From positions 23,057-87,056 of the forward strand of contig UQWU01000002.1 in NCBI GenBank assembly GCA_900544885.1: DNA of 64,000 nucleotides, written 5' to 3'. This DNA comes from an uncultured Phascolarctobacterium sp. GTDB lineage: Bacteria > Bacillota > Negativicutes > Acidaminococcales > Acidaminococcaceae. The translations under genes and the position numbers were made by a program. Of the stretch, positions 1 to 64,000 are shown one piece after another (positions within the stretch are counted from its first letter, which is position 1; every line of letters starts with the position of its first letter). The notes below the pieces were generated by a model. It was not told the DNA's origin and searched no databases. It saw nothing but the letters and a program-made list of their open reading frames with translations.

Positions 1-1029
1 AGCCGATTACCTCCGTTTTCAGATTTTGTTTGTGCAAGTATTCTAAGGCGTTAGCAATACCATCTTTAGTACCACAAATTTCAACAATTAATGTACCGAA
101 GGAAACATCTTTTAATTGGTCGATATTGCCATAAAGGATGCTGATATCAACATCAAAATGTTTAACTAAGCCAGAGATAATCGGTTCTCCGGCCGAAGAA
201 CCGATGAAAGAAATGCGGGCAATTAACTTACTGCCGTCAGTATAGTTTTCACGAAGGTTTTTATTTTTAACCATTTTGGGGATTTCGGCATTGATAACAC
301 TTTTGGTAAATTCTTTAGTTGTAGGATGTTGCGGATTGGTGAAGACATCTACCATAGGGCCTTCTTCGATAATATTACCTGCTTCTATAACTGCAACGCG
401 ATCACAGATTGTTTTAACAACTTCCATTTGGTGAGTAATCATCACTATAGTAAGATTTAGTTTTTTATTAATGTCCTGCAAAAGTTCAAGGATAGATTTA
501 GTTGTTTGCGGATCTAAGGCAGAGGTTGCTTCATCACACAGCAATACCTTCGGATTGCTGGCAAGTGCACGGGCAATGCCTACACGTTGCTTTTGACCAC
601 CGGAGAGCTGGCTGGGATAGTAGTTAGCACGGCTTTCTAATTGTACCAACTCTAATAAAGGGCGTACACGCTTTTCTATTTCAGCCTTGCTTAAGCCTTG
701 GATTTCCAAAGGGAAAGCAATATTATCATAAACGGTACGACTAGTCAGCAGGTTAAAGTGTTGGAAAATCATACCGATGCTTTGACGTGTTTTACGCAGT
801 TGTGCGTCGTTCATAGCAGTAAGTTCTTCACCATCAACAAATACTTGTCCTGCTGTCGGTCTTTCAAGCATATTGATGCAGCGTACTAAGGTGGATTTAC
901 CTGCACCTGACAGACCGATAATACCAAAAATTTCACCGGCTTTAATGCTCAGATTGGTTGTGTTGAGTGCATGAATATCACCGGCTTTACTGTAGTAGGT
1001 TTTTTCTACATTTACTAGTTCTATCATAC
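1..1029 (-). CDS. metN: Methionine ABC transporter ATP-binding protein MetN. The start codon is at 1029 and the 3' end runs off the window edge.
   Basis: Reverse-strand translation starts MIELVNVEKTYYSKAGDIHALNTTNLSIKAGEIFGIIGLSGAGKSTL with Walker A. It continues through LSGGQKQRVGIARALA and ILLCDEATSALDP, then a C-terminal NIL-like domain (VKHFDVDISILYGNIDQLKDVSFGTLIVEICGTKDGI). The ORF is absent from the track because it is edge-truncated. Confidence 0.85.
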
Positions 1030-1107
1030 TAAAAGTCCTTTCTTGTGCGGATTTTGACCAAGCTTAATAAGAAATTCATTATTATAATTTGTGAGAGTGC
1101 GTTTTTG

Positions 1108-1262
1108 CTAAAAAAAAATCCTTCACCGTACAGTGAAGGATATATCTTGCGTATAGTATATCTTCATCTGCCGGATATTGTTCCGATGGAATTGGCACCG
1201 TTCGCAGAAGCGTGGTTGCCGTAGCGTCATAGGGCCATTCCCTCAGCTACTCTTGATGAAAT
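1108..1262 (-). promoter_or_regulatory. SAM-I (S-box) riboswitch with an intrinsic terminator expression platform, in the metN leader
   Basis: The minus-strand RNA reads UUCAUCAAGAGUAGCUGAGGGAAUGGCCCUAUGACGCUACGGCAACC...GGUGCCAAUUCC...GGCAGAUGAAG, matching the S-box consensus AUCAAGAG...GAGGGA.UGGCCC.AUGA...GCAACC...GGUGC.AA.UCC...GAUGA. It ends in the hairpin CCUUCACcguacaGUGAAGG followed by U9 (plus-strand 1110-1140). Confidence 0.85.
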
Positions 1263-1469
1263 TTCTATTAAGTTTAATGAAATTATTATACATTTATTTA
1301 GCATTGTTGTCAACAAAAAAATAGGTGCAAAAAGCTTTTCAAGAGAATAAATAAAGTATAAAAAATTCTTGACTTTCATAAGATAAAATATTAAAGTGTT
1401 TTTAGATAAGTTGATTTATAACTTCTTATTATATATACATACAAACTTACTACATATCGGAGGCTAAAA

Positions 1470-1802
1470 ATGTCTGCAAATCTTCATGACCATTTAACTG
1501 ACCAATTATTTAAAGCTGTTTTGAGCTTAAAGGACCAAGAGCAATGTTATAGATTTTTTGAGGATATCTGTACTATTAGTGAGCTTAAAGCTTTGGCACA
1601 ACGCTTGGAAGTGGCACGTATGCTTGATGAGGGTTGTATTTATGAAACCATAGTAGAAAAAACCGGTGCCAGCACTGCAACCATTTCCCGTGTTAAACGT
1701 TGCCTTGTTTATGGTGCAGATGGCTATCGCTCTGTTTTAGGCGTATTAGAAAATGATAATGATAAGAATACAGAAGCTGATGAAAAAGCGATGAAAAAAT
1801 AA
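1470..1802 (+). CDS. YerC/YecD-family TrpR-like putative DNA-binding protein
   Basis: The 110-aa ORF has an RBS ggaggctaaaaATG. Its ELKALAQRLEVARML...ETIVEKTGASTATISRVKRCL region resembles the Trp-repressor-like HTH of the YerC/YecD family. Confidence 0.6.
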   Translation: MSANLHDHLTDQLFKAVLSLKDQEQCYRFFEDICTISELKALAQRLEVARMLDEGCIYETIVEKTGASTATISRVKRCLVYGADGYRSVLGVLENDNDKNTEADEKAMKK

Positions 1803-1838
1803 GCTTTTTATTGAACATTAGGGAGAGGAAGAATTATA

Positions 1839-3032
1839 ATGAAAGATTTTTTTGTGCGTGAATGTCTTAAAAATCAAAATGATTATACAGTGGCAACTGT
1901 GAATGCGGATATTATTCTCAATGCTAATGAAAGTAACTATCCTCTGCCCGAAGAACTGGCGGAGAAGATGAGTAAAATTGCTGCTAATTTTCCGTTTCAT
2001 AGATATCCGCCTGTAAAAGCAGAAAACTTATGCGAGGTTATTGCGGAAGACTTGGATGTGGATCCTGAATGTATCCGTATCAGTAATGGTTCCAGTGATT
2101 TATTGGAGAAAGCGTGCTATGTATTCGGTGGAGAAGGAAGTAAAATTGCTATTCCGTATCCGTCCTTTGCTATGTACGGTGAATATGTGGGCTTAAGTGG
2201 TAGCGAGCCTTGCTATTATTCGCTAAACAATGAAGGTTTTATCGATGCAGATACTGTTATTGAGTTGTGCTTGCAGGAAAAGCCGTCTTTATTGATTATT
2301 TGTAATCCTAATAATCCGACTGGTAACTATAATTCTTTAGCTGTTATTGAAAAAATTATTTCTAGTGTCGAATGCCCGGTAATTTTGGACGAGGCATATA
2401 TGGAGTTTGCAGACGGTAAGGAAATGCCTCCTAATGATATGCGTCCTTTGCATAAGCTGTGGCTGGTAGCAGGCTCGGCATTGAGCCTGTTAGGCAGATA
2501 TAGTAATTTTATTGTGTTACGCACTTTTTCTAAAGCTTATGGTTTAGCAGGACTACGTTGCGGTTATGGGGCAGGGTCCTTGTTTTTGATGCGTCATTTG
2601 GGTAAAGCCATATTGCCATATCATGTTAATGCGTTTACTTTGTATATGGCAAAAATGGTTTATGAAAATAAAGAGCTGTATAAGGGACGTATTAAGACTA
2701 TTGATGAAGAACGAGATAAATTAGCGGCTTATTGCCGTAAGATGGGCTTTTATGTTTATCCTTCTTCAGCTAATTTCTTATTATTAAAGGCTGAGGGATT
2801 ATTAATGGAGCATATGGCGGCCAAATATGCTGCTGATTATGATGAAAGTATCGAGCAGCAGGAAGCCAGTGGTAAATTATTAGTAAGATATTTATTAGAA
2901 AACGGTATTTTAGTTAGTGATTTTTCGGCACATCCTGCTTTACAGGGGTGTGTACGTATTACTATCGGCGTACCGGAGGAAAATAAACAGCTGTTGAATC
3001 GCATCACCGAATTATGCGTTGCATTGGAATGA
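1839..3032 (+). CDS. Class I/II PLP-dependent aminotransferase of the HisC (histidinol-phosphate/aromatic aminotransferase) family
   Basis: The 397-aa ORF carries ILDEAYMEF and RTFSKAYGLAGLRCGYG, a PLP-lysine motif typical of HisC-like enzymes. There is an insertion of about 20 aa between these two motifs. Confidence 0.7.
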   Translation: MKDFFVRECLKNQNDYTVATVNADIILNANESNYPLPEELAEKMSKIAANFPFHRYPPVKAENLCEVIAEDLDVDPECIRISNGSSDLLEKACYVFGGEGSKIAIPYPSFAMYGEYVGLSGSEPCYYSLNNEGFIDADTVIELCLQEKPSLLIICNPNNPTGNYNSLAVIEKIISSVECPVILDEAYMEFADGKEMPPNDMRPLHKLWLVAGSALSLLGRYSNFIVLRTFSKAYGLAGLRCGYGAGSLFLMRHLGKAILPYHVNAFTLYMAKMVYENKELYKGRIKTIDEERDKLAAYCRKMGFYVYPSSANFLLLKAEGLLMEHMAAKYAADYDESIEQQEASGKLLVRYLLENGILVSDFSAHPALQGCVRITIGVPEENKQLLNRITELCVALE

Positions 3033-3062
3033 TACAGTTTTCCATGTAAATAATGACACAAT

Positions 3063-3106
3063 AAAATGGGGTTTACAGTTCTGTGCAACACCATTTTATT
3101 TTTTTA
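3063..3106 (+). terminator. Rho-independent terminator after the aminotransferase gene
   Basis: AAAATGGGGTT...AACACCATTTT forms an 11-bp stem with one mismatch, followed by a T8 run. Confidence 0.55.
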
Positions 3107-3207
3107 CATACAAAAGTGTAAGAATATAGTATAATGAGTTCATTCACATTTTCATAGAGTAAGTATTTAGCAAATAAAGATAAATATTGCAGGAAGAGAG
3201 GATTTTT

Positions 3208-3780
3208 ATGGACGAACAGAAGAAACAGATACCACAGCTTATTGAAGTAGAACCGATGCAGGATGGCTATCGCTGGGTAGCGATTACGGCAATGCTTCTG
3301 GCTATCGGTATTATTTTACATACAGTAAGCCCTAATGTGGGTGGTGTTACTCCTAACTGGACAATTGCCATGTATGCGATTGTTATTAATTTGACCAGAC
3401 TTAAATTAAAGCAGGCTATCGGTATAGGATTTATTGCAGGTCTGACTTTGGTACCGACTTCTAAATCTGCGTTTCCCTTGGGTAATGTTATTAGTGAAAT
3501 GTTTGGTGCAACCATCTGCTATTTACTGGTAGAGGCGATGTTCAAGGCTAAAATTGGTGAATGGAAGCTGCGTCCGTTTATTACAGGCTTTGTGGCTACT
3601 GTAACCAGTGGTGCTTTGTTTACCTATATTTTAAAGGTAGTTTTAGGTTTACCGTTGCATGTGTGGGTTTATGCAATGTTGCCCGTAGTAGCGATTATCG
3701 GATTGCTGAACGGCTTGATTACGTTCTTCCTTTATGCACCTGTGCGTAAATTATTTTATTTCCAGGAGGATGAAAAGTAA
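3208..3780 (+). CDS. ECF transporter substrate-specific (S) component, specificity unknown (possibly TrpP-like)
   Basis: The protein is about 190 aa with six predicted TM helices. It is immediately followed by ecfA, ecfA' and ecfT. The RBS GGAAGAGAGG sits 6 nt before the ATG at 3208. The track's TTG at 3187 lacks an RBS. Confidence 0.65.
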   Translation: MDEQKKQIPQLIEVEPMQDGYRWVAITAMLLAIGIILHTVSPNVGGVTPNWTIAMYAIVINLTRLKLKQAIGIGFIAGLTLVPTSKSAFPLGNVISEMFGATICYLLVEAMFKAKIGEWKLRPFITGFVATVTSGALFTYILKVVLGLPLHVWVYAMLPVVAIIGLLNGLITFFLYAPVRKLFYFQEDEK

Positions 3781-4649
3781 TGGAGCAAGTTATTGAATTA
3801 GAAAATTTTTATTTTGCATATAAAAAATCTGATTTAGTATTGCAAGATATTAGTTTAAAGGTAAAAAAAGGTAGCTTTACTATTATTACAGGACCTAGTG
3901 GTGCCGGTAAAACAACTTTATGTAAGGCAATGACGGGAATTGTTCCTTTTTATGTCGGCGGACGTTATAGTGGTGACGTAAAGCTGAATGGCGAAACAAC
4001 TAAAGGCAAACGTGTTGCGGATATTGCTATGCGTGTAGGTTTTATCATGGAAGACTATGAAAGCCAGATGGTTTCTCTGACCGCTGGAGAGGAAATCGCT
4101 TTTACACTCTTAAATCATGGTTTTGCTCAGGAAGAAATTGCTGAACGTACCAGCCGTGCCTTAGAGGATGTGGGCTTGCCTGATCGTGAAAGCTATCAAT
4201 TAGATGAGTTAAGTGGTGGGCAACGTCAACGTTTGCTGTTGGCGGCTACTTTAGCTGTGCACCCGGAAATCATTGTTTTGGATGAGCCTGTATCAGCTAT
4301 GGATCCTGATGGTGCGCAGACTCTATATAAATTGGTCTATGACATTCATCAACGTTATGGTACTACTATTGTAGTAGTTGAACATCGTACAGATTTTTTG
4401 TTGCCCTATGTTACAGATATGATAGTTCTAAAAGATGGTGAATTAGTAGCTTCTGACACTTTTGAAGCGGCAGCACCGAAGATGTATGAGGATACATCCT
4501 TGCGTCCTCTATTACCTACATTATGGCAGATTAAATTAGGTTTGCAGGAAAAGCTGGGCTTGGATTTAGGCGATTGGCGTAGTGAAAATGATGCTTTGGC
4601 TGATTTTAAAACCTTTAATCTTGGTGCTATTGAAGGAGGTAACGCATAA
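3780..4649 (+). CDS. ecfA1: ECF transporter ATPase subunit EcfA
   Basis: Walker A is GPSGAGKTT. The signature is LSGGQRQRLLLA and Walker B is IIVLDEP. Its start overlaps the S-component stop. Confidence 0.85.
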   Translation: MEQVIELENFYFAYKKSDLVLQDISLKVKKGSFTIITGPSGAGKTTLCKAMTGIVPFYVGGRYSGDVKLNGETTKGKRVADIAMRVGFIMEDYESQMVSLTAGEEIAFTLLNHGFAQEEIAERTSRALEDVGLPDRESYQLDELSGGQRQRLLLAATLAVHPEIIVLDEPVSAMDPDGAQTLYKLVYDIHQRYGTTIVVVEHRTDFLLPYVTDMIVLKDGELVASDTFEAAAPKMYEDTSLRPLLPTLWQIKLGLQEKLGLDLGDWRSENDALADFKTFNLGAIEGGNA

Positions 4650-5452
4650 TGTTAGAAGCAAAAAATGTTAATTTTGCGTATATGCGTGGACAGCCTGTTA
4701 TTAATGATTTAGATTGCTGCATCAAAGATGGAGAATTTGTTGCTCTTTTAGGTCATAATGGTAGTGGTAAGACGACTTTAAGTCGTTTGTTTATGGCTTT
4801 ATGTCATCCACGCAGTGGTCAGATTTTAATTGATGGTGAGGATATTGTTAAGTGTGAGCCTGCTGATTTGGCAGATAAAATCGGTTACGTTTTCCAAAAT
4901 CCTGATTTACAGATTTTAGAAGATACGGTTTTTGATGAAGTTGCTTATGGACCACGTGCTAAAAAGTTGACTGAGGAAACTATTCGTCGTCAAACTTTAG
5001 AAGCCTTAGATGCTATGGGAATGCTGAACTTACAAGGAGAATATCCGCGCCTGTTATCTTTCGGTCAGAAACGTCGCTTGGGTGTAGCTGCAGCTTTAGC
5101 TTTAAATCCACGCATTTTAATTTTAGATGAAATTACTAATGGTCAAGATGCTTTGGAAAAAGAGCGCATGATGGAATATTTAAAGGCTATTAACGAGCAG
5201 CGTGGTATTACTATAGTTTTAATTTCTCATGATATGGATATAGTGCGTCGCTTTGCAAAACGTGTTTTAGTATTGCATCGTGGTAATAAAGTTTTTGATG
5301 ATACGCCTAAGACTTTGTTTAACGGTGAATATCCTGTGGAACGTTGGGGGTTATGCCATCCTACAGTATCTTCCTTATCAGCAGCATTAGGTATTGATGC
5401 AGTTACTCCTGCAGAATTTGTGGCTGCTGTGGAGAGAAAGGGAGGGAAATAA
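4649..5452 (+). CDS. ecfA2: ECF transporter ATPase subunit EcfA'
   Basis: Walker A is GHNGSGKTT. The signature is SFGQKRRLGVAAALA and Walker B is ILILDE. It is translationally coupled to its neighbours through 1-nt overlaps. Confidence 0.85.
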   Translation: MLEAKNVNFAYMRGQPVINDLDCCIKDGEFVALLGHNGSGKTTLSRLFMALCHPRSGQILIDGEDIVKCEPADLADKIGYVFQNPDLQILEDTVFDEVAYGPRAKKLTEETIRRQTLEALDAMGMLNLQGEYPRLLSFGQKRRLGVAAALALNPRILILDEITNGQDALEKERMMEYLKAINEQRGITIVLISHDMDIVRRFAKRVLVLHRGNKVFDDTPKTLFNGEYPVERWGLCHPTVSSLSAALGIDAVTPAEFVAAVERKGGK

Positions 5453-6123
5453 TGCGTTTAACAGCTTTTACTCAAATTATTGTGACGTTAGCAATTACTG
5501 CATGGGTTTTTATTTTACCTGTGGAAGCAGTAGCAACCATTTTAGTTTTAGAATTAGCCCTATTACTATATATTAAGCATGATCGTATGACTATGGCTGC
5601 TATAGGTGGCTTAGCTGTTTTTACCGGGATGATGATTTTATTGCAATTATTATTTGCAACTCCATTAGAAACAGCCTTGATAGGCGGTCTACGCATGTTA
5701 GTAATGACCATGGCTTTTTTATGCCTTTTGGCGGCTACGCGTATTCAGGATATTGCCAAAGCTTTAGTAGATCGTTTTCATTTACCTTGTGAATATGCTT
5801 TTATGCTTACTACTGCGTTACGTTTTGTGCCTAATTTCCTAACAGATAGTGCAATTACTTTAGATGCGCAAAGTTGCCGTGGTTACTCTAATCGTGGCAA
5901 TGTTATCAAGCGTTTTTTAGCATATTTAGTAGTCATTCGTCCGTTGGTTATGCGTGCTGTTGCTAAATCAGAAACTTTGGCACTGTCTATGGAGTTGAAA
6001 GGCTTTGGTAGTAATACTTATAAAAATATGCGTCCTGAACCTTTAAAGGTATCGGATATTTTTGTTCTTATTTTAGTTATTGTTCTTAGCTTCTACCCTT
6101 TTTGGAAAGATTTTTTAAAATGA
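5452..6123 (+). CDS. ecfT: ECF transporter transmembrane (T) component EcfT/CbiQ family
   Basis: This 223-aa polytopic membrane protein follows the two ATPases. Its ARG-containing loop (AAT RIQDIAKAL...ALRFVP) resembles the EcfT coupling helices. Confidence 0.75.
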   Translation: MRLTAFTQIIVTLAITAWVFILPVEAVATILVLELALLLYIKHDRMTMAAIGGLAVFTGMMILLQLLFATPLETALIGGLRMLVMTMAFLCLLAATRIQDIAKALVDRFHLPCEYAFMLTTALRFVPNFLTDSAITLDAQSCRGYSNRGNVIKRFLAYLVVIRPLVMRAVAKSETLALSMELKGFGSNTYKNMRPEPLKVSDIFVLILVIVLSFYPFWKDFLK

Positions 6124-6133
6124 TTTTAGAAAA

Positions 6134-6172
6134 CGAAAAAAGCGTCTGCTGTTTAGCAGACGCTTTCTTGTT
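6134..6172. terminator. Bidirectional rho-independent terminator between convergent ecfT (+) and the LTXXQ gene (-)
   Basis: The perfect 10-bp stem AGCGTCTGCT gttt AGCAGACGCT is flanked by an A run upstream and a T-rich run downstream. Confidence 0.8.
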
Positions 6173-6199
6173 ATTTAGAGAAGAAAGGATATGTATTGT

Positions 6200-6856
6200 T
6201 TAAGCTACTTTAGTAGCTGTAACTTCTTGTGCTTGTTTTTGAGCACGCATTTCTTGTTTATGATGTTTTTTATGACCATGATTATATTTTTTCGGAGTAT
6301 TAGCACGGATTGCAGCACGTTGTTCCGGAGTCATTTGCTGCATTTTTTCATGGCGTGCTTGACGGGCTGCCATATCTTCTTTTAAGAAGTTTTCTACTTC
6401 AACACGTTGTTCCGGAGTAAGTTTGGCCATGGTTTCTTTGGCACGTTGGTCGTGGCGTGCTTGTCTTTCCATCATTTCTTTGTGACGTTGCTTCATATTT
6501 TCGATGAAGGCTTGTTTTTGCTCCGGAGTCATATCTTTAGTCATGACTGTAAAAATTTCTTGTCCAGCTGCTTTACGTTGCTCCGGAGTCATATCTTTCC
6601 ATTGGCCACGGTATTTATCAACAACTTTACGCTGCTCTGGAGTCAATTTCAAGTTTTTGTGATGACGCATGCCGGGTTGCGGGCATGGTTTATTGTCTTT
6701 TGCGGGACAAACTGTATTATCTTCGTTTAAAATAGCATTGACACGTTCTTTCATAGTCGGAGCCGGTGCGTTTTCAACTGCGGGAGCAGCAAAAGCTTGT
6801 GCAGAAAGTGCGGTTAACATGGTACCGATAATAAGAGCTCTTTTGAAATTCAACAT
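6200..6856 (-). CDS. Periplasmic LTXXQ-motif protein (CpxP/Spy/ZraP family-like) with a His-rich C-terminal tail
   Basis: The signal peptide is MLNFKRALIIGTMLTALSAQAFAAP. There are five (L/M)TPEQ(R/K) repeats (LKLTPEQRKVV, DMTPEQRKAA, DMTPEQKQAF, KLTPEQRVEV, QMTPEQRAAI). The C-terminus is KKYNHGHKKHHKQEMRAQKQ. Matching internal DNA repeats (ttgctccggagtcatatcttt occurs twice) are present. Confidence 0.7.
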   Translation of the reverse strand: MLNFKRALIIGTMLTALSAQAFAAPAVENAPAPTMKERVNAILNEDNTVCPAKDNKPCPQPGMRHHKNLKLTPEQRKVVDKYRGQWKDMTPEQRKAAGQEIFTVMTKDMTPEQKQAFIENMKQRHKEMMERQARHDQRAKETMAKLTPEQRVEVENFLKEDMAARQARHEKMQQMTPEQRAAIRANTPKKYNHGHKKHHKQEMRAQKQAQEVTATKVA

Positions 6857-6930
6857 ATTATTTCACTCCTTTGATATTTCAGCATTGATTTTAACTTTGC
6901 TTATATCATACATGAGAGGTATGGCTTTTG

Positions 6931-6975
6931 TGTGTCAAAATAATAAAAAAAGGACAAAATATTTGTCATATTTTC
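6931..6975. promoter_or_regulatory. Divergent promoter region with direct repeats, a candidate response-regulator binding site
   Basis: TGTCAAAAT (6933-6941), GGACAAAAT (6952-6960) and TTTGTCATAT (6963-6972) lie about two helical turns apart. They sit between the divergent LTXXQ gene and the response-regulator gene. A -10-like TATATAAT lies near 6991-7006. Confidence 0.35.
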
Positions 6976-7054
6976 ACCACATTTTTCGCTTAGTATATAA
7001 TATAATAAAGTAAGCAAGAAATGTTTTGAACATAGACGAAAGGGGCTTGAAATT

Positions 7055-7744
7055 ATGAAAACGATTTTGATTGCCGATGATAATAAACAGATTACCATGA
7101 TTTTGTCCAGCTATGTAAAAAAAGAGGGATGGGAGCCGCTCGTTGCTTTAGATGGTAACGAAGCTTTAGAACTTTTTGAAGCACATAAAAATGAAATCGT
7201 TGCTGTTTTATTAGATGTAATGATGCCAGGTGTTGATGGATTTGAAGTATGCCGACGTTTGCGCAAAACATCCATGGTTCCTATTATTATGATTACTGCT
7301 CGTGGTGAAGATTATGATAAAATCATGGGTTTGGATATAGGTGCAGATGATTATGTTATTAAGCCGTTTTCTGCCAGTGAGGTGATGGCACGTATTAGAG
7401 CAGTGTTACGTCGCTTGAATATGCAGGAGCCGGAATCTAAGAATACCTTGACTTATGGTAATCTTTTTATCAATATCGATAAATATGAAGTTCAGATTGA
7501 TGGTGCTGATGTGCCTTTGACAAAAAAAGAAATCGAATTATTATGGACTTTGGCTAAAAATAATACTAAAGTTTTCAGTCGTGATAATTTGTTAGACAGT
7601 ATATGGGGTTGTGATTATTTTGGTGATAGTCGTACTGTAGATTCGCATATCAAAAGATTACGTGCGAAAGTAGATAAGTATGAACATTCTACTTGGGAAA
7701 TCAAGACTATTTGGGGTGTCGGTTATCGCTTTGAGGTAAAGTAG
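7055..7744 (+). CDS. OmpR/PhoB-family response regulator (receiver plus winged-helix domains)
   Basis: The receiver domain has ILIADDN, a phospho-acceptor Asp in LLDVMMPGVDG, and T/K motifs. The C-terminal trans_reg_C domain has VDSHIKRLRAKV...GVGYRF. Confidence 0.9.
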   Translation: MKTILIADDNKQITMILSSYVKKEGWEPLVALDGNEALELFEAHKNEIVAVLLDVMMPGVDGFEVCRRLRKTSMVPIIMITARGEDYDKIMGLDIGADDYVIKPFSASEVMARIRAVLRRLNMQEPESKNTLTYGNLFINIDKYEVQIDGADVPLTKKEIELLWTLAKNNTKVFSRDNLLDSIWGCDYFGDSRTVDSHIKRLRAKVDKYEHSTWEIKTIWGVGYRFEVK

Positions 7745-7745
7745 G

Positions 7746-9281
7746 ATGAAAAACCGTATTGCCGTTAAGTTAATGTTCTATTTTTCAAGTGTTTTATTAA
7801 TTTTTGCGTTATTGATAGGTGGTTTATTTTACCAATTATTTAAGCAACATACTATTGAGATAAAAAAACAATCTATGATTGTGCAGTCGCAAAAAATTGC
7901 TGCCGTTATTAGTGATAACATGCACTTTTTAGAAAAACGTTATGGCGACGGGATTTCTAATAGTAGGTTTATCAAGTATTTAGATAATGTTTCACGGGAT
8001 ATGGTTTGGGTAGTAGATAGTGAGCGTAATCTTAATGTTAATAAAGAGCGGATGCGGGAGCAAATGCGTAAACATCATGATAAAGGTATAAGGATGCCTA
8101 ATCAGCCTCGCAATGCTAAAGATGCTTATAATAAACTGCCGGAACATATCAAAGACAAAGTTGAGCAAGGTTTTAAAGGTGAACGCTTTATTATCGAAGA
8201 GTATAATTCTTGGTTAAATGAATTTATGATTACTGTGGGTGAACCTGTATATGATGAGCATGGAGAGGTTAAAGCAGTATTATTATTACATTCTCCTGTA
8301 CAAGGACTACACGATGCTGTGTGGTCGGGATTAAGAATATTAATGTTGAGCGTTTTAGCAGCTTTGGTTTTAGGATTGTTTTTAAGTATTATTTTAAGCT
8401 GGCGTTTTACGAAACCTTTGAATTTGATGAACGACAATGCAGCGTTATTGGCAGAACGTAATTATAGTGTACGTAATAATATTACTCAAAAAGATGAAAT
8501 AGGTGCCTTAGCACAAACGTTAGATGTTTTGGCAGAACGCTTGCAATTAGCAGATGAAGAAAGCCAGAAGCTAGAAAAGCTGCGTCGCGAATTTATTGCT
8601 AATATTTCGCATGAGCTGCGGACACCTGTAACGGTAATTCGAGGTAGCTTGGAAGCATTGCGAGATGGTGTGATAACGGAAAAAGAAGAAGTAAATGAAT
8701 TCCACGAGCAGATGTATAAGGAAAGCATTTTCTTGCAGCGTCTGATAAATGATTTATTGGATTTATCCCGTTTACAGAATACTGATTTCCCTATCGAAAA
8801 AAGTGCGCTTAATTTCTGTGATGTAGTTCAGGATGCTGTACGTGGTTCACGTCGCATAGGTATGGAAAAACATATCCAGGTTAAAGCAGATTTGGATGCA
8901 GATTTATACATGTTAGATGGCGACTATGGTAGATTAAGGCAGATGTTGATGATTTTCCTGCATAACAGTATTAAATTCTCTCCTGAGGGCGGAGAAATTA
9001 TGTTGCACTTAAAGTCAGGCTGGCTACAGATTATTGACCATGGCTGTGGCATGAATGCAGAAGAGTTACCACATGCTTTTGACAGATTTTACAAAGCACG
9101 TAATGAGCATAATAAAACAGGCAGTGGCTTAGGCTTGGCCATTGCTAAACAGATTGCTCTGCGTCATGATATGGGATTAAGTGTTGAAAGTGAAAAAGGC
9201 AAGGGGACAACGATTAATATTATTTTGCCGCCTGCATTAACTGCAGAAGAATTGGCGAAAATGGAGGAACAGCATGATTAA
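7746..9281 (+). CDS. Sensor histidine kinase with two TM helices, a periplasmic sensor of about 150 aa, HAMP, HisKA and HATPase_c domains
   Basis: The H-box is ANISHELRTPVT. The N-box is IFLHNSIKFS. The G-boxes are DHGCGM and GSGLGLAIAKQI. Confidence 0.9.
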   Translation: MKNRIAVKLMFYFSSVLLIFALLIGGLFYQLFKQHTIEIKKQSMIVQSQKIAAVISDNMHFLEKRYGDGISNSRFIKYLDNVSRDMVWVVDSERNLNVNKERMREQMRKHHDKGIRMPNQPRNAKDAYNKLPEHIKDKVEQGFKGERFIIEEYNSWLNEFMITVGEPVYDEHGEVKAVLLLHSPVQGLHDAVWSGLRILMLSVLAALVLGLFLSIILSWRFTKPLNLMNDNAALLAERNYSVRNNITQKDEIGALAQTLDVLAERLQLADEESQKLEKLRREFIANISHELRTPVTVIRGSLEALRDGVITEKEEVNEFHEQMYKESIFLQRLINDLLDLSRLQNTDFPIEKSALNFCDVVQDAVRGSRRIGMEKHIQVKADLDADLYMLDGDYGRLRQMLMIFLHNSIKFSPEGGEIMLHLKSGWLQIIDHGCGMNAEELPHAFDRFYKARNEHNKTGSGLGLAIAKQIALRHDMGLSVESEKGKGTTINIILPPALTAEELAKMEEQHD

Positions 9282-10032
9282 GATGAATTATGGTTGTGCA
9301 GGTTTAGTTGCTGTAATTAGTGGCGGCACGTCCGGTATTGGCTTGGCCGTAGCCGAAAAATTATTATTAGATGGTGCAGAGGTATATCTTTTAGGAAGAA
9401 ATAAGCAAAAAGGTACCGATGCAGTAAAATCTTTAAAGGAAAAAACACAGCAGGAAGCATTTTATCTTCAATGTGATGTTACTAATACTGTTGCCTGCCA
9501 AAAGGCAGTAGCTGCAATTGATAAGAATATTAATATCTTAATCAATAGTGCAGGCGTATACCTTGAGGAACGCTTGGAAAACATGACGGATGATAGTTAT
9601 GCAGCAATTATGGATACTAATGTTAAGGGAACTTTGTTTTTAACTAAGGCTGTAATGCCGCACCTATATAATGGAGGTAGTATTGTGAATATTGCTTCTG
9701 ATGCCGGCGTCAGTGGTAATTATGGCTGTCCGTTATATTGTGCAAGCAAGGGTGCAATAGTTTCTTTGACAAGAGCGTTGGCTTTGGATATGGCTCCGTC
9801 TGTACGTGTGAACTGTGTCTGCCCTGCAGACGTAGATACTCCGCTTTTAGCTAGACAGTTAGTGGATGCTGATGGTGGCTATACTTTGGCAGATATGGCT
9901 TCTGCATATCCTATGGGACGTATTGCCCGTGCAGAGGAAATTGCTCATGTTATTTGTAGTGTGGTATCTCCACAAAATAGTTTTATGACAGGCTCCATTA
10001 TTGTTGTTGATGGCGGATTGACAGCCAATTAA
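9274..10032 (+). CDS. SDR-family NAD(P)-dependent oxidoreductase
   Basis: The Rossmann motif is ISGGTSGIGLAVA. The active site is YCASKGA (YxxxK) with NIASDAG. The start overlaps the kinase stop by 8 nt. Confidence 0.85.
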   Translation: MIKMNYGCAGLVAVISGGTSGIGLAVAEKLLLDGAEVYLLGRNKQKGTDAVKSLKEKTQQEAFYLQCDVTNTVACQKAVAAIDKNINILINSAGVYLEERLENMTDDSYAAIMDTNVKGTLFLTKAVMPHLYNGGSIVNIASDAGVSGNYGCPLYCASKGAIVSLTRALALDMAPSVRVNCVCPADVDTPLLARQLVDADGGYTLADMASAYPMGRIARAEEIAHVICSVVSPQNSFMTGSIIVVDGGLTAN

Positions 10033-10122
10033 GAGTTTTTCGAATCAAGATAAAGTATATTTATTTTCAGCAGAATATAAGAGTATGTTATAATAAAAAA
10101 TACGAAGAGGAGGTTATTAGAA

Positions 10123-10926
10123 ATGAACAATAATACACCTATAGGTGTGCTGGATTCCGGCGTAGGCGGCTTATCCGTTTTAAAATGTCTGCACCAAATG
10201 CTTCCCCATGAAGATTTTATCTATGTTGGTGATACTGCTCGTACTCCTTATGGTATTCGTTCAGAACAAGAGATTAGGACTTTCGTAGCAGAAATTATAG
10301 ATTGGTTAGCTGGGCAGGGAGTAAAACAGGTAGTTATTGCCTGCAATACCTTGACCATGTTAGGCGTGGATTCCTTAAAGGGAAATCATAAATTTCCGAT
10401 TGTAGGGATGTCCAAGGGTGAGCATTTACTTCTAGAAATAAGTAAAAAGAAAAAAATAGGTGTTTTTGCTACTCCGTTTACTATTAGCACCGAGGCTCAT
10501 AAAAAAGCTATTTTAGCAGTAGATAATACTGCTGAGGTTTATCCGATTGCCTGTCCTAAATTTGTCCCGTTGATTGAAGGCCAGCAATTTGACAGTAGTG
10601 CTTTGACGGAAGCTATTGCTGAATATGCTGCACCGTTAAAGGAAGCAGGTATTGATGCGTTAATCTTATCCTGCACACATTATCCGTTCATAAAAAAACA
10701 GATTGAAAAGGAATTCGGTGATGCTGTTACTGTTGTAGACCCTGCAGAGGCTACTAGTAAAAATGCTATTGCTGAATTAAAAAAGGACAATTTATTAAAG
10801 GAAGCAGGACAAGGCAAAGTTACCGTCTGCTGCACTGCTGATTTAGAGCGTGTAAAATCTTTAAGTGGGCGAATGCTGCCTGTAGAAGAATGCGAATTTA
10901 AAGTAATAACTCTGAGGAATAAATAA
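10123..10926 (+). CDS. murI: Glutamate racemase
   Basis: Motifs present are IGVLDSGVGGLSVLK, VIACNTL and ILSCTHYPF. The RBS is gaggaggttattagaaATG. Confidence 0.9.
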   Translation: MNNNTPIGVLDSGVGGLSVLKCLHQMLPHEDFIYVGDTARTPYGIRSEQEIRTFVAEIIDWLAGQGVKQVVIACNTLTMLGVDSLKGNHKFPIVGMSKGEHLLLEISKKKKIGVFATPFTISTEAHKKAILAVDNTAEVYPIACPKFVPLIEGQQFDSSALTEAIAEYAAPLKEAGIDALILSCTHYPFIKKQIEKEFGDAVTVVDPAEATSKNAIAELKKDNLLKEAGQGKVTVCCTADLERVKSLSGRMLPVEECEFKVITLRNK

Positions 10927-10971
10927 TTAAAAATTAAGGCAGGAAAATTTTCTTTTTTGTCAAATCTTATA

Positions 10972-11016
10972 AAGTATATAAGAGCATGAGAAGGCTCTTA
11001 TATACTTGTTTTTTTG
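10972..11016 (+). terminator. Rho-independent terminator after murI
   Basis: The perfect 14-bp stem AAGTATATAAGAGC...GCTCTTATATACTT is followed by GTTTTTTT. Confidence 0.85.
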
Positions 11017-11141
11017 TTAATGGGAATTATCTCCTATAAGTCATTTGCTTGAAGCAATCTTAATGCTAATTGTTTGAGGCACTATGTTGTTATAGTAGTG
11101 TTCCAAAGTTAACTAAAATATTATAAAGAAAGGTGGTAGCT

Positions 11142-11717
11142 GTGGAAAAGCAGGGAGTATTGAACAACAAAAATATTGTAGGTTCGACTATGGTTCATAA
11201 GCTGTGCATGGCATTGGTGCTCTTTGGATTTTGGATGGCTCTTTCCGGCAGAACGGAAACAAAATTTGTCGTTTATGGAATTATTACCGCATTAGTAACA
11301 ACGCATATTACTTATCCTTTGTTGTTAGTGCCTAATAAAGATGGAAGTAAACGCTATTTTGTCTTTGGTGCGTCCATACCTAAGTTCATCGTATATTTTC
11401 TGTGGCTGATGTGGCAGCTGGTATTGGCTAACATTGACGTGTTATTAGCGACAACTTCCCAAGAGCTGGAAATCGATCCTAAAGTAGTACGCTTCTATTT
11501 TAAAGTTGATAATCCTATGGCCTCTGTAATGCTTGCAAACTCCATTACGCTGACCCCGGGTACAGTAACTTTGAATGTTACTGATGATGGTCTGTACGAA
11601 ATCCACGCTTTGACCAAAGGAGCTGCAGAAGGCGTTCTTGATGGTTCTATGCAGAAAAAGGTAGCTGATTTGTACGGTGAAAAATTTGATTTTGCTGTAG
11701 TGGAGAGTGAGGAATGA
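11142..11717 (+). CDS. mrpE: Mrp/Mnh-type cation:proton antiporter subunit E (MbhA-like)
   Basis: The MnhE signature is SITLTPGTVTLNV. The start is ambiguous: GTG at 11133 or 11142, or ATG at 11190. AAAGGTGG lies 7 nt before the GTG at 11142. Confidence 0.7.
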   Translation: MEKQGVLNNKNIVGSTMVHKLCMALVLFGFWMALSGRTETKFVVYGIITALVTTHITYPLLLVPNKDGSKRYFVFGASIPKFIVYFLWLMWQLVLANIDVLLATTSQELEIDPKVVRFYFKVDNPMASVMLANSITLTPGTVTLNVTDDGLYEIHALTKGAAEGVLDGSMQKKVADLYGEKFDFAVVESEE

Positions 11718-11983
11718 TTATGAATGTTATTTTTTATATTTTAATGATTTCCATAATCTTTGTTATCGGCACTATGCTGCAGCGTCTTTTTAACGGCCCC
11801 ACTATTTTTGACAGAATGAACGGCTTGGGTGTTATTGGTGCCGACACTATTTTACTGTTAGTTTTGTTCGGATATATTGACGGTCGTCCGGATATGTATG
11901 TAGATATTGCAATTTCTTATGCATTTCTCGGATTTATCGGTTCTGTAATTGTGGCAAAATTTCTGGGAGGGAAGAAGATATGA
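11714..11983 (+). CDS. mrpF: Mrp antiporter subunit F (MbhB-like)
   Basis: The 89-aa protein has NGPTIFDRMNGLGVIGADTIL, typical of MnhF. It overlaps its neighbours by 4 nt. Confidence 0.8.
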   Translation: MIMNVIFYILMISIIFVIGTMLQRLFNGPTIFDRMNGLGVIGADTILLLVLFGYIDGRPDMYVDIAISYAFLGFIGSVIVAKFLGGKKI

Positions 11984-12390
11984 TTGAGAGCTTTGGATTT
12001 AACTCCCTCAGAGAAGTTATAGCAGCAATTTTTATGTTAGGTGGTTTGGTGTTCTTTATCGGTTCTGCAATCGGTATGTTGCGCCTGCCTGACTTTTATA
12101 GCAGAATACATGCTTCCGGCAATAGTGAGACCTTGGGTTGTACCCTTTCTTTTATCGGTTTGATTATTTATGAGGGCCCGACTCTTACTGCTGTGAAAAT
12201 GGCGTTTGCTTTTTTGATTGTATTTATGGCCAATCCTATCGGCTCCCATATTTTAAGCAAGGCTGCTTATAAATCAGGACATCCGGTATGGACTTTGAAA
12301 ACTAAGGGTGCAAGAAAGTTGGTAGGCTTAGATAAGCATGATACCAGTGCTGATGAACCTTTGGGCAATCTGACGAAAAAGGAGGAATAA
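11980..12390 (+). CDS. mrpG: Mrp antiporter subunit G (MbhC-like)
   Basis: The MnhG motif is GSAIGMLRLPDFYSRIHASGNSETLG. Confidence 0.8.
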   Translation: MIESFGFNSLREVIAAIFMLGGLVFFIGSAIGMLRLPDFYSRIHASGNSETLGCTLSFIGLIIYEGPTLTAVKMAFAFLIVFMANPIGSHILSKAAYKSGHPVWTLKTKGARKLVGLDKHDTSADEPLGNLTKKEE

Positions 12391-12393
12391 TAA

Positions 12394-12636
12394 ATGCAGA
12401 TTTATATTATTGAGGCTGTGTTATTGCTCTTTTTGATTCTGATTACCTGCGCAGTTATTTTCTGTAAGGACATTCTGAGTGCGGCAATTATTTATAGCGG
12501 TTTCAGCTTCTGTGCTGTATTGCTGTATTTGATGATGGGTTCTCCGGACGTTGCGTTCACAGAAGCTGTTATCGGTACGATCTCTACAATCTTTTTTGTA
12601 GCTTCTTTGAAAAAAATCGACAGGTGGTGTAAATAA
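12394..12636 (+). CDS. Small MrpB-related membrane subunit (DUF4040/MbhD-like)
   Basis: The 80-aa protein has GSPDVAFTEAVIGTISTIFFV, resembling the DUF4040 domain found at the C-terminus of MrpA and in MbhD. Confidence 0.6.
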   Translation: MQIYIIEAVLLLFLILITCAVIFCKDILSAAIIYSGFSFCAVLLYLMMGSPDVAFTEAVIGTISTIFFVASLKKIDRWCK

Positions 12637-12962
12637 TGCGTGGATTAGTAGCTGTAATTCTGGCCGTTATGACAGGCATGTTTTGTTCAGTAGTAACGTA
12701 TTTACCTGAAATTGGTGATGCTAATACTGCACCTAACCAGCATGTTACTCCGACTTATATCTCTCGTAGTGCAGAGGATACGGGTTCTCCTAATATCGTA
12801 ACCGGCGTCATCATTGACTATAGAGGTTTCGATACAATGTGGGAAACTTCCGTAATGTTTCTGGCAGGTCTGACCACAGTATTGGTTCTGACTAGTAATC
12901 CTGTGGGACGTCGTCCTGAGGAAGAGCCGGAAGATCCTGAGGAAGGAGAGATTATCAAATGA
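12636..12962 (+). CDS. Small Mrp-associated membrane subunit (MbhE-like; carries an MrpB-type motif)
   Basis: The 108-aa protein has NIVTGVIIDYRGFDTMWETSV, which resembles the MrpB/MnhB motif. It ends in an acidic tail. Confidence 0.55.
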   Translation: MRGLVAVILAVMTGMFCSVVTYLPEIGDANTAPNQHVTPTYISRSAEDTGSPNIVTGVIIDYRGFDTMWETSVMFLAGLTTVLVLTSNPVGRRPEEEPEDPEEGEIIK

Positions 12963-13411
12963 AAGAACCATTTGGTGGTATTATCCTCAATGTCGCCTTC
13001 CGTATGTTAATACCATTTACTATTGTTTACGGTGTCTATGTATTGTGCTTAGGCGAGTTTTCTCCTGGCGGCGGTTTCCAGGCAGGTGCCCTGTTGGCGG
13101 TTGGTGTTTTACTGGCAAGATTGATTTTAGGCTTTGATACTAAATTCAATGTTTTAGGTAAGACTTCCGTTGTTTTAGCAGGTGTCGGTACTTTTTTGTA
13201 TGCCTTTACAGGTTGGCTGACTTTGCTTGGCGGTGCTGACTTCTTCCTGAACTATGATTATATGCCGCTGCATATGGAGCCGAAGTATGAAATGCATGCT
13301 ACAGGTATTTTCCTGATTGAAATTGGTGTTGCTATCTGTGTTATGATGACAATTATCAATTTGTTAGACGCAATCGTGAAAAGGGGTGAAGATGATGGAA
13401 GTGTTAAATGA
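12959..13411 (+). CDS. mrpB: Mrp antiporter subunit B (MbhF-like)
   Basis: The 150-aa protein has FSPGGGFQAGALLAVG, the MnhB hallmark. Confidence 0.8.
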   Translation: MKEPFGGIILNVAFRMLIPFTIVYGVYVLCLGEFSPGGGFQAGALLAVGVLLARLILGFDTKFNVLGKTSVVLAGVGTFLYAFTGWLTLLGGADFFLNYDYMPLHMEPKYEMHATGIFLIEIGVAICVMMTIINLLDAIVKRGEDDGSVK

Positions 13412-13769
13412 GTTTTTAAAAACAAAAGGCATCTACTCTTTAGTCATGATACTCTTTTTCTTAGGTGTCTACGGTATGGTTTTGAGTAAAAACTATATGA
13501 AAAAATTAATGGCAATGAACGTTATGCAGGTTGCCGTAATTTATTTCTATCTTTGCTTTGCACAAAAAGACGGTGCGATGATTCCTATTCAAAATGGTGT
13601 CACCACTGATCCTGCTGCATATATTAACCCGCTTCCTCATGGCCTGATGCTGACGGCAATCGTTGTTAGCTTAGGTACAACAGGTGTAGCTATTGCTCTT
13701 TTAATGCGTATTAAAGAGATTTATGGTTCTGTTGAAGAGGTAGAGGTTCTGAGGAGGGCAAGTAAATGA
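13386..13769 (+). CDS. mrpC: Mrp antiporter subunit C (NuoK-like; MbhG-like)
   Basis: The 127-aa protein has three TM helices. Its position and size match MnhC. Confidence 0.7.
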   Translation: MKMMEVLNEFLKTKGIYSLVMILFFLGVYGMVLSKNYMKKLMAMNVMQVAVIYFYLCFAQKDGAMIPIQNGVTTDPAAYINPLPHGLMLTAIVVSLGTTGVAIALLMRIKEIYGSVEEVEVLRRASK

Positions 13770-15259
13770 CTCAGCATGCTCCTGTCCTTATTGTACTTCT
13801 GCCGCTTACAGCATCACTTCTATGTATGCTGTTCAGCAGAATTAAAAGAACTTTAGGTTCTTGGATTGTTATGGCATCCATTGTCGGTGCCTTTATTAAC
13901 GCCTGCATCGTACTGCACAGAGTAATTTCCAGTGGTGGCCAGACATGGCATTACTGGATGGGTGGTTGGGCTCCACCAATCGGTATCGAGTTTGCTCTGG
14001 ATCCGTTAAATAGTATTTTAGCAGTTCTGGTAACGTTTATTTCTATGCTGGTTGCACTGTACAGCAAGCCTTTCGTCAAGGATGAAGATTGGCTACATGT
14101 CGGCGGTTATTATACCTTATTTGGTCTGTTGACTGTTGGCCTGTGCGGTATGATTATTACTGGCGACGTTTTCAATTTATATGTATATCTTGAAATCATG
14201 TCTTTGTCTGGTTACGGCTTTTTTGCGTTGGGCGGCAAAAAATCTATGCTGGCAGCGTTCCGTTACCTGCTGATTGGTACTATTGGCGCTTCCTTATATC
14301 TGTTGGGTGTTGGTTATCTGTATTCTATGACCGGTACTCTGAACATGGCAGATATGGCAGCGAGAGTAGTTCCGTTTATGAATTCTCCGTTGTTTGCTAT
14401 TGCCGTAGCTTGCTTTATTATTGGCTTCGGTATCAAAATGGCTTTGTTCCCATTACATGGCTGGCAGCCTGATGCGTATACCTTTGCTCATCCTGGTGCA
14501 GCTGCTTTCATTGCAGGCTGCATGAGTAAGGCTCCTGCTTATGCATTGATTCGTTTTGTTTACTATATCTTCAAAGTTGATAACCCTGTTATGCATAGCG
14601 CTTTGAATGTTTTGGGTATTCTCGGTGTTGCAGGTATCTTGATTGGCTCTATCATGGCTATGGCACAATACGACTTCCGTCGTATGCTGGCATATTCCAG
14701 TGTTGCTCAGATAGGTTATATTGCTATTGGTTTGGCAATGGGTAATATGTATGGCTTTATAGGTGCTGTTCTGCATATCATCAACCATGCTTTCATGAAG
14801 AGCGGCCTGTTCCTGGTAATTGGTGGTATTGAGTATCGCTTCGGCGAGGTTAATCTGTATCGTTTAGGTGGTATGAATAAGAAGATGACCATCAGTACGA
14901 TTACCGTTACTTTGGCAGCTTTATCCATGATCGGTTTACCGCCGACTGCAGGTTTCTTTAGTAAATGGTATCTGATGCTTGGTGCTTATACCGGTGAACA
15001 ATACTTTTACATCGGCGTTTTGATTATCAGCTCCCTGTTAAATGCTATTTATTTCTTCCGTATTATTGAGCAGATGTTTGTACAACGTGAAGCTTCTCTG
15101 ACAGAGGTTCATCCTCACAAAGGTAAACTTGGTTTACCGTTTGCTATGGCATTACCTATTCTGGTTGTTGGTATAGGTATTCTGGCACTGGGCTTCTACA
15201 GTGTAGACATTGTTACGGATGTTATTAAATTAGGCTTGCCGGAGGTGTTTCTGAGATGA
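13766..15259 (+). CDS. mrpD: Mrp antiporter subunit D (NuoM/N-like proton-pumping subunit; MbhH-like)
   Basis: The 497-aa polytopic protein has the conserved motifs FPLHGWQPDAY...HAFMKSGLF of complex I antiporter-like subunits. Confidence 0.85.
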   Translation: MTQHAPVLIVLLPLTASLLCMLFSRIKRTLGSWIVMASIVGAFINACIVLHRVISSGGQTWHYWMGGWAPPIGIEFALDPLNSILAVLVTFISMLVALYSKPFVKDEDWLHVGGYYTLFGLLTVGLCGMIITGDVFNLYVYLEIMSLSGYGFFALGGKKSMLAAFRYLLIGTIGASLYLLGVGYLYSMTGTLNMADMAARVVPFMNSPLFAIAVACFIIGFGIKMALFPLHGWQPDAYTFAHPGAAAFIAGCMSKAPAYALIRFVYYIFKVDNPVMHSALNVLGILGVAGILIGSIMAMAQYDFRRMLAYSSVAQIGYIAIGLAMGNMYGFIGAVLHIINHAFMKSGLFLVIGGIEYRFGEVNLYRLGGMNKKMTISTITVTLAALSMIGLPPTAGFFSKWYLMLGAYTGEQYFYIGVLIISSLLNAIYFFRIIEQMFVQREASLTEVHPHKGKLGLPFAMALPILVVGIGILALGFYSVDIVTDVIKLGLPEVFLR

Positions 15260-16761
15260 CGATTATAGATTGCAGACCATTTCTGGCAGTAGGGGTTTCC
15301 TTTATTGCTGCAGTTCTCATCGCATTCAGCAGACGTTGGCCGAACCTGCGTGAAACTTGGAGTGTTATCGCTTCTGTTTTAAAATTTGCTATTATCCTTT
15401 CCATGGTACCTGCTGTTTTAGCAGGCGATCAATATCAATGGACTCTGTGTCAGATTACTGATACAGTAGGTCTGACATTGCGTACCGACCCGGCAGGTAT
15501 GATTTTTGCTGTACTTGCTTCTATGTTGTGGGTACCGATGAACTTCTACTCCATCGGTTACATGCGTTGTAACCATGAGAGTGAACAAACCGGTTATTTT
15601 GCCGCATTTGCTATCTGTATGAGTGCAGTAATGGGCATTGCAATGGCAGAAAACCTGCTGACTTTCTTTATCTTCTATGAAATCTTGACCTTAGCAAGCT
15701 ATCCGCTGGTATTACATAAACGTAATCAGGAAGCGTTGATGGCTAGCCGTAAATATTTGATTTATACATTGATTTCCGGTCAGTTATTCTTAGCCGGTGT
15801 TATCGCTGTTTACTGCATCAGTGGTACTATGGAATTCACTCCTGGTGGTTTCCTGACTACTGATATGGCACCGAGATGGGTACTACAGGCAATTTTTGTA
15901 TTAATGATTTTGGCAGGTTCTGTAAAAGCAGCTGTAATGCCGTTGCATGGATGGCTGCCGGCAGCAATGATTGCTCCTACTCCTGTATCTGCACTGTTGC
16001 ATGCAGTTGCCGTTGTAAAAACAGGTGTCTTCGCAGTATTGCGTATTATAGGCTTCGTCTTTGGCCCGAAGCTGTTAGCTGAAATCGGTGTTACCGATGT
16101 TCTGGCTTGGGCCGCAGCTACCAGTATTATAGTATCCTCCTTGATTGCATTGCGTCAGGATCACTTGAAACGCAGACTGGCTTTCTCTACAGTAGGTCAG
16201 TTATCCTACATTGTTCTGGGTGCTGCGCTTATTTCTCCGTTGAGCATCAAGGGTGCTTACCTCCATCTGGTTGCCCATGCTGTTATGAAAATTACCCTAT
16301 TTATGTGTGCCGGTCTTATTATTGCTCGTACGCATAGAAATAACATTAGTGAACTATACGGTATCGGTAAAAAGTTACCGGTAACGATGGCTTGCTTTAC
16401 GATAGCTTCGCTTGGTATTGCAGGTACGCCGTTTTTAGTCGGCTTTATTAGTAAATGGAATTTGGCTTTGGGTGCTTTACAAGCAGGTAAACCATTATAC
16501 ATCTTGGTTTGGGTTGCCAGTGCACTGCTAGCAGCCGGTTATTTACTGCCGGTATGTCAGATGGCATATTTCCGTAAAGATCCGCAAGAAAAATTCCGCA
16601 AATATGGCGATGCAAGCTATGCAATGTTGATTCCTATCTGCATTACCACTTTAATTGCCATTGTTTTGGGTACTGTTCCTGATATTTATCCGCATTTTTA
16701 TGAAATGGCAACTATGGCCTCCAACGCTATTTGCGCAGGCTGGCATGGGGGGTGGCTGTAA
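15256..16761 (+). CDS. Second MrpD/NuoM-like antiporter subunit
   Basis: The 501-aa protein has MPLHGWLPAAM...HAVMKITLFM. It is a paralog of the preceding gene. Confidence 0.85.
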   Translation: MTIIDCRPFLAVGVSFIAAVLIAFSRRWPNLRETWSVIASVLKFAIILSMVPAVLAGDQYQWTLCQITDTVGLTLRTDPAGMIFAVLASMLWVPMNFYSIGYMRCNHESEQTGYFAAFAICMSAVMGIAMAENLLTFFIFYEILTLASYPLVLHKRNQEALMASRKYLIYTLISGQLFLAGVIAVYCISGTMEFTPGGFLTTDMAPRWVLQAIFVLMILAGSVKAAVMPLHGWLPAAMIAPTPVSALLHAVAVVKTGVFAVLRIIGFVFGPKLLAEIGVTDVLAWAAATSIIVSSLIALRQDHLKRRLAFSTVGQLSYIVLGAALISPLSIKGAYLHLVAHAVMKITLFMCAGLIIARTHRNNISELYGIGKKLPVTMACFTIASLGIAGTPFLVGFISKWNLALGALQAGKPLYILVWVASALLAAGYLLPVCQMAYFRKDPQEKFRKYGDASYAMLIPICITTLIAIVLGTVPDIYPHFYEMATMASNAICAGWHGGWL

Positions 16762-16997
16762 TGTCTAAGAAACAGACTTATCTGGCTTGTGCCATTGTTT
16801 TAATTATATCTGTAATTGCTGAGATGTGTGGTATTCACATGCATAGTCCTGCATGGTGGCCGCTACCTTTCGGCTATGATATTTTCTTCGGATTCGTCGG
16901 CTGCTGGGTTTTGATTATTTTAGCTAAATTAATCATGACACCGCTTCTGCAGCGTAATGAAGACTATTATGAAAGCAGAGGTGAGGATAATGAGTAA
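16761..16997 (+). CDS. Small two-TM membrane protein of the Mrp cluster (MbhI-like by position)
   Basis: The 78-aa ORF starts at an ATG that overlaps the preceding TAA. It has two hydrophobic helices and an acidic C-terminus. Confidence 0.5.
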   Translation: MSKKQTYLACAIVLIISVIAEMCGIHMHSPAWWPLPFGYDIFFGFVGCWVLIILAKLIMTPLLQRNEDYYESRGEDNE

Positions 16998-18729
16998 TGT
17001 GCTTCACCCGGGCTTGGTATTAATAGCGGTAGGCTTCATTGCTTTGCTGATGCCTAAATTCCTGCGCAGAGTTGTTTTGGCAATAGGTCCTTTTGCCGGC
17101 TTATATGCCGCATTGAATATGCCTATAGGTACTGATATCAGTATAGGTTTGTTCGGCACAGGTTACCAGCTGGGATATATGTACGTCGACAAATTAAGCT
17201 ATGTATTCTGTATGATTTTCGCAATGATGGCCTGTATCGGTGGTATTTATTCCTGCCATAACTCTAATCGTATGGAAACTTTCAGCTCCATGGCCTATGC
17301 AGGTTGTGCTTTGGGCGTAACCTTAGCCAAGGATTGGCTGACCATGATTTTCTTCTGGGAAGCATTGGCTGTTACTTCTTTGTTCTTAATCTGGTGTCAT
17401 CATACACCTGCCTCTAGACGTGCAGGCTTCCGTTATCTGTTAGTTCACATGTTTGGTGGTAACTTATTGCTTGGCGGTATTTTCTTGAAATATGGTACTG
17501 GTGATATGCTTATCAGTAATTTGGCACAAGGTCCTCATGATATTGCCTTTTGGGCAATTTTAATCGGTGTTGCTGTTAATGCTGCTATTCCGCCGCTGAA
17601 CGCTTGGTTGGTAGATGCATATCCTGAAGGTACTATTACAGGCAGCGTATTCTTGAGCTCCTTTACTACTAAGGTTGCGGTATACTGTTTAATTCGTATC
17701 TTCGCCGGTGCTGATTTCCTTATGGGCTTTGGCTGCTTTATGGCGTTGTATGGTGCAGCATTTGCGATTATGGAAAACGATATGCGTCGTCTGCTTGGTT
17801 ATCATATCATAAGTCAGGTAGGTTTTATGGTAGCTGGTGTCGGTGTTGGTACTGCTATGGCCTTAAATGGTGCAGCTGCCCATGCATTCTCCCATATTCT
17901 TTACAAATCTCTGCTCTTTATGTGTGCCGGTGCTATTATTTATGCAACAGGCATTCGTAAAATCAATCAACTCAGTGGTATGGCTAAGAAAATGCCGTTT
18001 GTGGCAGTATGCTTCTTTGTTGCTGCTTTCTCCATTTCCGGCGTACCGTTCTTCAATGGTTTTATTAGTAAAACTATTACCATTGCTGCAGCATCTGCAG
18101 CTGGCTATGATTGGATATATACTTTACTGGAGTTGGCTAGTATCGGTACTTTCCTGTCCATTACTTTGAAAATGGGTTACTTCATTTTCTTGCGTGACAC
18201 TGACAAAGACGTGCATCTTGCTCACAAATTGCCGAAAAATATGTATGTAGCAATGGGGTTAGGCTCTGTGCTTTGCTTCCTTTATGGTGTATATCCTGAT
18301 TTGTTATATCGTTATCTGCCGTTCGGAGCACCTGGATATGAACCGTATACTGCAGCTCATATTCTGAGCTATGTAGAAATCTTAGTCGTTACTATGGTTC
18401 CGTTTATGATGTTCCTGCCGCGTATGGAGCCGCACACAGCACTCAGCTTGGATACTGATTGGTTCTATCGCAAACCGATAGCTTTCATTATTTACAGACT
18501 GACAACGCTGTTCTGCGCATTGAGCGGCGCTCTTGGTAGTGCATGGCGTGTATTGTACGAGAAATTTATGGAACTTACTACTAATCCTATGGATTTCTTG
18601 GATGCGAAACCGTTCCGTAAACGTACACACTATAATCCTGAAAACTACCGTACATCTATTGCAGATCCTATGATGATTACTTTAACAGTCTTGGTAAGCA
18701 GTATTGCTTACTTTATTGCTACACTCTAA
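16990..18729 (+). CDS. Third antiporter-like large subunit (NuoL/MrpA-like, lacking the MrpB-like C-terminal domain)
   Basis: The 580-aa protein has PPLNAWLVDAYPEG...HAFSHILYKSLLFM. The RBS AGGTGAGGATA precedes the ATG at 16990. Confidence 0.8.
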   Translation: MSNVLHPGLVLIAVGFIALLMPKFLRRVVLAIGPFAGLYAALNMPIGTDISIGLFGTGYQLGYMYVDKLSYVFCMIFAMMACIGGIYSCHNSNRMETFSSMAYAGCALGVTLAKDWLTMIFFWEALAVTSLFLIWCHHTPASRRAGFRYLLVHMFGGNLLLGGIFLKYGTGDMLISNLAQGPHDIAFWAILIGVAVNAAIPPLNAWLVDAYPEGTITGSVFLSSFTTKVAVYCLIRIFAGADFLMGFGCFMALYGAAFAIMENDMRRLLGYHIISQVGFMVAGVGVGTAMALNGAAAHAFSHILYKSLLFMCAGAIIYATGIRKINQLSGMAKKMPFVAVCFFVAAFSISGVPFFNGFISKTITIAAASAAGYDWIYTLLELASIGTFLSITLKMGYFIFLRDTDKDVHLAHKLPKNMYVAMGLGSVLCFLYGVYPDLLYRYLPFGAPGYEPYTAAHILSYVEILVVTMVPFMMFLPRMEPHTALSLDTDWFYRKPIAFIIYRLTTLFCALSGALGSAWRVLYEKFMELTTNPMDFLDAKPFRKRTHYNPENYRTSIADPMMITLTVLVSSIAYFIATL

Positions 18730-18742
18730 AATTTAGTTGAAT

Positions 18743-18778
18743 AAAACCCGAATGTCGTAAGACTTTCGGGTTTTATCT
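18743..18778 (+). terminator. Rho-independent terminator ending the Mrp cluster
   Basis: AAAACCCGAA...TTCGGGTTTT forms a 10-bp stem followed by a T run. Confidence 0.85.
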
Positions 18779-18806
18779 TCACTTACAAGGGAAAGGGAGA
18801 AGTTTT

Positions 18807-19679
18807 GTGCTGAAGGGTATATTGTTAATAATTGGTGCCGCTACCTGTTGGGGAATGGGCGGCGTTGCCGGACAATACTTATACGAATATCATCAAGCTG
18901 ATTCTGTATGGCTGGTTATGATCCGTCAAATAGTAGGTGGCCTGATATTCTTATCGTTTGGCGCTTTGGTGCAAAAACAAAATGTTTTTAAGGCATTAAG
19001 GGAAACACCGAGGGATCTTGTCGAATTTTCGTTTTTAGGCATATTAGGTGCCCAGCTGGGATTTTACTATACTATCGGCCTGTGCAACGCTGCTACGGCG
19101 ACAGTACTGCAATATATGGCACCTATTTATGTTATGCTGTGGGTCAGCTATAAAAATCGTCGCTGTCCGGAGGGCAGGGAGCTTTTAGGTATTGTCGGTG
19201 CAATTTTAGGTGTATTTCTGATTGCCACTCATGGCAGTATCGATAGCTTAGCTTTATCCCCGGAGGCCTTAATTATCGGCTTACTATCAGCAATTTCTTA
19301 TGCTTATTACAGTATTAAACCTATTGAAATGCTGAAGCGTTATTCTGCCAGTGTTATTATTGGCTGGGGTCAGTTATTATCAGGCTTATTTTTATTATTT
19401 TGGCGTAATCCTTTTTCTGCACCGGGTAATTGGGATACAAATGCTGTTTTAGCAATGTGTTATTTGGTGCTGGGGGCAACAATTGCTAGCTACGGGTTAT
19501 ATTTGCAGGGCTTAAAGATTGTTGGCCCTACAAAAGCTAGCCTGATTTCTTGTGCTGAACCATTGGCTTCTATTATTGCTGTAGTCGTTTTATTGGGTAC
19601 TAGGCTGGTTTTGCCTGACTTACTAGGTATGGCCTGCATTATTTTTACGGTTTTGATTTTATCTATTCCCAAAAAATAA
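18807..19679 (+). CDS. DMT-superfamily (EamA-like) transporter
   Basis: The 290-aa protein has about 10 TM segments in two EamA-like halves. It uses a GTG start after the RBS AAGGGAGAAG. Confidence 0.75.
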   Translation: MLKGILLIIGAATCWGMGGVAGQYLYEYHQADSVWLVMIRQIVGGLIFLSFGALVQKQNVFKALRETPRDLVEFSFLGILGAQLGFYYTIGLCNAATATVLQYMAPIYVMLWVSYKNRRCPEGRELLGIVGAILGVFLIATHGSIDSLALSPEALIIGLLSAISYAYYSIKPIEMLKRYSASVIIGWGQLLSGLFLLFWRNPFSAPGNWDTNAVLAMCYLVLGATIASYGLYLQGLKIVGPTKASLISCAEPLASIIAVVVLLGTRLVLPDLLGMACIIFTVLILSIPKK

Positions 19680-19776
19680 AATAAACCGTGTAAATATAAT
19701 ATAATCTTGTAAAGCAAGGGTTTTAGGCTGTTTGAAAAAAATATTATCTTATTTCTAAAAAAGCAGGCAATCAAAC

Positions 19777-19821
19777 TTGCTATTTAATGTTTTTTTAGAT
19801 ATAATTGTAATGTTATTACAA
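19777..19821 (+). promoter_or_regulatory. Promoter with an overlapping palindromic operator upstream of the XRE regulator gene
   Basis: The -35 is TTGCTA (19777-19782). A 17-bp spacer leads to the -10 TATAAT (19800-19805). This overlaps the inverted repeat TTGTAAT gtt ATTACAA (19805-19821). Confidence 0.5.
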
Positions 19822-19854
19822 CAGGAAGTTGAAAATGAGAAGGGGAGAGCTCTA

Positions 19855-20274
19855 GTGAAGTTGGATATTGATTACAAAGCTATTGGCTTGAGAATAAAGG
19901 CATCACGTGCACGCAAGGGATTGACTCAAGGCAATATCGCTAAATTGACTGGCTTGTCAACTCCGCATATCAGTAATATTGAAACTGGTAACACCAAGCT
20001 TGGCTTGCCTACTATTATTCATCTTGCAAATGTGCTTGATGTATCTGTTGATGAGCTTTTGTGTGATAATATTCATCGCAGTGAACAAATTTACTGCAAT
20101 GAATTGTCTGATTTAGTTCAAGGTTGTTCTGTTGATGAATTGCACATTATCTCTGAATTGGCTAAGGTAATTAAAAAAGCAGGCATCAATAGTGCTAAAA
20201 AAGTAAGAAAACGTCGTACTAAAGCTGAAATGGCAGCTGCTAAAGCGGCTACTGAAGCTGAACACGAAGGCTAA
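19855..20274 (+). CDS. XRE-family helix-turn-helix transcriptional regulator
   Basis: The HTH is LTQGNIAKLTGLSTPHISNIETGNTKLGLPTIIHLANVLDVSVDELL. The GTG at 19855 follows the RBS GAAGGGGAGAG. The C-terminal tail is basic and Ala-rich. Confidence 0.75.
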   Translation: MKLDIDYKAIGLRIKASRARKGLTQGNIAKLTGLSTPHISNIETGNTKLGLPTIIHLANVLDVSVDELLCDNIHRSEQIYCNELSDLVQGCSVDELHIISELAKVIKKAGINSAKKVRKRRTKAEMAAAKAATEAEHEG

Positions 20275-20338
20275 TATTTTAGGACTGTGACAAATTGGTC
20301 TTCATTTTGCCGTGGTCTTAAAATAGCATAATTGCAAT

Positions 20339-20414
<76 letters not shown>

Positions 20415-20425
20415 ATGAAAATCAA

Positions 20426-20453
20426 GCCCTCCGAATATTTCGGAGGGCTTTTT
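20426..20453 (+). terminator. Rho-independent terminator after the tRNA
   Basis: GCCCTCCGAA tat TTCGGAGGGC is followed by TTTTT. Confidence 0.85.
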
Positions 20454-20794
20454 CATATAAGCTATAAGTTATAGAATTTTAGAATAATTAATATCACTAG
20501 AAAGCATAAATAATATACTGTGAGAAAATTTATATACTCTAGCATGAAAGGCCTGAAAGTAAAATTTTTCGTTTAAAAGATGTTATCTTTAATGGATTGT
20601 TGAGTGACATATTTGTGAAAGTGTATGTAAAAAAATATAGGTTGACATTGAAAAATACTTTTGCACTGTACAAAATACGGCTTTTGACTTTGAAAATAAT
20701 TAAATGTATCCACCTTCTTTATTCCTAAAAGAAAACAATTATTGTGAAATTTGACATAAAAAGCAACTTTTTGTAAATTTTGTAATAAAAATAA

Positions 20795-20822
20795 TTGACG
20801 CTACTGCCAAAAATGATATACT
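20795..20822 (+). promoter_or_regulatory. Strong sigma-A-type promoter for wecA-wecB
   Basis: TTGACG is followed by a 16-nt spacer and TGaTATACT, an extended -10. Confidence 0.6.
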
Positions 20823-20892
20823 ATATAAAAGATAAATCTTTATCATAAGTTATATGATTGTTTGCGTTCGTTTTTGAGTGGAGAAAAAATCA

Positions 20893-21906
20893 ATGTTAAG
20901 TGCGTATGGTTTTCCTTTTTTGCTTGCTGCGTTAGTAAGCTACGTTTTGACTCCTTATATAAAAAAATTAGCATTTCAGATTGGTGCGATTGATAAACCT
21001 GATAACCGCAAGGTGCATAAAAAAATTATGCCGCGTCTTGGCGGTCTTGCTATTTATATTGCATTTATGATTGCCGCGGTGGCAAGCTTAGAGATGACTT
21101 GGGATATTGTCGGTATTTTAATCGGTGGTACAGTGATAGTAATTGTAGGTGTACTAGATGATAAATATCAGCTTCCTGCAAAAGTAAAGCTGCTGGGGCA
21201 GATTTTGGCTGCCTGTGTGCTGGTATTCTTCGACATTCGTATTGAATGGGTCAACAATCCTTTAGGCGGCTATTTTTATTTAGATCTTCTGTCTATTCCG
21301 TTGACGATTTTCTGGGTTATAAGCTTTACTAACGTAGTCAATCTGATTGACGGTTTGGATGGTTTGGCAGCAGGTGTATCTGCAATTGCTTCTATTACGG
21401 TTATTTTGGTAGCTGTACAAATGGGCTATTATCATATTGCAGTAATGACTGCGGCTTTGGCCGGTGGTATTATCGGTTTTATACGCTATAATTTTAATCC
21501 TGCGACGATTTTTATGGGTGATACGGGCAGTATGTTCATTGGTTATATGTTGGCAGCAATTTCTGTTTATGGTGCAGTAAAAACTGCTGCTACAGTAGCG
21601 TTGATTGTTCCTGCTATTGCTTTGGGATTGCCTATTATGGATACAGCTTTTGCTATTATGCGTCGTTACAGCAATGGTCGTCCGATTTTCCAACCGGATA
21701 AAGGACATCTGCATCATCGCCTCTTGGCTATGGGTATGAACCAAAAGCAAGCAGTGCTGTTGATGTATGCTATTACTGCTGTTTTAGGTATTGCTGCAGT
21801 GCTGTGGGCTGAGGTTGATGGCTTCTATGCAGCTCTTATCATTGCTGTTATTATTACGGCTGTTGCTGTTGGTGCTAAAAAAATCGGTATTCTGAACGAC
21901 AGATAA
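20893..21906 (+). CDS. wecA: Glycosyltransferase family 4 UDP-GlcNAc:undecaprenyl-phosphate GlcNAc-1-phosphate transferase (WecA/TagO-like)
   Basis: The 11-TM MraY/WecA-family protein has DDKYQLPAKVKLLGQI and NLIDGLDGLAAG motifs. The ATG at 20893 follows GGAGA at 9 nt. The track's GTG at 20878 is less likely. Confidence 0.8.
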   Translation: MLSAYGFPFLLAALVSYVLTPYIKKLAFQIGAIDKPDNRKVHKKIMPRLGGLAIYIAFMIAAVASLEMTWDIVGILIGGTVIVIVGVLDDKYQLPAKVKLLGQILAACVLVFFDIRIEWVNNPLGGYFYLDLLSIPLTIFWVISFTNVVNLIDGLDGLAAGVSAIASITVILVAVQMGYYHIAVMTAALAGGIIGFIRYNFNPATIFMGDTGSMFIGYMLAAISVYGAVKTAATVALIVPAIALGLPIMDTAFAIMRRYSNGRPIFQPDKGHLHHRLLAMGMNQKQAVLLMYAITAVLGIAAVLWAEVDGFYAALIIAVIITAVAVGAKKIGILNDR

Positions 21907-21921
21907 AGGGGAGGAAGAGCC

Positions 21922-23082
21922 GTGGAAAAAATTAAATTAATGACTGTTTTCGGCACTCGTCCGGAAGCTATCAAAATGTGTCCGTTAGTTTTAGAGATGC
22001 GTAAATATCCTGAATACATCCAACCGATTGTTGCTGTTACTGCACAACATCGTGAAATGTTGGATCAGGTTCTGGATTTATTTGGTATCAAACCCGACTA
22101 TGATCTGAACATTATGACTGCAGGTCAAACTTTGTATGATGTAACTACTCGTGCATTGATGGGTTTGAAGGATGTTATGGAAGAAGCAAAGCCTGATATG
22201 GTTTTGGTACATGGTGATACTACTACTACCTTTGCCGGTGCTTTAGCTGCTTTCTATGCACAGATTCCTGTAGGTCACGTTGAAGCCGGCCTGCGTACCG
22301 GTAATAAATATTCTCCGTATCCAGAAGAAATGAACCGTAAATTGACCGGTTCTATTGCGGATATGCATTTTTCACCGACTTCTACCAGCAAGGGTAATCT
22401 GCTGCGTGAGAATGTTGATGAAAAAAATATTCTGGTAACCGGTAACACTGTTATTGATGCTTTGCAGACTACTGTCCGCGAAGATTATAAATTTGAAGAC
22501 GCTGAGCTTAATAAGGTGTTTGCGTCCGGTAATCGTCTGATCCTTATGACTACCCATCGCCGCGAAAACTTAGGTGAGCCGATGCGTCATGTTTACCGTG
22601 CTTTAAAAAGCGTTTTGGAAACACATTCTGATGTAGAAGCAATTTTCCCGGTACATAAAAATCCTAAAGTACGTGAAATCGTGCGCGAGGAGTTGGGTGC
22701 TTTAGATAGAGTACATCTGATTGAACCGATGGATTATGAACCTTTTGCTAATTTGATGGCTAAGGTTGACATCGTTCTGACTGATAGCGGCGGAATTCAA
22801 GAAGAGGCGCCTGCTTTAGGAAAACCTGTTTTGGTATTACGTGATACTACAGAAAGACCGGAGGCTGTTGAAGCCGGTACTGTAAAACTTGTTGGTACTG
22901 CTTATGAAGATGTTTTACATGAAACTAATCTGCTGTTAGATGACGCTGAACATTATCGCTCCATGGCAGAGGCTGCTAATCCGTATGGTGATGGACGTGC
23001 TTGTGAGCGCATTATTAAGGCTATTTTGGCAAAAAATGGCTTTGCGGTAGAAAATTTACCGGAATTTGCTCATAAAGCATAG
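21922..23082 (+). CDS. wecB: UDP-N-acetylglucosamine 2-epimerase (non-hydrolysing)
   Basis: Motifs present are KLMTVFGTRPEAIKMCPLV and VHGDTTTTFAGALAAFY. The GTG start follows GGGGAGGAAG. Confidence 0.9.
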   Translation: MEKIKLMTVFGTRPEAIKMCPLVLEMRKYPEYIQPIVAVTAQHREMLDQVLDLFGIKPDYDLNIMTAGQTLYDVTTRALMGLKDVMEEAKPDMVLVHGDTTTTFAGALAAFYAQIPVGHVEAGLRTGNKYSPYPEEMNRKLTGSIADMHFSPTSTSKGNLLRENVDEKNILVTGNTVIDALQTTVREDYKFEDAELNKVFASGNRLILMTTHRRENLGEPMRHVYRALKSVLETHSDVEAIFPVHKNPKVREIVREELGALDRVHLIEPMDYEPFANLMAKVDIVLTDSGGIQEEAPALGKPVLVLRDTTERPEAVEAGTVKLVGTAYEDVLHETNLLLDDAEHYRSMAEAANPYGDGRACERIIKAILAKNGFAVENLPEFAHKA

Positions 23083-23140
23083 ACAAAAGTTGTGAAAAAT
23101 ATTAAAATTAAAAGAGTAAATTTGTTGAATTTGTGAATTA

Positions 23141-23428
23141 ATGTCGGTGGTGATGAGCATGAGCACACAAACTCCTGATAAGGAACATATGCGTATGCTG
23201 GAAGCACTGGCTACAGTATCGTCATTAGCCTTTATGGCAGTGATTGATTTTCTGCTGGCGTATTTTGGTGGTAACTGGCTTGATAATTATTTTCAAACAG
23301 GGAATCATACTATGCGCGGTATCTGTATTGCATTGGCAATTATTTCACTAGTGATGACATATTACAATCTGATACAGAAGAGCATTCTGTCACGGGATGC
23401 TGAACAGAAAAAAGATAATGAAAAGTAA
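23141..23428 (+). CDS. atpZ: AtpZ/AtpI-family small membrane protein preceding the ATP synthase genes
   Basis: The 95-aa protein has the motif FGGNWLDNYFQTGNH, which resembles AtpZ (ATPase_gene1 family). The exact start is uncertain. Confidence 0.6.
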   Translation: MSVVMSMSTQTPDKEHMRMLEALATVSSLAFMAVIDFLLAYFGGNWLDNYFQTGNHTMRGICIALAIISLVMTYYNLIQKSILSRDAEQKKDNEK

Positions 23429-23825
23429 CTTTGATTTAACTTCCATTGCCAAAAGCGGTGGTAGCAAATTTGTTTCACGAATTGCCTTTTGTGCTTTAGT
23501 CATAGCTCTGCCGTTATGGCTGGGACTGAGAACGTCGTTTGCACACGGTGTCTTATGTGGAGTGCTCGCAGGTATTATTGACCTGTCCATTTTGTTCTTG
23601 GGCATTAAGAAAGCTTTGCCCTATGTAGAGGCTCCCAAGCAAGGTCTGAAAATCATGAAACGTTTCCGCTGGGCCCGTGTGGCAGCAGCAGCAGTTTTTA
23701 TTATTGCGATGTTAAAGATGAAACTAGCAGTGCATGGTGCATTTGCAGGGTTTCTTCTGATACATATATTCTTTATTCTAAATTTATTATTTATCGCGTA
23801 CCAACATAATCATGAGAGGGCGTGA
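23418..23825 (+). CDS. atpI: ATP synthase protein I
   Basis: The 135-aa protein has four TM helices and sits directly upstream of atpB. It overlaps the atpZ stop. Confidence 0.6.
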   Translation: MKSNFDLTSIAKSGGSKFVSRIAFCALVIALPLWLGLRTSFAHGVLCGVLAGIIDLSILFLGIKKALPYVEAPKQGLKIMKRFRWARVAAAAVFIIAMLKMKLAVHGAFAGFLLIHIFFILNLLFIAYQHNHERA

Positions 23826-23843
23826 AGAAAGGAGTGTGTAAAA

Positions 23844-24560
23844 ATGGGAAATGCAGCAGCTGAAGGTGCAGAAAAATCCGGAGAAATTATCCATTATCTT
23901 ACCCAAACAACCTTTTTAGGTGAGGTTAACATGCAAACCATGTACATGACCTGGGTAACTATGGCAATTGTTCTGGTATTGTTCCTTCTCGTTTGTAGGA
24001 ACCCGAAAATGGTTCCGTCCGGACTGCAAAATGCTATGGAAATCATCCTTGATTTCTTGAATGGTCTGATGCAAGACAATTTGGGTACTAAAGGCCGTAA
24101 ATTTATGGCACCGTTCATCGTTACCTTGTTTATGTTTATCCTGGTAGCTAACGAACTGGGTATTCTGCTTCCGCAAATTGGCGTTCATTGGACTTCACCT
24201 ACCAATGACATTAATACCTGCTTTGCGCTTTCTTTGTTAATTGCGTTTACAGCATATGTCGTTGGCGTGATGAAACAAGGCATCGGCCACTTTAAACATT
24301 TTATCAGTCCTAGTCCGGCATTCCTGCCGTTGCATCTGTTAGATGCAGTGACTAAACCGCTGACCATGGCTCTTCGTCTTTTTGGTAACATCCTGGCAGG
24401 CGAAATTTTGCTGATCGTATTGTATCAGTTATCTCCATGGGTTATTCCTGAACTTTGGGTAATGTTCAGCTTGTTCATTGGCTTTGTTCAGGCCTTTATC
24501 TTTACCATTTTGTCTTTGGGCAGCTATGCACTGGCATTTGCTAGCCATGACGAACACTAA
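23844..24560 (+). CDS. atpB: F0F1 ATP synthase subunit a
   Basis: The conserved Arg is in LRLFGNILAGEILL. Also present is FVQAFIFTILSLGSYAL. Confidence 0.9.
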   Translation: MGNAAAEGAEKSGEIIHYLTQTTFLGEVNMQTMYMTWVTMAIVLVLFLLVCRNPKMVPSGLQNAMEIILDFLNGLMQDNLGTKGRKFMAPFIVTLFMFILVANELGILLPQIGVHWTSPTNDINTCFALSLLIAFTAYVVGVMKQGIGHFKHFISPSPAFLPLHLLDAVTKPLTMALRLFGNILAGEILLIVLYQLSPWVIPELWVMFSLFIGFVQAFIFTILSLGSYALAFASHDEH

Positions 24561-24600
24561 TCTGATTAGTAAATTAAAAAAGTCATATTAACTTGAAAGG

Positions 24601-24864
24601 ATGAATCAAATGTCTGAAAATGCAATCATTACTGCCGCATCTGTAATTGGTGCAGGCCTTGTATGCTTGGGTGCTGCTGCTGGCGCTGGTATCGGTAACG
24701 GTAATATGTGCGGCAAATCTATTGAATCCATGGCTCGTCAACCGGAAGAAGCTGGTAAAATCTTTACCAACATGTTGGTATGCGTAGGCTTGATCGAATC
24801 CATGCCTATCCTGTGCTATGTAATCGCTATCGTTCTGGTATTCGCTAACCCGTTCATTAAATAA
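24601..24864 (+). CDS. atpE: F0F1 ATP synthase subunit c
   Basis: The 87-aa protein has GAGIGNGNMCGKSIESMARQPEE and the carboxylate in GLIESMPIL. This is a Bacillus-like (H+-type) signature. Confidence 0.9.
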   Translation: MNQMSENAIITAASVIGAGLVCLGAAAGAGIGNGNMCGKSIESMARQPEEAGKIFTNMLVCVGLIESMPILCYVIAIVLVFANPFIK

Positions 24865-24901
24865 TTTTATTTTGCAAGATTTCTAAAGGAGCGTGCTATA
24901 A

Positions 24902-25381
24902 TTGGTTAACTTTAATATGACACTTATCGCGCAAATCCTGAACTTTTTAGTTTTAGTTTTTGTCCTTGCAAAATTTGCTTACAAACCTGTAGTTAAAATT
25001 ATGGATGAACGTAAGAATAAAATTGCAAGCGATTTGGAAGCAGCTGAAAAAGCAAAAACTGATGCTGAAGCTGTTAAAGCAGAATATGCTGCTAAATTAG
25101 CTGAAGCTAAACAAGAAGCTCAAGCTATTATTGATGCTGCACGTAAAACTGCTCAAGCTGCTCATGATAAAATCATGGCTGACACCAAAGCTGAACAAGA
25201 TCAGGTTGTCGCAACTGCAAAAGAAGCAATCGCTATGGAAAAGAAAAAAGCTATGGACGACATTCGTGTCCAAGTTATTAACCTGTCCATGATTGCTGCT
25301 AGCAAAATTGTAGAACAAAAATTAGGTTCTGAAGAAGATAAACAAATGGCTGGCAAAATCGTTGATTCTATTATGAAATAA
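24902..25381 (+). CDS. atpF: F0F1 ATP synthase subunit b
   Basis: The 159-aa protein has a single N-terminal TM helix followed by a charged Ala/Lys/Glu-rich coiled coil. The TTG start follows AAAGGAG. Confidence 0.85.
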   Translation: MVNFNMTLIAQILNFLVLVFVLAKFAYKPVVKIMDERKNKIASDLEAAEKAKTDAEAVKAEYAAKLAEAKQEAQAIIDAARKTAQAAHDKIMADTKAEQDQVVATAKEAIAMEKKKAMDDIRVQVINLSMIAASKIVEQKLGSEEDKQMAGKIVDSIMK

Positions 25382-25474
25382 TTATTTTGCTGCTTTCCCT
25401 ATTAGGCCGGAAAGTATCTGCTGAACTGCGAATCAGTGTGATAAGAGCCGGTATTCGGAGGTGATTGGTACAAT

Positions 25475-27301
25475 ATGAAGAGTGAAGAAAATATTGCTTT
25501 ATTGAAGCAAGAATTGTCCGACTTCAAAATTGATCTGGGTTCTATTAAAGAACTGTTAGATGTTAATGTAACTACAGCCAAAAAACTGACTGTCGACGAG
25601 TATCAATCCATTTCTGCAATTCTCACCGAGAAACTGGGTCGCGAAATTTTCTTAAACAAGAAAGTAGATCCTTCTATCCTCGGCGGCATCATCGTACAAG
25701 TTGGCGATAAGGTATATGACGCTTCCGCTCTGCGTAAGCTGAAAAAAATGGAAGTAGCTCTGAATGGCATTGACATTCACGAATACACCAAACCTGAAGC
25801 TATGGGTGATGCTCTCAGCGCTAAGCTCGAGAATTACAAAGTGGATGCTGACCTTGAAGAAGTTGGTATCGTTGAAAAAATCGGTGACGGCATCGCAACT
25901 GTTATCGGTATGAAAAACGCAATGGCTGGCGAATTGGTTGAAATGCCCCATAACGTATCCGGCATGGTTCTGAACTTGAACCCTGATTCCGTTGGTATCG
26001 TATTAATGGGTGGCGAAACCAAAATTAAAGAAGGCGACATCGTTCGCCGTACCGGCCGCATCATGGAAGTTCCTGTTGGTGAAAACCTGCTGGGACGTGT
26101 AGTAAGTGCAATCGGTAATCCGATTGATGGCAAAGGCGAAATCGTTGCTGCTGCACATCGTCCGGTTGAATCTCCTGCACATGGTATCGCAGACCGTCAA
26201 CCGGTTGATACCCCGTTGCAAACCGGTATTAAATGTATCGACGCATTGGTTCCTATCGGACGTGGTCAGCGTGAATTAATCATCGGTGACCGTGGTACTG
26301 GTAAAACCGCTGTTGCAATCGATACTATCATCAACCAAAAAGGCTTAGGCGTTATCTGCATTTATGTAGCTATCGGCCAAAAAGCTTCTACTATTGCTCG
26401 TATTGTTCGTACTTTGGAACAACACGGTGCTATGGAATATACCATTATCGTAGCTGCTACTGCTGCTGACTCCGCTCCGCTGCAATATCTGGCTCCGTAT
26501 GCTGGCGTAACCATGGCTGAATACTTCATGGATCAAGGCAAAGACGTTCTGTGCGTATACGACGACCTGTCCAAACACGCTGTTGCATATCGTGCAATGT
26601 CCCTGCTGCTCCGCCGTCCGCCAGGACGTGAAGCTTACCCTGGTGACGTATTCTACTTGCATTCCCGTCTGTTGGAACGCGCTGCTCGTCTGAACGATGA
26701 ACTGAAAGGCGGTTCTATTACTGCTCTGCCTATCATCGAAACTCTGGCAGGTGACGTAGGCGGCTTCATTCCGACCAACGTAATTTCCATTACTGACGGT
26801 CAGATCTTCTTGGAATCTGAATTATTCTACGCAGGTATCCGTCCGGCTATTAACTCCGGTCTGTCCGTATCTCGTGTAGGTGGTGCTGCTCAGATTAAAG
26901 CTATGAAGCAAGTAGCTGGTACTTTACGTCTGGATTTGGCACAATTCCGCGAACTGGCAGCATTTGCTCAGTTTGCTTCTGACCTTGATAAAGCTACCAA
27001 AGCTCAATTGGACCGTGGTCAACGTCTGACCGAAGTTCTGAAACAAGGCCAATACAGCCCGCTGTCTGTTGAAAAACAAGTTATGGCAATTTACCTTGGC
27101 ACTAAAGGTTACCTGGATGACGTAGCAGTTAAAGACGTAACTCGCTGCGAAAAAGAATTCCTGGAATTCATGGCTGCAAACCATCCTGAAGTTGGTGCAG
27201 ACATCCTCAGCGCTAAGAAAATCACTGACGAAAATGAAGAAGCATTGAAGAAAGCTATCGCCGAGTTCAAGGAAACCTTTGTATCCAGTGAAGGCAGGTG
27301 A
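25475..27301 (+). CDS. atpH-atpA: In-frame fusion ORF: ATP synthase delta (OSCP) C-terminal domain (about aa 1-97) plus the full alpha subunit (aa about 100-608)
   Basis: The N-terminal part ([60 protein letters not shown]) matches the delta C-terminal domain. From [16 protein letters not shown] onward it matches alpha, including the Walker A GDRGTGKT. There is no stop between the two parts. Confidence 0.75.
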
Positions 27302-27308
27302 TTAACTG

Positions 27309-28193
27309 ATGGCAACTGCACGCGAGATTCATCGCCACATGAAAAGCGTAGGTAACATCGGTAAGATCACTAAAGCTATGAAGATGGTTGCTGCTGCTCG
27401 TCTTAGACGTGCTCAAGAAAAAGCTGCTGCTAGCCGTCCTTATGCTATCAAGATCAAAGAAGTGTTATCCAGCGTTGTGAGCGATCCGAGCATTCTTGCA
27501 GGCCTTAGTGCCAAAAAACACCCGCTGCTTCAACATCGTGAAGTTAAAAAAGTTGGTTATCTGGTACTCGCCTCTGATAAAGGTCTGGCTGGTGCATATA
27601 GCTCCAATGCTCTGAAATTAGCTGTGGCTGAAATTTCTGCTTGTGATGACGAAGTTGTCGTTATTACCAGTGGCCGTAAGGCAAGAGATTTCTTCAACCG
27701 CCGTGGTTATAAAGTATTGAGTGCACATTTCGGTTATTCTGACAGACCTACATATGCTAACGCTGCTGAAATTGCTCAAGATGCAATTGCACAATTTGCT
27801 GATGAGCATTTTGATGAACTGCGTATTGTATATACAATTTTTAAAACTGCTTTGTCCCAGACTCCTACCTGCGAAAAAATTCTGCCGGTAGAGCCTCCTG
27901 TTAAGGAAAAAGGCAAAGCAAGTGCTTCATTTATCTTTGAACCTAGCGAAGACGAAACTTTACAAGTACTTGCTCCTAAGTATTTGGAAACCGTAGTTTA
28001 CGCTGCTCTGGTACAATCTGCTGCCAGTGAATTAGGTTCTCGTATGACTGCAATGTCTTCTGCAACTGACAACGCTGCAAAACTGGTACAAAACCTGGAG
28101 CTGTCTTACAATAAGGCACGCCAGGCTTCCATTACCCGTGAGCTTAACGAAATCGTTGGCGGCGTAGAAGCTTTGAAACAGTCTCAAAACTAA
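27309..28193 (+). CDS. atpG: F0F1 ATP synthase subunit gamma
   Basis: The protein has MATAREIHRHMKSVGNIGKITKAMKMVAAARLRRAQ and the gamma C-terminus QASITRELNEIVGG. Confidence 0.9.
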   Translation: MATAREIHRHMKSVGNIGKITKAMKMVAAARLRRAQEKAAASRPYAIKIKEVLSSVVSDPSILAGLSAKKHPLLQHREVKKVGYLVLASDKGLAGAYSSNALKLAVAEISACDDEVVVITSGRKARDFFNRRGYKVLSAHFGYSDRPTYANAAEIAQDAIAQFADEHFDELRIVYTIFKTALSQTPTCEKILPVEPPVKEKGKASASFIFEPSEDETLQVLAPKYLETVVYAALVQSAASELGSRMTAMSSATDNAAKLVQNLELSYNKARQASITRELNEIVGGVEALKQSQN

Positions 28194-29636
<1,443 letters not shown>

Positions 29637-29638
29637 TA

Positions 29639-30049
29639 ATGGCTACACCTTTTACATTTGAAATTGTCACTCCGGATAAAATGCTTTTTTTTGCTGAAAA
29701 TGTAACTTATGTTGGCTTCCGTGCACTGTCCGGCAACTTAGGTATTAAAGCAAGACATATGCCGATTATCGCAACTCTGGACATCTCTCCGATGAAAATT
29801 GAGTTCACCGATGGTACCGATATGGAATTTGCTGTTTGCGGCGGTTTTCTGGAAATGAAAGACAATAAATGTACTGTTTTAGCAACTATTGCTGAAGCTG
29901 GTGCAGATATTGATACTGCTCGTGCAACTGCAGCCAAAGAACGTGCAGAACAACGTCTGGCTTCTAAAAGTGCTGATGTCGACTCTGCTCGTGCTGAACG
30001 TGCATTAAAAAGAGCAATGGCTCGTCTGCGTGCCGCTCATAAAGCATAA
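29639..30049 (+). CDS. atpC: F0F1 ATP synthase subunit epsilon
   Basis: The 136-aa protein has an N-terminal beta-sandwich and a C-terminal helical hairpin. It follows atpD directly. Confidence 0.85.
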   Translation: MATPFTFEIVTPDKMLFFAENVTYVGFRALSGNLGIKARHMPIIATLDISPMKIEFTDGTDMEFAVCGGFLEMKDNKCTVLATIAEAGADIDTARATAAKERAEQRLASKSADVDSARAERALKRAMARLRAAHKA

Positions 30050-30075
30050 AAGCATTCAAGACAATACAAATTTAA

Positions 30076-30110
30076 AGACTCTGTCCCAATTTGGGACGGA
30101 GTCTTTTTTA
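30076..30110 (+). terminator. Rho-independent terminator after the atp operon
   Basis: AGACTCTGTCCCA att TGGGACGGAGTCT is followed by TTTTTT. Confidence 0.85.
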
Positions 30111-30219
30111 TTGCCTTAAAATGTGCCATTATGCTAACTTTCCACTATTGTCACAGTTTAAGACTTGCATAAAATACTTGCTTATAGTATTCTATAATAG
30201 TAAAAAGGAGGAGTGTGAG

Positions 30220-30405
30220 ATGGCTGACATTATTGAGAGCCTTGCTGGTAATAAAATGCTCATGCTCAAGGAGGATATTGCATTTCTGCGTAAACGTTTA
30301 GCGGAATGTGCAGATGAGGACGCGAAGAAAGCAATTCGTCGAGAGCTGATGGAAAAAGAGACTTATTATAATATTCTCGCAGACCGCCAGCGGATTAATT
30401 TCTAA
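30220..30405 (+). CDS. Small (61-aa) charged helical protein of unknown function
   Basis: The ATG at 30220 follows the RBS AAAAGGAGGAG. The protein is MADIIESLAGNKMLMLKEDIAFLRKRLAECADEDAKKAIRRELMEKETYYNILADRQRINF. It has its own terminator. Confidence 0.5.
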   Translation: MADIIESLAGNKMLMLKEDIAFLRKRLAECADEDAKKAIRRELMEKETYYNILADRQRINF

Positions 30406-30430
30406 GCCGGAGATTTTGCCGGCTTTTTCT
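30404..30430 (+). terminator. Rho-independent terminator
   Basis: AAGCCGG agatttt GCCGGCTT is followed by TTT. Confidence 0.7.
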
Positions 30431-30518
30431 GTGTTTATGAGATTGAATCCAGCCGGTCGTAATAATAAAATAAAAATATCTAAATTTAATCTAGCTTCGC
30501 ATATACAGGAGGAATATT

Positions 30519-31781
30519 TTGGAAAAGCTAATTGTTAAAGGCGGCAACCGTCTGGTTGGTACGGTAAAAACCAGTGGTGCAAAGAATGCAGTATTGCCGA
30601 TTATTGCTGCTTCCATTTTGGGAACTACTCCTAGTCATTTAGATGAAGTTCCTATGCTGGAAGATGTACATACCATAAGTGAAGTATTAAAATGTCTGGG
30701 ATTGAAGGTTGCTTGTCCGGAAACTAATGTTTTGGATATTGATAGCAGCGAAATTACTTCCTATGAAGCTCCTTATGAGCTAGTGCGTACTATGCGTGCG
30801 TCCTTCCTGGTTATGGGTCCTTTATTAGCCCGTATCGGTAAAGCAAGAATTTCTATGCCTGGTGGTTGTGCTATCGGTGCCCGTCCGATTGATATCCACT
30901 TGAAAGGTTTTGAAGCTTTAGGTGTAAAAATCGAACAGGGTCATGGCTACATCGAAGCAAGTGCTCCGAACGGTTTAAAGGGCACTAGCATTTATTTTGA
31001 TTTCCCCAGCGTTGGTGCTACCGAAAATATTATGATGGCTGCAGCACTTGCTGAAGGCACTACTGTTTTGGAAAATGCTGCTGAGGAACCGGAAATTGTC
31101 GATTTAGCAAACTATTTAAACAAAATGGGCGCTAAAATCCGTGGCGCAGGTACTGATACAATTCGTATTGAAGGCGTAGAAAAACTGCATGGTGCTGATT
31201 ATACAATTATTCCTGATCGTATCGAAGCAGGTACTTACATGATTGCTGCTGCTATGACCGGCGGTGACATTGTCGTAGAAAACGTACTGCCGGAGCATCA
31301 GAAGCCTTTGATTGCTAAGCTGCGTGAAGCAGGTGCGATTGTTGAAGAAGATATTGATAAAGTACGTGTTGTCGGTCCCGAGGTTTTAAAAGCTGTCGAT
31401 ATTAAAACTTTGCCGTATCCTGGTTTTCCTACAGATATGCAGGCACAGATGATGGCTATGATGGTTGTTTCCGAAGGCCGTAGCAAGGTTACTGAAACTG
31501 TTTTTGAAAATCGCTTTATGCATGTAGTAGAGCTGAACCGTATGGGTGCTCGTATTACCACTGAAGGTCGCAGTGCAGTTATTGATGGTCCATGTAAGCT
31601 GACTGGATGTGATGTTCGTGCTACAGACCTGCGTGCAGGTGCAGCAATGATTTTAGCAGGCTTAGTTGCTGAAGGTATTACCTATATCGGTGATTTGCAT
31701 CATATAGATCGTGGTTATGAAAACATTGTTGATAAGCTGACTAAATTAGGTGCAGATATTCAACGTATGGAAATGCAATAA
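30519..31781 (+). CDS. murA: UDP-N-acetylglucosamine 1-carboxyvinyltransferase
   Basis: The protein has [26 protein letters not shown], the active-site Cys in [15 protein letters not shown], and [11 protein letters not shown]. The TTG start follows AGGAGG. Confidence 0.95.
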
Positions 31782-31816
31782 GCTATTTCTGATTTTGTAA
31801 AATAGGAGTTTTAAGA

Positions 31817-32842
31817 ATGTTTAAAAGTATGGATATAGGCATCGACCTTGGTACTGCTAATATCCTTGTTTTTGTTAAAGGCAAGGGTGTTGTGTTGAAG
31901 GAGCCAAGTGTTGTAGCAATTGATAAAGTTCGTAATAAGGTTTTAGCTGTCGGCGACGATGCTCGTGAAATGCTAGGCCGTTCTCCGGGAAGCATTGTGG
32001 CTATTCGTCCTTTAAAAGAAGGCGTAATTGCTAACTATACAGTAACACAAAAATTATTGGCTTATGTTATTGAAAAAGTAGCAGGCAAAAGCCTGTTTTT
32101 TAAACCGCGTGTTATGACCTGTGTACCTATAGGTATCACTTCTGTAGAAAAACGTGCTGTTATGGAAGCGACTACTCAAGGCGGTGCTTCTAAAACCTAT
32201 CTCATTGAAGAGCCTTTGGCAGCTGCTTTAGGTGCTGGTATTGATATTTCTGTACCGCGCGGCAACATGGTTGTTGATATCGGCGGTGGTACTACTGATA
32301 TTGCTGTTCTGAGCCTGGGTGGTATTGTTGTAGATTCTTCTATCCGTATCGGCGGCGACCATTTTGATGAAGCAATTGTACGTCATGTTAAAAAAGTGCA
32401 TAATGTTCTGATTGGCGAAAGAACTGCTGAAGAAATTAAAATTAATGTTGCTACTGTTTCTCCTAACGGTCGCAATGAGTCTATTTCCGTACGTGGCCGT
32501 GATTTGGTTACTGGTCTGCCTACTACCTTTAGCGTCGGCAGTGAAGAATGTCGTACAGCTTTGGAAGATTCTGTATCATCCTTGATTTCTACTGTTCGTA
32601 GTGTTTTAGAGAAATGTCCGCCGGAATTAGCTGCTGATATAGTTGATAATGGTATTTATATGACTGGCGGCGGTGCTTTACTTGACGGTTTAGCAGAAAT
32701 CATGCAGAAAGAAACAGGTATTACTACGCATATTGCTGAAGAACCTTTGGCATGTGTAGCTCTTGGTACTGGTAAAGCTTTGGAGAATTTAGATAAGCTG
32801 CATCCTGGTACTGTTTATACTGCTTCTAACCTAGATGCTTGA
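31817..32842 (+). CDS. mreB: Rod-shape-determining actin homolog MreB/Mbl
   Basis: MFKSMDIGIDLGTANILVF and VVDIGGGTTDIAVLSLGGIV are actin-fold phosphate motifs. Confidence 0.9.
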   Translation: MFKSMDIGIDLGTANILVFVKGKGVVLKEPSVVAIDKVRNKVLAVGDDAREMLGRSPGSIVAIRPLKEGVIANYTVTQKLLAYVIEKVAGKSLFFKPRVMTCVPIGITSVEKRAVMEATTQGGASKTYLIEEPLAAALGAGIDISVPRGNMVVDIGGGTTDIAVLSLGGIVVDSSIRIGGDHFDEAIVRHVKKVHNVLIGERTAEEIKINVATVSPNGRNESISVRGRDLVTGLPTTFSVGSEECRTALEDSVSSLISTVRSVLEKCPPELAADIVDNGIYMTGGGALLDGLAEIMQKETGITTHIAEEPLACVALGTGKALENLDKLHPGTVYTASNLDA

Positions 32843-32872
32843 TGTAGTGTAAATTGATATAGTTTATTGAAA

Positions 32873-32900
32873 ATACACAGCTTATGCTGTGTATTTTTAT
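32873..32900 (+). terminator. Rho-independent terminator after mreB
   Basis: AATACACAGC ttat GCTGTGTATT is followed by a T run. Confidence 0.8.
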
Positions 32901-32923
32901 TCTTAAAGATAAAGGTGTTAAAA

Positions 32924-34315
32924 ATGAATTATAAAACAATTTTAAGTGGTTTACTTGTTTGTTCCTTAGTTGCATTTACTTTAGTTGCAGACGCTGCACC
33001 AATTAATAATATGCGTACTAGTGTTAGTCCGGCTAGAGTACGTATTGTTTTGGATAGTAAAGCTCCTATTACTTATAAGCAGGATAAAAATGGATTAAAA
33101 CTGACTGTAAATATGCCAGACAGCAGTGTCCAAAAACAACAGGCGAAAATTAATGATATGGCGATTAAAAGCATTAAGTTGGTGCCTAATGGGCGCAATG
33201 CTTCCAAACTGCAAATTGATTTAAAAAAAGATTGCCAATATAAAATTTATCAGCTGAAGGGACCTAATCGTTTAGTAGTAGATATTTTCCGTATTAATAT
33301 CATTAAGCAGACTAGTCCTGTAGCACAAGGTGTTACTTATACTTATATGCAAGATGAGATGAATGGTAAACAGATTAAGGCGTATCTTGTTTCCGTAGCT
33401 CCTAATGCACCATACACCTTGCTGCCGTTTTCTGCTGCCGGTACCTATAATGGACGTGGAAGTGTAGCTAAACAAGCAGCTCAACGAAAAATACCGGCAG
33501 CTATTAATGCTTCTTATTTTGATACTGATGGTTGGGTTATTGGTAGTATTCGTAACCAAAATAAAATGATGGCTGCGGATAGTCAGCCTCGTAGCGGTTT
33601 TGGTATGCAAGCAGGTAAACCTATGATTTTACAAGATGTTGCGTATACTGGGATATTGCAAATGCCTGGAGGACGTACTTTGAAGATTAAAGGCATGAAT
33701 AGAGTCCGTATTGCTGATGATTTAGTAGTATATAATTCTTTTTACGCTCCTTCGACTAAAACCAATAATTTTGGCCGAGAAATAAAAATAAAAAATAATC
33801 GTGTAATAGCAGTATCGACTGCCGGAAATATGTCTATTGAACCTGGTACAGTAGTCGTTTCCGGTCATGGAGCAAGTGCTGCCGCGATGGCAATGCTACG
33901 TGTCGGTGATAAAGTAAATCTAGATGAAAGCTTAGGAAACATCGCTGCTGATGCTGCCGAAACAGTAGTTAGTGGTGGTCCTCTGCTGTTGCAAAACGGG
34001 AAAGTTAATGTACGAACAGTTGAAGAGAATATTGCTCCTGATATTGCTAAAGGACGTGCACCAAGAACTGCTGTTGCGTTAAAACGCGATGGTACACTAA
34101 TGATGTTAGTTGTTGATGGTCGTAGTAATACTTCCTCTGGTTTAACTTTACCGGAATTAGCACAATATTTATTGCGCTTAGGTGCTGTTGACGCTGTTAA
34201 TTTTGATGGCGGCGGCAGTAGCGTTATGTCTGTTAACGGTAAGATTGTTAATAATCCTTCCGATGGTAGAGAACGCCTTGTAAGCATAGGTTTGGGATTA
34301 TTTACAAAATGGTGA
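32924..34315 (+). CDS. Secreted protein with an N-terminal AMIN-like domain and a C-terminal phosphodiester glycosidase (NAGPA/DUF2233) domain
   Basis: The signal peptide is MNYKTILSGLLVCSLVAFTLVADA. An AMIN-like region of about 100 aa follows (RVRIVLDSKAPITY...RLVVDIF). The C-terminus has NFDGGGSSVMSVNGKIVNNPSDGRERLVSIGLGLF. Confidence 0.6.
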   Translation: MNYKTILSGLLVCSLVAFTLVADAAPINNMRTSVSPARVRIVLDSKAPITYKQDKNGLKLTVNMPDSSVQKQQAKINDMAIKSIKLVPNGRNASKLQIDLKKDCQYKIYQLKGPNRLVVDIFRINIIKQTSPVAQGVTYTYMQDEMNGKQIKAYLVSVAPNAPYTLLPFSAAGTYNGRGSVAKQAAQRKIPAAINASYFDTDGWVIGSIRNQNKMMAADSQPRSGFGMQAGKPMILQDVAYTGILQMPGGRTLKIKGMNRVRIADDLVVYNSFYAPSTKTNNFGREIKIKNNRVIAVSTAGNMSIEPGTVVVSGHGASAAAMAMLRVGDKVNLDESLGNIAADAAETVVSGGPLLLQNGKVNVRTVEENIAPDIAKGRAPRTAVALKRDGTLMMLVVDGRSNTSSGLTLPELAQYLLRLGAVDAVNFDGGGSSVMSVNGKIVNNPSDGRERLVSIGLGLFTKW

Positions 34316-34320
34316 ACTGC

Positions 34321-34381
34321 TTGTCAAAAGAAGTAGCAGGCTGTATAATTAATAAATAGTAAGATAGACTAATCAGTCTAT
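34321..34381 (+). promoter_or_regulatory. Promoter plus a downstream palindrome (candidate operator or 5' stem-loop) for the small lipoprotein gene
   Basis: TTGTCA is followed by a 17-nt spacer and TATAAT, with TGn upstream of the -10, at 34321-34348. The palindrome ATAGACT aatc AGTCTAT is at 34364-34381. Confidence 0.5.
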
Positions 34382-34458
34382 TATATTGTTACTTGTTTAA
34401 TTATAAACGGTAAATATTTATTTTTATATGCAATTGTGTTAGATAGGAGGTAAAGCAA

Positions 34459-34761
34459 ATGGCAAAGAAAAAACTTTTGATTGCCGCTTTAGCAGTGGTC
34501 GGAGCTTTAAGCATGTTTACCATTGGCTGTGCCGCTATAACTGATCAGCATGCTGTTGTCAGCGGTACTGTAGTTGCTGATGGTCTTGTTACCGAAGGTG
34601 CTGTAGTAAAGCAGGGTGATGTGCTTGTTAATGTTAAGTCTCTGGCAGGTAGTAATATTGCCGCAGCCCGTGCAACAACATCAGGTCATGTGACTCAGGT
34701 GCTTGTACAGCCTGGACAAAATATTGTGCCACAGCAAGTTGTAGCAAAAATTAGTGAATAA
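34459..34761 (+). CDS. Small lipoprotein with a biotin-lipoyl/HlyD-like beta-barrel fold (predicted)
   Basis: The 100-aa protein has a signal peptide with lipobox TIGC. It is Gly/Val-rich (VVKQGDVLVNVKS...TTSGHVTQVLVQPGQNIVPQQVVAKI). It has its own promoter and terminator. Confidence 0.5.
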   Translation: MAKKKLLIAALAVVGALSMFTIGCAAITDQHAVVSGTVVADGLVTEGAVVKQGDVLVNVKSLAGSNIAAARATTSGHVTQVLVQPGQNIVPQQVVAKISE

Positions 34762-34770
34762 AATAAGCAG

Positions 34771-34796
34771 CCGGCGAGGAATTTCCCGCCGGTTTT
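34771..34796 (+). terminator. Rho-independent terminator
   Basis: CCGGCG aggaatttcc CGCCGG is followed by TTTT. Confidence 0.75.
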
Positions 34797-34844
34797 GCGG
34801 TATTTACAAGCAATAGATAGAAAGTAGAAGAAGTAGGAGTACAG

Positions 34845-36500
34845 ATGAGAGTTTTTCTTTTGGCATTACTTTTATGCTGTCAACTGATGACAGCGGCGGC
34901 TGCAAATATTCCTTTGATGCCTGTGCGTGATCTGAAGCCTGGTATGCAGGGTATTGGTAAAACAGTTATCAGTGGCGATACCATTGAAGAGTTTAACGTA
35001 GAAATTTTAGGTGTAACTGGTAATGAAGCTACAGGCTATAGTATTTTTGTACGTTTATATGGCGATTTGATTGATAAGGTTGGCGGTGTAGCTCAAGGTA
35101 TGAGCGGTAGTCCTGTTTATGTTGATGGACGACTGGTAGGTGCAGTAGCATTTGGCAAGGTATTTAACGATTCCCGTTATTGCTTTTTAACTCCTATCGG
35201 TAAAATGTTACCTCTGCTTGACGAACCGCGCGAGCTGCCTGAGGGATGGGTGCCTAAAGGAACTTCTTTGATGGCAGGTGGTTTTACTGATTATGGTTTT
35301 CAACATTTGCAGGAAAAACTTGCTCCCTTCGGCTTAAATGCTGTATCCAGTGGTGGTGTAGGCAGTTCCAGCGTGAAAGCATTAGAGCCGGGTAGTGCAG
35401 TAGGTATTGCTGTAATGCATGGTGATATGAACTTAGGTGCTTTAGGCACTGTTACTTGGACTGATGATGCGGGACATGTTTTGGCCTTTGGTCATCAGTT
35501 TATGCAAAGAGGTAATAGTAACTTCTTTATGAATAAGGCTTGGGTTCTAGGCGTTGTGCCTAACTTGCAAAGCGGCTATAAGGTAGGTAATATCGGTGAA
35601 GCAATCGGTTGCTTTAATCAGGACCGTAGCAGTGGCATTGGCGGTAGCGAGGGTGTATTACCGACCACTATTCCGGTTTTCGTTACTGCTAACGATAGTA
35701 ATCGTGGTCAAAGCAGTAGTGTTCGTGTACAAGTAGCAGAGGATGAAAAATTGTTGCCGACTGTTATTGATGCCGCTGTCGTTAACACTTTAAGCAAGAC
35801 TGTTGATCGTGCAGGTGGTGGTACTGCTAGAATGCATTTTACTATTACAGGTGTGGATAGTAATAAAAAACCTCTGACCATTGATAGAGAGAATATGTTT
35901 TACTCGAATGATGCACTGTTGAAAAATGTCAGTGGTGAATTAAGCGAAGCTTTGACTATTCTTATGCAGAATAAATTTGAGCATGTAGATATATATGGAA
36001 TTAACGTTGATGCACAAATCAGCGAGGATGTGCAGGTTGCAGAAATTCAATCATTACGTACAAAAAATAAACCAGTAAAGTCTGGAGAAAAGGTAGCTAT
36101 TGAAGTAACCTTGAAGCCGTATCGTGGTGAAGAATTTACTAAAACAGTGTATTTTAAAGTGCCTAAGGATCATCCGGGTGGTCAGCTAGCATTGAATGTG
36201 CGTGGCGGTAGCAGCATGGCTTGGGTAATGAATTTATTACGTAAGCAAAAGGATGAGGGAGTACCGGCACAGAAAAAAGATACTCGTCGTACCTTAAGTG
36301 ATTTCGTGAAAAGCGTAAATGATGCTGATCGCAATAATGAAATTATTGTTGACGTAGCAGCGACTCATTTTAACCCTGATGAAGTACAGAACGATGCAGG
36401 CTTAGCAGGTATGTTGCAGGGTTCTCCGTTTAAACAAAAAACTCTTTGTGATTTTATCGTAGACGGAGAAGCTGAATTATCTTTGAAGGTAGAAAAGTAA
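34845..36500 (+). CDS. Secreted peptidase S55 (SpoIVB-like) domain protein
   Basis: The protein has a signal peptide. The motif GMSGSPVYVDGRLVGAVAFG resembles the SpoIVB catalytic-Ser region. GHQFMQRGNSNF is also present. The protein is 551 aa. Confidence 0.5.
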   Translation: MRVFLLALLLCCQLMTAAAANIPLMPVRDLKPGMQGIGKTVISGDTIEEFNVEILGVTGNEATGYSIFVRLYGDLIDKVGGVAQGMSGSPVYVDGRLVGAVAFGKVFNDSRYCFLTPIGKMLPLLDEPRELPEGWVPKGTSLMAGGFTDYGFQHLQEKLAPFGLNAVSSGGVGSSSVKALEPGSAVGIAVMHGDMNLGALGTVTWTDDAGHVLAFGHQFMQRGNSNFFMNKAWVLGVVPNLQSGYKVGNIGEAIGCFNQDRSSGIGGSEGVLPTTIPVFVTANDSNRGQSSSVRVQVAEDEKLLPTVIDAAVVNTLSKTVDRAGGGTARMHFTITGVDSNKKPLTIDRENMFYSNDALLKNVSGELSEALTILMQNKFEHVDIYGINVDAQISEDVQVAEIQSLRTKNKPVKSGEKVAIEVTLKPYRGEEFTKTVYFKVPKDHPGGQLALNVRGGSSMAWVMNLLRKQKDEGVPAQKKDTRRTLSDFVKSVNDADRNNEIIVDVAATHFNPDEVQNDAGLAGMLQGSPFKQKTLCDFIVDGEAELSLKVEK

Positions 36501-36572
36501 AATTTAACTGTGACATATAAATGTCATATTTTTGGAGTATAATAAAATCTATAAAAATATAAAGGTGTAATT

Positions 36573-37343
36573 ATGGTGAAAAAACTCTGCGAAGCATTAG
36601 GAAAAAGAATAATGGCTTTTTGCCTCGTCAGTGGGCGTATGACACTATTGTTTTTGGCTACGCTGCGTCGCTTGAAAGAAGCATCTACCAAAGAGGTCAT
36701 CAGACAGATGGCACTTTTGGGTGCGGACTCTCTGCCAATCGTTTTAATGACGATTCTTTGTACAGGCATGGTATTTTCTGTGCAGACCGCTAAAGAATTT
36801 GTACGTTTGGGTGCTTCTGCTTCTGTAGGTGGTATTGTTGCTATTGCTATGGCCCGCGAATTGGTACCTGTTTTAGTCGGTGTTGTTGTGGCAGGTCGTA
36901 TCGGTGCAGCCATCGCAGCTGAATTAGGCACGATGAAGGTTACAGAGCAGATTGATGCTTTACGTGTTATGGCTGCGAATCCTGTAAGCTTTTTGGTTGC
37001 ACCGCGTTTTATAGCTATGGTTTTAATGATGCCGCTTTTAGTGGTTTTCGCTAATTTTATCGGCAATATCGGTGGTTGGATAGTAGCTCATTATTATGCT
37101 GGAATCGGTACCTTTACATACGCTAATTCTATCAGAACTTTAGCGGATTTTTATGACGTATTCGGCGGTATGATTAAAAGCTGTTTCTTTGGTGCTATTA
37201 TTGCTATCGTAGGTTGCTATAAAGGACTCAATGCACCTAATGGTGCAGAGGGTGTAGGTTTAGCAACTACTGCATCTGTAGTACTGTCCATTATCTTGAT
37301 TTTTATTTTTAATTATTTCTTATCCATCGTGATTTATGTGTAA
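36573..37343 (+). CDS. mlaE: Phospholipid/lipid-asymmetry ABC transporter permease MlaE
   Basis: The 256-aa protein has the MlaE topology, with REVIRQMALLGADSLPIVLMT and RELVPVLVGVVVAGRIGAAIAAELGTMKVTEQIDAL. Confidence 0.85.
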   Translation: MVKKLCEALGKRIMAFCLVSGRMTLLFLATLRRLKEASTKEVIRQMALLGADSLPIVLMTILCTGMVFSVQTAKEFVRLGASASVGGIVAIAMARELVPVLVGVVVAGRIGAAIAAELGTMKVTEQIDALRVMAANPVSFLVAPRFIAMVLMMPLLVVFANFIGNIGGWIVAHYYAGIGTFTYANSIRTLADFYDVFGGMIKSCFFGAIIAIVGCYKGLNAPNGAEGVGLATTASVVLSIILIFIFNYFLSIVIYV

Positions 37344-37355
37344 GGAGTTTGTTGA

Positions 37356-38114
37356 ATGAACAATATAGAGCCTATGATTAAAGTTCGACAACTAAAAATT
37401 GCGTTTGGAGCTAAGGAAGTTCTTAATGATGTAAACTTTGACGTTATGCCGGGAGAAACATTAGCAATTATCGGTCCGTCAGGTACAGGTAAAAGTACGG
37501 TTATTAAAGTTCTGACGGGCTTACTACAGCCTACAGCAGGCAGTGTGATTATTGATAATCAAGAAACTAATGCTTTTACTGAAGAGGAATGGGACGGCTT
37601 ACGCAAGCATATGGGTGTAGTCTTTCAATATTCCGCATTATTTGACTTTCTGACAGTAGGTGAAAATGTAGCTTTCGGCCTACGTCGTCATTTTCAATTA
37701 GATGAGGACGAAATTCAACGACGTGTAGGAATTCTGTTAGATTTGGTAGGTATGCCAGGAACTCAGTCCATGCTGCCTTCAGAGTTATCAGGTGGTATGA
37801 AAAAGCGTGTAGGCTTGGCTAGAGCTTTAGCAATGCAGCCACAAATGGTTTTCTATGATGAACCGACATCAGGCCTCGATCCGGTTATGACCATGACTAT
37901 CAGTCGTTTGATTCGCAAAACACAACAAAAGCTTGGTGTTTCTTCTGTTCTTGTTACTCATGATATGGCTTCTGCTTATTATGCAGCTGATCGTATTGCT
38001 ATGCTCTATAAGGGGAAAATAGTACAACTGGGAACAGTTGAGGAGATAAAAAATAGTCAGAATCCTGTCGTAAAGGCCTTTATTAACGGACAGGAATGGA
38101 AAGAGGAGGAATAA
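37356..38114 (+). CDS. mlaF: Mla ABC transporter ATP-binding protein MlaF
   Basis: Walker A is GPSGTGKST. The signature is LSGGMKKRVGLARALA and Walker B is VFYDEPTSGLDP. Confidence 0.9.
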   Translation: MNNIEPMIKVRQLKIAFGAKEVLNDVNFDVMPGETLAIIGPSGTGKSTVIKVLTGLLQPTAGSVIIDNQETNAFTEEEWDGLRKHMGVVFQYSALFDFLTVGENVAFGLRRHFQLDEDEIQRRVGILLDLVGMPGTQSMLPSELSGGMKKRVGLARALAMQPQMVFYDEPTSGLDPVMTMTISRLIRKTQQKLGVSSVLVTHDMASAYYAADRIAMLYKGKIVQLGTVEEIKNSQNPVVKAFINGQEWKEEE

Positions 38115-38115
38115 G

Positions 38116-39384
38116 ATGGGCAGCAGTGAAGTTAAGGTAGGTGCCTTTGCCATTGGCGGTGCTGTAGTTTTAGCAGGCATTATCACCTTTATGGGAGCCT
38201 TTTCTTTTGGTAAAAACGGCTATAAGCTGTATATAGATTATCCACGTGTCAGTGGGTTGATGCCAGGACATGTGGTACGTTATGCCGGTGTTAATGTGGG
38301 TACGGTTAAAGATATTCAGGTAAAGCCTGGTAAGGTTGCTGTTGTTGTGGAAATTAATGATGATATTAAGATTCCTCAAGGGGCAATATTTACCATTGCT
38401 GCTGATGGTATTATGGGCGAAAAATTTGTCAATGTAGTACCGCCTGCTAATCTTGGTCAGGGCTTTATTGCTGAAGACAGTACCTTAAAGGGCATCCCAG
38501 GTGGTGGCATGGAAGAATTCTTTGCTAATTCGGGAGATTTGATGAAGCGTGTTGATAATATCGCCAGTGCTTTTGAAAACGTTTTTGGTGATAAAGAAGT
38601 ACAGGAATCAATGAAAGACGGCTTCAAAAACATGCATGCTATTTCTGAAAATATGAATACTTTTACCAGAGTTATGGCGGAAACTGCTGTTAACAATCAG
38701 CAGGATATCAACAATATGATTCATCAAATGAATGAGCTCAGCCAGAGAATGAATAAAACGGCAGCACATATTGAAAGTATTACTGCTTCGGTAGATAATA
38801 ATGGACAAACTGGCCGAAATGTAGCAGCAATGGTAGAACATATGGCTAGCACCAGTGCCCGCCTGGAAAATATCGTACAGGTGCTGGAGGGGGTAGCCCA
38901 AGATCCTGCTACTAAGGAATCTTTAAAGGAAACATTAGTTAATGTTAAAGAAACCAGTGCTCATGCTAATAAAATCTTAGGAACACTAGCAGATCCTGAG
39001 GTTAGTGCTGACGTTAGCACCAGTTTAAAAGATAGTGATTGGCGTAGCAATTTAGGTTTAACTTTGAAACCTAGCGACAATGATTACTTGTATTTAGGTG
39101 GTTATGATTTGGGCAATGAAAATAAATTTGATTTTATTCTCGGTCATAAAATAGGCAATACTGGGCTGAGTATGGGAGCTATGCAAGGTGATTTTGGTGT
39201 TGGCTTGAGTTATGATTTTGGTAAATCTTTTAGTGTTTATTCTCAACTATATGATTTCGATGATACGAAAGTTCGCGTTGGTGGTGAATGGCATTTAAGT
39301 GATAATCTATCGCTTTATGGTGAATCTATGGATGTACGTGGTGACAGTAGTGATGCTTATGCTGGCGTAAGGACGTATTTCTAA
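38116..39384 (+). CDS. mlaD: MlaD (MCE domain) with a long helical region and a C-terminal beta-barrel-like extension
   Basis: The protein has an N-terminal TM helix and an MCE domain (YKLYIDYPRVSGLMPGHVVRYAGVNVGTVKDI). A helical segment of about 150 aa follows. The C-terminal part of about 120 aa is rich in alternating aromatic and Gly residues and ends in GVRTYF, a terminal Phe typical of OM beta-signals. Confidence 0.8.
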   Translation: MGSSEVKVGAFAIGGAVVLAGIITFMGAFSFGKNGYKLYIDYPRVSGLMPGHVVRYAGVNVGTVKDIQVKPGKVAVVVEINDDIKIPQGAIFTIAADGIMGEKFVNVVPPANLGQGFIAEDSTLKGIPGGGMEEFFANSGDLMKRVDNIASAFENVFGDKEVQESMKDGFKNMHAISENMNTFTRVMAETAVNNQQDINNMIHQMNELSQRMNKTAAHIESITASVDNNGQTGRNVAAMVEHMASTSARLENIVQVLEGVAQDPATKESLKETLVNVKETSAHANKILGTLADPEVSADVSTSLKDSDWRSNLGLTLKPSDNDYLYLGGYDLGNENKFDFILGHKIGNTGLSMGAMQGDFGVGLSYDFGKSFSVYSQLYDFDDTKVRVGGEWHLSDNLSLYGESMDVRGDSSDAYAGVRTYF

Positions 39385-39433
39385 TTTTATTCATGTATAG
39401 TAAAAGGAAATTTGCTAAGTTAGAAAAATTTAT

Positions 39434-39486
39434 TTGACATATAGCATAAAAAAAAAGTATAATTTTTATACTGACTGATTAGTCAG
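39434..39486 (+). promoter_or_regulatory. Strong promoter plus a palindrome immediately downstream (candidate operator), upstream of tolC
   Basis: TTGACA is followed by an 18-nt spacer and TATAAT at 39434-39463. The palindrome CTGACT gatt AGTCAG is at 39471-39486. It resembles the palindrome at 34364-34381. Confidence 0.5.
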
Positions 39487-39507
39487 AAGCGGAATGGAGG
39501 TTCTCAA

Positions 39508-40977
39508 ATGATTAAACATACATTAAATAAACGTTTATTAGTACTTTCTGCAGCTGTGACTATGCTCCTTAGCCAATCTGCTTTCGCAGGTGAAACTGTA
39601 GAACTTAATTTAGATGAAGCTATGCAACGTGCATTCGATACTAACCCTGCTATTAGCATTGCAGGTTATGGTCGCGATAGTGCCCGTGCTGCATATAATG
39701 CTGCACGTCAAAGTCGTGGTATTGCGATTACTGCAACTCATCAATCTCAACGTAGTGGCTTAGATGATGAAATGCCTGTTATCAGTAAAGTAACTGGTAT
39801 TCCTACTGGCGAATTCAGCAAAAACATTCATAATAACCATACTAATGCCATAACTGCTACCCTACCTATTTATACCGGCGGTAAATTAAGTGGTATGATT
39901 AAGCAAGCCAAAGCAGGTTATTTGTTTGCTGAAGAGGGAGTACAAAAAGCATATAACGATATGCGTTCTACTGTTACCAATAGTTACTTCAATATGCTGC
40001 AAGCTGATAATATGCAAAAATTAAGCGAAGAATCTGTTACTCGCCTGACTGATCATTTAAAGAACGTAAAAGCTCAATATGATGTAGGTGTTGTTGCTAA
40101 AGCCGACGTACTGCGCAGTGAAGTTGAATTGGCTAATGCTAAGCAAAATCTGATTCAAGCAGAAAATGCTTATCAAATTGCCGAGGCTAACCTGAATAAA
40201 GTAGTCGGTTTGCCGATGGACACTCAATTAAAATTAGATAATCTTTTGGTATATACTACTTATGAAAATGATTTACCGTACTGCTTGGATTATGCTGCAG
40301 AACATCGTCCGGAGCTGAAACAAGCCGCACAGAATGTAGAGGCTGCTAAAGGTGCGTTGCGTGTAGCAATTTCCGGTCATATGCCACAAGTTGTTGCCAG
40401 TGCAAGCCAAGCTTGGAGTAGTGAAAGTTGGCCTGGTGATGACAATGGAAATTGGGGTGTTGGTGTAAATGTCAGCATGAACATTTTCGATACCGGTGTT
40501 ACTCAATCTCATATCCATGGTGCCGAAGCTGATTTAGCTAAAGCTCATGAAACCTACAGAGATACAGTGGATGCTGTAAACTTAGATGTACGCTCCAACT
40601 ATCTGGGTCTGCGTGAAGCAGAAAAACGTATTGATACTACTAAACTGGCTGTTTCTCAAGCAGAAGAAGATTATCGTATCGCACAGCTGCGTTATATGAA
40701 TGGTGTAGGTACTAATACCGATGTATTGGACGCACAGGTTGCTTTAACTAATGCTAAAACCAACTATCTGCAAGCACTGTATGATTATAATACCTCTAAA
40801 ACAGCTTTGGAAACCGCTATCGGTGTACCAATGGCTTTTCCGACTAAGGTTAATGTAGAACCTGTAGAAGAAGAGAATACTGAAAAGGCAGAACAAGCAC
40901 CTGCTGAGACAGCAGCGCCGACTGCTGAAGAAGCACAAGCTCCTGCACAAGAGGCAATTGCTGAACAAGCTAAATAA
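39508..40977 (+). CDS. tolC: TolC-family outer membrane efflux protein
   Basis: The protein has a signal peptide. Two repeated OEP halves show the characteristic pattern (LDEAMQRAFDTNPAI...; LPYCLDYAAEHRPELKQAAQNVEAAKGAL). The Ala/Glu/Pro-rich C-terminal tail is low in complexity. Confidence 0.85.
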   Translation: MIKHTLNKRLLVLSAAVTMLLSQSAFAGETVELNLDEAMQRAFDTNPAISIAGYGRDSARAAYNAARQSRGIAITATHQSQRSGLDDEMPVISKVTGIPTGEFSKNIHNNHTNAITATLPIYTGGKLSGMIKQAKAGYLFAEEGVQKAYNDMRSTVTNSYFNMLQADNMQKLSEESVTRLTDHLKNVKAQYDVGVVAKADVLRSEVELANAKQNLIQAENAYQIAEANLNKVVGLPMDTQLKLDNLLVYTTYENDLPYCLDYAAEHRPELKQAAQNVEAAKGALRVAISGHMPQVVASASQAWSSESWPGDDNGNWGVGVNVSMNIFDTGVTQSHIHGAEADLAKAHETYRDTVDAVNLDVRSNYLGLREAEKRIDTTKLAVSQAEEDYRIAQLRYMNGVGTNTDVLDAQVALTNAKTNYLQALYDYNTSKTALETAIGVPMAFPTKVNVEPVEEENTEKAEQAPAETAAPTAEEAQAPAQEAIAEQAK

Positions 40978-40989
40978 ATATTTTAGATA

Positions 40990-41025
40990 AAGACCGATAG
41001 AGCAATGCTTTATCGGTCTTTTTTA
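40990..41025 (+). terminator. Rho-independent terminator after tolC
   Basis: AGACCGATA...TATCGGTCT forms a 9-bp stem followed by TTTTTT. Confidence 0.85.
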
Positions 41026-41162
41026 TAATAAATGAAAAATTTTTGTGCACTAAAGGAGGTTTTTACTTTATGTCGAATAAATAAAAGTCTAAGTATATTT
41101 ATTAGACAAAATATTTATGACTTTAATTATTGGACAAAAGAGAAGTTCTTGGTGGAGTTGCT

Positions 41163-44100
41163 ATGAAAAAATATCTACAATTTATCGGAATTTTATTTAT
41201 CATCTTGGCAGCAGGCTATGTTTTTTTAGTACATACTGTTATGCCTAAATATATACGTCAAATGCTGCCGCAAATTGAGGAGATGGCACCGGAATATATT
41301 AACGGTAGTGTTTCTATCGGTAATCTTACTTGGAATGGTGGCCTTAGTGCCGAAATTACTGATGTAACTATTAAAGATAACAACGGTGAACGAGTTGCTG
41401 AATTACCTCGTACTGTAGTTCATTTCCGCCCGTGGCTGGCGTTAGATAATCCGGCGAAAGCAGTAAGCCGTATCGAATTAATGCGTCCGCAGGCTTATCT
41501 GACTATGGATGACAATAAAAAATGGAATATGCAGCATTTATTAAAACCATCTGATTCCAAGGAAACTCCGTTCTATGGCTTGTTAGAGGTTACTGATGCT
41601 AATTTAAAGATTACGATGCCTGAAGGACATTGGAATTTTATCATTAATGGTAATATCAATGGCGGTGCGAATCCTAATTTTGCAGCTGATTTACAGATAG
41701 TCAGCGGTGTGGATCGTTTAAAGCTTACTGGTTTAGTTAATATGCAAGGCGAAGGAAAATTAACCTTAAAGGGTGATAAACTTGATTTGAAGGCGTATGC
41801 TCCTTTAGCAGAGCAATATGCTGCTTTGCAAAAATTACAGGGTGGCTTAGGCGAGATTAATGTTTTATACGAAAAGAAAAAAGATAAGCTGGAAATTTCC
41901 GGCGCTGTCGAAATAAAATCTGTGCAGGCTGAAGCAGAAGCTAGTGGCGAATTACATAAGATAAAATTAGATGGTACAGTTAAGGCTAATAAAAATCTTG
42001 TGTCGTTGAATAAGTTTGCGGTACGAGTTGATGAACAGCAGGTCCTGTTAGAGGGCGAAGCTGATTTAAATGATTTAGAGAATATTAAAGGCGAAGGTAA
42101 ACTTACTGCACCTAAATTAGCTTATGCAGGATATACGATTCAAAATTTGACAATTCCTGTAGAAGGCGATAAGCATACATTAATTATTCATGATGCTGCT
42201 ATGGAATATGGCGGCGGTAAAGTCGGCTTTAATGCGACTGCTGATTTAAAAGAAAAAGGTCTGACGGCTGATGCTGAATTGGTTAATGTTACCTATGCCT
42301 TAAATGATGATATAAAAAATGATATCCATGTCAGTGGTCAATTAGCATTAACTGCCAAAATGCATGAGGATAGGATAGCTGTACAGGCTGCAACACAGAT
42401 ATTGAATTTGGCATGGCATGATTTAAAAATTAATCAAGTTACATTAGATGGATATATCAACGATAATGGGTTAAATATTGATAGCTTTAGTGCTTTATCT
42501 GATGATGATGGCAGTTTAATGGCTAAGGGTACTGTGGCTAAAGATGGTGAATTAAATTTAGATGGCCGCATGGTCGAATTTCCCATTAATCCTATTTTAG
42601 ATATTGCTACAGGTCAACAAGGTAGCGGTTTATGTTCTACTGGATTTCATGTTGGCGGGACTATCAAAGCACCTGAATTTTCTAGCATTGTGCAATTAAC
42701 TAATGTTGATTTCTTAAATCAGAAGATTAAAGAAGCACATGGCTCTATCAGCTTGAAAAACAATATTCTGGAGATAAAAGACTTTATTGCCAATATGCAG
42801 CAGGGTGAGCATATTGTTAACGGTAGCATTGATTTAAATAAAGCTGAACCGTATTTTAATATGGATATTGAAACAAAGGGTGTACGTATAGAGCCTTTAA
42901 TGCAGCTTGTTGCTCCGACTGCTCCTGTTACAGGTAATCTGGATAATATTATGACTTTTCAGGGAACGATCAATCATCCTTATGTTTATGGTGAAGTCCA
43001 TGCTAGTGACGGTAGTGCAGCTAAGCAGCTGTTTAATAGTGTTGATGGGTTATATACTTACGAGGACGGCAAATTACAGCTGAAAAATTTTGAAGTAAAT
43101 GCTTTCTTAGGCCGTGTGATTTTGAATGGTGCTATGACTGCTGACCAACAGCTGAATTTTGAGCTGGAGACTAATGATGTTGATTTAGCACACCTGCCGA
43201 TTAAAGATGAAACTGTTGATTTAGATGGTAAGCTGGATGCTAAGGGTTATTTACAGGGTACATTAGCTAATCCGTATTTCCGTGGCGATGTTTCCAGTAA
43301 TGAAATCTCTATTAATGGTGAAAAGCTTACTGAGCTACAGGGTACCTTGGAAAGTAATGCTCGGGAGAAAAATAAATTTGATATCTCCTTTAAACAGCCT
43401 TATAAAGATGATCCGATTAACTATGGCTTATATAGTGCTAATTTAAATATCAACCTGACACAACGTTTTATCCAAGGTAAAATGGCTATGGTTTGGGGCG
43501 ATATCGGCGGCTTATTGCGTATTGCCCGTCAGGAATATGATATTAATGGCCTGATGCAGGGTGAAATGACCTTTAATCCGCAAGGTAAGGGTAGTGGTAT
43601 TCATATTGCTATAGATGCGGATAATGTAAAAATTCATGATTTGAATTATGCTCATATGAATTTTAAAGGCAGTATGCGTAAGGGTGTATTGTATTTTGAT
43701 GATGTTAAGCTACAGGAACAAGCGGAAGTTACCGATAGCGGTATTATTGCTGTAGGCGGCAATATAGATTTGCTCGGTAAAAAACTGAATGTAGAGGTTG
43801 CATCTGCTAAAGCAAATCCTGCTATTGTTACTGCTGTTATGACTGATCCGCCAGAAATAAAAGGCGAAATGGATATGCTGGCACAATTAACAGGTACTTT
43901 TGATAATCCGGAGGGTAATGCTTCTTTGTTGATTAATAATGCTTCTGTTGCCGGTGTCGGTATGGATTCAGTAACGGCAATGCTTTTCTTGAAGGATGAT
44001 AATATTAAGCTACAGCAGCTTATGGCTTCTAAGGATGCTTATAGCTTAAAGGCTTCCGGTGATATTCCTTTGGATATTTTCCGCTCTAAAGAAGAGCGTC

Positions 44101-45452
44101 GTAACAGTAATGCGCAAATGAATATCGTACTTGATTTGGATGAAGCTCGTTTAGGTATTCTACCCACAATGACGCCTTTAGTTGAATGGGGTGTTGGTGA
44201 TACCAAAGGTAAAATCCGTATTGCAGGTACATTGGAAGAGCCATTGCTTTTCGGTTCTATAAAAATTGCTGATGGTGCTGTTAAGGTAAAATATCTAGAT
44301 ACTGTTTTAGAAAATATTAATCTTGATGTTGCGTTCCAAGGCAATGAGGTGTTACTGCGTAATCTGTCTACTAAAATGGGCAAGGGTACTGTGGCGGCTG
44401 AAGGCAGCTATGCATTACATACAGGTGCTGATACTGCTTACAAGCTTCATTTTACTGCGAAAGACGCCGAAGTTGCTTCTGCAATCGTAAACGGACGTGT
44501 AAATAGCGATATTGAAATAGTGCCGCAGAAATATCTTGATTATAAAAACTATAATAAGGGTCAGGAGCCGACGGAACATTATCGTCCTGCAATTAAGGGT
44601 AATGTACGCTTAGATGATGTTACCATTAATATGCCGACAATTCCTCCGATGGGCGAAGGAGAAAGCAATATCGGCCTTGATTTAGTTGTTGAATTAGGTC
44701 CTAAGATCCATCTGTACAATAGCTATTTGTACGATATTTGGCTGAGTGGTGGTATGCATCTTAAGGGTAGCACTATGTACCCGATTATTGATGGTAAAAT
44801 CAAAGCAGATAAGGGCACTATTAAATATTTACGTACTGACTTTAAATTAAATAAGGCGTCGTTAGTTTGGGTAGATCCAGGCTCTTTCCTGCCTAATGTC
44901 AACCTGGAAAGCACTGCCCGCTTCAGCCGTTATAACATTATGATGAAAATAAACGGTCCTGTAAGTGAAATGGATTTGCAGCTTACCAGTAATCCGCCGT
45001 TGGAGAAAAATACGATTATCCGTATGCTGACACTGCAGCGTGAATCTGCAGGCAGTAATGAAGTAACTAGCGAGGATATGAATAACTTAATGGCCGCAGG
45101 TTTGCAAATGACTGTTTTAGGCGACGTGGAGATGTGGGTTAAACAAACATTAGGTTTAGACCAATTCCGTATTTACACAGGTAAGGTTCGTTCCGGTGTG
45201 GGCTTTGAAAGTACTAAAGATAGAAATCAGGAGCTGACGGAAGATGAAAAAAATCAATATAATGTGTTGATTAGTAAATATTTAACTAATAATTTCATGA
45301 TTGGCTATACTACAAGCTTTAATGGTATTGACAAAAGTATTTTCGGGCAGTACGATATTAGCAGACATTTAAGTCTTACCTATTCCAGAAGCTATGATTT
45401 ATCGGATAAAGCAGAGGATTGGTATGGCTTAGAGTATAAGCTTAGTTTCTGA
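41163..45452 (+). CDS. tamB: Translocation and assembly module protein TamB (AsmA-like, DUF490 C-terminus)
   Basis: The protein is about 1429 aa with an N-terminal signal-anchor (MKKYLQFIGILFIILAAGYVFL) and a long repetitive beta-rich periplasmic body. The C-terminal DUF490-like region ends ...WYGLEYKLSF. The RBS GGTGGAG precedes the ATG at 41163. Confidence 0.85.
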   Translation: MKKYLQFIGILFIILAAGYVFLVHTVMPKYIRQMLPQIEEMAPEYINGSVSIGNLTWNGGLSAEITDVTIKDNNGERVAELPRTVVHFRPWLALDNPAKAVSRIELMRPQAYLTMDDNKKWNMQHLLKPSDSKETPFYGLLEVTDANLKITMPEGHWNFIINGNINGGANPNFAADLQIVSGVDRLKLTGLVNMQGEGKLTLKGDKLDLKAYAPLAEQYAALQKLQGGLGEINVLYEKKKDKLEISGAVEIKSVQAEAEASGELHKIKLDGTVKANKNLVSLNKFAVRVDEQQVLLEGEADLNDLENIKGEGKLTAPKLAYAGYTIQNLTIPVEGDKHTLIIHDAAMEYGGGKVGFNATADLKEKGLTADAELVNVTYALNDDIKNDIHVSGQLALTAKMHEDRIAVQAATQILNLAWHDLKINQVTLDGYINDNGLNIDSFSALSDDDGSLMAKGTVAKDGELNLDGRMVEFPINPILDIATGQQGSGLCSTGFHVGGTIKAPEFSSIVQLTNVDFLNQKIKEAHGSISLKNNILEIKDFIANMQQGEHIVNGSIDLNKAEPYFNMDIETKGVRIEPLMQLVAPTAPVTGNLDNIMTFQGTINHPYVYGEVHASDGSAAKQLFNSVDGLYTYEDGKLQLKNFEVNAFLGRVILNGAMTADQQLNFELETNDVDLAHLPIKDETVDLDGKLDAKGYLQGTLANPYFRGDVSSNEISINGEKLTELQGTLESNAREKNKFDISFKQPYKDDPINYGLYSANLNINLTQRFIQGKMAMVWGDIGGLLRIARQEYDINGLMQGEMTFNPQGKGSGIHIAIDADNVKIHDLNYAHMNFKGSMRKGVLYFDDVKLQEQAEVTDSGIIAVGGNIDLLGKKLNVEVASAKANPAIVTAVMTDPPEIKGEMDMLAQLTGTFDNPEGNASLLINNASVAGVGMDSVTAMLFLKDDNIKLQQLMASKDAYSLKASGDIPLDIFRSKEERRNSNAQMNIVLDLDEARLGILPTMTPLVEWGVGDTKGKIRIAGTLEEPLLFGSIKIADGAVKVKYLDTVLENINLDVAFQGNEVLLRNLSTKMGKGTVAAEGSYALHTGADTAYKLHFTAKDAEVASAIVNGRVNSDIEIVPQKYLDYKNYNKGQEPTEHYRPAIKGNVRLDDVTINMPTIPPMGEGESNIGLDLVVELGPKIHLYNSYLYDIWLSGGMHLKGSTMYPIIDGKIKADKGTIKYLRTDFKLNKASLVWVDPGSFLPNVNLESTARFSRYNIMMKINGPVSEMDLQLTSNPPLEKNTIIRMLTLQRESAGSNEVTSEDMNNLMAAGLQMTVLGDVEMWVKQTLGLDQFRIYTGKVRSGVGFESTKDRNQELTEDEKNQYNVLISKYLTNNFMIGYTTSFNGIDKSIFGQYDISRHLSLTYSRSYDLSDKAEDWYGLEYKLSF

Positions 45453-45480
45453 TTTTTATAAATAACAAAGGAGCGTACGC

Positions 45481-46116
45481 ATGCTGCAGGAATATTTAGA
45501 AGAACTACGCAAAACACCTTTGCTTGAGCAGGATGAAGAACGCTTATTGTGGCAGCAGGCTGCTAAAGGAGATTTAAATGCGCATCAAAAGCTGATGACC
45601 GCTTATCAACCATTAGTTTTTAAAATTGCTTCTAGTTTCCGTCTTCCTGAGGCGGAAACTATGGAGCTGATTCAAGAAGGTATGGTCGGTCTTTTGGAGG
45701 CAGCCGAGAACTATGATTATAAACGACAAGTAGCTTTCAGCTTGTTTGCATCCTATCGTATCAAAGGCAGTATGTTAGATTATCTGCGTCAAAGTAATTC
45801 CAAGGGAGTACTGTATCTGGATAGTGAGATTTCTCGAGGCTTTACATTAAGTGAAGCTTTGCCGGCTACTGATGCTTCACCTACGGAAATGGCTGAACAG
45901 AAGCTTTTACAGGAAAAAGTGGCCCAAGCTATGGATCGGCTGCCGATGAAGGAACAACAGGGGCTGCAGGGTATGTATTTAGAGGATCAGACTGCTCAAT
46001 TTGTAGCTGATTCTATTGATGTTAGTCTTGGTCATGTTTATCGATTGCAAAAACAAGGTGTACGTCGTATTAGAGGTATGCTTTCTCGTTTCATACATGA
46101 TTTCAATAAAGATTAA
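45481..46116 (+). CDS. Sigma-70-family RNA polymerase sigma factor (group 3-like, FliA/SigB/sporulation-sigma-like size and domain content)
   Basis: The protein is 211 aa. Region 2 is QPLVFKIASSFRLPEAETMELIQEGMVGLLEAAENYDYKRQVAFSLFASYRIKGSMLDYLR. The region 4 HTH is LPMKEQQGLQGMYLEDQTAQFVADSIDVSLGHVYRLQKQGVRRIR. Confidence 0.8.
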   Translation: MLQEYLEELRKTPLLEQDEERLLWQQAAKGDLNAHQKLMTAYQPLVFKIASSFRLPEAETMELIQEGMVGLLEAAENYDYKRQVAFSLFASYRIKGSMLDYLRQSNSKGVLYLDSEISRGFTLSEALPATDASPTEMAEQKLLQEKVAQAMDRLPMKEQQGLQGMYLEDQTAQFVADSIDVSLGHVYRLQKQGVRRIRGMLSRFIHDFNKD

Positions 46117-46297
46117 ATTAATATAAAATGCTTATTAAGTATAAAATAAGCGAAAATTGAAGAAAAAACGCGTAATTCAGATAAAATTATGGATAATCTG
46201 CTAAAATGGCAAGTGAAAGATGCCTATGCCTGACGATTATAAAAAATATGATTGATTATTGTATTTTAGCGTGGTGATAGCAGAAAGGGGTATGTTT

Positions 46298-46795
46298 ATG
46301 ACGCAGCCAAGCCGCTCGGTTTCTCAACGTATTCGTACTGTGAAAAGCAGTCTTGATAATGCTGAACAGAGCTTTTTGGATAATAAAGATATCCGTGGTG
46401 AGCTGGATTTAATGCTTGCTGAAGCGGAGTTAAAAAATCTGCGCAGGAAAAAGGATTTACCCTGGAGCTGGAATCGTCATATTTTGGCTATTTGTGCAGC
46501 TTCCTTATTGGCAGTGGCCGGTCTGTCAGGCTGGTATATTGCTAAAGACCATTACCGTGAAGCTGCAGCAGCTAAAGCTAAGAATACTGTGACTAATTCG
46601 GTTTCGCCACAGCCAAGTGATTTACCGGTAGCTCAAGCTTCCATAACACCTCAAGCTGTGCAGACAAATATATTGGATAATAATGCCGATGTTAAACCTG
46701 CTCCTAAAAAAGCAGAAAATCGTGCTGTTATATCTAAAGCTGAAATGCACCAATTAGTGCAGTCGGCAAGAGTTGAACTTAGTAATTCGAAATAA
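46298..46795 (+). CDS. Single-pass membrane protein, candidate anti-sigma factor
   Basis: The ATG at 46298 follows AGAAAGGGG. The protein has a cytoplasmic part of about 60 aa, a TM helix (ILAICAASLLAVAGLSGWYIA), and a Pro/Ala/Gln-rich periplasmic part of about 90 aa. It lies directly downstream of the sigma factor gene. Confidence 0.5.
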   Translation: MTQPSRSVSQRIRTVKSSLDNAEQSFLDNKDIRGELDLMLAEAELKNLRRKKDLPWSWNRHILAICAASLLAVAGLSGWYIAKDHYREAAAAKAKNTVTNSVSPQPSDLPVAQASITPQAVQTNILDNNADVKPAPKKAENRAVISKAEMHQLVQSARVELSNSK

Positions 46796-46815
46796 CCCGC
46801 GAGGAGGAAATTCCA

Positions 46816-48798
46816 TTGAAAAAAAGAATGTTATGGCAACCGTTATCTGTAGGCCTGACTGCTATGATGTTAGCTATGCCTGCATATGCAGAAAAAGAAA
46901 ATACTGCAGTTCCGGCAACTCCGGAAACGGCTGCAAGTACTGTAGCTGCTAGTGAAGTAGCTCCGGCAGTAGAAAATGCTGCACCGGTAGGTCAAAAAGA
47001 AGTTGTTCCGGTAGCAGAGGCTAAAGCAGCTCCGGCTGAACAAGCTGCACCTGAAAAACAAGCTCCTGCACAAAAAGCAGAGAATAAATTGGCTCCGTAT
47101 ATCGGTAAAACTATTACCAAACAAATTATCAAAGGTAATAAGGTAGTACCTGAGGCTGATATCGCAGCTGTATTGAAAACTAAACCTGGTATGGCTTTTT
47201 CTGAAGCTGGCTTAACTGAAGATTTAAGTGCTATTTATGAATTGGGTTATTTCTATGATTTACGTCCGGAATTCAAAGTAGTTCCTGAAGGCGTACAGGT
47301 TATTTATAATGTTATGGAAAATCCTGTTTATAAAAGAACTGAAATTGTTGGTTCTACTGTACTGAACAAGAAAAATGCTGAAGCATTATTCACCATGGAT
47401 ACAGATAAAATCGCTAACTTGAGAGAAATCAATACTAGCGTACAAAAACTGGAAGAAGAATATCGTTCCAATGGTTATATTTTGGCTCGTGTAACTGATG
47501 TACACATGGAACAAGATGGTACTTTAAAAGTTACTGTAAACGAAGGAATCGTTGAAGATTTCAAGGTAAAAGGTAATGTTAAAACTAAAGATTATGTTAT
47601 TACCCGTGAAATGAAGTTGAAAAAAGGCGAACCTTTCAATGCTAAAGCTGCTCGTCGTAGTATGCAACGTATTTATAACTTAGGTTATTTTGAAGACGTT
47701 AATATTAAATTGAATCCTGGTCGTGAACCAAACTCTGTCGAAGTTGAAATTACTGTTGTAGAAATGAATACCGGTACTTTTGGTATTGGTGCAGGCTACA
47801 GTAATGCAGACGGTTTTGTAGGTATGGTTTCTGTTGGTGATAAAAACTTCCGTGGTACTGGCGATAAAATCAATATCCGTTGGGAATTCGGCGGCGAAGA
47901 TAATAAAAACTATGATTTCAGCTATACCCGTCCGTGGTTAGATGATAAAGAAACCAGTGCTACCATTAACTTGTACGATATCACTAACGAATATGCTGAC
48001 TATGATATCAATGGTGACGAAATTGCCCGTTACGACAAAAAACGTCGTGGTCAGGAATTGACCTTGAGCCGTAAAACTGATAATGAATTTATCAGCAACT
48101 ATATCACTTTGAAAAACCGTGATGATATTTACAAAGGTGAAGCTGACGGTTATGAAGGCGATAAAGATCAGTATTATGAACCTGGTTTTGAAAATAATAA
48201 AGATAAATATGAAGATTGGATGCCGAAAGATTATAAAGAACGTCGTGCAGAAAACTTCGGTGTTACCCGTAGTATCACTTTAGGTCGTATATTCGATTCC
48301 CGTGATAATATTTATGATCCCCATGAAGGTAAACGCATTGGTTATAGCTTAGAATGGGCAGGCTTAGGCGGTGACTTTGACTTTACCAAAGTAACTGCTG
48401 ATTATCGTTATTATTATCGTGGCGGCGGTGAAACTGTTTGGGCTTTGAATCTGGGTGCTGGTTATGCTCATGGCGATATGCCGCTTAGCCAACGTTTCTC
48501 TATGGGCGGTAGCGAAACATTGCGTGGCTATGAAGATGATCAATTCCGTGGTAACAGTATGTTAAAAGCTACTTTAGAATATCGTTTCCCGATTGTTAAG
48601 AAAGTACAAGGTGTATTGTTCACCGATAATGGTTATGCTTGGGATAAACGTCATGAAGACGAATTCGATTTAGGACTTTTGAAAAATAGTTATGGTGTAG
48701 GCCTGCGTATTAACTCTCCTCTGGGACCTGTAAAACTGGATTACGGCTACGGCGATGATGGCGGTAAATTCCACTTCAGCTTCGGTGGCCAGTTCTAA
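46816..48798 (+). CDS. bamA: Outer membrane protein assembly factor BamA (Omp85)
   Basis: The protein has a signal peptide, an Ala/Pro/Glu-rich linker, POTRA-like repeats and a C-terminal 16-strand barrel. The barrel region carries RGY and VRGF-type motifs and ends FHFSFGGQF. The TTG start follows GAGGAGG. Confidence 0.9.
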   Translation: MKKRMLWQPLSVGLTAMMLAMPAYAEKENTAVPATPETAASTVAASEVAPAVENAAPVGQKEVVPVAEAKAAPAEQAAPEKQAPAQKAENKLAPYIGKTITKQIIKGNKVVPEADIAAVLKTKPGMAFSEAGLTEDLSAIYELGYFYDLRPEFKVVPEGVQVIYNVMENPVYKRTEIVGSTVLNKKNAEALFTMDTDKIANLREINTSVQKLEEEYRSNGYILARVTDVHMEQDGTLKVTVNEGIVEDFKVKGNVKTKDYVITREMKLKKGEPFNAKAARRSMQRIYNLGYFEDVNIKLNPGREPNSVEVEITVVEMNTGTFGIGAGYSNADGFVGMVSVGDKNFRGTGDKINIRWEFGGEDNKNYDFSYTRPWLDDKETSATINLYDITNEYADYDINGDEIARYDKKRRGQELTLSRKTDNEFISNYITLKNRDDIYKGEADGYEGDKDQYYEPGFENNKDKYEDWMPKDYKERRAENFGVTRSITLGRIFDSRDNIYDPHEGKRIGYSLEWAGLGGDFDFTKVTADYRYYYRGGGETVWALNLGAGYAHGDMPLSQRFSMGGSETLRGYEDDQFRGNSMLKATLEYRFPIVKKVQGVLFTDNGYAWDKRHEDEFDLGLLKNSYGVGLRINSPLGPVKLDYGYGDDGGKFHFSFGGQF

Positions 48799-48815
48799 TA
48801 AGCGGAGCTTATTTT

Positions 48816-50087
48816 GTGATGAAGCTTAATAAGATTTTAATGTTTGCTGCAATGACCTGTGTGCCATTGCAGCATGCTTTTTCTGCACCGGTAACAAGTG
48901 TTGATGTACAGGTTATTGATGTTAATGCAGGTACTAGTCCTATACTTTTAGAGAAGATGAGTGCGAGTATGCAGGTTGTAGCTACGCAGCTTTTCGTCGA
49001 TAAGGATACTACAACTATTACTGCTGCGAAAGATGATTATATTCGTCTTTTGACAGAAATCGGCGATCGTGTTTTTACTGGCTATGAGCTTACTGCAGTG
49101 GATATGAACGTAGGTGGTAATCTAAGCATTGCCTTATATGCTCGTCCGTGGAGCTCCATTATTACCGAGCCGAAGATAGATTTGGAATTTTCCGGCGTAG
49201 AGCCGCAAACAGCATCTTTATTGCAAAAACGCATTCCGCAGCTTAAAGAAAAACTACGGCAGACTATCAGTGGTGCTTCTGTAGATGCCAGTGACTGGGC
49301 TGGTGGAGTTTTGCGTAAAATGGTCCGTGAGGAAATAGAACGTCAGCTGCCGGAATTTAAAGCTGCGGTGGATGTACTGCAGGAAAATAATCAAACTGTA
49401 GTACAAATAGTTATCTATCCTGTAGGACAATTAGTGCGCAATATCGATTATGAATTGCGTAGTGAGGCAGTACCTAATATACTGCTGATGAACATGAAAT
49501 ATAAGTATGACGGAGAGTGCGATAAGCTGCGCGGTCTGCCGTTGGCTTATATCAAGCGTCATAAGCAGGAATTAGAACAGATACTTACAGAAAAGCTTTT
49601 AAATGAGCCTGAGGTTAAAAATTTTAATTTGCAGCCTGTAGTAACTTTGACACCAGAGGCGGATTTAGGTGTTAATATTATGATAACTTCGGACGAATAT
49701 AAAATCTGGTTCGAGGGCTATGGTGATATTGGGCGAGATAGGAATAATTTATCTGGCAAAGCACATATAGGTAAATTCGTTTCAAAAAATGGTGAGCTTT
49801 TTGGTGAAGCTGAAGTTTTATTAGATGATGTAGAGTGGCGCTTTGCTCCTGGATATGCTCATTATTGGGGCAAGAGTACGTTTAGCTATATGCGTCGTAT
49901 TCCTCTTGCAGATAATGTTTATAAACTGGAATATAATCTTAGTCCTAAATGGCGTTTGCGTGCAGAGCATTTTTCTGGTGATGATCGAAATGAATTTGCG
50001 GTACGTTATCGTATCCATGAATTTCTAAGTGCAGAATACGTTTATGGTGGGGACGAACTTTATTTACAAATCATAGGAAATTTATAG
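48816..50087 (+). CDS. Secreted hypothetical protein (423 aa) of the OM cluster, with beta-strand-like alternating hydrophobic residues in its C-terminal third
   Basis: The signal peptide is MMKLNKILMFAAMTCVPLQHAFSA. It shows no recognisable catalytic motif and no SLH motif. The C-terminus (KLEYNLSPKWRLRAEHFSGDDRNEFAVRYRIHEFLSAEYVYGGDELYLQIIGNL) has an alternating hydrophobic pattern. Confidence 0.5.
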   Translation: MMKLNKILMFAAMTCVPLQHAFSAPVTSVDVQVIDVNAGTSPILLEKMSASMQVVATQLFVDKDTTTITAAKDDYIRLLTEIGDRVFTGYELTAVDMNVGGNLSIALYARPWSSIITEPKIDLEFSGVEPQTASLLQKRIPQLKEKLRQTISGASVDASDWAGGVLRKMVREEIERQLPEFKAAVDVLQENNQTVVQIVIYPVGQLVRNIDYELRSEAVPNILLMNMKYKYDGECDKLRGLPLAYIKRHKQELEQILTEKLLNEPEVKNFNLQPVVTLTPEADLGVNIMITSDEYKIWFEGYGDIGRDRNNLSGKAHIGKFVSKNGELFGEAEVLLDDVEWRFAPGYAHYWGKSTFSYMRRIPLADNVYKLEYNLSPKWRLRAEHFSGDDRNEFAVRYRIHEFLSAEYVYGGDELYLQIIGNL

Positions 50088-50093
50088 CTATTC

Positions 50094-50122
50094 TTGAAAG
50101 AATTGGTGTAGACTGTTATAAT
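50094..50122 (+). promoter_or_regulatory. Sigma-A-like promoter upstream of the skp genes
   Basis: TTGAAA is followed by a 17-nt spacer and TATAAT. Confidence 0.55.
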
Positions 50123-50175
50123 AAAATATATATGTTTATTTAATTTTATAGTCAAAGAAAGTAGGTATTTTAATC

Positions 50176-50661
50176 ATGATGCAGCAATTGCGTAATCCCA
50201 AAAATGTAAAAGTAATTTCCCTGTTTATTGCAGCTGTTTTTGTTCTGGGCTGTTTTGCACTGTCCTTCACTCAAAGCGGCTTCGGTAAATCTGCGTCTGC
50301 AGCTTCCAGTGAATCTGCAATCGGTGTTGTAAATTACCAAATGCTGATCGCTCAAAGCCCGGACCTGAAAAGTGTTGATGAAGCTATGAGAAAAGAAGTT
50401 GAAACTGCGCAAAAAGATTTTAATGAAAAAAGCAAGAACATGAATGAATCTGAAAAAAGACGTTTCTATACTCAAACTCAAGAACGTCTGCAAAATAAAC
50501 AAAAAGAATTGATGAATCCTGTTCTGAAAAAAATTGAAGAAAGCATTAAAAAAGTAGCAGATAAAAAAGGTTTGTCCGTAGTTGTAGAAAAAGCTACCGT
50601 AGTTTACGGTGGTGTTGACATTACCGACGAAGTTGCTAAAACTCTGCAATCTGCAAAATAA
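50176..50661 (+). CDS. skp: OmpH/Skp-family periplasmic chaperone (copy 1)
   Basis: The 161-aa protein has a signal peptide and a coiled-coil body. It ends with the Skp-like SVVVEKATVVYGGVDITDEVAKTLQ. Confidence 0.8.
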   Translation: MMQQLRNPKNVKVISLFIAAVFVLGCFALSFTQSGFGKSASAASSESAIGVVNYQMLIAQSPDLKSVDEAMRKEVETAQKDFNEKSKNMNESEKRRFYTQTQERLQNKQKELMNPVLKKIEESIKKVADKKGLSVVVEKATVVYGGVDITDEVAKTLQSAK

Positions 50662-50724
50662 GAACCTTGGACAGGCCCTGTGAAATAAAAGGGCCTTCTT
50701 TACTGTAAAACAAAGGAGAAACAC

Positions 50725-51642
50725 ATGGCTATAACAAGGATGGGGAAAATCAGTGCTGTTCTTGTGGCTGCTATGCTTATTTCTGCTTGCGGTGCCAATA
50801 TTCATGGGCAGCAGGAAAAAATAGCTGTTGTCAATTGGGATAAGGCACAGGCGGAACATCCTCAATATACTAAACTGGAAAAAGGTGAAAAGATACTGAA
50901 GGATTTGTTGCTGAAACGCAAGGGTCAGGAACAACTGGCAAAGGTACAGATGGGAAGTCTGCAAAAATTGCGTAATTTACGTCAGTTAAGTCAGCAAGGA
51001 TATTTGCAGGCAGAATTTAATACCAAAATGGTAGAACAGCGTGAGCGTGAAAATGTCAAGCTGCGTAAATTTGTAGATACTGTAGAGGCGGAAGCCGAAG
51101 CAAAGGTTGCTGTCAGACGCAAAAGTGTAGAGGATAGCTATCAGCTGCAGCTTTTCAATTTGCGGGCGGTGCTTGCCTCAGTAAAAATGAAGCCTGAGGA
51201 AAAAGCTAAGCTACAGGAAGAATTGCAGCAGGTACAACAGAAGCGTGCCGTGGAAATGCAGGCTGTAAATATGGAAAAACAAGCATACATTGATGCTAAG
51301 GTTAAACCGTATGTAGCAGAAATGCAGCAGCGCTTGGCTGAGGCAGCACAGGAGTACCATGCAGATATTGCGCAACAGCTGAATGCACGTGAGGGTAAGG
51401 ACCGGAAGCTTCTGGAGGAAGCCTCCCCTGCTTTAAATAATGCATTAAGCATTATGGATAAAGAAATTGATAAGCAGCAGGAAAAAAATGATAAACTGCG
51501 TAAAAAAATCAATAACGATATCGAAAGCAGTGCGATTAAGCTGGCACATGAACGTGGTTATACAATAGTATTTAATAAATATAAGGTTAATCTTAAAGCT
51601 GATGATATCACTGATGCAGTGGTTCAGGAATTAAAAAAATAA
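50725..51642 (+). CDS. OmpH/Skp-like coiled-coil periplasmic protein (copy 2, extended)
   Basis: The 305-aa protein has a signal or lipoprotein-like N-terminus (LISAC). It has a long Gln/Glu/Lys-rich coiled coil. Its C-terminus (GYTIVFNKYKVNLKADDITDAVVQELKK) resembles the Skp C-terminus. Confidence 0.65.
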   Translation: MAITRMGKISAVLVAAMLISACGANIHGQQEKIAVVNWDKAQAEHPQYTKLEKGEKILKDLLLKRKGQEQLAKVQMGSLQKLRNLRQLSQQGYLQAEFNTKMVEQRERENVKLRKFVDTVEAEAEAKVAVRRKSVEDSYQLQLFNLRAVLASVKMKPEEKAKLQEELQQVQQKRAVEMQAVNMEKQAYIDAKVKPYVAEMQQRLAEAAQEYHADIAQQLNAREGKDRKLLEEASPALNNALSIMDKEIDKQQEKNDKLRKKINNDIESSAIKLAHERGYTIVFNKYKVNLKADDITDAVVQELKK

Positions 51643-51671
51643 ATCTGTAATATAAGCGAGGTTTTATAATT

Positions 51672-52079
51672 ATGAAAAAAGTAATTGCCGGTTTAATGAT
51701 TGCCGCTTCTATGTTAACTTTTGGCTGCGGTGGCCGTAATGCCGAATTCGGTACTGTTGATATGAAACAAGTTGAAGCAGAAGCTCCTATTATGAAAACA
51801 ACTCAAGAAGATTTCACCAAGAAAATGACCGAACTTAAAGGCCAAATGGAAAAAGACTTGGCAGGTAAAAGCGGTGAAGAAGCTGCTAAGGTTACTGAAG
51901 ATTATTCTGCAAAAGCTAAATTAGTACAAAGTGAAGCACAAAATAAAATCAAATCCAGCTTGGATGCAGCTTTGAATCAAGTTGCTAAAGAAAAAGGCTT
52001 GGGCGCTATTATGATTAAAGAAGCTGTTCCTCAAGGCGGCACTGATGTTACTAAAGACGTTATTGCAAAAATGAAATAG
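51672..52079 (+). CDS. OmpH/Skp-like lipoprotein (copy 3)
   Basis: The 135-aa protein has the lipobox LTFGC. Its C-terminus (GLGAIMIKEAVPQGGTDVTKDVIAKMK) parallels copy 1. Confidence 0.7.
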   Translation: MKKVIAGLMIAASMLTFGCGGRNAEFGTVDMKQVEAEAPIMKTTQEDFTKKMTELKGQMEKDLAGKSGEEAAKVTEDYSAKAKLVQSEAQNKIKSSLDAALNQVAKEKGLGAIMIKEAVPQGGTDVTKDVIAKMK

Positions 52080-52094
52080 TTTAAGCACCCTAAG

Positions 52095-52121
52095 CGGGCG
52101 GGTCCGTCCGTCCGCTTTTTT
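52095..52121 (+). terminator. Rho-independent terminator after the skp genes
   Basis: GCGGGCGG tccgt CCGTCCGC, with one G-U pair, is followed by TTTTTT. Confidence 0.75.
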
Positions 52122-52139
52122 GCATTATTGCAAAGTAAT

Positions 52140-52157
52140 TTCTGTATTTATACAGAA
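52140..52157 (+). promoter_or_regulatory. 18-bp perfect palindrome directly upstream of the lpxD RBS, a candidate operator
   Basis: The palindrome is TTCTGTAT tt ATACAGAA. The lpxD RBS GGAGGT starts 4 nt downstream. Confidence 0.45.
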
Positions 52158-52171
52158 GATGGAGGTATGAA

Positions 52172-53200
52172 ATGGAGAAGAGTGTACAAGAATTAGCTGA
52201 ATTTTTACACGGAACAGTAGAACATGACAACTCTGCTTTAAAAATTACCGGCGTTAACGGTTTAGTTGAAGCAGGTCCAAAAGATATTTCTTTTGCTGTT
52301 CCGCCGCATGTTGAGCATTGCCATTTGAGCAAAGCAGGTGTTATGGTATTAAGTCACGAAGACCCCGAACTGGACGGTCGTCCGGTTATTCGTGTCGAAA
52401 ATCCTCGTGCTGCTTTTGCTGCTTTGTTAGAATTATTCCGTGCTCCTGAAGAAGTAGAACGTACTATAAGCCCCATGGCTTATGTATCTGCGAAAGCAAA
52501 AATTGGTGCGAATGTAGCAATCCAACCTTTTGCTGTTATTGAAGATGACGCAGAAGTAGGTGACGGTTGCATTATTTATCCCCATGCTTATGTTGGTAAA
52601 CGTGTAAAAATGGGTGCTGACTGCATTCTTTATCCTAATACCACCATTCGTGAAGATTGTGTTTTAGGTAATCGTGTTATCCTGCAATCTGGAGCTGTTA
52701 TCGGCGGTGACGGCTTTGGTTACATTACTCAAAACGGTAAACATAGCAAGGTATTACAAACAGGTAATGTTGTATTGCAGGATGATGTTGAAATCGGTAA
52801 TAACACTTGTATCGACCGTGCAACTGTTGACAGTACTATTGTTGGCAAGGGCACTAAGATTGATAATCTGGTACATTTAGGTCACAATGATATTTTAGGT
52901 GAAAACTGCTTGGTTGTAGCACACGTTGGTATTTCCGGTAGTGTTACCGTTGGCAATAACGTTACTTTTGCAGGTCAGGTAGGTACTGTAGGTCATATCA
53001 CTATCGGTGATAACTGTGTATTCGGTGGTAAGACCGGTGTTACTAATAATGTACCGGCAAATTCCGTAATGGGTGGCTTCCCTGCAATGCCGATGAAGGA
53101 ATGGTTGCGTCAGGAAGCAAGCTTGCGTAAAGTTAGTGAAATAGCTAAGCGTGTTAAAGCATTAGAAAAAGAACTGCAGAAACTGCAGGAAATGAAGTAA
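52172..53200 (+). CDS. lpxD: UDP-3-O-(3-hydroxyacyl)glucosamine N-acyltransferase
   Basis: The protein has left-handed beta-helix hexapeptide repeats ([LIV]G..xx repeated; IGNNTCIDRATV...GHNDILGENCLVVAHVGISGSVTVGNNVTFAGQVG) and a C-terminal helix. Confidence 0.9.
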   Translation: MEKSVQELAEFLHGTVEHDNSALKITGVNGLVEAGPKDISFAVPPHVEHCHLSKAGVMVLSHEDPELDGRPVIRVENPRAAFAALLELFRAPEEVERTISPMAYVSAKAKIGANVAIQPFAVIEDDAEVGDGCIIYPHAYVGKRVKMGADCILYPNTTIREDCVLGNRVILQSGAVIGGDGFGYITQNGKHSKVLQTGNVVLQDDVEIGNNTCIDRATVDSTIVGKGTKIDNLVHLGHNDILGENCLVVAHVGISGSVTVGNNVTFAGQVGTVGHITIGDNCVFGGKTGVTNNVPANSVMGGFPAMPMKEWLRQEASLRKVSEIAKRVKALEKELQKLQEMK

Positions 53201-53218
53201 TTATAAGGGAGTGGAGTA

Positions 53219-54109
53219 GTGTTAGGCTACTATATTGTTAAGCTTTTCAGCAAGTTAATGTGCATTTCTCCGCGTTTTGTACGTAACCTGCTAGCACATT
53301 TTTTAGGCAGCGTAGCTGTTTTAGTAGTACCGCGTTGGCGTATGCAGATGGCGGAAGCAAATATCCGTGAATGTTTAGGCGTTAGCGATGAACGTGCAAA
53401 ACAGATTGCTGCTGATAGTTTGCATCGTTTTGGTCGCATGGTTATAGAAGTAATGCGTTTCCCCTTGCTCAATGAAAAGACCATCCATGAGCAGGTTCAG
53501 GTTGAGGGTTTAGAATATTTGGAAACTGCTTATGCAGAAGGCAAAGGTGTCATCATGGCTACAGGTCACTATGGAAACTGGGAGCTTTTAGGTGCTACTG
53601 TTGCTCTGCACGGCTATCCGATGCTGTCTATTACTCGTAAACAGAATAACAGCCATATGGATAAGGCAATTAATGAATTTCGTGAGATGGTGGGACAACA
53701 GGTAACTTATAATCGTGGTAAGCACGGCCTTTTGGCTATTAGCCGTATGCTTAAGGAGAAAAATCTTTTAGGCGTACTTTTTGACCAGGATACTAATGAT
53801 GACGGCGTTGAGCTGGATTTATTCGGTAAACGTTCTGTTATCCCCATGGGTGCAGCCGCTTTATCACGTATTTACGGCTCTCCGATTTTGCCGATTTTTA
53901 TGCATAATAACGATGACGGCACTTGCTGTGCTAAAATTTATCCGCCTTTGTACACCCCGAAAACAGGCGATAAGCAAAGAGATTTTTATCAGGTTACGCG
54001 TAAATTGGTAGATATCTTAGAGATGGAAATCATTAATCACCCGGAAATGTGGTTCTGGGTACACGATCGTTGGAAAGATGGCAGACAACGATTCGGTAAA
54101 AAGAAATAA
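53219..54109 (+). CDS. Lipid A biosynthesis late acyltransferase (LpxL/HtrB/MsbB family; lysophospholipid acyltransferase superfamily)
   Basis: The 296-aa protein has the LPLAT-family motifs GHYGNWELL and IFMHNNDDG plus an N-terminal hydrophobic anchor. It uses a GTG start after GGGAGTGGAG. Confidence 0.75.
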   Translation: MLGYYIVKLFSKLMCISPRFVRNLLAHFLGSVAVLVVPRWRMQMAEANIRECLGVSDERAKQIAADSLHRFGRMVIEVMRFPLLNEKTIHEQVQVEGLEYLETAYAEGKGVIMATGHYGNWELLGATVALHGYPMLSITRKQNNSHMDKAINEFREMVGQQVTYNRGKHGLLAISRMLKEKNLLGVLFDQDTNDDGVELDLFGKRSVIPMGAAALSRIYGSPILPIFMHNNDDGTCCAKIYPPLYTPKTGDKQRDFYQVTRKLVDILEMEIINHPEMWFWVHDRWKDGRQRFGKKK

Positions 54110-54127
54110 TTTAGAAGGAGGATAAAG

Positions 54128-54976
54128 ATGGCTGAAGAAATAAAAGAATATCAACATACTATTGCCAAGGAAGTTTCTTATTCCGGCATTGGTTTACATT
54201 CCGGTAAAGATGTTTTAATGACTTTAAAACCTGCTGCCGAGAATACAGGCATCACCTTTATTCGTACAGACCTTCCGGGTAAACCGGAAATAAAAGCCTT
54301 GGCAGAGAATGTAAGTTCTACTGTTAAAGCAACTACTCTGAGCGCTAATGGAGCAGAAGTTTTCACTGTAGAACATTTAATGGGTGCTTTGTCCATGATG
54401 GCTATTGATAATATCCGTATTGAAATGTCTTCTCCGGAACCACCGGTAACTGATGGCAGTGCAAAGATATTTTGTGAGCTGATTGAACAGGCCGGTATTG
54501 CTGAGCAAGCTGCTGAACGTCATGTATATGTTGTTGACAAAGCTTTCTCTGTTTATGACGGTGACCGTTATATTGTGGTTCTGCCTTATGATGGGTATAG
54601 AATTTCCTTTACATCTATTAACAAGCATCCGATGCTAGGTACTCAATATATGGATATTTTATTAGATAAGGAATCCTTTAAAAAAGAGATTATGGCTGCT
54701 AGAACAGTAGCTTTTACCTATGAACTGGATATGTTGAGAAAAATGGGTTTAGGTTTAGGTGGTTCTTTAGAAAACGTTGTTGTTTTTGACGAAGAAAAAA
54801 TCTTGTCCGTACCGCGTTTTGATGACGAATTGATTAGACATAAAATTTTAGATGCTATTGGCGACTTGTATCTTTTGGGACCGATTAAAGCACATGTCAT
54901 TGCTGTAAAAACCGGTCATGCTTTTAATGCTCAAATCGCAAAACAAATTCAGGCTTATAGAACAAAGGAGGAGTAA
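54128..54976 (+). CDS. lpxC: UDP-3-O-acyl-N-acetylglucosamine deacetylase
   Basis: The protein has HTIAKEVSYSGIGLHSG, TVEHLMGAL, and HKILDAIGDLYLLG, which contains the zinc ligands. Confidence 0.95.
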   Translation: MAEEIKEYQHTIAKEVSYSGIGLHSGKDVLMTLKPAAENTGITFIRTDLPGKPEIKALAENVSSTVKATTLSANGAEVFTVEHLMGALSMMAIDNIRIEMSSPEPPVTDGSAKIFCELIEQAGIAEQAAERHVYVVDKAFSVYDGDRYIVVLPYDGYRISFTSINKHPMLGTQYMDILLDKESFKKEIMAARTVAFTYELDMLRKMGLGLGGSLENVVVFDEEKILSVPRFDDELIRHKILDAIGDLYLLGPIKAHVIAVKTGHAFNAQIAKQIQAYRTKEE

Positions 54977-54979
54977 GAA

Positions 54980-55423
54980 ATGACTATGTTAGATATCAAT
55001 GAAATTAAAAAGATTTTACCGCATCGTTATCCTATGTTGCTGGTAGACCGTATTTTGGAAGTAGAACCGATGAAAAGAGCAGTAGGCGTTAAAAATATTA
55101 CTGCTAACGAAATGCAATTCCTGGGTCATTTCCCTAATGAACCTATTATGCCTGGTGTATTATTGATTGAAGCTATGGCACAAGTTGGCGGCGTTGCTAT
55201 GCTGTACCCGGAAGAAAACCGCGGTAAGATTGCTGTTTTTGCTAAAATCGATAATGTACGTTTCCGCAAACAAGTTATCCCTGGTGACCAAGTAATCACT
55301 ACTGCAGAAGTAACAAAAATCATGCGTGGCAATATGGGTATTATTCATTGTGAAGGTCGTGTAGATGGTAAAGTTGCTTGCGAATGCGACTGTACCTTCG
55401 CTATCATGGATCCTAAAAAATAA
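54980..55423 (+). CDS. fabZ: 3-hydroxyacyl-ACP dehydratase
   Basis: LPHRYPMLLVDRILE and FLGHFPNEPIMPGVLLIEAMAQVGG form the hot-dog fold active site. Confidence 0.95.
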   Translation: MTMLDINEIKKILPHRYPMLLVDRILEVEPMKRAVGVKNITANEMQFLGHFPNEPIMPGVLLIEAMAQVGGVAMLYPEENRGKIAVFAKIDNVRFRKQVIPGDQVITTAEVTKIMRGNMGIIHCEGRVDGKVACECDCTFAIMDPKK

Positions 55424-55608
55424 TAACAGGTAAAACATATCTAGCTGAAAAACATAGAAAAATGGCGAAATAGCTTAAAATTTCATGTTAATTTCAGAAA
55501 ACAGCTATTTTTGCCACGCGAAAATATGACTGTGGGAATGATTATAATACTATGTTGAATAGTATTTAATTAATTACCTGATTAATAATTTTTTGGGGAG
55601 TGAACATA

Positions 55609-56415
55609 ATGTCTTCAGTTATTTTGCCGGATAGTGGAATTCATGAAACCGCTATTATCCATCCTGACGCTAAAATCGGTAAGAATGTCAGCGTAGGTCC
55701 TTATGCTGTTATCGATTCTGATACCGTAATTGGCGATGGTTGTGTAATCGGTGCTCATGTTACCATTCATCAATATACAACTATTGGTAAAAATTGTACT
55801 TTTTATCCTGGTTGCTCCATTGGTGCAAAACCTCAGGATTTAAAATTTGTTGGTGAGAAATCTTATACCGTTATCGGTGACGGCGGTAGTTTCCGTGAAT
55901 GCTGCACTGTTAATAGAGGCTGCGGTGAAGAAACCGAGACCCGTATCGGAAATAACATTCTGATGATGGCTTATACCCATGTTGCACATAACTGCGTTGT
56001 TGGTAATAACGTTATTATGTCCAATGTGGCAACTTTAGCGGGCCATGTTATTGTAGAAGACCGTGCTGTTATCGGTGGTTTATCTGCAGTACATCAATTC
56101 TGCAAAGTTGGCCGTAATGTAATGATCGGTGGTATGGCTCGTGTCGTACAAGATATTCCGCCGTTTATGATTGTTGCCGGCGACCCCGCTTTTGTTTCCG
56201 GCCTGAACAGCGTTGGTCTGTCCCGTGCAGGTATGCCTGCTGAAGAACGCAGTGAACTGAAAAAAGCTTTCCGTATTCTTTATCGCAGTGGTCTGCCTCT
56301 GCAGGAAGCTATTGCTACTATGGAATCTGAATTGGAAAGCTATGAACCTGTAGAGCATCTACTGCGTTTCCTGCGCAATGTTGAACGTGGTATCATCCGT
56401 ACCCGTAGAGGCTAA
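55609..56415 (+). CDS. lpxA: Acyl-ACP:UDP-GlcNAc O-acyltransferase
   Basis: The protein has hexapeptide repeats and MMAYTHVAHNCVVGNNVIMSN. The ATG at 55609 follows TTGGGGAG. The track's GTG at 55600 overlaps the RBS. Confidence 0.9.
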   Translation: MSSVILPDSGIHETAIIHPDAKIGKNVSVGPYAVIDSDTVIGDGCVIGAHVTIHQYTTIGKNCTFYPGCSIGAKPQDLKFVGEKSYTVIGDGGSFRECCTVNRGCGEETETRIGNNILMMAYTHVAHNCVVGNNVIMSNVATLAGHVIVEDRAVIGGLSAVHQFCKVGRNVMIGGMARVVQDIPPFMIVAGDPAFVSGLNSVGLSRAGMPAEERSELKKAFRILYRSGLPLQEAIATMESELESYEPVEHLLRFLRNVERGIIRTRRG

Positions 56416-56418
56416 GCT

Positions 56419-57225
56419 ATGAAAAAATTAGGCATACTTTCCGGAATCGGTCATCTGCCTGTTGATGTGGCCCATTCTGCTAAAAGTATGGGATATGAAG
56501 TCGTTGCAATCGGTGTGGTTCCCAATATTGATGAGGAGCTGCCTACAAGCGTAGACTTTTATTATGATATCAATATCGGTAAGATTGGCAAAATTATTTC
56601 TACTTTAAAGAAACACAAAGTGACCAAGGTTACTATGATTGGTAAAGTAACTAAGGAAGTTTTGTATAAAGCCGGTGCTATTGTTCCTGACCTGCGTGCT
56701 ATCAAAATTTTAGCAAGTGTTCCTGATCGTAAGGATGATACAATCATGAATGCGATTGTTAAAGAATTGGAAAGCGAAGGCATTGAGGTTATGGACCAGA
56801 CACTGCTTATTAAACCTTTATTGCCGCAGCCAGGTGTGCTGACTAAGCGTCAGCCTACTGAAGCAGAGTTGGCAGATATGGAATTTGGCTTTGAAATGGC
56901 GAAGGCTATCGGTGGCTTGGATATCGGTCAGACTGTTGTCGTAAAAAATCGAGCAGTAATGGCCGTAGAAGCTATTGAGGGCACTGATGCCTGCATTTTA
57001 CGCGGCGGTTACTTAGGTAAAGGCGGCGTTATCGTAGCCAAAGCTGCTAAGCCTTCTCAAGATCAACGTTTCGATATCCCTGGTTTTGGTACTAAAACCT
57101 TGGAGTCCATGATTTATGCAGGTGCTACCGGTATTATCATCGAAGCTGGCAATACTTTGATTGCAGAGCGTGAAAAAACTATTGCTTTAGCTGATGAACA
57201 CAATATTACTATTGTTGTAAAATAA
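56419..57225 (+). CDS. lpxI: UDP-2,3-diacylglucosamine pyrophosphatase LpxI (DUF1009 family)
   Basis: The 268-aa protein has KLGILSGIGHLPVDVA...DIGQTVVVKNRAVMAVEAIEGTDACILRGG. It sits between lpxA and lpxB, the usual position of lpxI. No lpxH is seen. Confidence 0.75.
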   Translation: MKKLGILSGIGHLPVDVAHSAKSMGYEVVAIGVVPNIDEELPTSVDFYYDINIGKIGKIISTLKKHKVTKVTMIGKVTKEVLYKAGAIVPDLRAIKILASVPDRKDDTIMNAIVKELESEGIEVMDQTLLIKPLLPQPGVLTKRQPTEAELADMEFGFEMAKAIGGLDIGQTVVVKNRAVMAVEAIEGTDACILRGGYLGKGGVIVAKAAKPSQDQRFDIPGFGTKTLESMIYAGATGIIIEAGNTLIAEREKTIALADEHNITIVVK

Positions 57226-57336
57226 AATATCGTAAAAAAATTTGCATTTCTTTGCGGTTGGCAGACTATGTCAACCGCTTTTTGTGTTATAATATATACT
57301 GATAAATTATGTGAAAATATAGAACGAGGAGTAATC

Positions 57337-58473
57337 ATGGCGAAAATACTGATTTCTGCCGGAGAAGCATCCGGTGATGTCCATGCAGCAGCTGTGACTG
57401 CTGCCATTAAAAAACTAGATAGTAGTGCCGAAGTATTTGGCATGGGCGGTGATGCATTGCGTGCAGCCGGCGGCGAAGTACTTTTCGATATTAAAGATCA
57501 TGGTGTAATGGGATTTGTTGAGGTTATCCGCAAACTGCCGGATTTGTTCAAACTACGCAGTGATTTTGGTCGTGTTATGGATGAGCGCAAGCCTGATTGC
57601 CTAGTGGTTGTTGACTATCCTGGATTTAATATGAAACTGGCTAAAATGGCACATGACAAGGGTATTCCTGTTGTTTCCTATATTGCTCCATCTGCGTGGG
57701 CGTGGAATAAGGGGCGTGCTAAGAATGTAGCTAAAATTGTTGATAAGGTAGCTTGTATATTTCCCTTTGAATATGATGTATATAAAGAAGCAGGTGCTCC
57801 TGTAGAATTTGTCGGTCATCCTTTGGTGGATATTGTTCATCCTACTATGACTAAGGAGGAAGCAGCTGCCTTATTTGGGAAGAAAGCCGACGAAAAGCTA
57901 GTGCTGATTATGCCGGGCAGTCGTTTGATGGAAATTGAGAAAATGTTGCCAACTTTATTGGCAGGTGCGAAGCTTTTACAAAAGCAGATGCCTGATGTGC
58001 GTTTTGCTATGCCTCGTGCAGGTACAATTCCTATGGAAATGCTGCAGGAAAAAATTAAGGCTGCAGGCTTGGATGTACAGATTACTGAAGGTCATAATTA
58101 TGATTTATTCAGTATTGCTGATTTAGCTTTGGCAACCAGTGGTACCGTAACTTTGGAAGCTGCTTTATGTGGTCTGCCCAGTGTTATTGTTTATCGTACA
58201 TCTGCTATTAATGCATTTATTGCTAGATTGGTCATCAATATTCCTAATATCGGTCTGCCGAATATTGTGGCAGGTAAGCAAATCGTGCCGGAGCTGTTAC
58301 AGGAAGATTTTACCCCGCAAAAAGTAGCGGATTCCGCTATGGCAATGTTAAAACCTGAAGCAAAGGAAAAGCTGCAGGAAGATTTGGCCTACATGAAACA
58401 CAGATTGGGTGAACCGGGAGCGGTTAACCGTGTCGCTCAACTCATTTTAAAAATAGCTGAGGAGAAAAAATGA
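57337..58473 (+). CDS. lpxB: Lipid-A-disaccharide synthase
   Basis: The protein has KILISAGEASGDVHAA and VDYPGFNMKLAK. The RBS GAGGAG precedes the ATG at 57337. Confidence 0.9.
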   Translation: MAKILISAGEASGDVHAAAVTAAIKKLDSSAEVFGMGGDALRAAGGEVLFDIKDHGVMGFVEVIRKLPDLFKLRSDFGRVMDERKPDCLVVVDYPGFNMKLAKMAHDKGIPVVSYIAPSAWAWNKGRAKNVAKIVDKVACIFPFEYDVYKEAGAPVEFVGHPLVDIVHPTMTKEEAAALFGKKADEKLVLIMPGSRLMEIEKMLPTLLAGAKLLQKQMPDVRFAMPRAGTIPMEMLQEKIKAAGLDVQITEGHNYDLFSIADLALATSGTVTLEAALCGLPSVIVYRTSAINAFIARLVINIPNIGLPNIVAGKQIVPELLQEDFTPQKVADSAMAMLKPEAKEKLQEDLAYMKHRLGEPGAVNRVAQLILKIAEEKK

Positions 58474-60203
58474 ATTTATACTTTCGTGCATTAAAATATA
58501 TTAAGCCATACCTGTTTCGTGGCGCCTGTGCTGCAATCTGTACAGCAATTGCAGCAGGTGGTACTGCATATCTGCCTTGGATTATCAAGGATATGGTGGA
58601 CCAGGTTTTAAAAGAAAAAGACGTAGCGATGCTCAATTATATCGTTATCAGCATCATCGTAGTCTTTGTTATCCGTGGTATCGCTTATTATGGACAAAGC
58701 TATCTGATGAACTATGTTGGTCAACGTGTCATTATTGATATCCGCAAGGCTGTTTTTGAAAAACTGCAACGTTTAAGCTTAAGTTTTTATGACAAAAACA
58801 AAACCGGTACTATCATGAGTTATGTAACTAATGACGTTAACGCATTGCAATCTGCGATGGTGGAAAACGTTGTCGAAATGGTTACTGAAAGCGTTATTTT
58901 AATTGCTTCCATTGTCATGATGATTTATTTGGATTGGAAGCTGTTTTTAGTAACTTTTAGTACTTTCCCAATCGTTTTGTTGTTTATTGATCAATTCGGT
59001 AAACGTATTCGTAAATCTGGTAGCCGTATTCAGGAGGTAACTGCGGATATTACATCTGTATTACAAGAAACTGTTTCTTCTGCACGTGTTATTAAATCCT
59101 TCGTTCGTGAGGATTACGAAATTAATCGTTTTGATAAAGAAAATCTAAATAACTTCCGTGCTAATATGAAATATGCACAGTTATCTGCAACATTAACTCC
59201 TACTATTGAATTTGTTGCTGCTGTCGGCGTAACCATTATTTTATGGTATGGCGGTAACAGTGTTATTAATGGCAGCATTACTGCCGGCAGTTTAGTTGCT
59301 TTCTTAACTTATGCTGTTAATATTTCTAACCCGATTAAACGTCTGAGTCGTGTTATCGGCAATATCCAAAAAGCATTAGCTGCTGCTCAGCGTGTGTTCG
59401 ATGTTTTGGATTTACCGGAAACAATTAAAAATACACCTGATGCTAAAGCTCTGCCTCCGGTTAAAGGTAAAGTTCGTTTTGATCACGTATCCTTCTCCTA
59501 TGACCCGGGTGAAGAAGTTTTAAGTGATGTTTCCTTTGATGTTAAGCCCGGTGAAATGGTTGCCTTCGTAGGCCCGTCCGGTGCTGGCAAATCTACTGTT
59601 GCTAGTCTGCTGCCGCGTTTTTATGATGTAAATGATGGTAGTATTTCTATTGACGGTACAGATATTCGTGGTGTTACCTTAAATTCTCTGCGTGAACAGG
59701 TTGGTATTGTGCCTCAGGAAACAATTCTGTTCAATGGCAGTGTTTATGACAATATCCTTTATGGACGCCTTGATGCAACTAAAGAAGAGGTTGAAGCTGC
59801 AGCTAAAGCAGCTAATGCCCACAACTTTATTATGGAGCTTCCTGATGGTTATAATACTATGTTAGGTGACCGCGGTGTTAATATTTCCGGTGGTCAACGC
59901 CAGCGTATATCCATTGCCCGGGCAATACTGAAAAATCCTCAGATTCTGATTCTAGACGAGGCAACCTCTGCTCTGGATACAGAAAGCGAACGTGTTGTAC
60001 AGGAGGCCTTGGACCGTTTGATGGTGGGTCGTACCTCCTTCGTTATTGCACATAGACTTTCTACGATTAAAAACGCTGATAAGATTATGGTTTTGGAAAA
60101 AGGTCGTCTGGTAGAACAAGGTACCCATGATGAACTGATGCAGCTGGATGGTTTATATGCACACTTATATAAAATCCAGTATCGCAGCAAAGAAGCTAAT
60201 TAG
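58470..60203 (+). CDS. msbA: Lipid A/LPS flippase ABC transporter (fused TMD-NBD)
   Basis: The protein has six TM helices. Walker A is GPSGAGKST. The signature is LSGGQRQRISIARA and Walker B is ILILDEATSALD. Confidence 0.9.
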   Translation: MNLYFRALKYIKPYLFRGACAAICTAIAAGGTAYLPWIIKDMVDQVLKEKDVAMLNYIVISIIVVFVIRGIAYYGQSYLMNYVGQRVIIDIRKAVFEKLQRLSLSFYDKNKTGTIMSYVTNDVNALQSAMVENVVEMVTESVILIASIVMMIYLDWKLFLVTFSTFPIVLLFIDQFGKRIRKSGSRIQEVTADITSVLQETVSSARVIKSFVREDYEINRFDKENLNNFRANMKYAQLSATLTPTIEFVAAVGVTIILWYGGNSVINGSITAGSLVAFLTYAVNISNPIKRLSRVIGNIQKALAAAQRVFDVLDLPETIKNTPDAKALPPVKGKVRFDHVSFSYDPGEEVLSDVSFDVKPGEMVAFVGPSGAGKSTVASLLPRFYDVNDGSISIDGTDIRGVTLNSLREQVGIVPQETILFNGSVYDNILYGRLDATKEEVEAAAKAANAHNFIMELPDGYNTMLGDRGVNISGGQRQRISIARAILKNPQILILDEATSALDTESERVVQEALDRLMVGRTSFVIAHRLSTIKNADKIMVLEKGRLVEQGTHDELMQLDGLYAHLYKIQYRSKEAN

Positions 60204-60222
60204 GCCGAAAAGAGGTTAGTGC

Positions 60223-62750
60223 ATGTATATCGTATATAACATTCTTATTTTAATAGTGCTGGTATTCTTTGTTCTGCCGTATTATACTTACCGCCTGTTT
60301 ACAGAAAAAGGCTTTGCTCTGCGTTTCAAAGAGCAGGTTTTTGGTAATATAGCAGATGAAGAAATTGCCAAAGTAATGCGCAAGGACTGCATTTGGATTC
60401 ATGGCGCTTCTGTCGGCGAAATTGTTGCTACCAGTCCTTTGGTAAAACAAATTCGCAAGGAAATGCCTGATCGTCCGGTGTTGGTTTCTGCATTTACTGT
60501 TGGTGGCTATAATATGGCTAAACAGATTATTCCTGAAGCTGATGCCATCATCTATTTCCCGTTAGATCTGCCGTTTGTAGCAGAATCCCTAGTAAAACGT
60601 ATTCATCCAGGCGTATTTATGCCTGTTGAAACTGAATTGTGGCCGAACTTTTTGCGTGCCATTCGTGAACGTCATATTCCTGTAATGATGGTTAATGGTC
60701 GTATTTCTGAGAAATCTGTGAAAAACTACCGTTATCTTTATGGTATTTGGGATGATATGCTCAATACTGTAACTCGTTTCTGTATGCAGTCTAGTATAGA
60801 TGCTGATTATATTGCTCATTTAGGTGCTGACAGAAATAAAATTTTCGTTACTGGTAATACTAAATTTGACCAAACTTATGCCGAAGTTACTCCCGAAGAT
60901 TTAGAGAAATATCGCGTAGAATTAGGCCTGAAAAATGATTATCCTATTATTGTTGCAGGCTCTACTCATCCTGGTGAAGAGAAGATTTTGCTGGAATCCT
61001 TTAAAGTTGTCCGCGAAACTTATCCTAATGCCCGCTTGGTAATTGCTCCACGTAAAACTGCCCGTGCTGATGAAATTGCTAAATTAGCTAGTCATTACGG
61101 CTATGAAACAGGTTATCGCTCTAAAATGCTGGAGGAAACAGGTGAGCGTAAGGAATATCCCTTGCTGATTATTGATACTATCGGCGAATTAGGCCGTATT
61201 TATGCTGTTGGTGATGCTGTCTTTGTTGGCGGCTCTTTCAGTAATACAGGTGGTCATAATGTTTTGGAGCCTGCTGCTCATGCTAAACCAATTCTTGTTG
61301 GTCCCAGTATGCAGAATTTTAAAGACTCTTATGCGTTACTGAGCAAGGTTAAGGCTTGCAAAATGGTCAATAATAAAGCGGAGCTTACTAGTGAGCTGTT
61401 AGATATTCTGAAAAATGATGAACGTCGTACACAGATGGGTGCAGCCTCTCTGCAGGTAATTAAAGAAAATCGTGGTGCTGATATCCGCAGCATTTATTAT
61501 TTAAAAGAATTATTGGATTTAACTTCTGTTCCTGCACGTGAATATGCTACTTATCCGATTAACACTCGTAATCTGACTGATGAAGGCGGTGCTCGTCTGC
61601 GTCATGGTGATGCGATTATCCAGTATATTTACCAGATTGCCTACGGCCCGGAAACTCCTTTTATGGGTTGGGTACTTTTGGCAATTTTACGTGGCATGTC
61701 CTATTTATATGAGTTTGGTGTTTGTTGCAAACTCAATTTGTATGAATCTGGTTTTATGAAACGAGAACGTTTGAATTGCTGTGTTATTTCCATCGGTAAT
61801 ATTACAGTTGGTGGTACGGGTAAAACACCTACTGCTCAGAAAATGGCTGCTATTGTGAAATCAATGGGTTATCGAGTTGTTATCTTAAATCGCGGTTATC
61901 GTTCTCATTGGGGTAAAGAGCTAGGCGTTGTTTCTAATGGAGATAAAATTTTCATGACTGCTTATGAAGCAGGTGACGAAGCTTACTTAATGGCTAAAAC
62001 ATTACCTGGTATTCCTGTTATTATCGGTAAGAACCGTGCTGTTACAGGTCGTTACGCTGTAGATAAGCTTAATGCAGAGGTTATCATCATGGACGATGGT
62101 TATCAGCATTGGCAATTAGAACGCGATTTAGATATTGTTTTGGTTGATACCTTGAATATGTTCGGCAACGGTTGCGTGCTGCCGCGTGGTACTTTGCGTG
62201 AGCCCTTGCAGAATTTAGCCCGTGGTGATTTATTCTTGTTAACCAAGACTGATCAAAGTAGTAAATTAAGCCGAATGCAGCTACGTCATACCATTGCTAA
62301 GTACAATGAGAATGCTCCTGTAATTGAAAGTATTCACCATCCGAAAAACTTTGTAGAAATTGCTGATTGGTATAAAGGTATTTCTGAAAATATCAAGGAT
62401 TTGGAAGAACTGAAGGGTAAGGATGTTATGGTGTTCTCCGCTATAGGTAACCCGTCTTCTTTTGAACAGACCTTGTCCAGTATCGGTTTGAATATTTTAG
62501 AAGCTGTTCGTTATCCTGACCATCATGATTATGGAATGCTGGAAATGCAATATATCAATGAACGTGCTAGCAGCTTAAAGGCTGTAGCGATGATTGCTAC
62601 GGCTAAGGATGCTGTAAAGATTCCGACAGAGTTTATCTATTCTGCACGTGAGATACCCTTGTACATTTTGAACATGGATATCTGTATTACTGAAGGAATG
62701 GATAAGTTTAAAGAATATATTGATAATGCCATCAAAAAGGAGCTTGATAA

Positions 62751-62754
<4 letters not shown>
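60223..62754 (+). CDS. waaA-lpxK: Fusion ORF: Kdo transferase WaaA/KdtA (N-terminal about 430 aa) plus tetraacyldisaccharide 4'-kinase LpxK (C-terminal about 400 aa)
   Basis: The N-terminal part has GASVGE, AGSTHPGEE and GGHNVLEPAA, which are GT30 motifs. The C-terminal part has VISIGNITVGGTGKTP (LpxK P-loop) and ILNRGYRS. It is one uninterrupted 843-aa ORF. Confidence 0.8.

Positions 62755-64000
<1,246 letters not shown>

Follow-up and report, generated by a model that had tools for sequence, protein, structure and literature searches.

A probable self-contained eleven-subunit Mrp-type (group 3) antiporter with three antiporter-like subunits in Phascolarctobacterium

[quoted passage not shown] In 2021 Haja et al. 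described as group 3 those Mrp systems that have no mrpA gene but mrpD only, sometimes in multiple copies (PMC8415708). The stand-alone Mrp of Pyrococcus furiosus, mrpEFGBB'CD (PF1147-53), is of this group; its operon ends after one MrpD and was described without an energy-input module (PMC8415708). According to a passage of PMC9040806, two MrpD-like subunits take the place of NuoL in the green complex I of rhizobia. Gene lists of two genome papers contain clusters annotated as multisubunit Na+/H+ antiporter, namely 'Mnh/MrpEFGBCD1D2D3' (11 loci) in Verruconatronum alginivorum (PMC13274419) and 'MrpEFGBBBCD, MrpDD' in NPL-UPA2 Unc8 (PMC6305446); the matched passages of both make no mention of the small subunit X or the residue change in D3 described below. 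A biochemical, structural or antiport-assay study of this eleven-gene type was not found in the literature. Natranaerobius thermophilus was considered as a further precedent and rejected: a review cites 'three overlapping mrpB genes', but the paper it cites (PMC2764116) holds no description of the cluster.

The stretch of Phascolarctobacterium DNA analysed here (the window, 64 kb) carries at 11142-18729 of the + strand eleven co-directional, mostly overlapping open reading frames, positioned as an earlier note on this DNA had given them, in the order MrpE, MrpF, MrpG, MbhD-like, MbhE-like, MrpB, MrpC, D1, D2, X and D3. Start codons were refined by reading codons together with ribosome-binding sites, which gave GTG 11142 for MrpE, ATG 13395 for MrpC, ATG 16761 for X and ATG 16990 for D3. 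The MrpE frame is open from 11133, its likely start being preceded by AAAGGTGG; that of MrpC is open from GTG 13386, the chosen ATG being preceded by GGGGTG. The tight coupling by short overlaps noticed earlier is present (4 nt at E/F, F/G, MbhE/B, C/D1 and D1/D2; 1 nt at MbhD/MbhE and D2/X), as are overlaps of 17 nt (B/C) and 8 nt (X/D3) and a single gap of 3 nt (G/MbhD).

The strong terminator that had been placed before a DMT transporter gene was borne out. An intrinsic terminator (18743-18779, + strand), composed of a hairpin (AAAACCCGAA...UUCGGGUUUU, 18743-18774) and the following UUUUAUCUU (AUCUU), closes the operon ahead of the EamA/DMT gene; its folding energy is -21.3 kcal/mol (z = -5.2), a value reached by 0 of 200 shuffles. 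On the 5' side lies the gene of an Asp/Glu racemase (murI), and 3' of it a terminator-like hairpin (10972-11017, + strand) with a 14-bp stem, then GTTTTTTTGT, forms the upstream boundary. Co-directional, packed and bounded by terminators, the genes are predicted to be transcribed as one unit, as in Mrp/CPA3 systems. Since they stand in the same order in 66 complete loci of several phyla, the eleven genes are a genuine, tightly packed operon and no chance collection of open reading frames.

Ten of the products matched Pfam families with scores that all exceed the gathering scores. The HMM searches proposed in the earlier note gave MbhD, MbhE, MnhB and other Mrp families in Pfam and NCBIfam and left the 78-aa frame without a Pfam family; the gene families named in that note were confirmed, as were its two motifs (the MbhE-like protein contains DYRGFDT, and MrpB contains PGGGFQAG). 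In alignments of orthologues, signature residues are at least 95% conserved in every subunit. MrpE (MbhA-type, 11142-11717; PF01899 MNHE, 1.5e-27) carries an LTPGT motif and His158, both conserved to at least 95% among 67 orthologues; MrpF (MbhB-type, 11714-11983; PF04066 MrpF_PhaF, 1.3e-14) conserves R34, R58, D64 and K82; MrpG (MbhC-type, 11980-12390; PF03334 PhaG_MnhG, 2.8e-23), which scores 76.5 against TIGR01300 (cut-off 63.1), conserves R35, D38, R42, H44, K73 and H90. The MbhD-like protein (12394-12636; PF13244 MbhD, 2.4e-18; D52 and E57 conserved) aligns with positions ~600-700 of full-length MrpA models, and the MbhE-like protein (12636-12962; PF20501 MbhE, 7.5e-9; D61, Y62, R63, D66, T67 and E70 conserved to at least 95%) with MrpA positions ~690-790; judged by these alignments, the two are the counterparts of the first and second halves, respectively, of the MrpB-like C-terminal domain of MrpA. 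MrpB (MbhF-type, 12959-13411; PF04039 MnhB, 5.1e-24) conserves G37-Q41 and E121, and in seven loci its gene is fused to the MbhE-like gene. MrpC (NuoK/MbhG-type, 13395-13769; PF00420 Oxidored_q2, 4.8e-17) has MrpC models as its top NCBIfam matches. D1 (13766-15259; PF00361 Proton_antipo_M) is of the MrpD/MbhH/MbsH type, its best PDB sequence matches being MbsH (215 bits), Bacillus pseudofirmus MrpD (197) and MbhH (190), and it conserves the full canonical residue set (E143, K224, K255, K345, K400). The operon thus encodes MrpE, F, G, B, C and D and the MrpB-like C-terminal domain of MrpA, and no other domain types. A full-length mrpA of ~800 aa is absent, the largest subunits, of 497, 501 and 579 aa, having no MbhD or MbhE domain, as is characteristic of group 3.

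The earlier note had likened the first eight genes, by size and order, to mbhA-H. They do match mbhA-H in order and family (table in PMC8415708), but the order is equally that of the stand-alone P. furiosus mrpEFGBB'CD; being shared with this published 'group 3 Mrp' class (PMC8415708), it is not a remnant of a hydrogenase. The likeness to mbhA-H favors reading the operon as the membrane arm of a respiratory complex (MBH/MBX/MBS-, formate hydrogenlyase- or complex-I-like) onto which a catalytic module encoded elsewhere docks, a reading that we regard as very improbable. Docking in MBH, MBS and complex I depends on a subunit of the NuoH/MbhM type together with MbhI or NuoA/J. Equivalents of MbhM (NuoH-like), MbhI and the peripheral MbhJ/K/L/N (NuoB/C/D/I-like) are absent from both operon and window, and none turned up within 10 kb of the orthologous operons that were inspected; the window is also without NuoA, H, J, K and the Q- and N-module genes of complex I and green complex I. 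When practically all ORFs of 110 aa or more in the window were scanned with Pfam, NuoB/C/D/H/I-like and hydrogenase genes were not detected, in agreement with the statement that no such module adjoins the cluster. A complete Na+-module (MrpEFG plus B) is present and conserved, which also speaks against docking. The 64 kb are the part of the genome covered, and a redox partner may be encoded beyond them.

The 66 complete loci with exactly this order of eleven genes come from Negativicutes, Clostridia, Peptococcaceae, Balneolaceae, Ignavibacteria and Chitinophagales. The operon boundaries coincide across these loci, the operon always stopping after D3, and the flanks are unrelated: all-against-all clustering of 786 flank ORFs yielded gene families common only within lineages and no neighbour gene conserved across lineages. 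In six Clostridiales loci co-directional genes after D3 were considered as a possible catalytic module and rejected, Pfam identifying housekeeping genes (Asp23, NusB, TsaD-like, XseA, IspA, Dxs, TlyA). That the genes after D3 differ by lineage and, where checked, are housekeeping genes is hard to reconcile with docking. Because the same order stands in 66 loci among unrelated neighbours, the first of the two options left by the earlier note, a stand-alone module, is the one retained, and the eleven gene products quite probably form a self-contained monovalent cation/proton antiporter of the Mrp type (CPA3, group 3) in a Phascolarctobacterium species.

A counterpoint to this stand-alone reading is that in other lineages three of the subunits, D2-X-D3, are working parts of a redox enzyme. 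In four loci nuo genes surround the orthologues of the trio, and D2-X-D3 in place of NuoL was found also in Vicinamibacteria. Where the trio serves complex I, the nuo genes are contiguous and MrpEFG, MbhD, MbhE and MrpB are missing, which again disfavors docking of the eleven-subunit form; D2-X-D3 is the only sub-module reused in the green complex I of other organisms.

The three Proton_antipo_M proteins D1, D2 and D3 have 497, 501 and 579-590 aa. Their relationships were judged by bit scores against PDB chains and by a score matrix with subunits from E. coli, Ensifer and Vicinamibacteria. D2 (15256-16761, + strand; PF00361) conserves E142, K224, H249, K255, K345 and K400, combines in the TM8 region a NuoL/MrpA-type His with a NuoM/N-type Lys, and is without lateral helix. 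Its PDB matches are mixed (MbhH, NdhF, NuoL, MrpA); with 376-404 bits to its counterparts in green complex I (Ensifer and Vicinamibacteria copies) versus 135 to E. coli NuoL, it is the orthologue of the first 'MrpD-like' subunit of that complex. D3 (16990-18729, + strand), whose homologues are named Na+/H+ antiporter subunit D by NCBI and JGI, scores 614.7 bits against NCBIfam NF009310 (PRK12668, 'Na(+)/H(+) antiporter subunit D'; curated cut-off 564) over model positions 3-549 of 584 and has a NuoL/MrpA-like C-terminal part. An AlphaFold2 model (pLDDT 81.6) with helices at 455-478, 490-529 and 553-578 predicts that a core of 14 TM helices is extended by TM15, a lateral helix and TM16, the last two at pLDDT about 45-60. 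Foldseek ranked MrpA (7qru_A) first, then MrpD, NuoL and MbsH'.

Other antiporter-like subunits are considered to depend on a lysine in TM7. Anchored on the E. coli NuoL/M/N sequences, D1 and D2 retain TM5 Glu, TM7 Lys, TM8 Lys and TM12 Lys, in keeping with the residues of a canonical proton path (TM5 Glu, TM7 Lys, TM8 Lys/His, TM12 Lys/Glu). D3 departs from this set: the TM7 position is Asn in 79 of 79 orthologues, where Dietzia MrpD and MrpA, MbhH, MbsH' and E. coli NuoL, NuoM and NuoN have Lys. Given this loss, the proton path of D3 may be altered or inactive, which is a counterpoint to the three-path reading. D3 could then be a structural clamp, its lateral helix holding D1 and D2 while pumping was lost with the lysine, which would leave two working paths as in canonical Mrp. 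The invariant Asn, found also in D3 of green complex I, and the NuoL/MrpA-like C-terminal extension speak for such a clamp, yet TM5 Glu, TM8 Lys, the TM11 His/His/Lys triad and TM12 Lys of D3 are invariant or nearly so, which is not easily accounted for if the role of D3 were structural alone; we consider the clamp unlikely.

Always between D2 and D3 lies the gene of X (16761-16997, + strand), a 78-aa protein with two helices as predicted from hydrophobicity alone. X had no match among Pfam families, and a profile search against PDB sequences returned chance-level matches only (E = 0.5 or worse). Homologues of X fall into 71 clusters, and every name given by the sources is 'hypothetical protein'; a search of 1.84 billion representatives gave 346 clusters. 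X was not seen as a domain of a larger protein, since the 150 relatives listed out of these 346 all have 37-134 aa. X occurs in the 66 Mrp loci and in the nuo-embedded loci. In an alignment of 30 sequences K56, P61, Q64, R65, Y69 and Y70 are invariant, the lysine lying within the second predicted helix. This lysine suggests a joint explanation, offered as speculation that is rather unlikely to hold as a whole: D2-X-D3 would be an unrecognised transferable distal pump module of the eleven-subunit Mrp and of green complex I, in which X supplies the lost TM7 lysine of D3 in trans, K56 lying at the D2/D3 interface and the Glu/Lys gating pair being split over two polypeptides; the resulting three-channel antiporter would have an H+/Na+ ratio greater than canonical Mrp and in Negativicutes would convert the Na+ gradient of the decarboxylase for a proton-coupled ATP synthase.

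For the self-contained antiporter we propose a core of the Na+-module (MrpE, F, G, B), connectors (MbhD-like, MbhE-like, MrpC) and D1, which would be the counterpart of both the stand-alone Mrp of P. furiosus and the membrane arm of MBH, and a distal module D2-X-D3, which would replace the N-terminal NuoL-like half of canonical MrpA. We infer the arrangement [E,F,G,B]-[MbhD,MbhE,C]-D1-D2-D3, with the lateral helix of D3 reaching back over its neighbours and X probably at or near the D2/D3 interface. Protons would move through the three antiporter-like subunits via the conserved Glu/Lys/His chain, as in Mrp and complex I, coupled electrostatically to the movement of Na+ (possibly K+) via the E/F/G/B module. 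With three proton paths rather than two, the H+/Na+ ratio would be higher and the driving force per ion therefore greater. In Negativicutes that decarboxylate succinate, whose primary pump is the Na+-translocating methylmalonyl-CoA decarboxylase, the antiporter would convert Na+ and H+ gradients into one another and contribute to pH homeostasis.

A related proposal is an Mrp-type exchanger for another cation (K+/H+ like Pha1, Ca2+/H+ like Thermomicrobium roseum) or one working in reverse, with Na+ moving in and H+ out. Such a Na+-in/H+-out converter would fit the c subunit of the ATP synthase of the host, which is without the full Na+-binding signature. A delta-alpha ATP synthase fusion had no matches in the loci examined. 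K+- and Ca2+-specific Mrp systems are on record, one characterised Mrp being a Ca2+/H+ antiporter (PMC5703873), the P. furiosus group 3 Mrp has been proposed to import Na+ and export H+ (PMC8415708), and the host builds its Na+ gradient through decarboxylation, the Na+ pump of Phascolarctobacterium being methylmalonyl-CoA decarboxylase (PMC7568257). In MrpE, F and G, however, the acidic residues and histidines that are conserved are those generic for Mrp, and the sequence discriminates no ion; we judge another cation or the reverse direction distinctly unlikely.

Hundreds of species have the eleven-subunit form, among them abundant Negativicutes of the human gut, where it is a candidate link from the Na+ energy conservation of succinate decarboxylation to proton-based processes. 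It amounts to three natural experiments: a complex that, like complex I, has three pump-like subunits but is free of a redox module, a terminal subunit D3 consistently without the TM7 lysine, and an additional small subunit, likewise conserved, whose second predicted helix carries a lysine. The presence of D2-X-D3 in a complex I variant shows an exchange of pump modules between antiporters and respiratory enzymes.

With canonical group 1/2 Mrp (Bacillus, Anoxybacillus, Dietzia; PDB 7QRU, 6Z16, 7D3U) the cluster shares the same seven domain types and a clear MrpD (D1, 197 bits to 7qru_D), and in its model D3 shares with MrpA, its best Foldseek match, TM15, lateral helix and TM16. Canonical Mrp has the order ABCDEFG and the TM7 Lys in MrpA and MrpD, whereas here the order is EFG-first, MrpA is split over at least three genes, an extra antiporter-like subunit and X are added, and D3 has Asn. 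The membrane arms of MBH and MBS (PDB 6CFW, 6U8Y) have the MbhA-H equivalents in the same order, and MBS has with MbsH' a second antiporter-like subunit with lateral helix; unlike them, the cluster is without MbhI, MbhM and MbhJKLN and has three antiporter-like subunits instead of one or two.

The D2, X and D3 of green complex I are orthologous and stand in the same order with the same Asn in D3 (388-421 bits between D3 of the window and the Ensifer and Vicinamibacteria copies), but there the trio lies between nuoK and nuoM of a full nuo operon, whereas in Phascolarctobacterium it follows MrpD in an antiporter operon without redox genes. The P. furiosus group 3 Mrp shares with the cluster the order E, F, G, MrpA-C-terminal-like MrpB, MrpB', C, D and the absence of a full-length mrpA and of a redox module; in Phascolarctobacterium MbhD and MbhE are separate genes and D2-X-D3 is added, giving three antiporter-like subunits. 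The novelty implied by the earlier note was overstated, D3 passing the cut-off of a curated antiporter family. As far as published gene lists tell, V. alginivorum and Unc8, from other phyla, apparently have the same eleven-gene architecture; the layout is widespread and in these genome papers (PMC13274419, PMC6305446) already annotated as Mrp, and the classification stays that of an Mrp antiporter.

Eleven open reading frames, all on the + strand, lie between positions 11133 and 18729 of the window. In order, and with their Pfam families, with which the NCBIfam assignments agree, they encode MrpE (MNHE; from GTG 11142), MrpF (MrpF_PhaF), MrpG (PhaG_MnhG), an MbhD-like protein (MbhD), an MbhE-like protein (MbhE), MrpB (MnhB), MrpC (Oxidored_q2, the MrpC/NuoK family; from ATG 13395), the large antiporter-like subunits D1 (497 aa) and D2 (501 aa) (both Proton_antipo_M), the small protein X (ORF of 78-88 aa, 78 aa from ATG 16761), to which the Pfam scan assigned no family, and the third large subunit D3 (Proton_antipo_M; ORF of 590 aa, 579 aa from ATG 16990). 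The starts of E, C, X and D3 were chosen by reading start codons together with ribosome-binding sites. The MbhD-like and MbhE-like proteins align to about positions 600-790 of the full-length MrpA models of NCBIfam, which is the MrpB-like C-terminal domain. The genes overlap by 4 nt at the E/F, F/G, MbhE/B, C/D1 and D1/D2 junctions, by 1 nt at MbhD/MbhE and D2/X, by 17 nt at B/C and by 8 nt at X/D3, the sole gap being 3 nt between G and MbhD. The operon is bounded upstream by a hairpin (10972-11007) 3' of murI and downstream by a strong hairpin with a U-run (18743-18779; -21.3 kcal/mol, z = -5.2), past which the first gene encodes an EamA/DMT transporter. An earlier note had described this cluster from the sequence, including the subunit families and the strong terminator before an unrelated DMT gene, and each detail of its description that was checked proved correct.

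A Pfam run that covered nearly every ORF of 110 aa or more in the 64-kb window revealed no gene resembling NuoB, NuoC, NuoD, NuoH, NuoI or a hydrogenase, in agreement with the same note. Found 5' of the operon were a Trp-repressor-family regulator, an aminotransferase, an ECF/ABC transporter, a two-component system, an SDR and MurI, and 3' of it, after the EamA transporter, an HTH regulator, a tRNA gene (20339-20411, +) and WecA/MraY-type and UDP-GlcNAc 2-epimerase genes, followed by an F-type ATP synthase operon and MurA-like and MreB genes. A long co-directional block (36573-63488, +) contains outer-membrane and lipid A genes (MlaE/F/D, TolC-like, TamB, BamA, Skp, LpxD, LpxC, FabZ, LpxA, LpxI, LpxB, MsbA, a KdtA-LpxK fusion and KdsB); such a block is typical of diderm Negativicutes and fits the taxonomic assignment. 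Near the window start there is a SAM riboswitch (86.9 bits; 1161-1262, -).

A search with D3, one genome per species, yielded at least 574 confirmed matches, the copies in Phascolarctobacterium genomes, including P. succinatutens, being 86-87% identical. ORFs were called in the best 80 of these at least 574 loci and searched with the eleven window proteins. Each sufficiently long Mrp locus among the best 80 has the order E-F-G-MbhD-MbhE-B-C-D1-D2-X-D3, and 66 loci are complete; these are from Phascolarctobacterium, Dialister, Selenomonadaceae, several Clostridia and Peptococcaceae as well as Balneolaceae, Melioribacter/Ignavibacteria and Chitinophagales. The same eleven genes, with independently computed Pfam labels, are present in a metagenomic locus reached via a distant X homologue. 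In seven loci of uncultured Clostridiales/Oscillospiraceae (L055, L057, L058, L064, L065, L067, L080) MbhE and MrpB are fused to a protein of about 260 aa encoded before MrpC; MbsE of P. furiosus has been described as a fusion of this sort. In the 66-locus set every subunit has signature residues with a conservation of at least 95%, among them the LTPGT motif and His158 of MrpE, R35, D38, R42 and H44 of MrpG, D52 and E57 of the MbhD-like protein, the DYRGFDT..E motif of the MbhE-like protein, and the GGGFQ motif and E121 of MrpB. Flanking gene families are common only within lineages. Since the order is kept amid unrelated flanks, the operon behaves as a self-contained unit under purifying selection. 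A redox partner docked onto the eleven-gene complex is unlikely, as the 64-kb window has neither a NuoH/MbhM-type anchor nor MbhI, and no neighbour gene is conserved across lineages.

An apparent downstream "module" at one group of loci turned out to consist of housekeeping genes. Lineage-specific adjacency of NuoL/M-like genes to the Mrp operon was seen in Balneolaceae (L060, L063, L068, L073, L076; about 1-3600, minus strand), where a divergent pair of PF00361-like genes (about 673 and 520-540 aa; in size and score NuoL/M-like) immediately precedes it, and in an Ignavibacteriaceae locus (L071, 15866-20774), where three genes for proteins of 645, 507 and 478 aa, probably nuoLMN, follow 4 kb 3' of it.

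Among PDB chains D1 scores highest with MbsH (215 bits), B. pseudofirmus MrpD (197) and MbhH (190), as against about 100-110 bits with MrpA and NuoL/M/N; on these scores it is a plain MrpD/MbhH/MbsH-type protein. D2 lies between the known classes; its top PDB matches are a mixture of MbhH, NdhF, NuoL and MrpA. D3 is remote from every solved chain (at most 111 bits), yet with NCBIfam NF009310, "Na(+)/H(+) antiporter subunit D", it scores 614.7, above the curated cut-off of 564. Some Acidobacterial D3 homologues, including P0355, P0357, P0360 and P0362, have a weak precomputed match to PF10125 (NADHdeh_related), which window D3 does not reach at E < 0.01.

D1, D2 and D3 were aligned with the actual E. 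coli NuoL, NuoM and NuoN sequences. Four features are retained in all three: the Glu of TM5 (NuoL E144), a Lys where NuoM has K265, the His/His/Lys triad of TM11 and the Lys of TM12. Besides these, D2 has a TM8 His of the NuoL/MrpA type (H249). At the TM7 Lys position (NuoL K229) D3 has an Asn, which is found in 79 of 79 D3 orthologues and stands in HMMER alignments opposite the Lys of Dietzia MrpD and MrpA, MbhH and MbsH'. The missing Lys makes it possible that D3 is a mere clamp, a reading weakened by the strict conservation of its other channel residues. D3 as modelled by AlphaFold2 from 28 aligned sequences (mean pLDDT 81.6) has a confident 14-helix core and a tail composed of a helix (455-478), a 40-residue helix (490-529) with short helices to 543, and a last helix (553-578). 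As modelled, this low-confidence tail has the succession of TM15, lateral helix and TM16 known from NuoL and MrpA, and Foldseek placed MrpA (7qru_A) first, followed by MrpD, NuoL and MbsH' chains. The label "NuoL-like" that the earlier note gave to D3 is apt for its architecture, not for orthology.

In L075, a Vicinamibacteria MAG locus in the set of 80, D2 and D3 have strong orthologues and X is matched weakly; searches with the eleven window proteins found no MrpEFG, MbhD, MbhE or MrpB there. Pfam identified nuoK 5' of D2-X-D3 and after the trio two more Proton_antipo_M genes, nuoA, nuoB, nuoC and nuoE/F; there are also a putative nuoJ upstream and a putative nuoD. Two more Acidobacterial contigs (L083, L084) read, by precomputed Pfam labels, nuoJ-nuoK-D2-X-D3-nuoM-nuoN-nuoA-B-C-D-E/F-G-H, X carrying no label. 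The nuo-embedded loci extend over 7411-19426 (L075), 7435-21764 (L083), 7516-21764 (L084) and 6487-19470 (L085). By tblastn of plasmids, D3 relatives were found on 168 records, mostly rhizobial megaplasmids; an Ensifer locus is annotated as nuoJ, nuoK, "monovalent cation/H+ antiporter subunit D family protein", "hypothetical protein" (84 aa; X), "Na(+)/H(+) antiporter subunit D", nuoM, nuoN and nuoA through nuoG. Both in the complete nuo operons of Vicinamibacteria and on the rhizobial megaplasmids, D2, X and D3 orthologues replace nuoL between nuoK and nuoM. As far as a citing paper describes it (PMC9040806), an operon of this kind is the "green complex I" of the literature. The scores of window D2 and D3 with the Ensifer and Vicinamibacteria copies are 376-421 bits, as against at most 135 bits with E. 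coli NuoL/M/N or with each other; the D3 Asn is kept in both groups of copies and the Lys/Tyr-Tyr pattern of X in those of Vicinamibacteria. Judged by these similarities, D2-X-D3 is a module common to this Mrp operon and a complex I variant. That the nuo-embedded trio lacks the Mrp Na+-module also speaks against a docked redox partner.

Protein X has two hydrophobic segments, read as predicted transmembrane helices, and no sequence relative among PDB sequences; its homologues are named only "hypothetical protein" in any source. A profile search of 1.84 billion representative proteins gave a family of 346 members, the best 150 of which are all 37-134 aa long. Conservation is concentrated in the second hydrophobic segment and the C-terminal tail: K56, P61, Q64, R65, Y69 and Y70 are invariant in a 30-sequence alignment, and the Lys and the two Tyr are still at least 95% conserved across the wider 66-locus set. 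The gene is always located between D2 and D3.

The c subunit of the ATP synthase (24601-24864, +) has Asn at the Gln32 position and ESM...L at the EST...Y position. Na+-binding c-rings have Gln32 and EST...Y; of this Q/E/S/T/Y signature only Glu and Ser are kept, and the Na+ site is probably incomplete. This suggests that the ATP synthase is proton-coupled; relatives of the organism use decarboxylation to pump Na+. The alpha ORF (608 aa; 25475-27301, +) begins with only the C-terminal half of a delta/OSCP domain (profile positions 82-172), fused in frame, and the space after atpF is too short for a separate full-length delta gene. The exact protein is found on 405 contigs, and one match carries the name of a Phascolarctobacterium sp. 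MAG. The cluster of the protein at 90% identity has 1150 members, almost all of those read being 607-608 aa long; the fusion is therefore not an assembly error.

Judged by the gene lists of genome papers, the eleven-gene architecture is already published, as "Mnh/MrpEFGBCD1D2D3" with eleven loci (PMC13274419) and as "MrpEFGBBBCD, MrpDD" (PMC6305446), and the subunits have been named by NCBI and JGI. No biochemical or structural work on an operon of this type came up in the literature search. The literature searched, which did not include the primary green-complex-I paper, mentions neither X, nor the Lys-to-Asn change in D3, nor the fact that the green-complex-I pair and the Mrp D2-X-D3 are the same. 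Some details of the operon are mechanistically interesting; it would take a structure or an assay to give them weight.

By homology the subunits would be arranged as [E,F,G,B]-[MbhD,MbhE,C]-D1-D2-D3, an array that the lateral helix of D3 would hold together. Coupling would proceed via the conserved Glu/Lys/His chain, with Na+ as likely substrate and an H+/cation ratio above that of canonical Mrp. Mrp-type exchange of another cation, or operation in the reverse direction, may occur instead. Energy conservation in relatives of the host involves a Na+-pumping methylmalonyl-CoA decarboxylase (PMC7568257), which together with the partial Na+ signature of the c subunit makes interconversion of Na+ and H+ gradients a reasonable, if speculative, physiological role.

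Group 3 Mrp operons are without mrpA and carry mrpD, sometimes in several copies; the stand-alone mrpEFGBB'CD of P. furiosus contains all Mrp domains and no energy-input module (PMC8415708; PMC5703873). The window operon consists of this core, its MrpB divided between an MbhD-like and an MbhE-like gene, plus D2-X-D3; we therefore take the product to be a stand-alone antiporter of cations and protons in which three subunits are antiporter-like. Canonical Mrp differs in having the N-terminal, NuoL-like half of MrpA where the window operon has D2-X-D3. [quoted passage not shown]

Follow-up and report, generated by a model that had tools for sequence, protein, structure and literature searches.

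A genuine natural deltaDeltaN-alpha fusion gene, ancient and maintained by selection, is present in the F1Fo ATP synthase operon of Phascolarctobacterium. [quoted passage not shown] The gene was identified in a 64-kb stretch of DNA (the window; Table 1), and we regard it as virtually certain that the fusion is real. The explanation that we favor overall, with some reserve, is that this maintained natural fusion is part of an enzyme that probably has several peripheral stalks and a high ion/ATP ratio.

The assignment of the OSCP (delta) and alpha domains is far above chance level. [quoted passage not shown] The delta model TIGR01145 scores 60.6 bits on the fused protein (cut-off 57.5), and the NCBIfam atpA equivalog model TIGR00962 reaches 802.2 bits (cut-off 484.45), with model positions 5-502 aligned to aa 108-603. 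Alpha is thus full-length, all three of its domains following the delta part in one ORF. When aligned with canonical 180-aa delta proteins, the fused proteins begin about 85 residues in and run to the end of delta, and the leading helix of the delta part is the counterpart of the last helix or hinge of canonical delta. An AlphaFold2 (AF2) model of aa 1-133 has a low pLDDT of 55.9; the fold topology of the delta C-domain and its superposition were taken from it, whereas the placement of the linker and of the N-terminal helix was not. The delta part has a strand/helix topology in this low-confidence model, which superposes on solved delta/OSCP C-domains with 1.3-2.5 Å over 64-77 residues, and also on chains of 9jc1. 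An extra N-terminal helix is predicted, with low confidence, at aa 3-15. The delta C-domain very probably still serves as the anchor of the b2 dimer, and the product of atpF, which is encoded by a separate ORF, is its expected partner.

Table 1. Features of the F1Fo operon and of the fused gene in the 64-kb window (positions are those of the window).
Feature	Position	Strand	Description
atpB, a subunit, 238 aa	23844..24560	+	PF00119, E 1.9e-47
atpE, c subunit, 87 aa	24601..24864	+	PF00137, E 1.3e-16
atpF, b subunit, 159 aa, separate ORF	24902..25381	+	PF00430, E 2e-30; TIGR01144, 109.8 bits
93-nt spacer between atpF and fused gene	25382..25474	+	conserved blocks and GCCGG/CCGGT stem (alignment, RNAalifold, 16 loci)
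Shine-Dalgarno motif GGAGGTGA of fused gene	25457..25464	+	read from sequence; GGAGG-to-ATG distance 13 nt
Fused deltaDeltaN-alpha gene	25475..27301	+	608 aa plus stop; OSCP and three alpha Pfam domains
Delta (OSCP) part, aa 1-97	25475..25765	+	leading helix and complete b-binding C-terminal domain
A7 run within codons K90-K91-M92	25742..25748	+	incidental, no functional element
Junction, aa 98-125	25766..25849	+	linker of about 6 residues (NGIDIH), then alpha N-terminal amphipathic helix
Alpha core, aa 126-608	25850..27298	+	beta-barrel, nucleotide-binding and C-terminal domains; PF02874, PF00006, PF00306
atpG (27309-28193), atpD (28224-29636), atpC (29639-30049)	27309..30049	+	canonical gamma, beta and epsilon (Pfam)
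Terminator-like hairpin after atpC	30074..30106	+	15 bp stem plus T run

In canonical enzymes, the delta N-domain is a helical bundle located on the pseudo-threefold axis of alpha3beta3, where it clamps the N-termini of the alpha subunits. An HMM of this domain was built from 19 canonical delta proteins, and a six-frame translation of 681 kb was scanned with it. The positive control, the delta protein of an Actinomycetota MAG (L069), was recovered at E 6e-12. No delta N-domain was found in the 64-kb window or in the related loci with flanks of about 4 kb on either side (best E > 5), and the HMM detected no remnant of it in the 93-nt spacer between atpF and the fused gene. A full-length delta, which the initial annotation had named as an observation that would speak for a sequencing artefact, was likewise not found in the window or in the regions flanking the related loci, and the operon contains no separate delta gene. 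The N-terminal truncation of delta is corroborated by the start region of the gene. The start ATG and its Shine-Dalgarno motif are conserved, all 67 loci having GGAGG or TGAGG at equal spacing from the ATG, and in many loci a stop codon lies just two codons 5' of the start. In the window, an in-frame TAA is located upstream of the ATG at 25442-25444; the stop codon of atpF (TAA, 25379-25381) is followed by 93 nt up to the ATG of the fused gene. The single-sequence fold of this spacer is of modest stability (z = -2.0). The 608-aa ORF, the atpF stop, the 93-nt gap, the in-frame TAA, the ribosome-binding site and the A7 run had all been placed correctly in the initial annotation.

The same organization was found in the relatives. 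Related ORFs were taken from species-representative genomes of Phascolarctobacterium and Acidaminococcaceae. All 63 that are complete are fused (607-612 aa), among them those of the isolates P. succinatutens YIT 12067 and P. faecium DSM 14760, and four further ORFs that are cut by contig ends also read through the junction. All related fused ORFs share an MKxEEN start. Neither the window nor any of the 63 complete related ORFs has a separate delta of about 180 aa: delta still lies between atpF and atpA, but no stop codon precedes alpha. PF00213 together with the alpha domains was present in every one of the best 120 database homologs, one of which was found on 664 contigs. Further lineages are represented by fragments of the same architecture with an N-terminal identity of only 31-60%, one of them labelled Acidaminococcaceae bacterium. 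In the three such divergent fragments that were examined, the operon order is again a-c-b-fusion-gamma. The dN/dS values are 0.08 for the delta part, 0.22 for the junction and 0.06 for alpha (dS about 1). Purifying selection on the delta part is thus strong, and the junction is less constrained than its flanks, yet still constrained. The length of the junction varies by whole codons only, with 45-48 aa from DAS to EEVG.

The survey also yielded a candidate for an independent fusion, the Actinomycetota MAG that served as positive control above, with a one-piece match to query aa 32-223. It was rejected, as the locus encodes a separate 179-aa delta, followed by a stop codon and then by alpha in the same frame. 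Other delta architectures were seen as well, namely proteins with two or three tandem C-domains and proteins without an N-domain that consist of two C-domains.

The initial annotation had allowed for a true fusion, a homopolymer miscall or a slippage-regulated site, and it had drawn attention to the run of seven adenines (A7). The run is situated exactly at the junction, and a stop codon is reached within 10 codons in both alternative frames. With one A fewer, this is a TAG, which occupies 25755-25757 in window coordinates and 25754-25756 once the base is deleted, the position given originally, and with one A more, it is a TGA at 25771-25773 in window coordinates, 4 nt away from the 25767-25769 reported at first. 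In addition, a few metagenomic fragments are frameshifted (e.g., P0018 and P0025-P0030); however, their breaks are scattered and lie on short contigs, a pattern typical of assembly errors. That a base was miscalled, or that programmed ribosomal or transcriptional slippage normally separates delta from alpha, nevertheless has a negligible probability. The frame is identical in all 63 complete ORFs, 59 of which do not have an A run of more than five. The A7 run is present in the other four, and elsewhere the longest A run at the junction comprises 2 to 5 nt. Most of the ORFs read CTGAAGAAGATG or CTGAAGAAAATG at the junction, the usual sequence being AAGAAG or AAGAAA, whereas the KKM motif is missing from some lineages, which have no Lys-Lys codons at all. 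A slippery homopolymer that could support programmed frameshifting or transcriptional slippage is thus not conserved, and the comparison of the orthologous regions revealed no A6 or A8 variant that splits into separate atpH and atpA genes. Because the fused frame is kept in all relatives and the A7 run rarely is, a miscall and slippage are both excluded. Moreover, a separated product would also be devoid of the delta N-domain. Of the three readings, the true fusion therefore stands, and the A7 run is incidental.

A different question is whether free alpha is made in addition to the fused protein, either by internal initiation or by proteolysis of the linker, in which case the stoichiometry would be corrected at a post-transcriptional stage and the complex would contain one fused and two plain alpha subunits. 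All 67 loci were scanned from codon 75 to about codon 130 for in-frame ATG, GTG or TTG codons with an upstream Shine-Dalgarno motif. The protein encoded in the window has two in-frame methionines near the junction, M92 and M109, but M109 is replaced by leucine throughout the P. succinatutens group, M92 is missing from several lineages (L052, L060-L062, L063 and L067), and distant lineages share no aligned conserved methionine. The only codon that scored was an in-frame GTG five codons 5' of EEVG, which is preceded by GGAG in 35 of the 67 loci. Yet 23 loci, the window among them, retain the GTG but have lost this GGAG through synonymous substitutions, and the remaining, divergent loci have no such GTG. 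The scan of the 67 loci thus revealed no conserved internal methionine, start codon or Shine-Dalgarno motif, and internal initiation was discarded as unsupported. We consider a mixed complex with free alpha very improbable.

The architecture of the fused protein is that of an enzyme designed in the laboratory. In the engineered deltaDeltaN-alpha FoF1 of Bacillus PS3 (PDB 9JC1; Nat Commun 2025;16:5410, PMC12229609), the N-domain of delta was also deleted and the C-terminus of delta was connected via a short linker to the N-terminus of alpha; the rest of the operon is canonical in Phascolarctobacterium. The window protein and chain 9jc1_I form one collinear alignment (aa 34-605 with chain residues 10-579, E 9.5e-213), the sole gap at the junction is one residue in the linker, and NGIDIH is the counterpart of the designed GGSGG. 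Several differences exist: the window gene arose naturally, is ancient and evolves under purifying selection, the sequence identity in the delta part is low, and the window protein has about 25-30 more N-terminal residues (helix plus loop). Epsilon is full-length in the window operon, whereas the engineered PS3 enzyme lacks the epsilon C-domain. Cryo-EM of the engineered enzyme revealed up to three stalks and three a-subunits, and its H+/ATP ratio was 5.8 rather than 3.0, the equilibrium pmf being halved (PMC12229609). The preparation was heterogeneous, with one to three stalks, and had a lower activity (PMC12229609).

These data bear on the number of stalks in the native enzyme. The fusion could be real and the enzyme could nonetheless have one stalk only, with the covalent link replacing the N-domain contact, two C-domains idling on the crown, and an ordinary ion/ATP ratio. 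This reading agrees with the single stalk of many engineered particles (PMC12229609), and with the fact that atpB and atpF are single-copy in the operon, with no obvious dosage signal; a search for a terminator or attenuator that could act as an a/b dosage signal yielded no terminator-like site between atpF and the fused gene. Furthermore, the extra helix predicted at the N-terminus, which is absent from the engineered chain, might fill the center of the crown, and the additional 25-30 residues could restrict the stalk number. However, the single-stalk particles were ascribed by the authors largely to losses during grid preparation, and in PS3 the removal of the N-domain plus the fusion sufficed for the recruitment of two stalks and two a-subunits on average (PMC12229609). 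In addition, there is no evident bar to the binding of extra b2 dimers to three equivalent docking domains that are as conserved as the dN/dS value indicates. On balance, we regard a one-stalk enzyme as rather unlikely. The initial annotation had proposed that the covalent link substitutes for the contact between the N-domain and alpha. This idea agrees with the rationale of the engineered PS3 enzyme (PMC12229609), but the likely consequence of the fusion goes beyond that of a tether.

A natural fusion of this kind has been noted in Acidaminococcus fermentans (UniProt D2RLW6), for which a multi-stalk enzyme was predicted; G4Q3K6 and A0A1I2C5T3 are listed together with it in the Discussion and Supplementary Fig. 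9 (PMC12229609). The organism belongs to the same family (Acidaminococcaceae) and a different genus, and judged by its description, its fusion matches that of the window in nature and operon position. Most likely, D2RLW6 is an ortholog, and both go back to one ancestral event. No mention of Phascolarctobacterium was found among the fused enzymes of PMC12229609, and a literature search retrieved no follow-up on native fused enzymes and no paper naming Phascolarctobacterium in this context.

Other natural enzymes resemble the fusion in part. Chloroflexus has a natural F1Fo with two stalks and two a-subunits (PMC12002316); there, too, a change in the delta N-domain makes room for additional stalks and a-subunits in an F-type enzyme, and the fold of the delta C-domain (9itj_S) matches the AF2 model of the window delta part. 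However, delta of Chloroflexus is a separate protein, the shortened four-helix N-domain of which dimerizes on the crown (PMC12002316), whereas the window enzyme has lost this domain altogether and has the C-domain in covalent linkage with each alpha. The mycobacterial b-delta fusion (NF009961; PDB 7JG5 chain d) is also a natural stator fusion with a homologous delta C-domain, but in this case b is fused to the N-terminus of a full-length delta, the N-domain is retained and one stalk is present. In the window, b is separate, and NF009961 scores 28.8 bits on the delta part and 48.1 bits on the b subunit, far below its cut-off of 328. The A-type and V-type ATPases, with two or three EG peripheral stalks, likewise have several stator stalks per catalytic head. 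Their stalk proteins are unrelated and the membrane a-subunit is single, a point for which the Thermus V/A-ATPase has been contrasted (PMC12002316); the resemblance is one of outcome only.

By analogy with the thermophile enzyme, which has the identical architecture, we infer that a multi-stalk enzyme with a high ion/ATP ratio is the likeliest function. Each alpha of the alpha3beta3 head would carry its own docking site for a b2 stalk, and the threefold symmetry would be left unbroken once the delta N-domain is gone; loss of this symmetry-breaking domain would allow more than one peripheral stalk. The native enzyme would then most likely bind two or three b2 stalks, every one of them paired with a separate a subunit. 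The number of ions crossing the membrane per rotation would rise, and with it the ion/ATP ratio, enabling ATP synthesis at a low ion-motive force. Such an enzyme would fit an energy supply from the small free energy of succinate decarboxylation via an ion-pumping methylmalonyl-CoA decarboxylase. Indeed, P. faecium grows on succinate and expresses genes of a sodium-pumping decarboxylase (PMC7568257). In the chicken caecum, all strains but three named ones were reported to have ATP synthase alpha and beta, which by implication covers Phascolarctobacterium sp. ET69 (PMC11204068). The c subunit carries only part of the known Na+ signature in an alignment to solved c rings. Going by the PS3 precedent, we put the chances that complexes with more than one stalk occur in vivo at about even. 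A little more tentatively, we propose that the Phascolarctobacterium F1Fo has two or three b2 stalks and a-subunits per c-ring and an ion/ATP ratio of about two to three times c-ring/3, as an adaptation to a very small ion-motive force.

The H+(Na+)/ATP ratio is a basic bioenergetic parameter and was long held to depend on the size of the c-ring only. The engineered fusion of 2025 revealed that the ratio can double through additional stalks and a-subunits (PMC12229609). What is new here is that the engineered design is present as a fixed, strongly selected gene throughout Phascolarctobacterium, a kind of fusion that had already been noted in Acidaminococcus. Phascolarctobacterium is an abundant and culturable genus of the human gut, and its decarboxylation of succinate is among the lifestyles with the lowest energy yield. 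The genus thus offers a physiological rationale as well as a tractable organism for the question of a natural multi-stalk, high-ratio enzyme. In public records, the fused proteins are called just "F0F1 ATP synthase subunit alpha," and therefore pathway reconstructions may wrongly score delta as missing. If the proposed function is true, it would enable these gut bacteria and their Acidaminococcaceae relatives to make ATP from the tiny ion-motive force generated by decarboxylating succinate or glutaconyl-CoA. In that case, the delta proteins with tandem C-domains and those that consist of two C-domains would have led independently to multi-stalk enzymes in nature, and multi-stalk F-ATP synthases would be recurrent in nature, beyond a laboratory curiosity.

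The complete F-type ATP synthase operon in the window (see the table) contains a 608-aa ORF in which positions 82–172 of the 172-position OSCP (delta) profile of Pfam match residues 7–96 (E 1.6e-19), followed by three alpha domains. The NCBIfam atpA equivalog, with a cut-off of 484 bits, scores 802 bits on residues 108–603 (model positions 5–502). The N-terminal truncation of delta proposed in the initial annotation was thus borne out by the profile search. An HMM of the delta N-domain, which recovered the delta of L069, a control locus from an Actinomycetota MAG, at E 6e-12, found no match when the window and every related locus were searched in all six frames.

Features of the ATP synthase region in the window
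Feature	Position	Strand	Evidence or remark
Small membrane ORF	23141-23428	+	weak, sub-threshold AtpZ-like Pfam match
Small ORF at the usual atpI position	23397-23825	+	no Pfam match
atpB (a subunit)	23844-24560	+	Pfam
atpE (c subunit)	24601-24864	+	Pfam
atpF (b subunit, 159 aa)	24902-25381	+	Pfam, NCBIfam
Spacer (93 nt)	25382-25474
In-frame TAA	25442-25444
GGAGGTGA	25457-25464
608-aa fused ORF	25475-27301	+	ORF listing, Pfam, NCBIfam
A7 run	25742-25748
atpG (gamma)	27309-28193	+	Pfam
atpD (beta)	28224-29636	+	Pfam
atpC (epsilon)	29639-30049	+	Pfam
Strong terminator-like hairpin	30074-30106	+	terminator scan
104-aa ORF directly past the terminator	30091-30405		no Pfam match

A pattern scan with one genome per species yielded 71 loci, 68 of them from Phascolarctobacterium or Acidaminococcaceae genomes. 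In the atpH-atpA regions of these relatives, the fused frame was the same in 63/63 complete ORFs (607–612 aa, N-terminus MKxEEN(I/V)A), and four further ORFs end at a contig edge, yet are open across the delta-alpha junction. Genomes with the fusion include those of P. succinatutens YIT 12067 and P. faecium DSM 14760, both isolates. The 120 top-ranking homologues in a database search with the whole fused protein each carry PF00213 and the alpha domains, and one of these sequences is present on 664 contigs; where the source named the fused proteins, they are labelled "F0F1 ATP synthase subunit alpha". The apparent fusion in L069 was rejected, as it consists of two ordinary genes sharing one frame. 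In three divergent relatives (L072:2970-4819, L073:6001-7849, L074:6001-7807) the fused gene was called as two ORFs. The frameshifts in these metagenomic contigs lie inside the alpha core, away from the junction, and are most likely assembly errors; frameshifts of this type explain the many short-fragment database entries for the fused protein. In two matches from the representative library (P0222 and P0282) no stop separates the C-terminal end of delta from the alpha N-terminus that directly follows. Their lineages look unrelated, one alpha N-terminus being proteobacterial-looking, and they may be contig-edge fragments, errors, or additional independent fusions.

For the A7 run at the junction, the initial annotation had offered a true fusion, a homopolymer miscall or a slippage-regulated site. 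Seven A's were found in only 4 of the 63 complete ORFs, most of which read CTGAAGAAGATG or CTGAAGAAAATG instead, and Lys-Lys-Met is wholly absent in the divergent lineages L052, L060-L062, L063 and L067. The junction from DAS to EEVG comprises 45–48 residues, and its length changes by whole codons only. Pairwise dN/dS values, at dS of about 1, were 0.08 for the delta part (aa 1–97), 0.22 for the junction (aa 98–125) and 0.06 for the alpha core (aa 126–608); therefore, the delta part is translated, under a constraint almost as tight as that on the catalytic subunit. The conserved frame, the rarity of A7 and the constraint on the delta part exclude both a sequencing error and programmed slippage at this site. 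The A7 run is incidental, and the reading as a true fusion of the delta C-domain to alpha is confirmed. The breaks in the few frameshifted metagenomic fragments are scattered in position on short contigs, which is the behavior of assembly errors. The atpF stop, the spacer, the in-frame TAA, GGAGGTGA and the A7 run had been placed correctly; however, the first stop after one extra A is the TGA at 25771-25773, not at 25767-25769 (window coordinates).

The Shine-Dalgarno motif and ATG of the fused gene are kept in all loci, and in many of them the ATG is preceded by a stop at a distance of only two codons. The start is thus well defined and leaves no space for a delta N-domain. The distance between the two elements, 13 nt, is unusually long and invariant. 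The spacer contains blocks conserved throughout the genus, including TTTTGCTGCTTTCCCTATTAGGCCGGA and GCCGGTATTCGGAGGTGATTGGTACAATATG. In 14–15 of 16 loci a GCCGG/CCGGT stem surrounds a variable hairpin, and one of the changes in the stem is compensatory. The spacer may serve to control translation. No conserved internal start was found across the compared loci: in the P. succinatutens group Leu stands in place of M109, several lineages lack M92, and a GTG in frame and preceded by GGAG was seen in no more than 35 of 67 loci. In others, the window among them, synonymous changes have removed the GGAG. Judging from the sequences, every alpha should bear a delta C-domain, proteolysis aside.

An exhaustive HMMER search with residues 1–143 against 1.84 billion representative proteins, followed by a profile search, revealed more fragments composed of about 30 N-terminal residues, the delta C-domain, a short linker and alpha, with only 31–60% identity; one is an NCBI record of an "Acidaminococcaceae bacterium". 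The three divergent fragments looked up lie in an a-c-b-fusion-gamma operon, as in the window, and two of them share flanking genes with it (an epimerase gene upstream; in one, murA and mreB downstream). The truncation boundary is identical across all lineages compared, which suggests that the event took place once, in the ancestry of Acidaminococcaceae.

The same architecture has been engineered in Bacillus PS3 by removing delta residues 2–104 and attaching the C-domain (105–178) to the N-terminus of alpha via a short linker (Nat Commun 2025;16:5410, PMC12229609), the rationale being that the delta N-domain on the pseudo-threefold axis permits only a single stalk. The engineered enzyme has on average about two and at most three b2 stalks with one a-subunit each (cryo-EM, PDB 9JC1), an H+/ATP ratio of 5.8 versus 3.0 in the wild type, and makes ATP at about half the pmf (PMC12229609). 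The window protein aligns continuously with the engineered chain 9jc1_I (aa 34–605 to 10–579, E 9.5e-213); the sole gap at the junction is one residue in the linker, where the natural "NGIDIH" stands opposite the designed "GGSGG". A helix at the N-terminus of the natural protein (aa 3–15) has no counterpart in the engineered chain. With a pLDDT of 55.9, the AlphaFold2 model of aa 1–133 is of low confidence; even so, its core of strands and helices could be superposed on solved delta/OSCP C-domains at 1.3–2.5 Å and also matches 9jc1 chains. Natural fusions lacking the N-domain, in Acidaminococcus fermentans D2RLW6 and two other UniProt entries, were pointed out by the same authors, who predicted multi-stalk enzymes for them (PMC12229609, Discussion, Supplementary Fig. 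9). Phascolarctobacterium, of the same family, is not mentioned there. The finding is thus not a new class of enzyme; it adds a new genus, with genus-wide conservation, to a kind of fusion first pointed out in 2025 in a sister genus.

Going beyond the observed architecture, its conservation and selection, and its collinearity with the engineered chain, we infer that each alpha would present its own b2 docking site and that the symmetry-breaking N-domain would be gone, so that the native enzyme could hold two or three stalks, with as many a-subunits, and would reach a higher ion/ATP ratio. A single-stalk enzyme with two idle delta C-domains is a serious rival, though less likely than not. In nature, more than one stalk is found in the F1Fo of Chloroflexus aurantiacus, where a delta dimer with a shortened N-domain holds a pair of stalks and a pair of a-subunits (PMC12002316).

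Outside the window, other delta architectures were observed. Eight proteins of 285–412 aa (P0157 at L075:4175-5257, P0161, P0167, P0159, P0164, P0172, P0173, P0185) combine a normal N-domain with two or three tandem OSCP C-domains. P0157, with three OSCP stretches, takes the place of atpH on a JGI metagenome contig, in an a-c-b-delta-alpha-gamma-beta operon that is ordinary in all other respects. Such deltas, of which we found no mention in PMC12229609 or PMC12002316, may be a different natural route to several b2 docking sites. Proteins of about 145 aa with two OSCP C-domains and no N-domain (P0169 at L077:327-764, between a b-like and an alpha ORF; P0168, P0170, P0176, P0183) are a second N-domain-less architecture, separate from alpha.

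Succinate supports the growth of P. faecium, which expresses genes of a sodium-translocating methylmalonyl-CoA decarboxylase; in the model cited, Propionigenium modestum, the Na+ gradient of the decarboxylase is the sole driver of ATP synthesis (PMC7568257). Chicken-caecum proteomics reported alpha and beta for all strains but three named ones, and thus, by implication, for Phascolarctobacterium sp. ET69 (PMC11204068). Aligned to the Na+-specific c subunit of Ilyobacter tartaricus (1YCE), the window c subunit has N33/E66/S67/M68/L71 versus Q32/E65/S66/T67/Y70, retaining only the Glu-Ser pair of the Na+ signature; the coupling ion may thus be either Na+ or H+, although the organism is thought to depend on the Na+-pumping decarboxylase. 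On general thermodynamic grounds, the decarboxylation of succinate releases only about 20 kJ/mol; if the decarboxylase pumps two ions per turnover, the gradient is limited to only about 100 mV, and each ATP would then cost some six ions or more. With a single a-subunit, known c-rings deliver fewer. A multi-stalk, high-ratio enzyme, if true, would suit a succinate-grown organism, and Phascolarctobacterium is a well-suited natural system to test whether such F-ATP synthases exist in nature.

Follow-up and report, generated by a model that had tools for sequence, protein, structure and literature searches.

A sigma-70-family gene and a SonB-like membrane protein gene at the core of the outer-membrane cluster of diderm Firmicutes: a possible regulatory module

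Does a sigma factor gene that lies inside an outer-membrane (OM) gene cluster, next to the gene of a small membrane protein, form a regulatory pair with that neighbour? The question arises from an uncultured Phascolarctobacterium sp., of which a stretch of 64,000 nt (contig UQWU01000002.1; hereafter the window) was analysed. An ORF check places a sigma-70-family gene and the gene of a single-pass membrane protein, both on the + strand, between tamB and bamA, and the coordinates confirm the initial annotation, which had located the two genes inside the OM cluster immediately after tamB and before bamA. The genes considered here are:

34845..36500, + strand: gene for a SpoIVB-like S55 peptidase, head of the cluster (Peptidase_S55, 2.5e-14)
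41130..45452, + strand: tamB, 1440 aa (Pfam TamB PF04357, 3e-35; DUF748, AsmA)
45481..46116, + strand: sigma-70-family factor, 211 aa (Pfam Sigma70_r2, Sigma70_r4)
46298..46795 including the stop codon, + strand: SonB-like partner, 165 aa (RBS and starts of homologues)
46816..48798, + strand: bamA, 660 aa (Omp85, 2.5e-51; POTRA, 2.7e-32)
48816..50087, + strand: positional orthologue of SonA, 423 aa (kept after bamA in all loci)

The sigma gene starts 28 nt past the end of tamB and has its own RBS. A strong terminator precedes tamB (40989..41021) and no other separates tamB from the sigma gene; the latter is probably part of the same transcription unit as tamB. The stop codon of the partner gene is followed by bamA after 20 nt. 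The 423-aa protein in the position of SonA has no match in Pfam or NCBIfam.

The sigma factor belongs to the sigma-70 family, region 2 (which binds core and recognises the -10) and region 4 (the HTH for -35 recognition) both being present. Pfam detects Sigma70_r2 (PF04542, E = 4e-15, residues 38-105) and Sigma70_r4 (PF04545, E = 1.5e-7, residues 150-198), as the initial annotation of a 211-aa sigma with these two regions had it, as well as a weak match to region 1.2 (18.6 bits, cutoff 22). In NCBIfam the protein passes the superfamily model TIGR02937 (92.7 bits, cutoff 42.9). The AF2 model (pLDDT 81.6) consists of a region 1.2-like helix (residues 2-31), sigma2 (38-105), a low-confidence linker (105-133) and sigma4 (134-210), with sigma2 and sigma4 visible as helical bundles and the sigma3 domain absent. 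An earlier statement that the factor is not obviously of the ECF subfamily stands in one respect and falls in another. With sigma2 ending near residue 104, a linker of about 30 aa and a terminal sigma4, the architecture is the two-domain, ECF-like one. At the level of sequence and fold the statement holds: ECF equivalogs score far under their NCBIfam cutoffs (SigW 50.8 vs 209; PRK12531 51.6 vs 353), ECF models rank under those for FliA, RpoS, RpoH and SigB/F/G, and the neighbours in Foldseek and PDB searches are sigma32, SigA, SigD, SigB, sigmaS, WhiG and FliA. Judged by sequence and fold, the nearest relatives are sigmas of groups 1-3.

The factor could in principle be a sigma of a common type, flagellar (FliA) or sporulation (SigE/F/G/K/H), and simply be misplaced or misannotated. 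FliA_WhiG is its best sub-threshold NCBIfam subfamily match, WhiG its best PDB sequence match, and JGI labels some family members 'sporulation-specific sigma factor'. However, FliA_WhiG (TIGR02479) reaches 85.1 bits against a cutoff of 189.6 and matches region 2 alone, and the sporulation models SigE, SigK, SigF and SigG give 50-68 bits against cutoffs of 250-460. All 35 family representatives (35/35) pass the generic superfamily model only. In addition to the missing sigma3 domain, there are no flagellar or sporulation genes adjoining the sigma gene in the Pfam annotation of its neighbourhood. The profile classification suggested by the initial annotation therefore points away from a flagellar or sporulation sigma, as the FliA_WhiG and SigE/F/G/K scores lie below their cutoffs; the model scores effectively refute such an identity, to which we assign a negligible probability. 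The sigma also has no pro-sequence or N-terminal extension.

The sigma is instead a member of a distinct, unnamed family whose region 2 resembles that of FliA/WhiG. Region 2.3-2.4 reads RIKGSMLDYL (family consensus RIRGRML; RIRGAMIDEL in WhiG), and the family comprises about 36 clusters at 50% identity (E <= 1e-30). Automatic annotations of its members disagree ('sporulation-specific', 'FliA/WhiG', 'sigma-E'), and a phage-like contig encodes a homologue with 40% identity, indicating that the family can function outside the tamB-bamA context. Both observations favour an explanation in which the factor is a general alternative sigma of Negativicutes, serving for example growth phase, germination or stress, with a largely non-OM regulon and a position that is frozen ancient synteny. 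The presence of the sigma in Phascolarctobacterium and Megasphaera, which are non-sporulating, non-motile genera, speaks against this explanation, as do the genomic data described below.

The partner protein has a longest ORF of 46259..46795. Its true start is almost certainly the ATG at 46298, which gives 165 aa: an RBS (AAAGGGG) is located 7 nt upstream, and the equivalent Met is the start in all partner homologues. The protein is divided as follows:

46298..46480, + strand: cytoplasmic N-domain, residues 1-61, a predicted two-helix hairpin (alignments, AF2)
46481..46543, + strand: single transmembrane helix, residues 62-82 (hydrophobic segment; AF2 helix 58-99)
46544..46720, + strand: P/A/Q-rich periplasmic linker, residues 83-141, variable and predicted to be disordered
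46721..46795, + strand: C-terminal amphipathic helix RAVISKAEMHQLVQSARVELSNSK and stop codon (alignments; AF2 helix 147-162)

According to the alignments (A1, A4), conservation is highest in the N-domain, which has the motif L..AE.SF....RGELDLMLAEAEL and an invariant helix GELDLMLAEAE; its helices span residues 5-28 and 30-52 in the AF2 model. The linker has no conservation in either alignment and a pLDDT of 40-45. The C-terminal helix is nearly invariant inside the genus, and its motif S..QMQ.LVR.A.K.LRG is kept across orders. The hydrophobic residues 62-82 follow about 61 hydrophilic residues, in line with the single-pass protein with a short cytoplasmic N-terminus that had been proposed. 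The same layout recurs among 85 unique homologues: each has one transmembrane segment, beginning at residues 60-70 (85/85), and in 84 of them K and R are biased to the N side (median counts of 5 before and 1 after the segment). None of the 85 has a signal peptide or a hydrophobic stretch in the first 35 aa. The sequence data argue for an inner-membrane protein with a predicted N-in, single-pass topology.

Gene position identifies the partner as the orthologue of SonB, which has been described together with SonA in Acetonema longum (F7NM24 and F7NM22, respectively; Nat Commun 2026, PMC13018214). It fits that description, as its gene immediately precedes bamA, with sonA and skp further on, and as it has a predicted transmembrane helix; it is also homologous to the equivalent protein in three Sporomusales-like loci (L082-L084). 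In A. longum, too, the SonB gene lies directly upstream and the SonA gene directly downstream of bamA; SonA, described as a 10-strand barrel with 3 POTRA domains, has about 426 aa, compared with the 423-aa ORF of the window. The published account has SonB as a "putative OM lipoprotein" and is silent on the sigma gene beside it (PMC13018214), whereas the SonB-like proteins considered here, which are matched by position, are predicted N-in inner-membrane proteins always preceded by the sigma. Topology leads us to reject the assignment as an OM lipoprotein: the N-terminus carries no signal peptide with a terminal lipobox ([LVI][ASTVI][GAS]C). A lipobox-like motif occurs in only 26 of the 85 partners, at residues 60-72 and hence at the start, not the end, of the hydrophobic segment, and the three Sporomusales-like homologues that were examined lack it.

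The partner, as predicted, has the general layout of a membrane anti-sigma factor: an N-in single-pass protein with a cytoplasmic domain, encoded beside a sigma. The lack of a recognisable anti-sigma motif, already noted in the initial annotation, is borne out by profile searches, with no match to zf-HC2, RskA, RsgI_N or RseA_N at E <= 1. Searches against Pfam, NCBIfam, PDB profiles and Foldseek returned matches at chance level only, which were discarded (DUF6477, 0.04; a PBP5 transmembrane region, 0.5; phage needle coiled coils). The N-domain (residues 1-60) contains neither Cys nor His, and the partner therefore lacks an HxxxCxxC zinc motif. A c-di-GMP-binding helical hairpin of the RsiG type was likewise rejected, the sequence being without the motif E(X)3S(X)2R(X)3Q(X)3D.

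The absence of an anti-sigma signature favours an explanation that dispenses with sigma control: SonB would be a structural or accessory envelope part of the BamA/SonA/TamB machinery, the sigma would be regulated otherwise, and the two would be neighbours by way of an ancestral OM cluster. In that case SonB might reach from an inner-membrane anchor through the periplasm, serving as tether or chaperone, or it might be an OM lipoprotein, as the Acetonema paper has it. An accessory role fits the conservation of the periplasmic C-terminal helix and the reported co-expression of SonB, BamA and SonA and the common promoter predicted for them (PMC13018214). It does not explain, if purely periplasmic or at the OM, why conservation peaks in the cytoplasmic domain of about 60 aa, which is what would be expected if this domain binds a conserved cytoplasmic protein. 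The lipoprotein form is further contradicted by the topology described above, and co-immunoprecipitation in A. longum gave no stable BamA partners (PMC13018214). We consider an accessory SonB a real possibility, at perhaps a third of the total weight.

The synteny check across OM clusters, which the initial annotation had recommended, gave a very strongly positive result. Acidaminococcaceae loci were collected by a profile scan of genome contigs with a 10-sequence sigma alignment, and wider taxa were searched separately. The order tamB-sigma-sonB-bamA-sonA is found in all 80 Acidaminococcaceae species genomes (80/80), as far as each contig extends, and in eight distant lineages, namely Megasphaera, Sporolituus, Dendrosporobacter, a Firmicutes MAG, candidate division GAL15, two more Bacillota MAGs and a high-GC contig. 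In a search from the side of SonB, the sigma is directly upstream in 65 of 65 metagenome loci with enough sequence, and bamA is directly downstream of the partner in 64 of 64 loci with room for it. The adjacency of SonB and sigma counts against an accessory SonB; one abundant lineage (L085, L172), in which the sigma follows tamB without an adjacent sonB or bamA, counts in its favour. The placement of the sigma between tamB and sonB-bamA is kept despite rearrangements elsewhere in the cluster, as far as GAL15 and high-GC Bacillota, which is not what the frozen synteny of a general sigma leads one to expect.

The pattern of absence points the same way. In V. parvula, TamB, BamA and Skp have the consecutive locus tags Vpar_0526, 0527 and 0528-30 (PMC5491611), and SonA and SonB are reported to be absent (PMC13018214); from these two observations it follows that sigma, SonB and SonA are jointly missing. 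Acidaminococcus fermentans is another species reported to have neither SonA nor SonB. Their apparent loss together is a further argument against a general sigma, an explanation that we regard as unlikely overall. The divergence of the proteins was compared in a mirror-tree analysis (partial Mantel, 103 loci). That of the SonB N-domain follows the sigma more closely than it follows BamA, SonA or Skp1 (r = 0.515 vs -0.19, 0.26 and 0.06, respectively; p <= 0.003), but the periplasmic C-helix of SonB also tracks the sigma best, so the signal is supportive without being specific, and weak as evidence.

How might the two genes be expressed? The stop codon of the sigma gene is separated from the start of the partner gene by an AT-rich gap of 181 nt, so the two are not translationally coupled. 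The gap measures 140-370 nt in Negativicutes, where it has its own promoter-like element, and just 14-33 nt in GAL15 and the high-GC lineages. Two conserved elements are located in it:

46192..46197, + strand: (G/T)ATAAT(C) block, conserved, some 15 nt ahead of the -35-like hexamer (column consensus)
46213..46241, + strand: promoter-like element with GTGAAA (46213..46218), a 16-nt spacer and GATTATA (46235..46241); hexamers conserved

The promoter-like element precedes the sonB start by about 57 nt, and when related loci are aligned both hexamers are conserved and the spacer is variable. It is specific to this locus: in 1.15 Mb of related loci the strict pattern has 32 sites upstream of the partner gene, and elsewhere none on the + strand and 2 on the - strand. 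The 64-kb window contains one occurrence. With a G as the first base of its -10 and a GAAA/GAT composition, the element resembles promoters of the sigma28 class rather than sigmaA promoters. The element matches sigmaA in 4 of 6 positions of each hexamer with a 16-nt spacer, and could also be a weak sigmaA promoter. The upstream block, with the consensus nnnATAATnA in 17 aligned Phascolarctobacterium sites, could be the -10 of a second promoter or a regulator site. Together, the gap and the promoter-like element suggest that sonB opens the bamA operon rather than coming second in a sigma operon, and a shared promoter has been independently predicted for sonB-bamA-sonA-skp1, whose co-expression was reported (PMC13018214). 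A promoter-like element of its own, together with the distance of 20 nt to bamA, is also what an accessory SonB would have. Terminator-like hairpins occur in only 6 of 80 unique sigma-sonB intergenic regions and not in that of the window, so read-through from tamB-sigma is possible. An Rfam scan of 40900..50300 gave no credible match, and hence no riboswitch or sRNA in the gap. Neither a PWM nor the strict pattern found a second GTGAAA-N16-GAyTwTA site in the window or the flanks of the 80 loci, which leaves no sign of a wider regulon; the lack of a second copy in the OM cluster is in keeping with a general sigma.

With these data, our tentative preference, to which we give a little less than an even chance, is that the sigma and SonB, two conserved genes in the heart of the OM cluster of diderm Firmicutes, constitute a regulatory module with an anti-sigma feedback mechanism. 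The sigma would be expressed as the last gene of the tamB transcription unit, and the cytoplasmic two-helix domain of SonB would act as an anti-sigma factor that holds it at the membrane. The periplasmic tail of SonB, ending in the amphipathic helix, would report the state of the BamA/SonA/TamB/Skp assembly machinery. Once freed, the sigma would transcribe the sonB-bamA-sonA(-skp) operon from GTGAAA-N16-GATTATA, resulting in more insertase capacity as well as resynthesis of the inhibitor, a negative feedback as in sigma28-FlgM and sigmaE-RseA. The binding of SonB to the sigma, the sensing step and the use of the promoter by the sigma are steps that we infer. A sigma/anti-sigma reading is plausible from the gene and protein features; counting against the module are a partner without anti-sigma domain or motif, its own promoter-like element, the single copy of the motif, the sigma without adjacent sonB in L085/L172, and the sole published description of SonB as an OM lipoprotein that acts with BamA (PMC13018214).

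Several known systems share parts of this layout. SigmaE-RseA of Proteobacteria (with DegS/RseP) likewise combines a sigma with a single-pass N-in partner, and the proposed logic, in which sensing of OMP assembly would raise the expression of bamA/skp-type genes, is the same. In contrast, SigmaE is a canonical ECF factor co-transcribed with rseA, whereas the sigma of the window has a FliA/WhiG-like region 2, its partner lacks RseA_N and any other anti-sigma domain, the gap contains a promoter-like element, and the pair is located inside the tamB-bamA locus. Sigma28 factors (FliA/WhiG) are the closest relatives of region 2 in sequence and structure (motif RIRGxM..L). Their anti-sigmas FlgM and RsiG are helical and often separately transcribed, partly from a sigma28-dependent promoter, and FlgM serves as a checkpoint on the completion of an envelope machine. 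The sigma of the window differs in lacking sigma3, in failing the family cutoff and in its non-flagellar, non-developmental context; its partner is membrane-anchored, neither secreted nor c-di-GMP-binding, and does not have the RsiG repeats. Class II anti-sigmas (CnrY, NepR) and the RsgI-type membrane anti-sigmas of Firmicutes share with the partner a cytoplasmic helical domain of about 50-60 aa, one transmembrane segment, an extracytoplasmic sensor region and the absence of a zinc motif. They have no detectable sequence or profile similarity to it, their cognate sigmas (ECF, SigI) belong to other families, and in the case of RsgI and CnrY sigma and anti-sigma are transcribed together.

A more far-reaching version brings in the S55 peptidase as a candidate, and speculative, signalling protease for the sigma/SonB pair. 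Its gene is directly upstream of tamB in L091, a lineage without the mla-tolC block, and one gene away from tamB in L090. Sigma, SonB and S55 peptidase would then form an ancestral OM-assembly checkpoint of diderm Firmicutes that is kin to, or a precursor of, the SpoIVB-dependent sigmaK checkpoint. SonB would tether the sigma3-less, sigma28-like sigma at the inner membrane, the TamB/BamA/SonA machinery would engage its periplasmic tail, and a cut by the S55 protease followed by intramembrane proteolysis would free the sigma to drive bamA-sonA-skp. The likeness to SpoIVB-SpoIVFA/SpoIVFB-pro-sigmaK of Bacillus consists of the SpoIVB-like gene in the same conserved cluster, beside a sigma and a membrane protein. 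Unlike in that system, the sigma is without a pro-sequence and the locus without SpoIVFB or BofA, and V. parvula retains the S55 protein without the sigma/SonB pair. The link to the sigmaK checkpoint is a purely speculative analogy, and we hold the checkpoint to be improbable.

On the regulation of OM biogenesis or envelope-stress sensing in two-membraned Firmicutes (Negativicutes, Limnochordia-like, GAL15) we found nothing in the searchable literature, and the word 'sigma' is absent from both the 2016 eLife paper on the cluster and the 2026 paper on SonA/SonB (PMC13018214). The tamB-bamA sigma, kept in nearly every lineage sampled, provides a concrete candidate for a regulator of OM biogenesis. 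The view of SonB shifts from a putative OM lipoprotein that aids BamA to a predicted inner-membrane protein with a conserved cytoplasmic domain. That the system was overlooked is explained by the genetic model V. parvula, which lost sigma, SonB and SonA together; for the same reason V. parvula offers a clean background for reconstitution. If the anti-sigma reading is true, the pair would be an envelope sigma/anti-sigma system in which a non-ECF sigma is combined with a new anti-sigma domain. [quoted passage not shown]

The window is DNA of a Phascolarctobacterium-like Negativicute: its best matches among database proteins reach 99-100% identity, and the relatives that bear a name are Phascolarctobacterium sp. 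Its part from about 31 to 64 kb is a classic diderm-Firmicute outer-membrane (OM) cluster, and the two ORFs that the initial annotation placed between tamB and bamA are both real: a sigma-70-family gene and, downstream of it, a gene for a single-pass membrane protein. The sigma gene starts 28 nt past the tamB stop codon with its own ribosome-binding site (RBS) and is separated from its partner by an AT-rich gap of 181 nt; the partner's stop codon lies 20 nt before bamA. The only strong intrinsic terminator nearby is between tolC and tamB.

Features of the OM cluster in the window (coordinates, strand, description)
Cluster start: murA, mbl and a NAGPA/AMIN protein gene, in this order
34845..36500, +, SpoIVB-like S55 peptidase gene, heading the cluster with the preceding three
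After the S55 gene and before tamB: mlaE, mlaF, a long mlaD and tolC
41130..45452, +, tamB, after tolC
45481..46116, +, sigma gene (211 aa), after tamB
46192..46197, +, conserved (G/T)ATAAT(C) block; the sonB element's -35-like hexamer follows ~15 nt downstream
46213..46241, +, promoter-like element GTGAAA-N16-GA(T/C)T(A/T)TA, ~57 nt upstream of the SonB start codon
46298..46795, +, SonB-like membrane-protein gene, between the sigma gene and bamA
46816..48798, +, bamA
48816..50087, +, 423-aa ORF, SonA orthologue by position and size, after bamA
After the 423-aa ORF: three skp genes
After the skp genes: lpxD, lipid A acyltransferase, lpxC, fabZ, lpxA, lpxI, lpxB, msbA, a kdtA-lpxK fusion and kdsB, in this order

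The names SonA and SonB come from work on Acetonema longum published in February 2026 (PMC13018214), in which the gene directly upstream of bamA is SonB (F7NM24), a "putative OM lipoprotein" with a predicted transmembrane (TM) helix, and the gene directly downstream is SonA (F7NM22), a 10-strand barrel with three POTRA domains. The genes sonB-bamA-sonA-skp1 have one predicted promoter in common; SonB, BamA and SonA are co-expressed and up in germination; and SonA and SonB occur in 36 Negativicutes, with the exception of V. parvula and Acidaminococcus fermentans (PMC13018214). By position, the partner in our window is the SonB orthologue. The 423-aa ORF has no match in Pfam or NCBIfam and is kept downstream of bamA in all related loci. 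The partner is already named, but was read differently and without mention of the sigma factor: the word "sigma" occurs neither in that paper nor in the 2016 eLife study defining the OM cluster, and full-text searches brought up nothing relevant on sigma or anti-sigma factors of diderm Firmicutes.

Other genes of the window have features of their own. MlaD (38116..39384, + strand) is long (422 aa), with a C-terminal extension past the MlaD domain; its homologues contain the Helical_needle and Aq_493_lipo Pfam families, and the protein agrees with published descriptions of a transenvelope MlaD in V. parvula and A. longum. Only residues 21-114 of the S55 protein match the S55 model, with ~430 aa lacking an assignment. 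A single 843-aa ORF (60223..62754, +) fuses a Kdo transferase domain (KdtA/WaaA) to the lipid A 4'-kinase LpxK. A low-complexity, Phe/Leu-rich ORF of 264 aa antisense to the skp genes (50170..50964, -) is almost certainly not a gene. In the atp operon, a 608-aa ORF (25475..27301, +) consists of the C-terminal half of delta/OSCP (residues 7-96 match model positions 82-172) and a complete alpha subunit; the 94 nt that follow atpF show no N-terminal half of delta, and the ORF could reflect fusion, truncation or a frameshift.

The sigma factor matches Pfam region 2 (4e-15) and region 4 (1.5e-7), with region 1.2 sub-threshold. It passes a single NCBIfam model, the generic superfamily TIGR02937; its top family-level matches (FliA/WhiG, RpoS, RpoH, SigB/F/G and sporulation sigmas) all score far under their cutoffs, and the outcome is the same for all 35 family representatives. 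That the protein is itself a flagellar or sporulation sigma factor, which the initial annotation had set against its own proposal, is highly improbable with scores so far under the cutoffs. Searched exhaustively with phmmer, 1.84 billion cluster representatives yield 36 clusters at E<=1e-30, whose full-length members are ~195-220 aa long and 33-52% identical; below these, scores fall off into fragments and generic sigma-70 matches. Judged by sequence, the protein is a member of a distinct family. A profile search collects 5969 members, the named ones from Megasphaera, Pelosinus, Sporolituus, Dendrosporobacter, Pelorhabdus and Veillonellales MAGs, under annotations that disagree ("sigma-70 family", "FliA/WhiG", "sporulation-specific", "sigma-E"). 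The AF2 model (pLDDT 81.6) comprises a sigma2 bundle to about residue 104, a low-confidence linker of ~30 aa and sigma4, with no sigma3 domain. The nearest relatives in Foldseek and PDB sequence searches are sigma32, SigA, SigD, SigB, sigmaS, SigH, WhiG and FliA, not ECF structures. Region 2.3-2.4 reads RIKGSMLDYL (family consensus RIRGRML), which resembles RIRGAMIDEL of WhiG and is unlike the WWIRQAITR of primary sigmas. The protein combines an ECF-like architecture with a group-3-like region 2, within no named subfamily.

Scanning GTDB with one genome for each species gave 552 loci that encode a relative of the sigma factor. The best 80 of these 552 are all from Acidaminococcaceae, and all have the order tamB-sigma-partner-bamA-sonA-skp-lpxD up to the contig end. 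Context look-ups of distant family members give the same order in Megasphaera, Sporolituus thermophilus, Dendrosporobacter and a Firmicutes MAG, as well as in candidate division GAL15, two Bacillota MAGs (one of 67% GC) and one high-GC contig; the synteny across Negativicutes OM clusters by which the pair was to be checked is thus kept in the best 80 loci and in distant lineages. In two distant loci, L090 and L091, the mla-tolC block is missing, and the S55 gene lies one gene away from tamB (L090, 1347..3359) or directly upstream of it (L091, 1862..3574). A metagenome scan from the SonB side (pattern GEL[DN]L[ML]LA[EQ]) returned 80 loci: the sigma gene is directly upstream of SonB in 65 of 65 with enough upstream sequence, and bamA directly downstream in 64 of 64 with enough downstream sequence. 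Five loci of Phascolarctobacterium type (L016, L021, L025, L029, L055) come from GTDB records titled Bacteroides sp., Escherichia coli, Segatella copri, Bacteroidaceae or Fusicatenibacter; these records are likely mislabelled or contaminated bins.

There are two exceptions. In an abundant lineage (411 clustered sequences, ~40% GC), S55-mlaEFD-tolC-tamB-sigma runs into a terminator and then a thrS leader, and neither sonB nor bamA is present within 6 kb (L085, 8001..8636; L172, 10001..10636, its S55 gene at 1..1287). The second, a sigma factor 40% identical to that of the window and with a short N-terminal extension, lies on a phage-like contig (L088, 8001..8666); its group may also include the family representatives P0247 and P0263. 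This contig carries many small ORFs without a Pfam match, an RNA ligase/kinase-phosphatase gene and a pentapeptide-repeat protein, and the gene next downstream of its sigma gene encodes a two-TM protein with no relation to SonB. In V. parvula, the genes for TamB, BamA and Skp have consecutive locus tags (PMC5491611), and therefore sigma, SonB and SonA are missing together from this locus.

The longest ORF of the partner begins at TTG 46259. An AAAGGGG RBS is found 7 nt upstream of ATG 46298 and all homologues begin at the equivalent Met; the protein therefore has 165 aa. Searches against Pfam, NCBIfam, PDB profiles and folds gave no match. Alignments within the genus and across orders distinguish four parts: a nearly invariant N-terminal domain of ~60 aa (motif L..AE.SF....RGELDL(M/L)LA(E/Q)AE), predicted by AF2 as a two-helix hairpin; a single TM helix; a variable, disordered, P/A/Q-rich linker; and a conserved C-terminal amphipathic helix (motif S..QMQ.LVR.A.K.LRG). 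Across 85 unique homologues, the only hydrophobic segment starts at residue 60-70, no N-terminal signal sequence is present, and Lys+Arg are richer on the N side in 84 (medians 5 vs 1). These properties predict an inner-membrane protein with cytoplasmic N-terminus and periplasmic C-terminus. The published lipoprotein label does not fit the family: a lipobox-like LAGC motif occurs in only 26 of the 85 sequences, always at the start of the hydrophobic segment and never at its end, and is absent in all three Sporomusales-like homologues examined (L082-L084).

The gap between both genes measures 128-374 nt in the Negativicutes loci measured, and only 14-33 nt in GAL15 and high-GC lineages. In Phascolarctobacterium it contains the promoter-like element, whose hexamers are kept while the spacer varies. 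In other orders the GAyTATA block is retained and the -35 region varies more; the Megasphaera version is GAGAAA-N17-GATACTA, and for Succiniclasticum TTGCCA-N17-TATAAT is an equally good reading. The strict pattern is found once in the 64-kb window. Related loci totalling 1.15 Mb contain it 32 times ahead of the partner gene, twice on the - strand and at no other place on the + strand. The element could be a weak sigmaA promoter. With a G conserved at the start of the -10 hexamer and its GAAA/GAT composition, it is reminiscent of sigma28-class promoters (TAAA-N15-GCCGATAA), a likeness that, we infer, would fit the FliA/WhiG-like region 2 of the sigma factor. The (G/T)ATAAT(C) block, with no obvious -35 partner, may serve as another promoter or as a site for a regulator. 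Neither a consistent terminator after the sigma gene nor an Rfam element was found in the gap. The element agrees with the promoter predicted in PMC13018214.

Is SonB the anti-sigma factor of its neighbor? The nearly universal adjacency, the N-in topology, the cytoplasmic domain as the best-conserved part of SonB and the joint absence of sigma, SonB and SonA from V. parvula argue for it. So does a mirror-tree test over 103 non-redundant loci, in which divergence of the SonB N-domain is best explained by that of sigma (standardised coefficient 0.71, partial Mantel r 0.515, p<=0.003; partial r -0.19 vs BamA, 0.26 vs SonA, 0.06 vs Skp1). This signal is however unspecific, as the periplasmic C-helix also tracks sigma best; moreover, SonB has no recognisable anti-sigma domain, seems to be encoded at the head of the bamA operon, and is not adjacent to sigma in one lineage. 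We regard an anti-sigma role as plausible, if somewhat short of an even chance; that SonB is purely an envelope accessory is a lesser, though still serious, possibility, and an unrelated regulon for the sigma factor is unlikely. The gene pair of the initial annotation is confirmed as an observation, and its interpretation is partly supported.

If SonB is the anti-sigma factor, the sigma factor would be made together with TamB and held at the inner membrane by the cytoplasmic hairpin of SonB, whose periplasmic tail would read the state of the BamA/SonA/TamB/Skp machinery via its conserved terminal helix. Released sigma would transcribe sonB-bamA-sonA(-skp), providing more insertase capacity and making the inhibitor anew. 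Most of these steps we infer; sigmaE-RseA and the sigma28-FlgM checkpoint would be functional analogues. The conserved S55 (SpoIVB-like) peptidase as candidate site-1 protease is speculation, because V. parvula keeps an S55 protein without the pair. The searchable literature appears to contain no description of this sigma family or of the constant position that it occupies in the OM cluster, and the system would be of the kind that joins an envelope sigma factor to a membrane partner.
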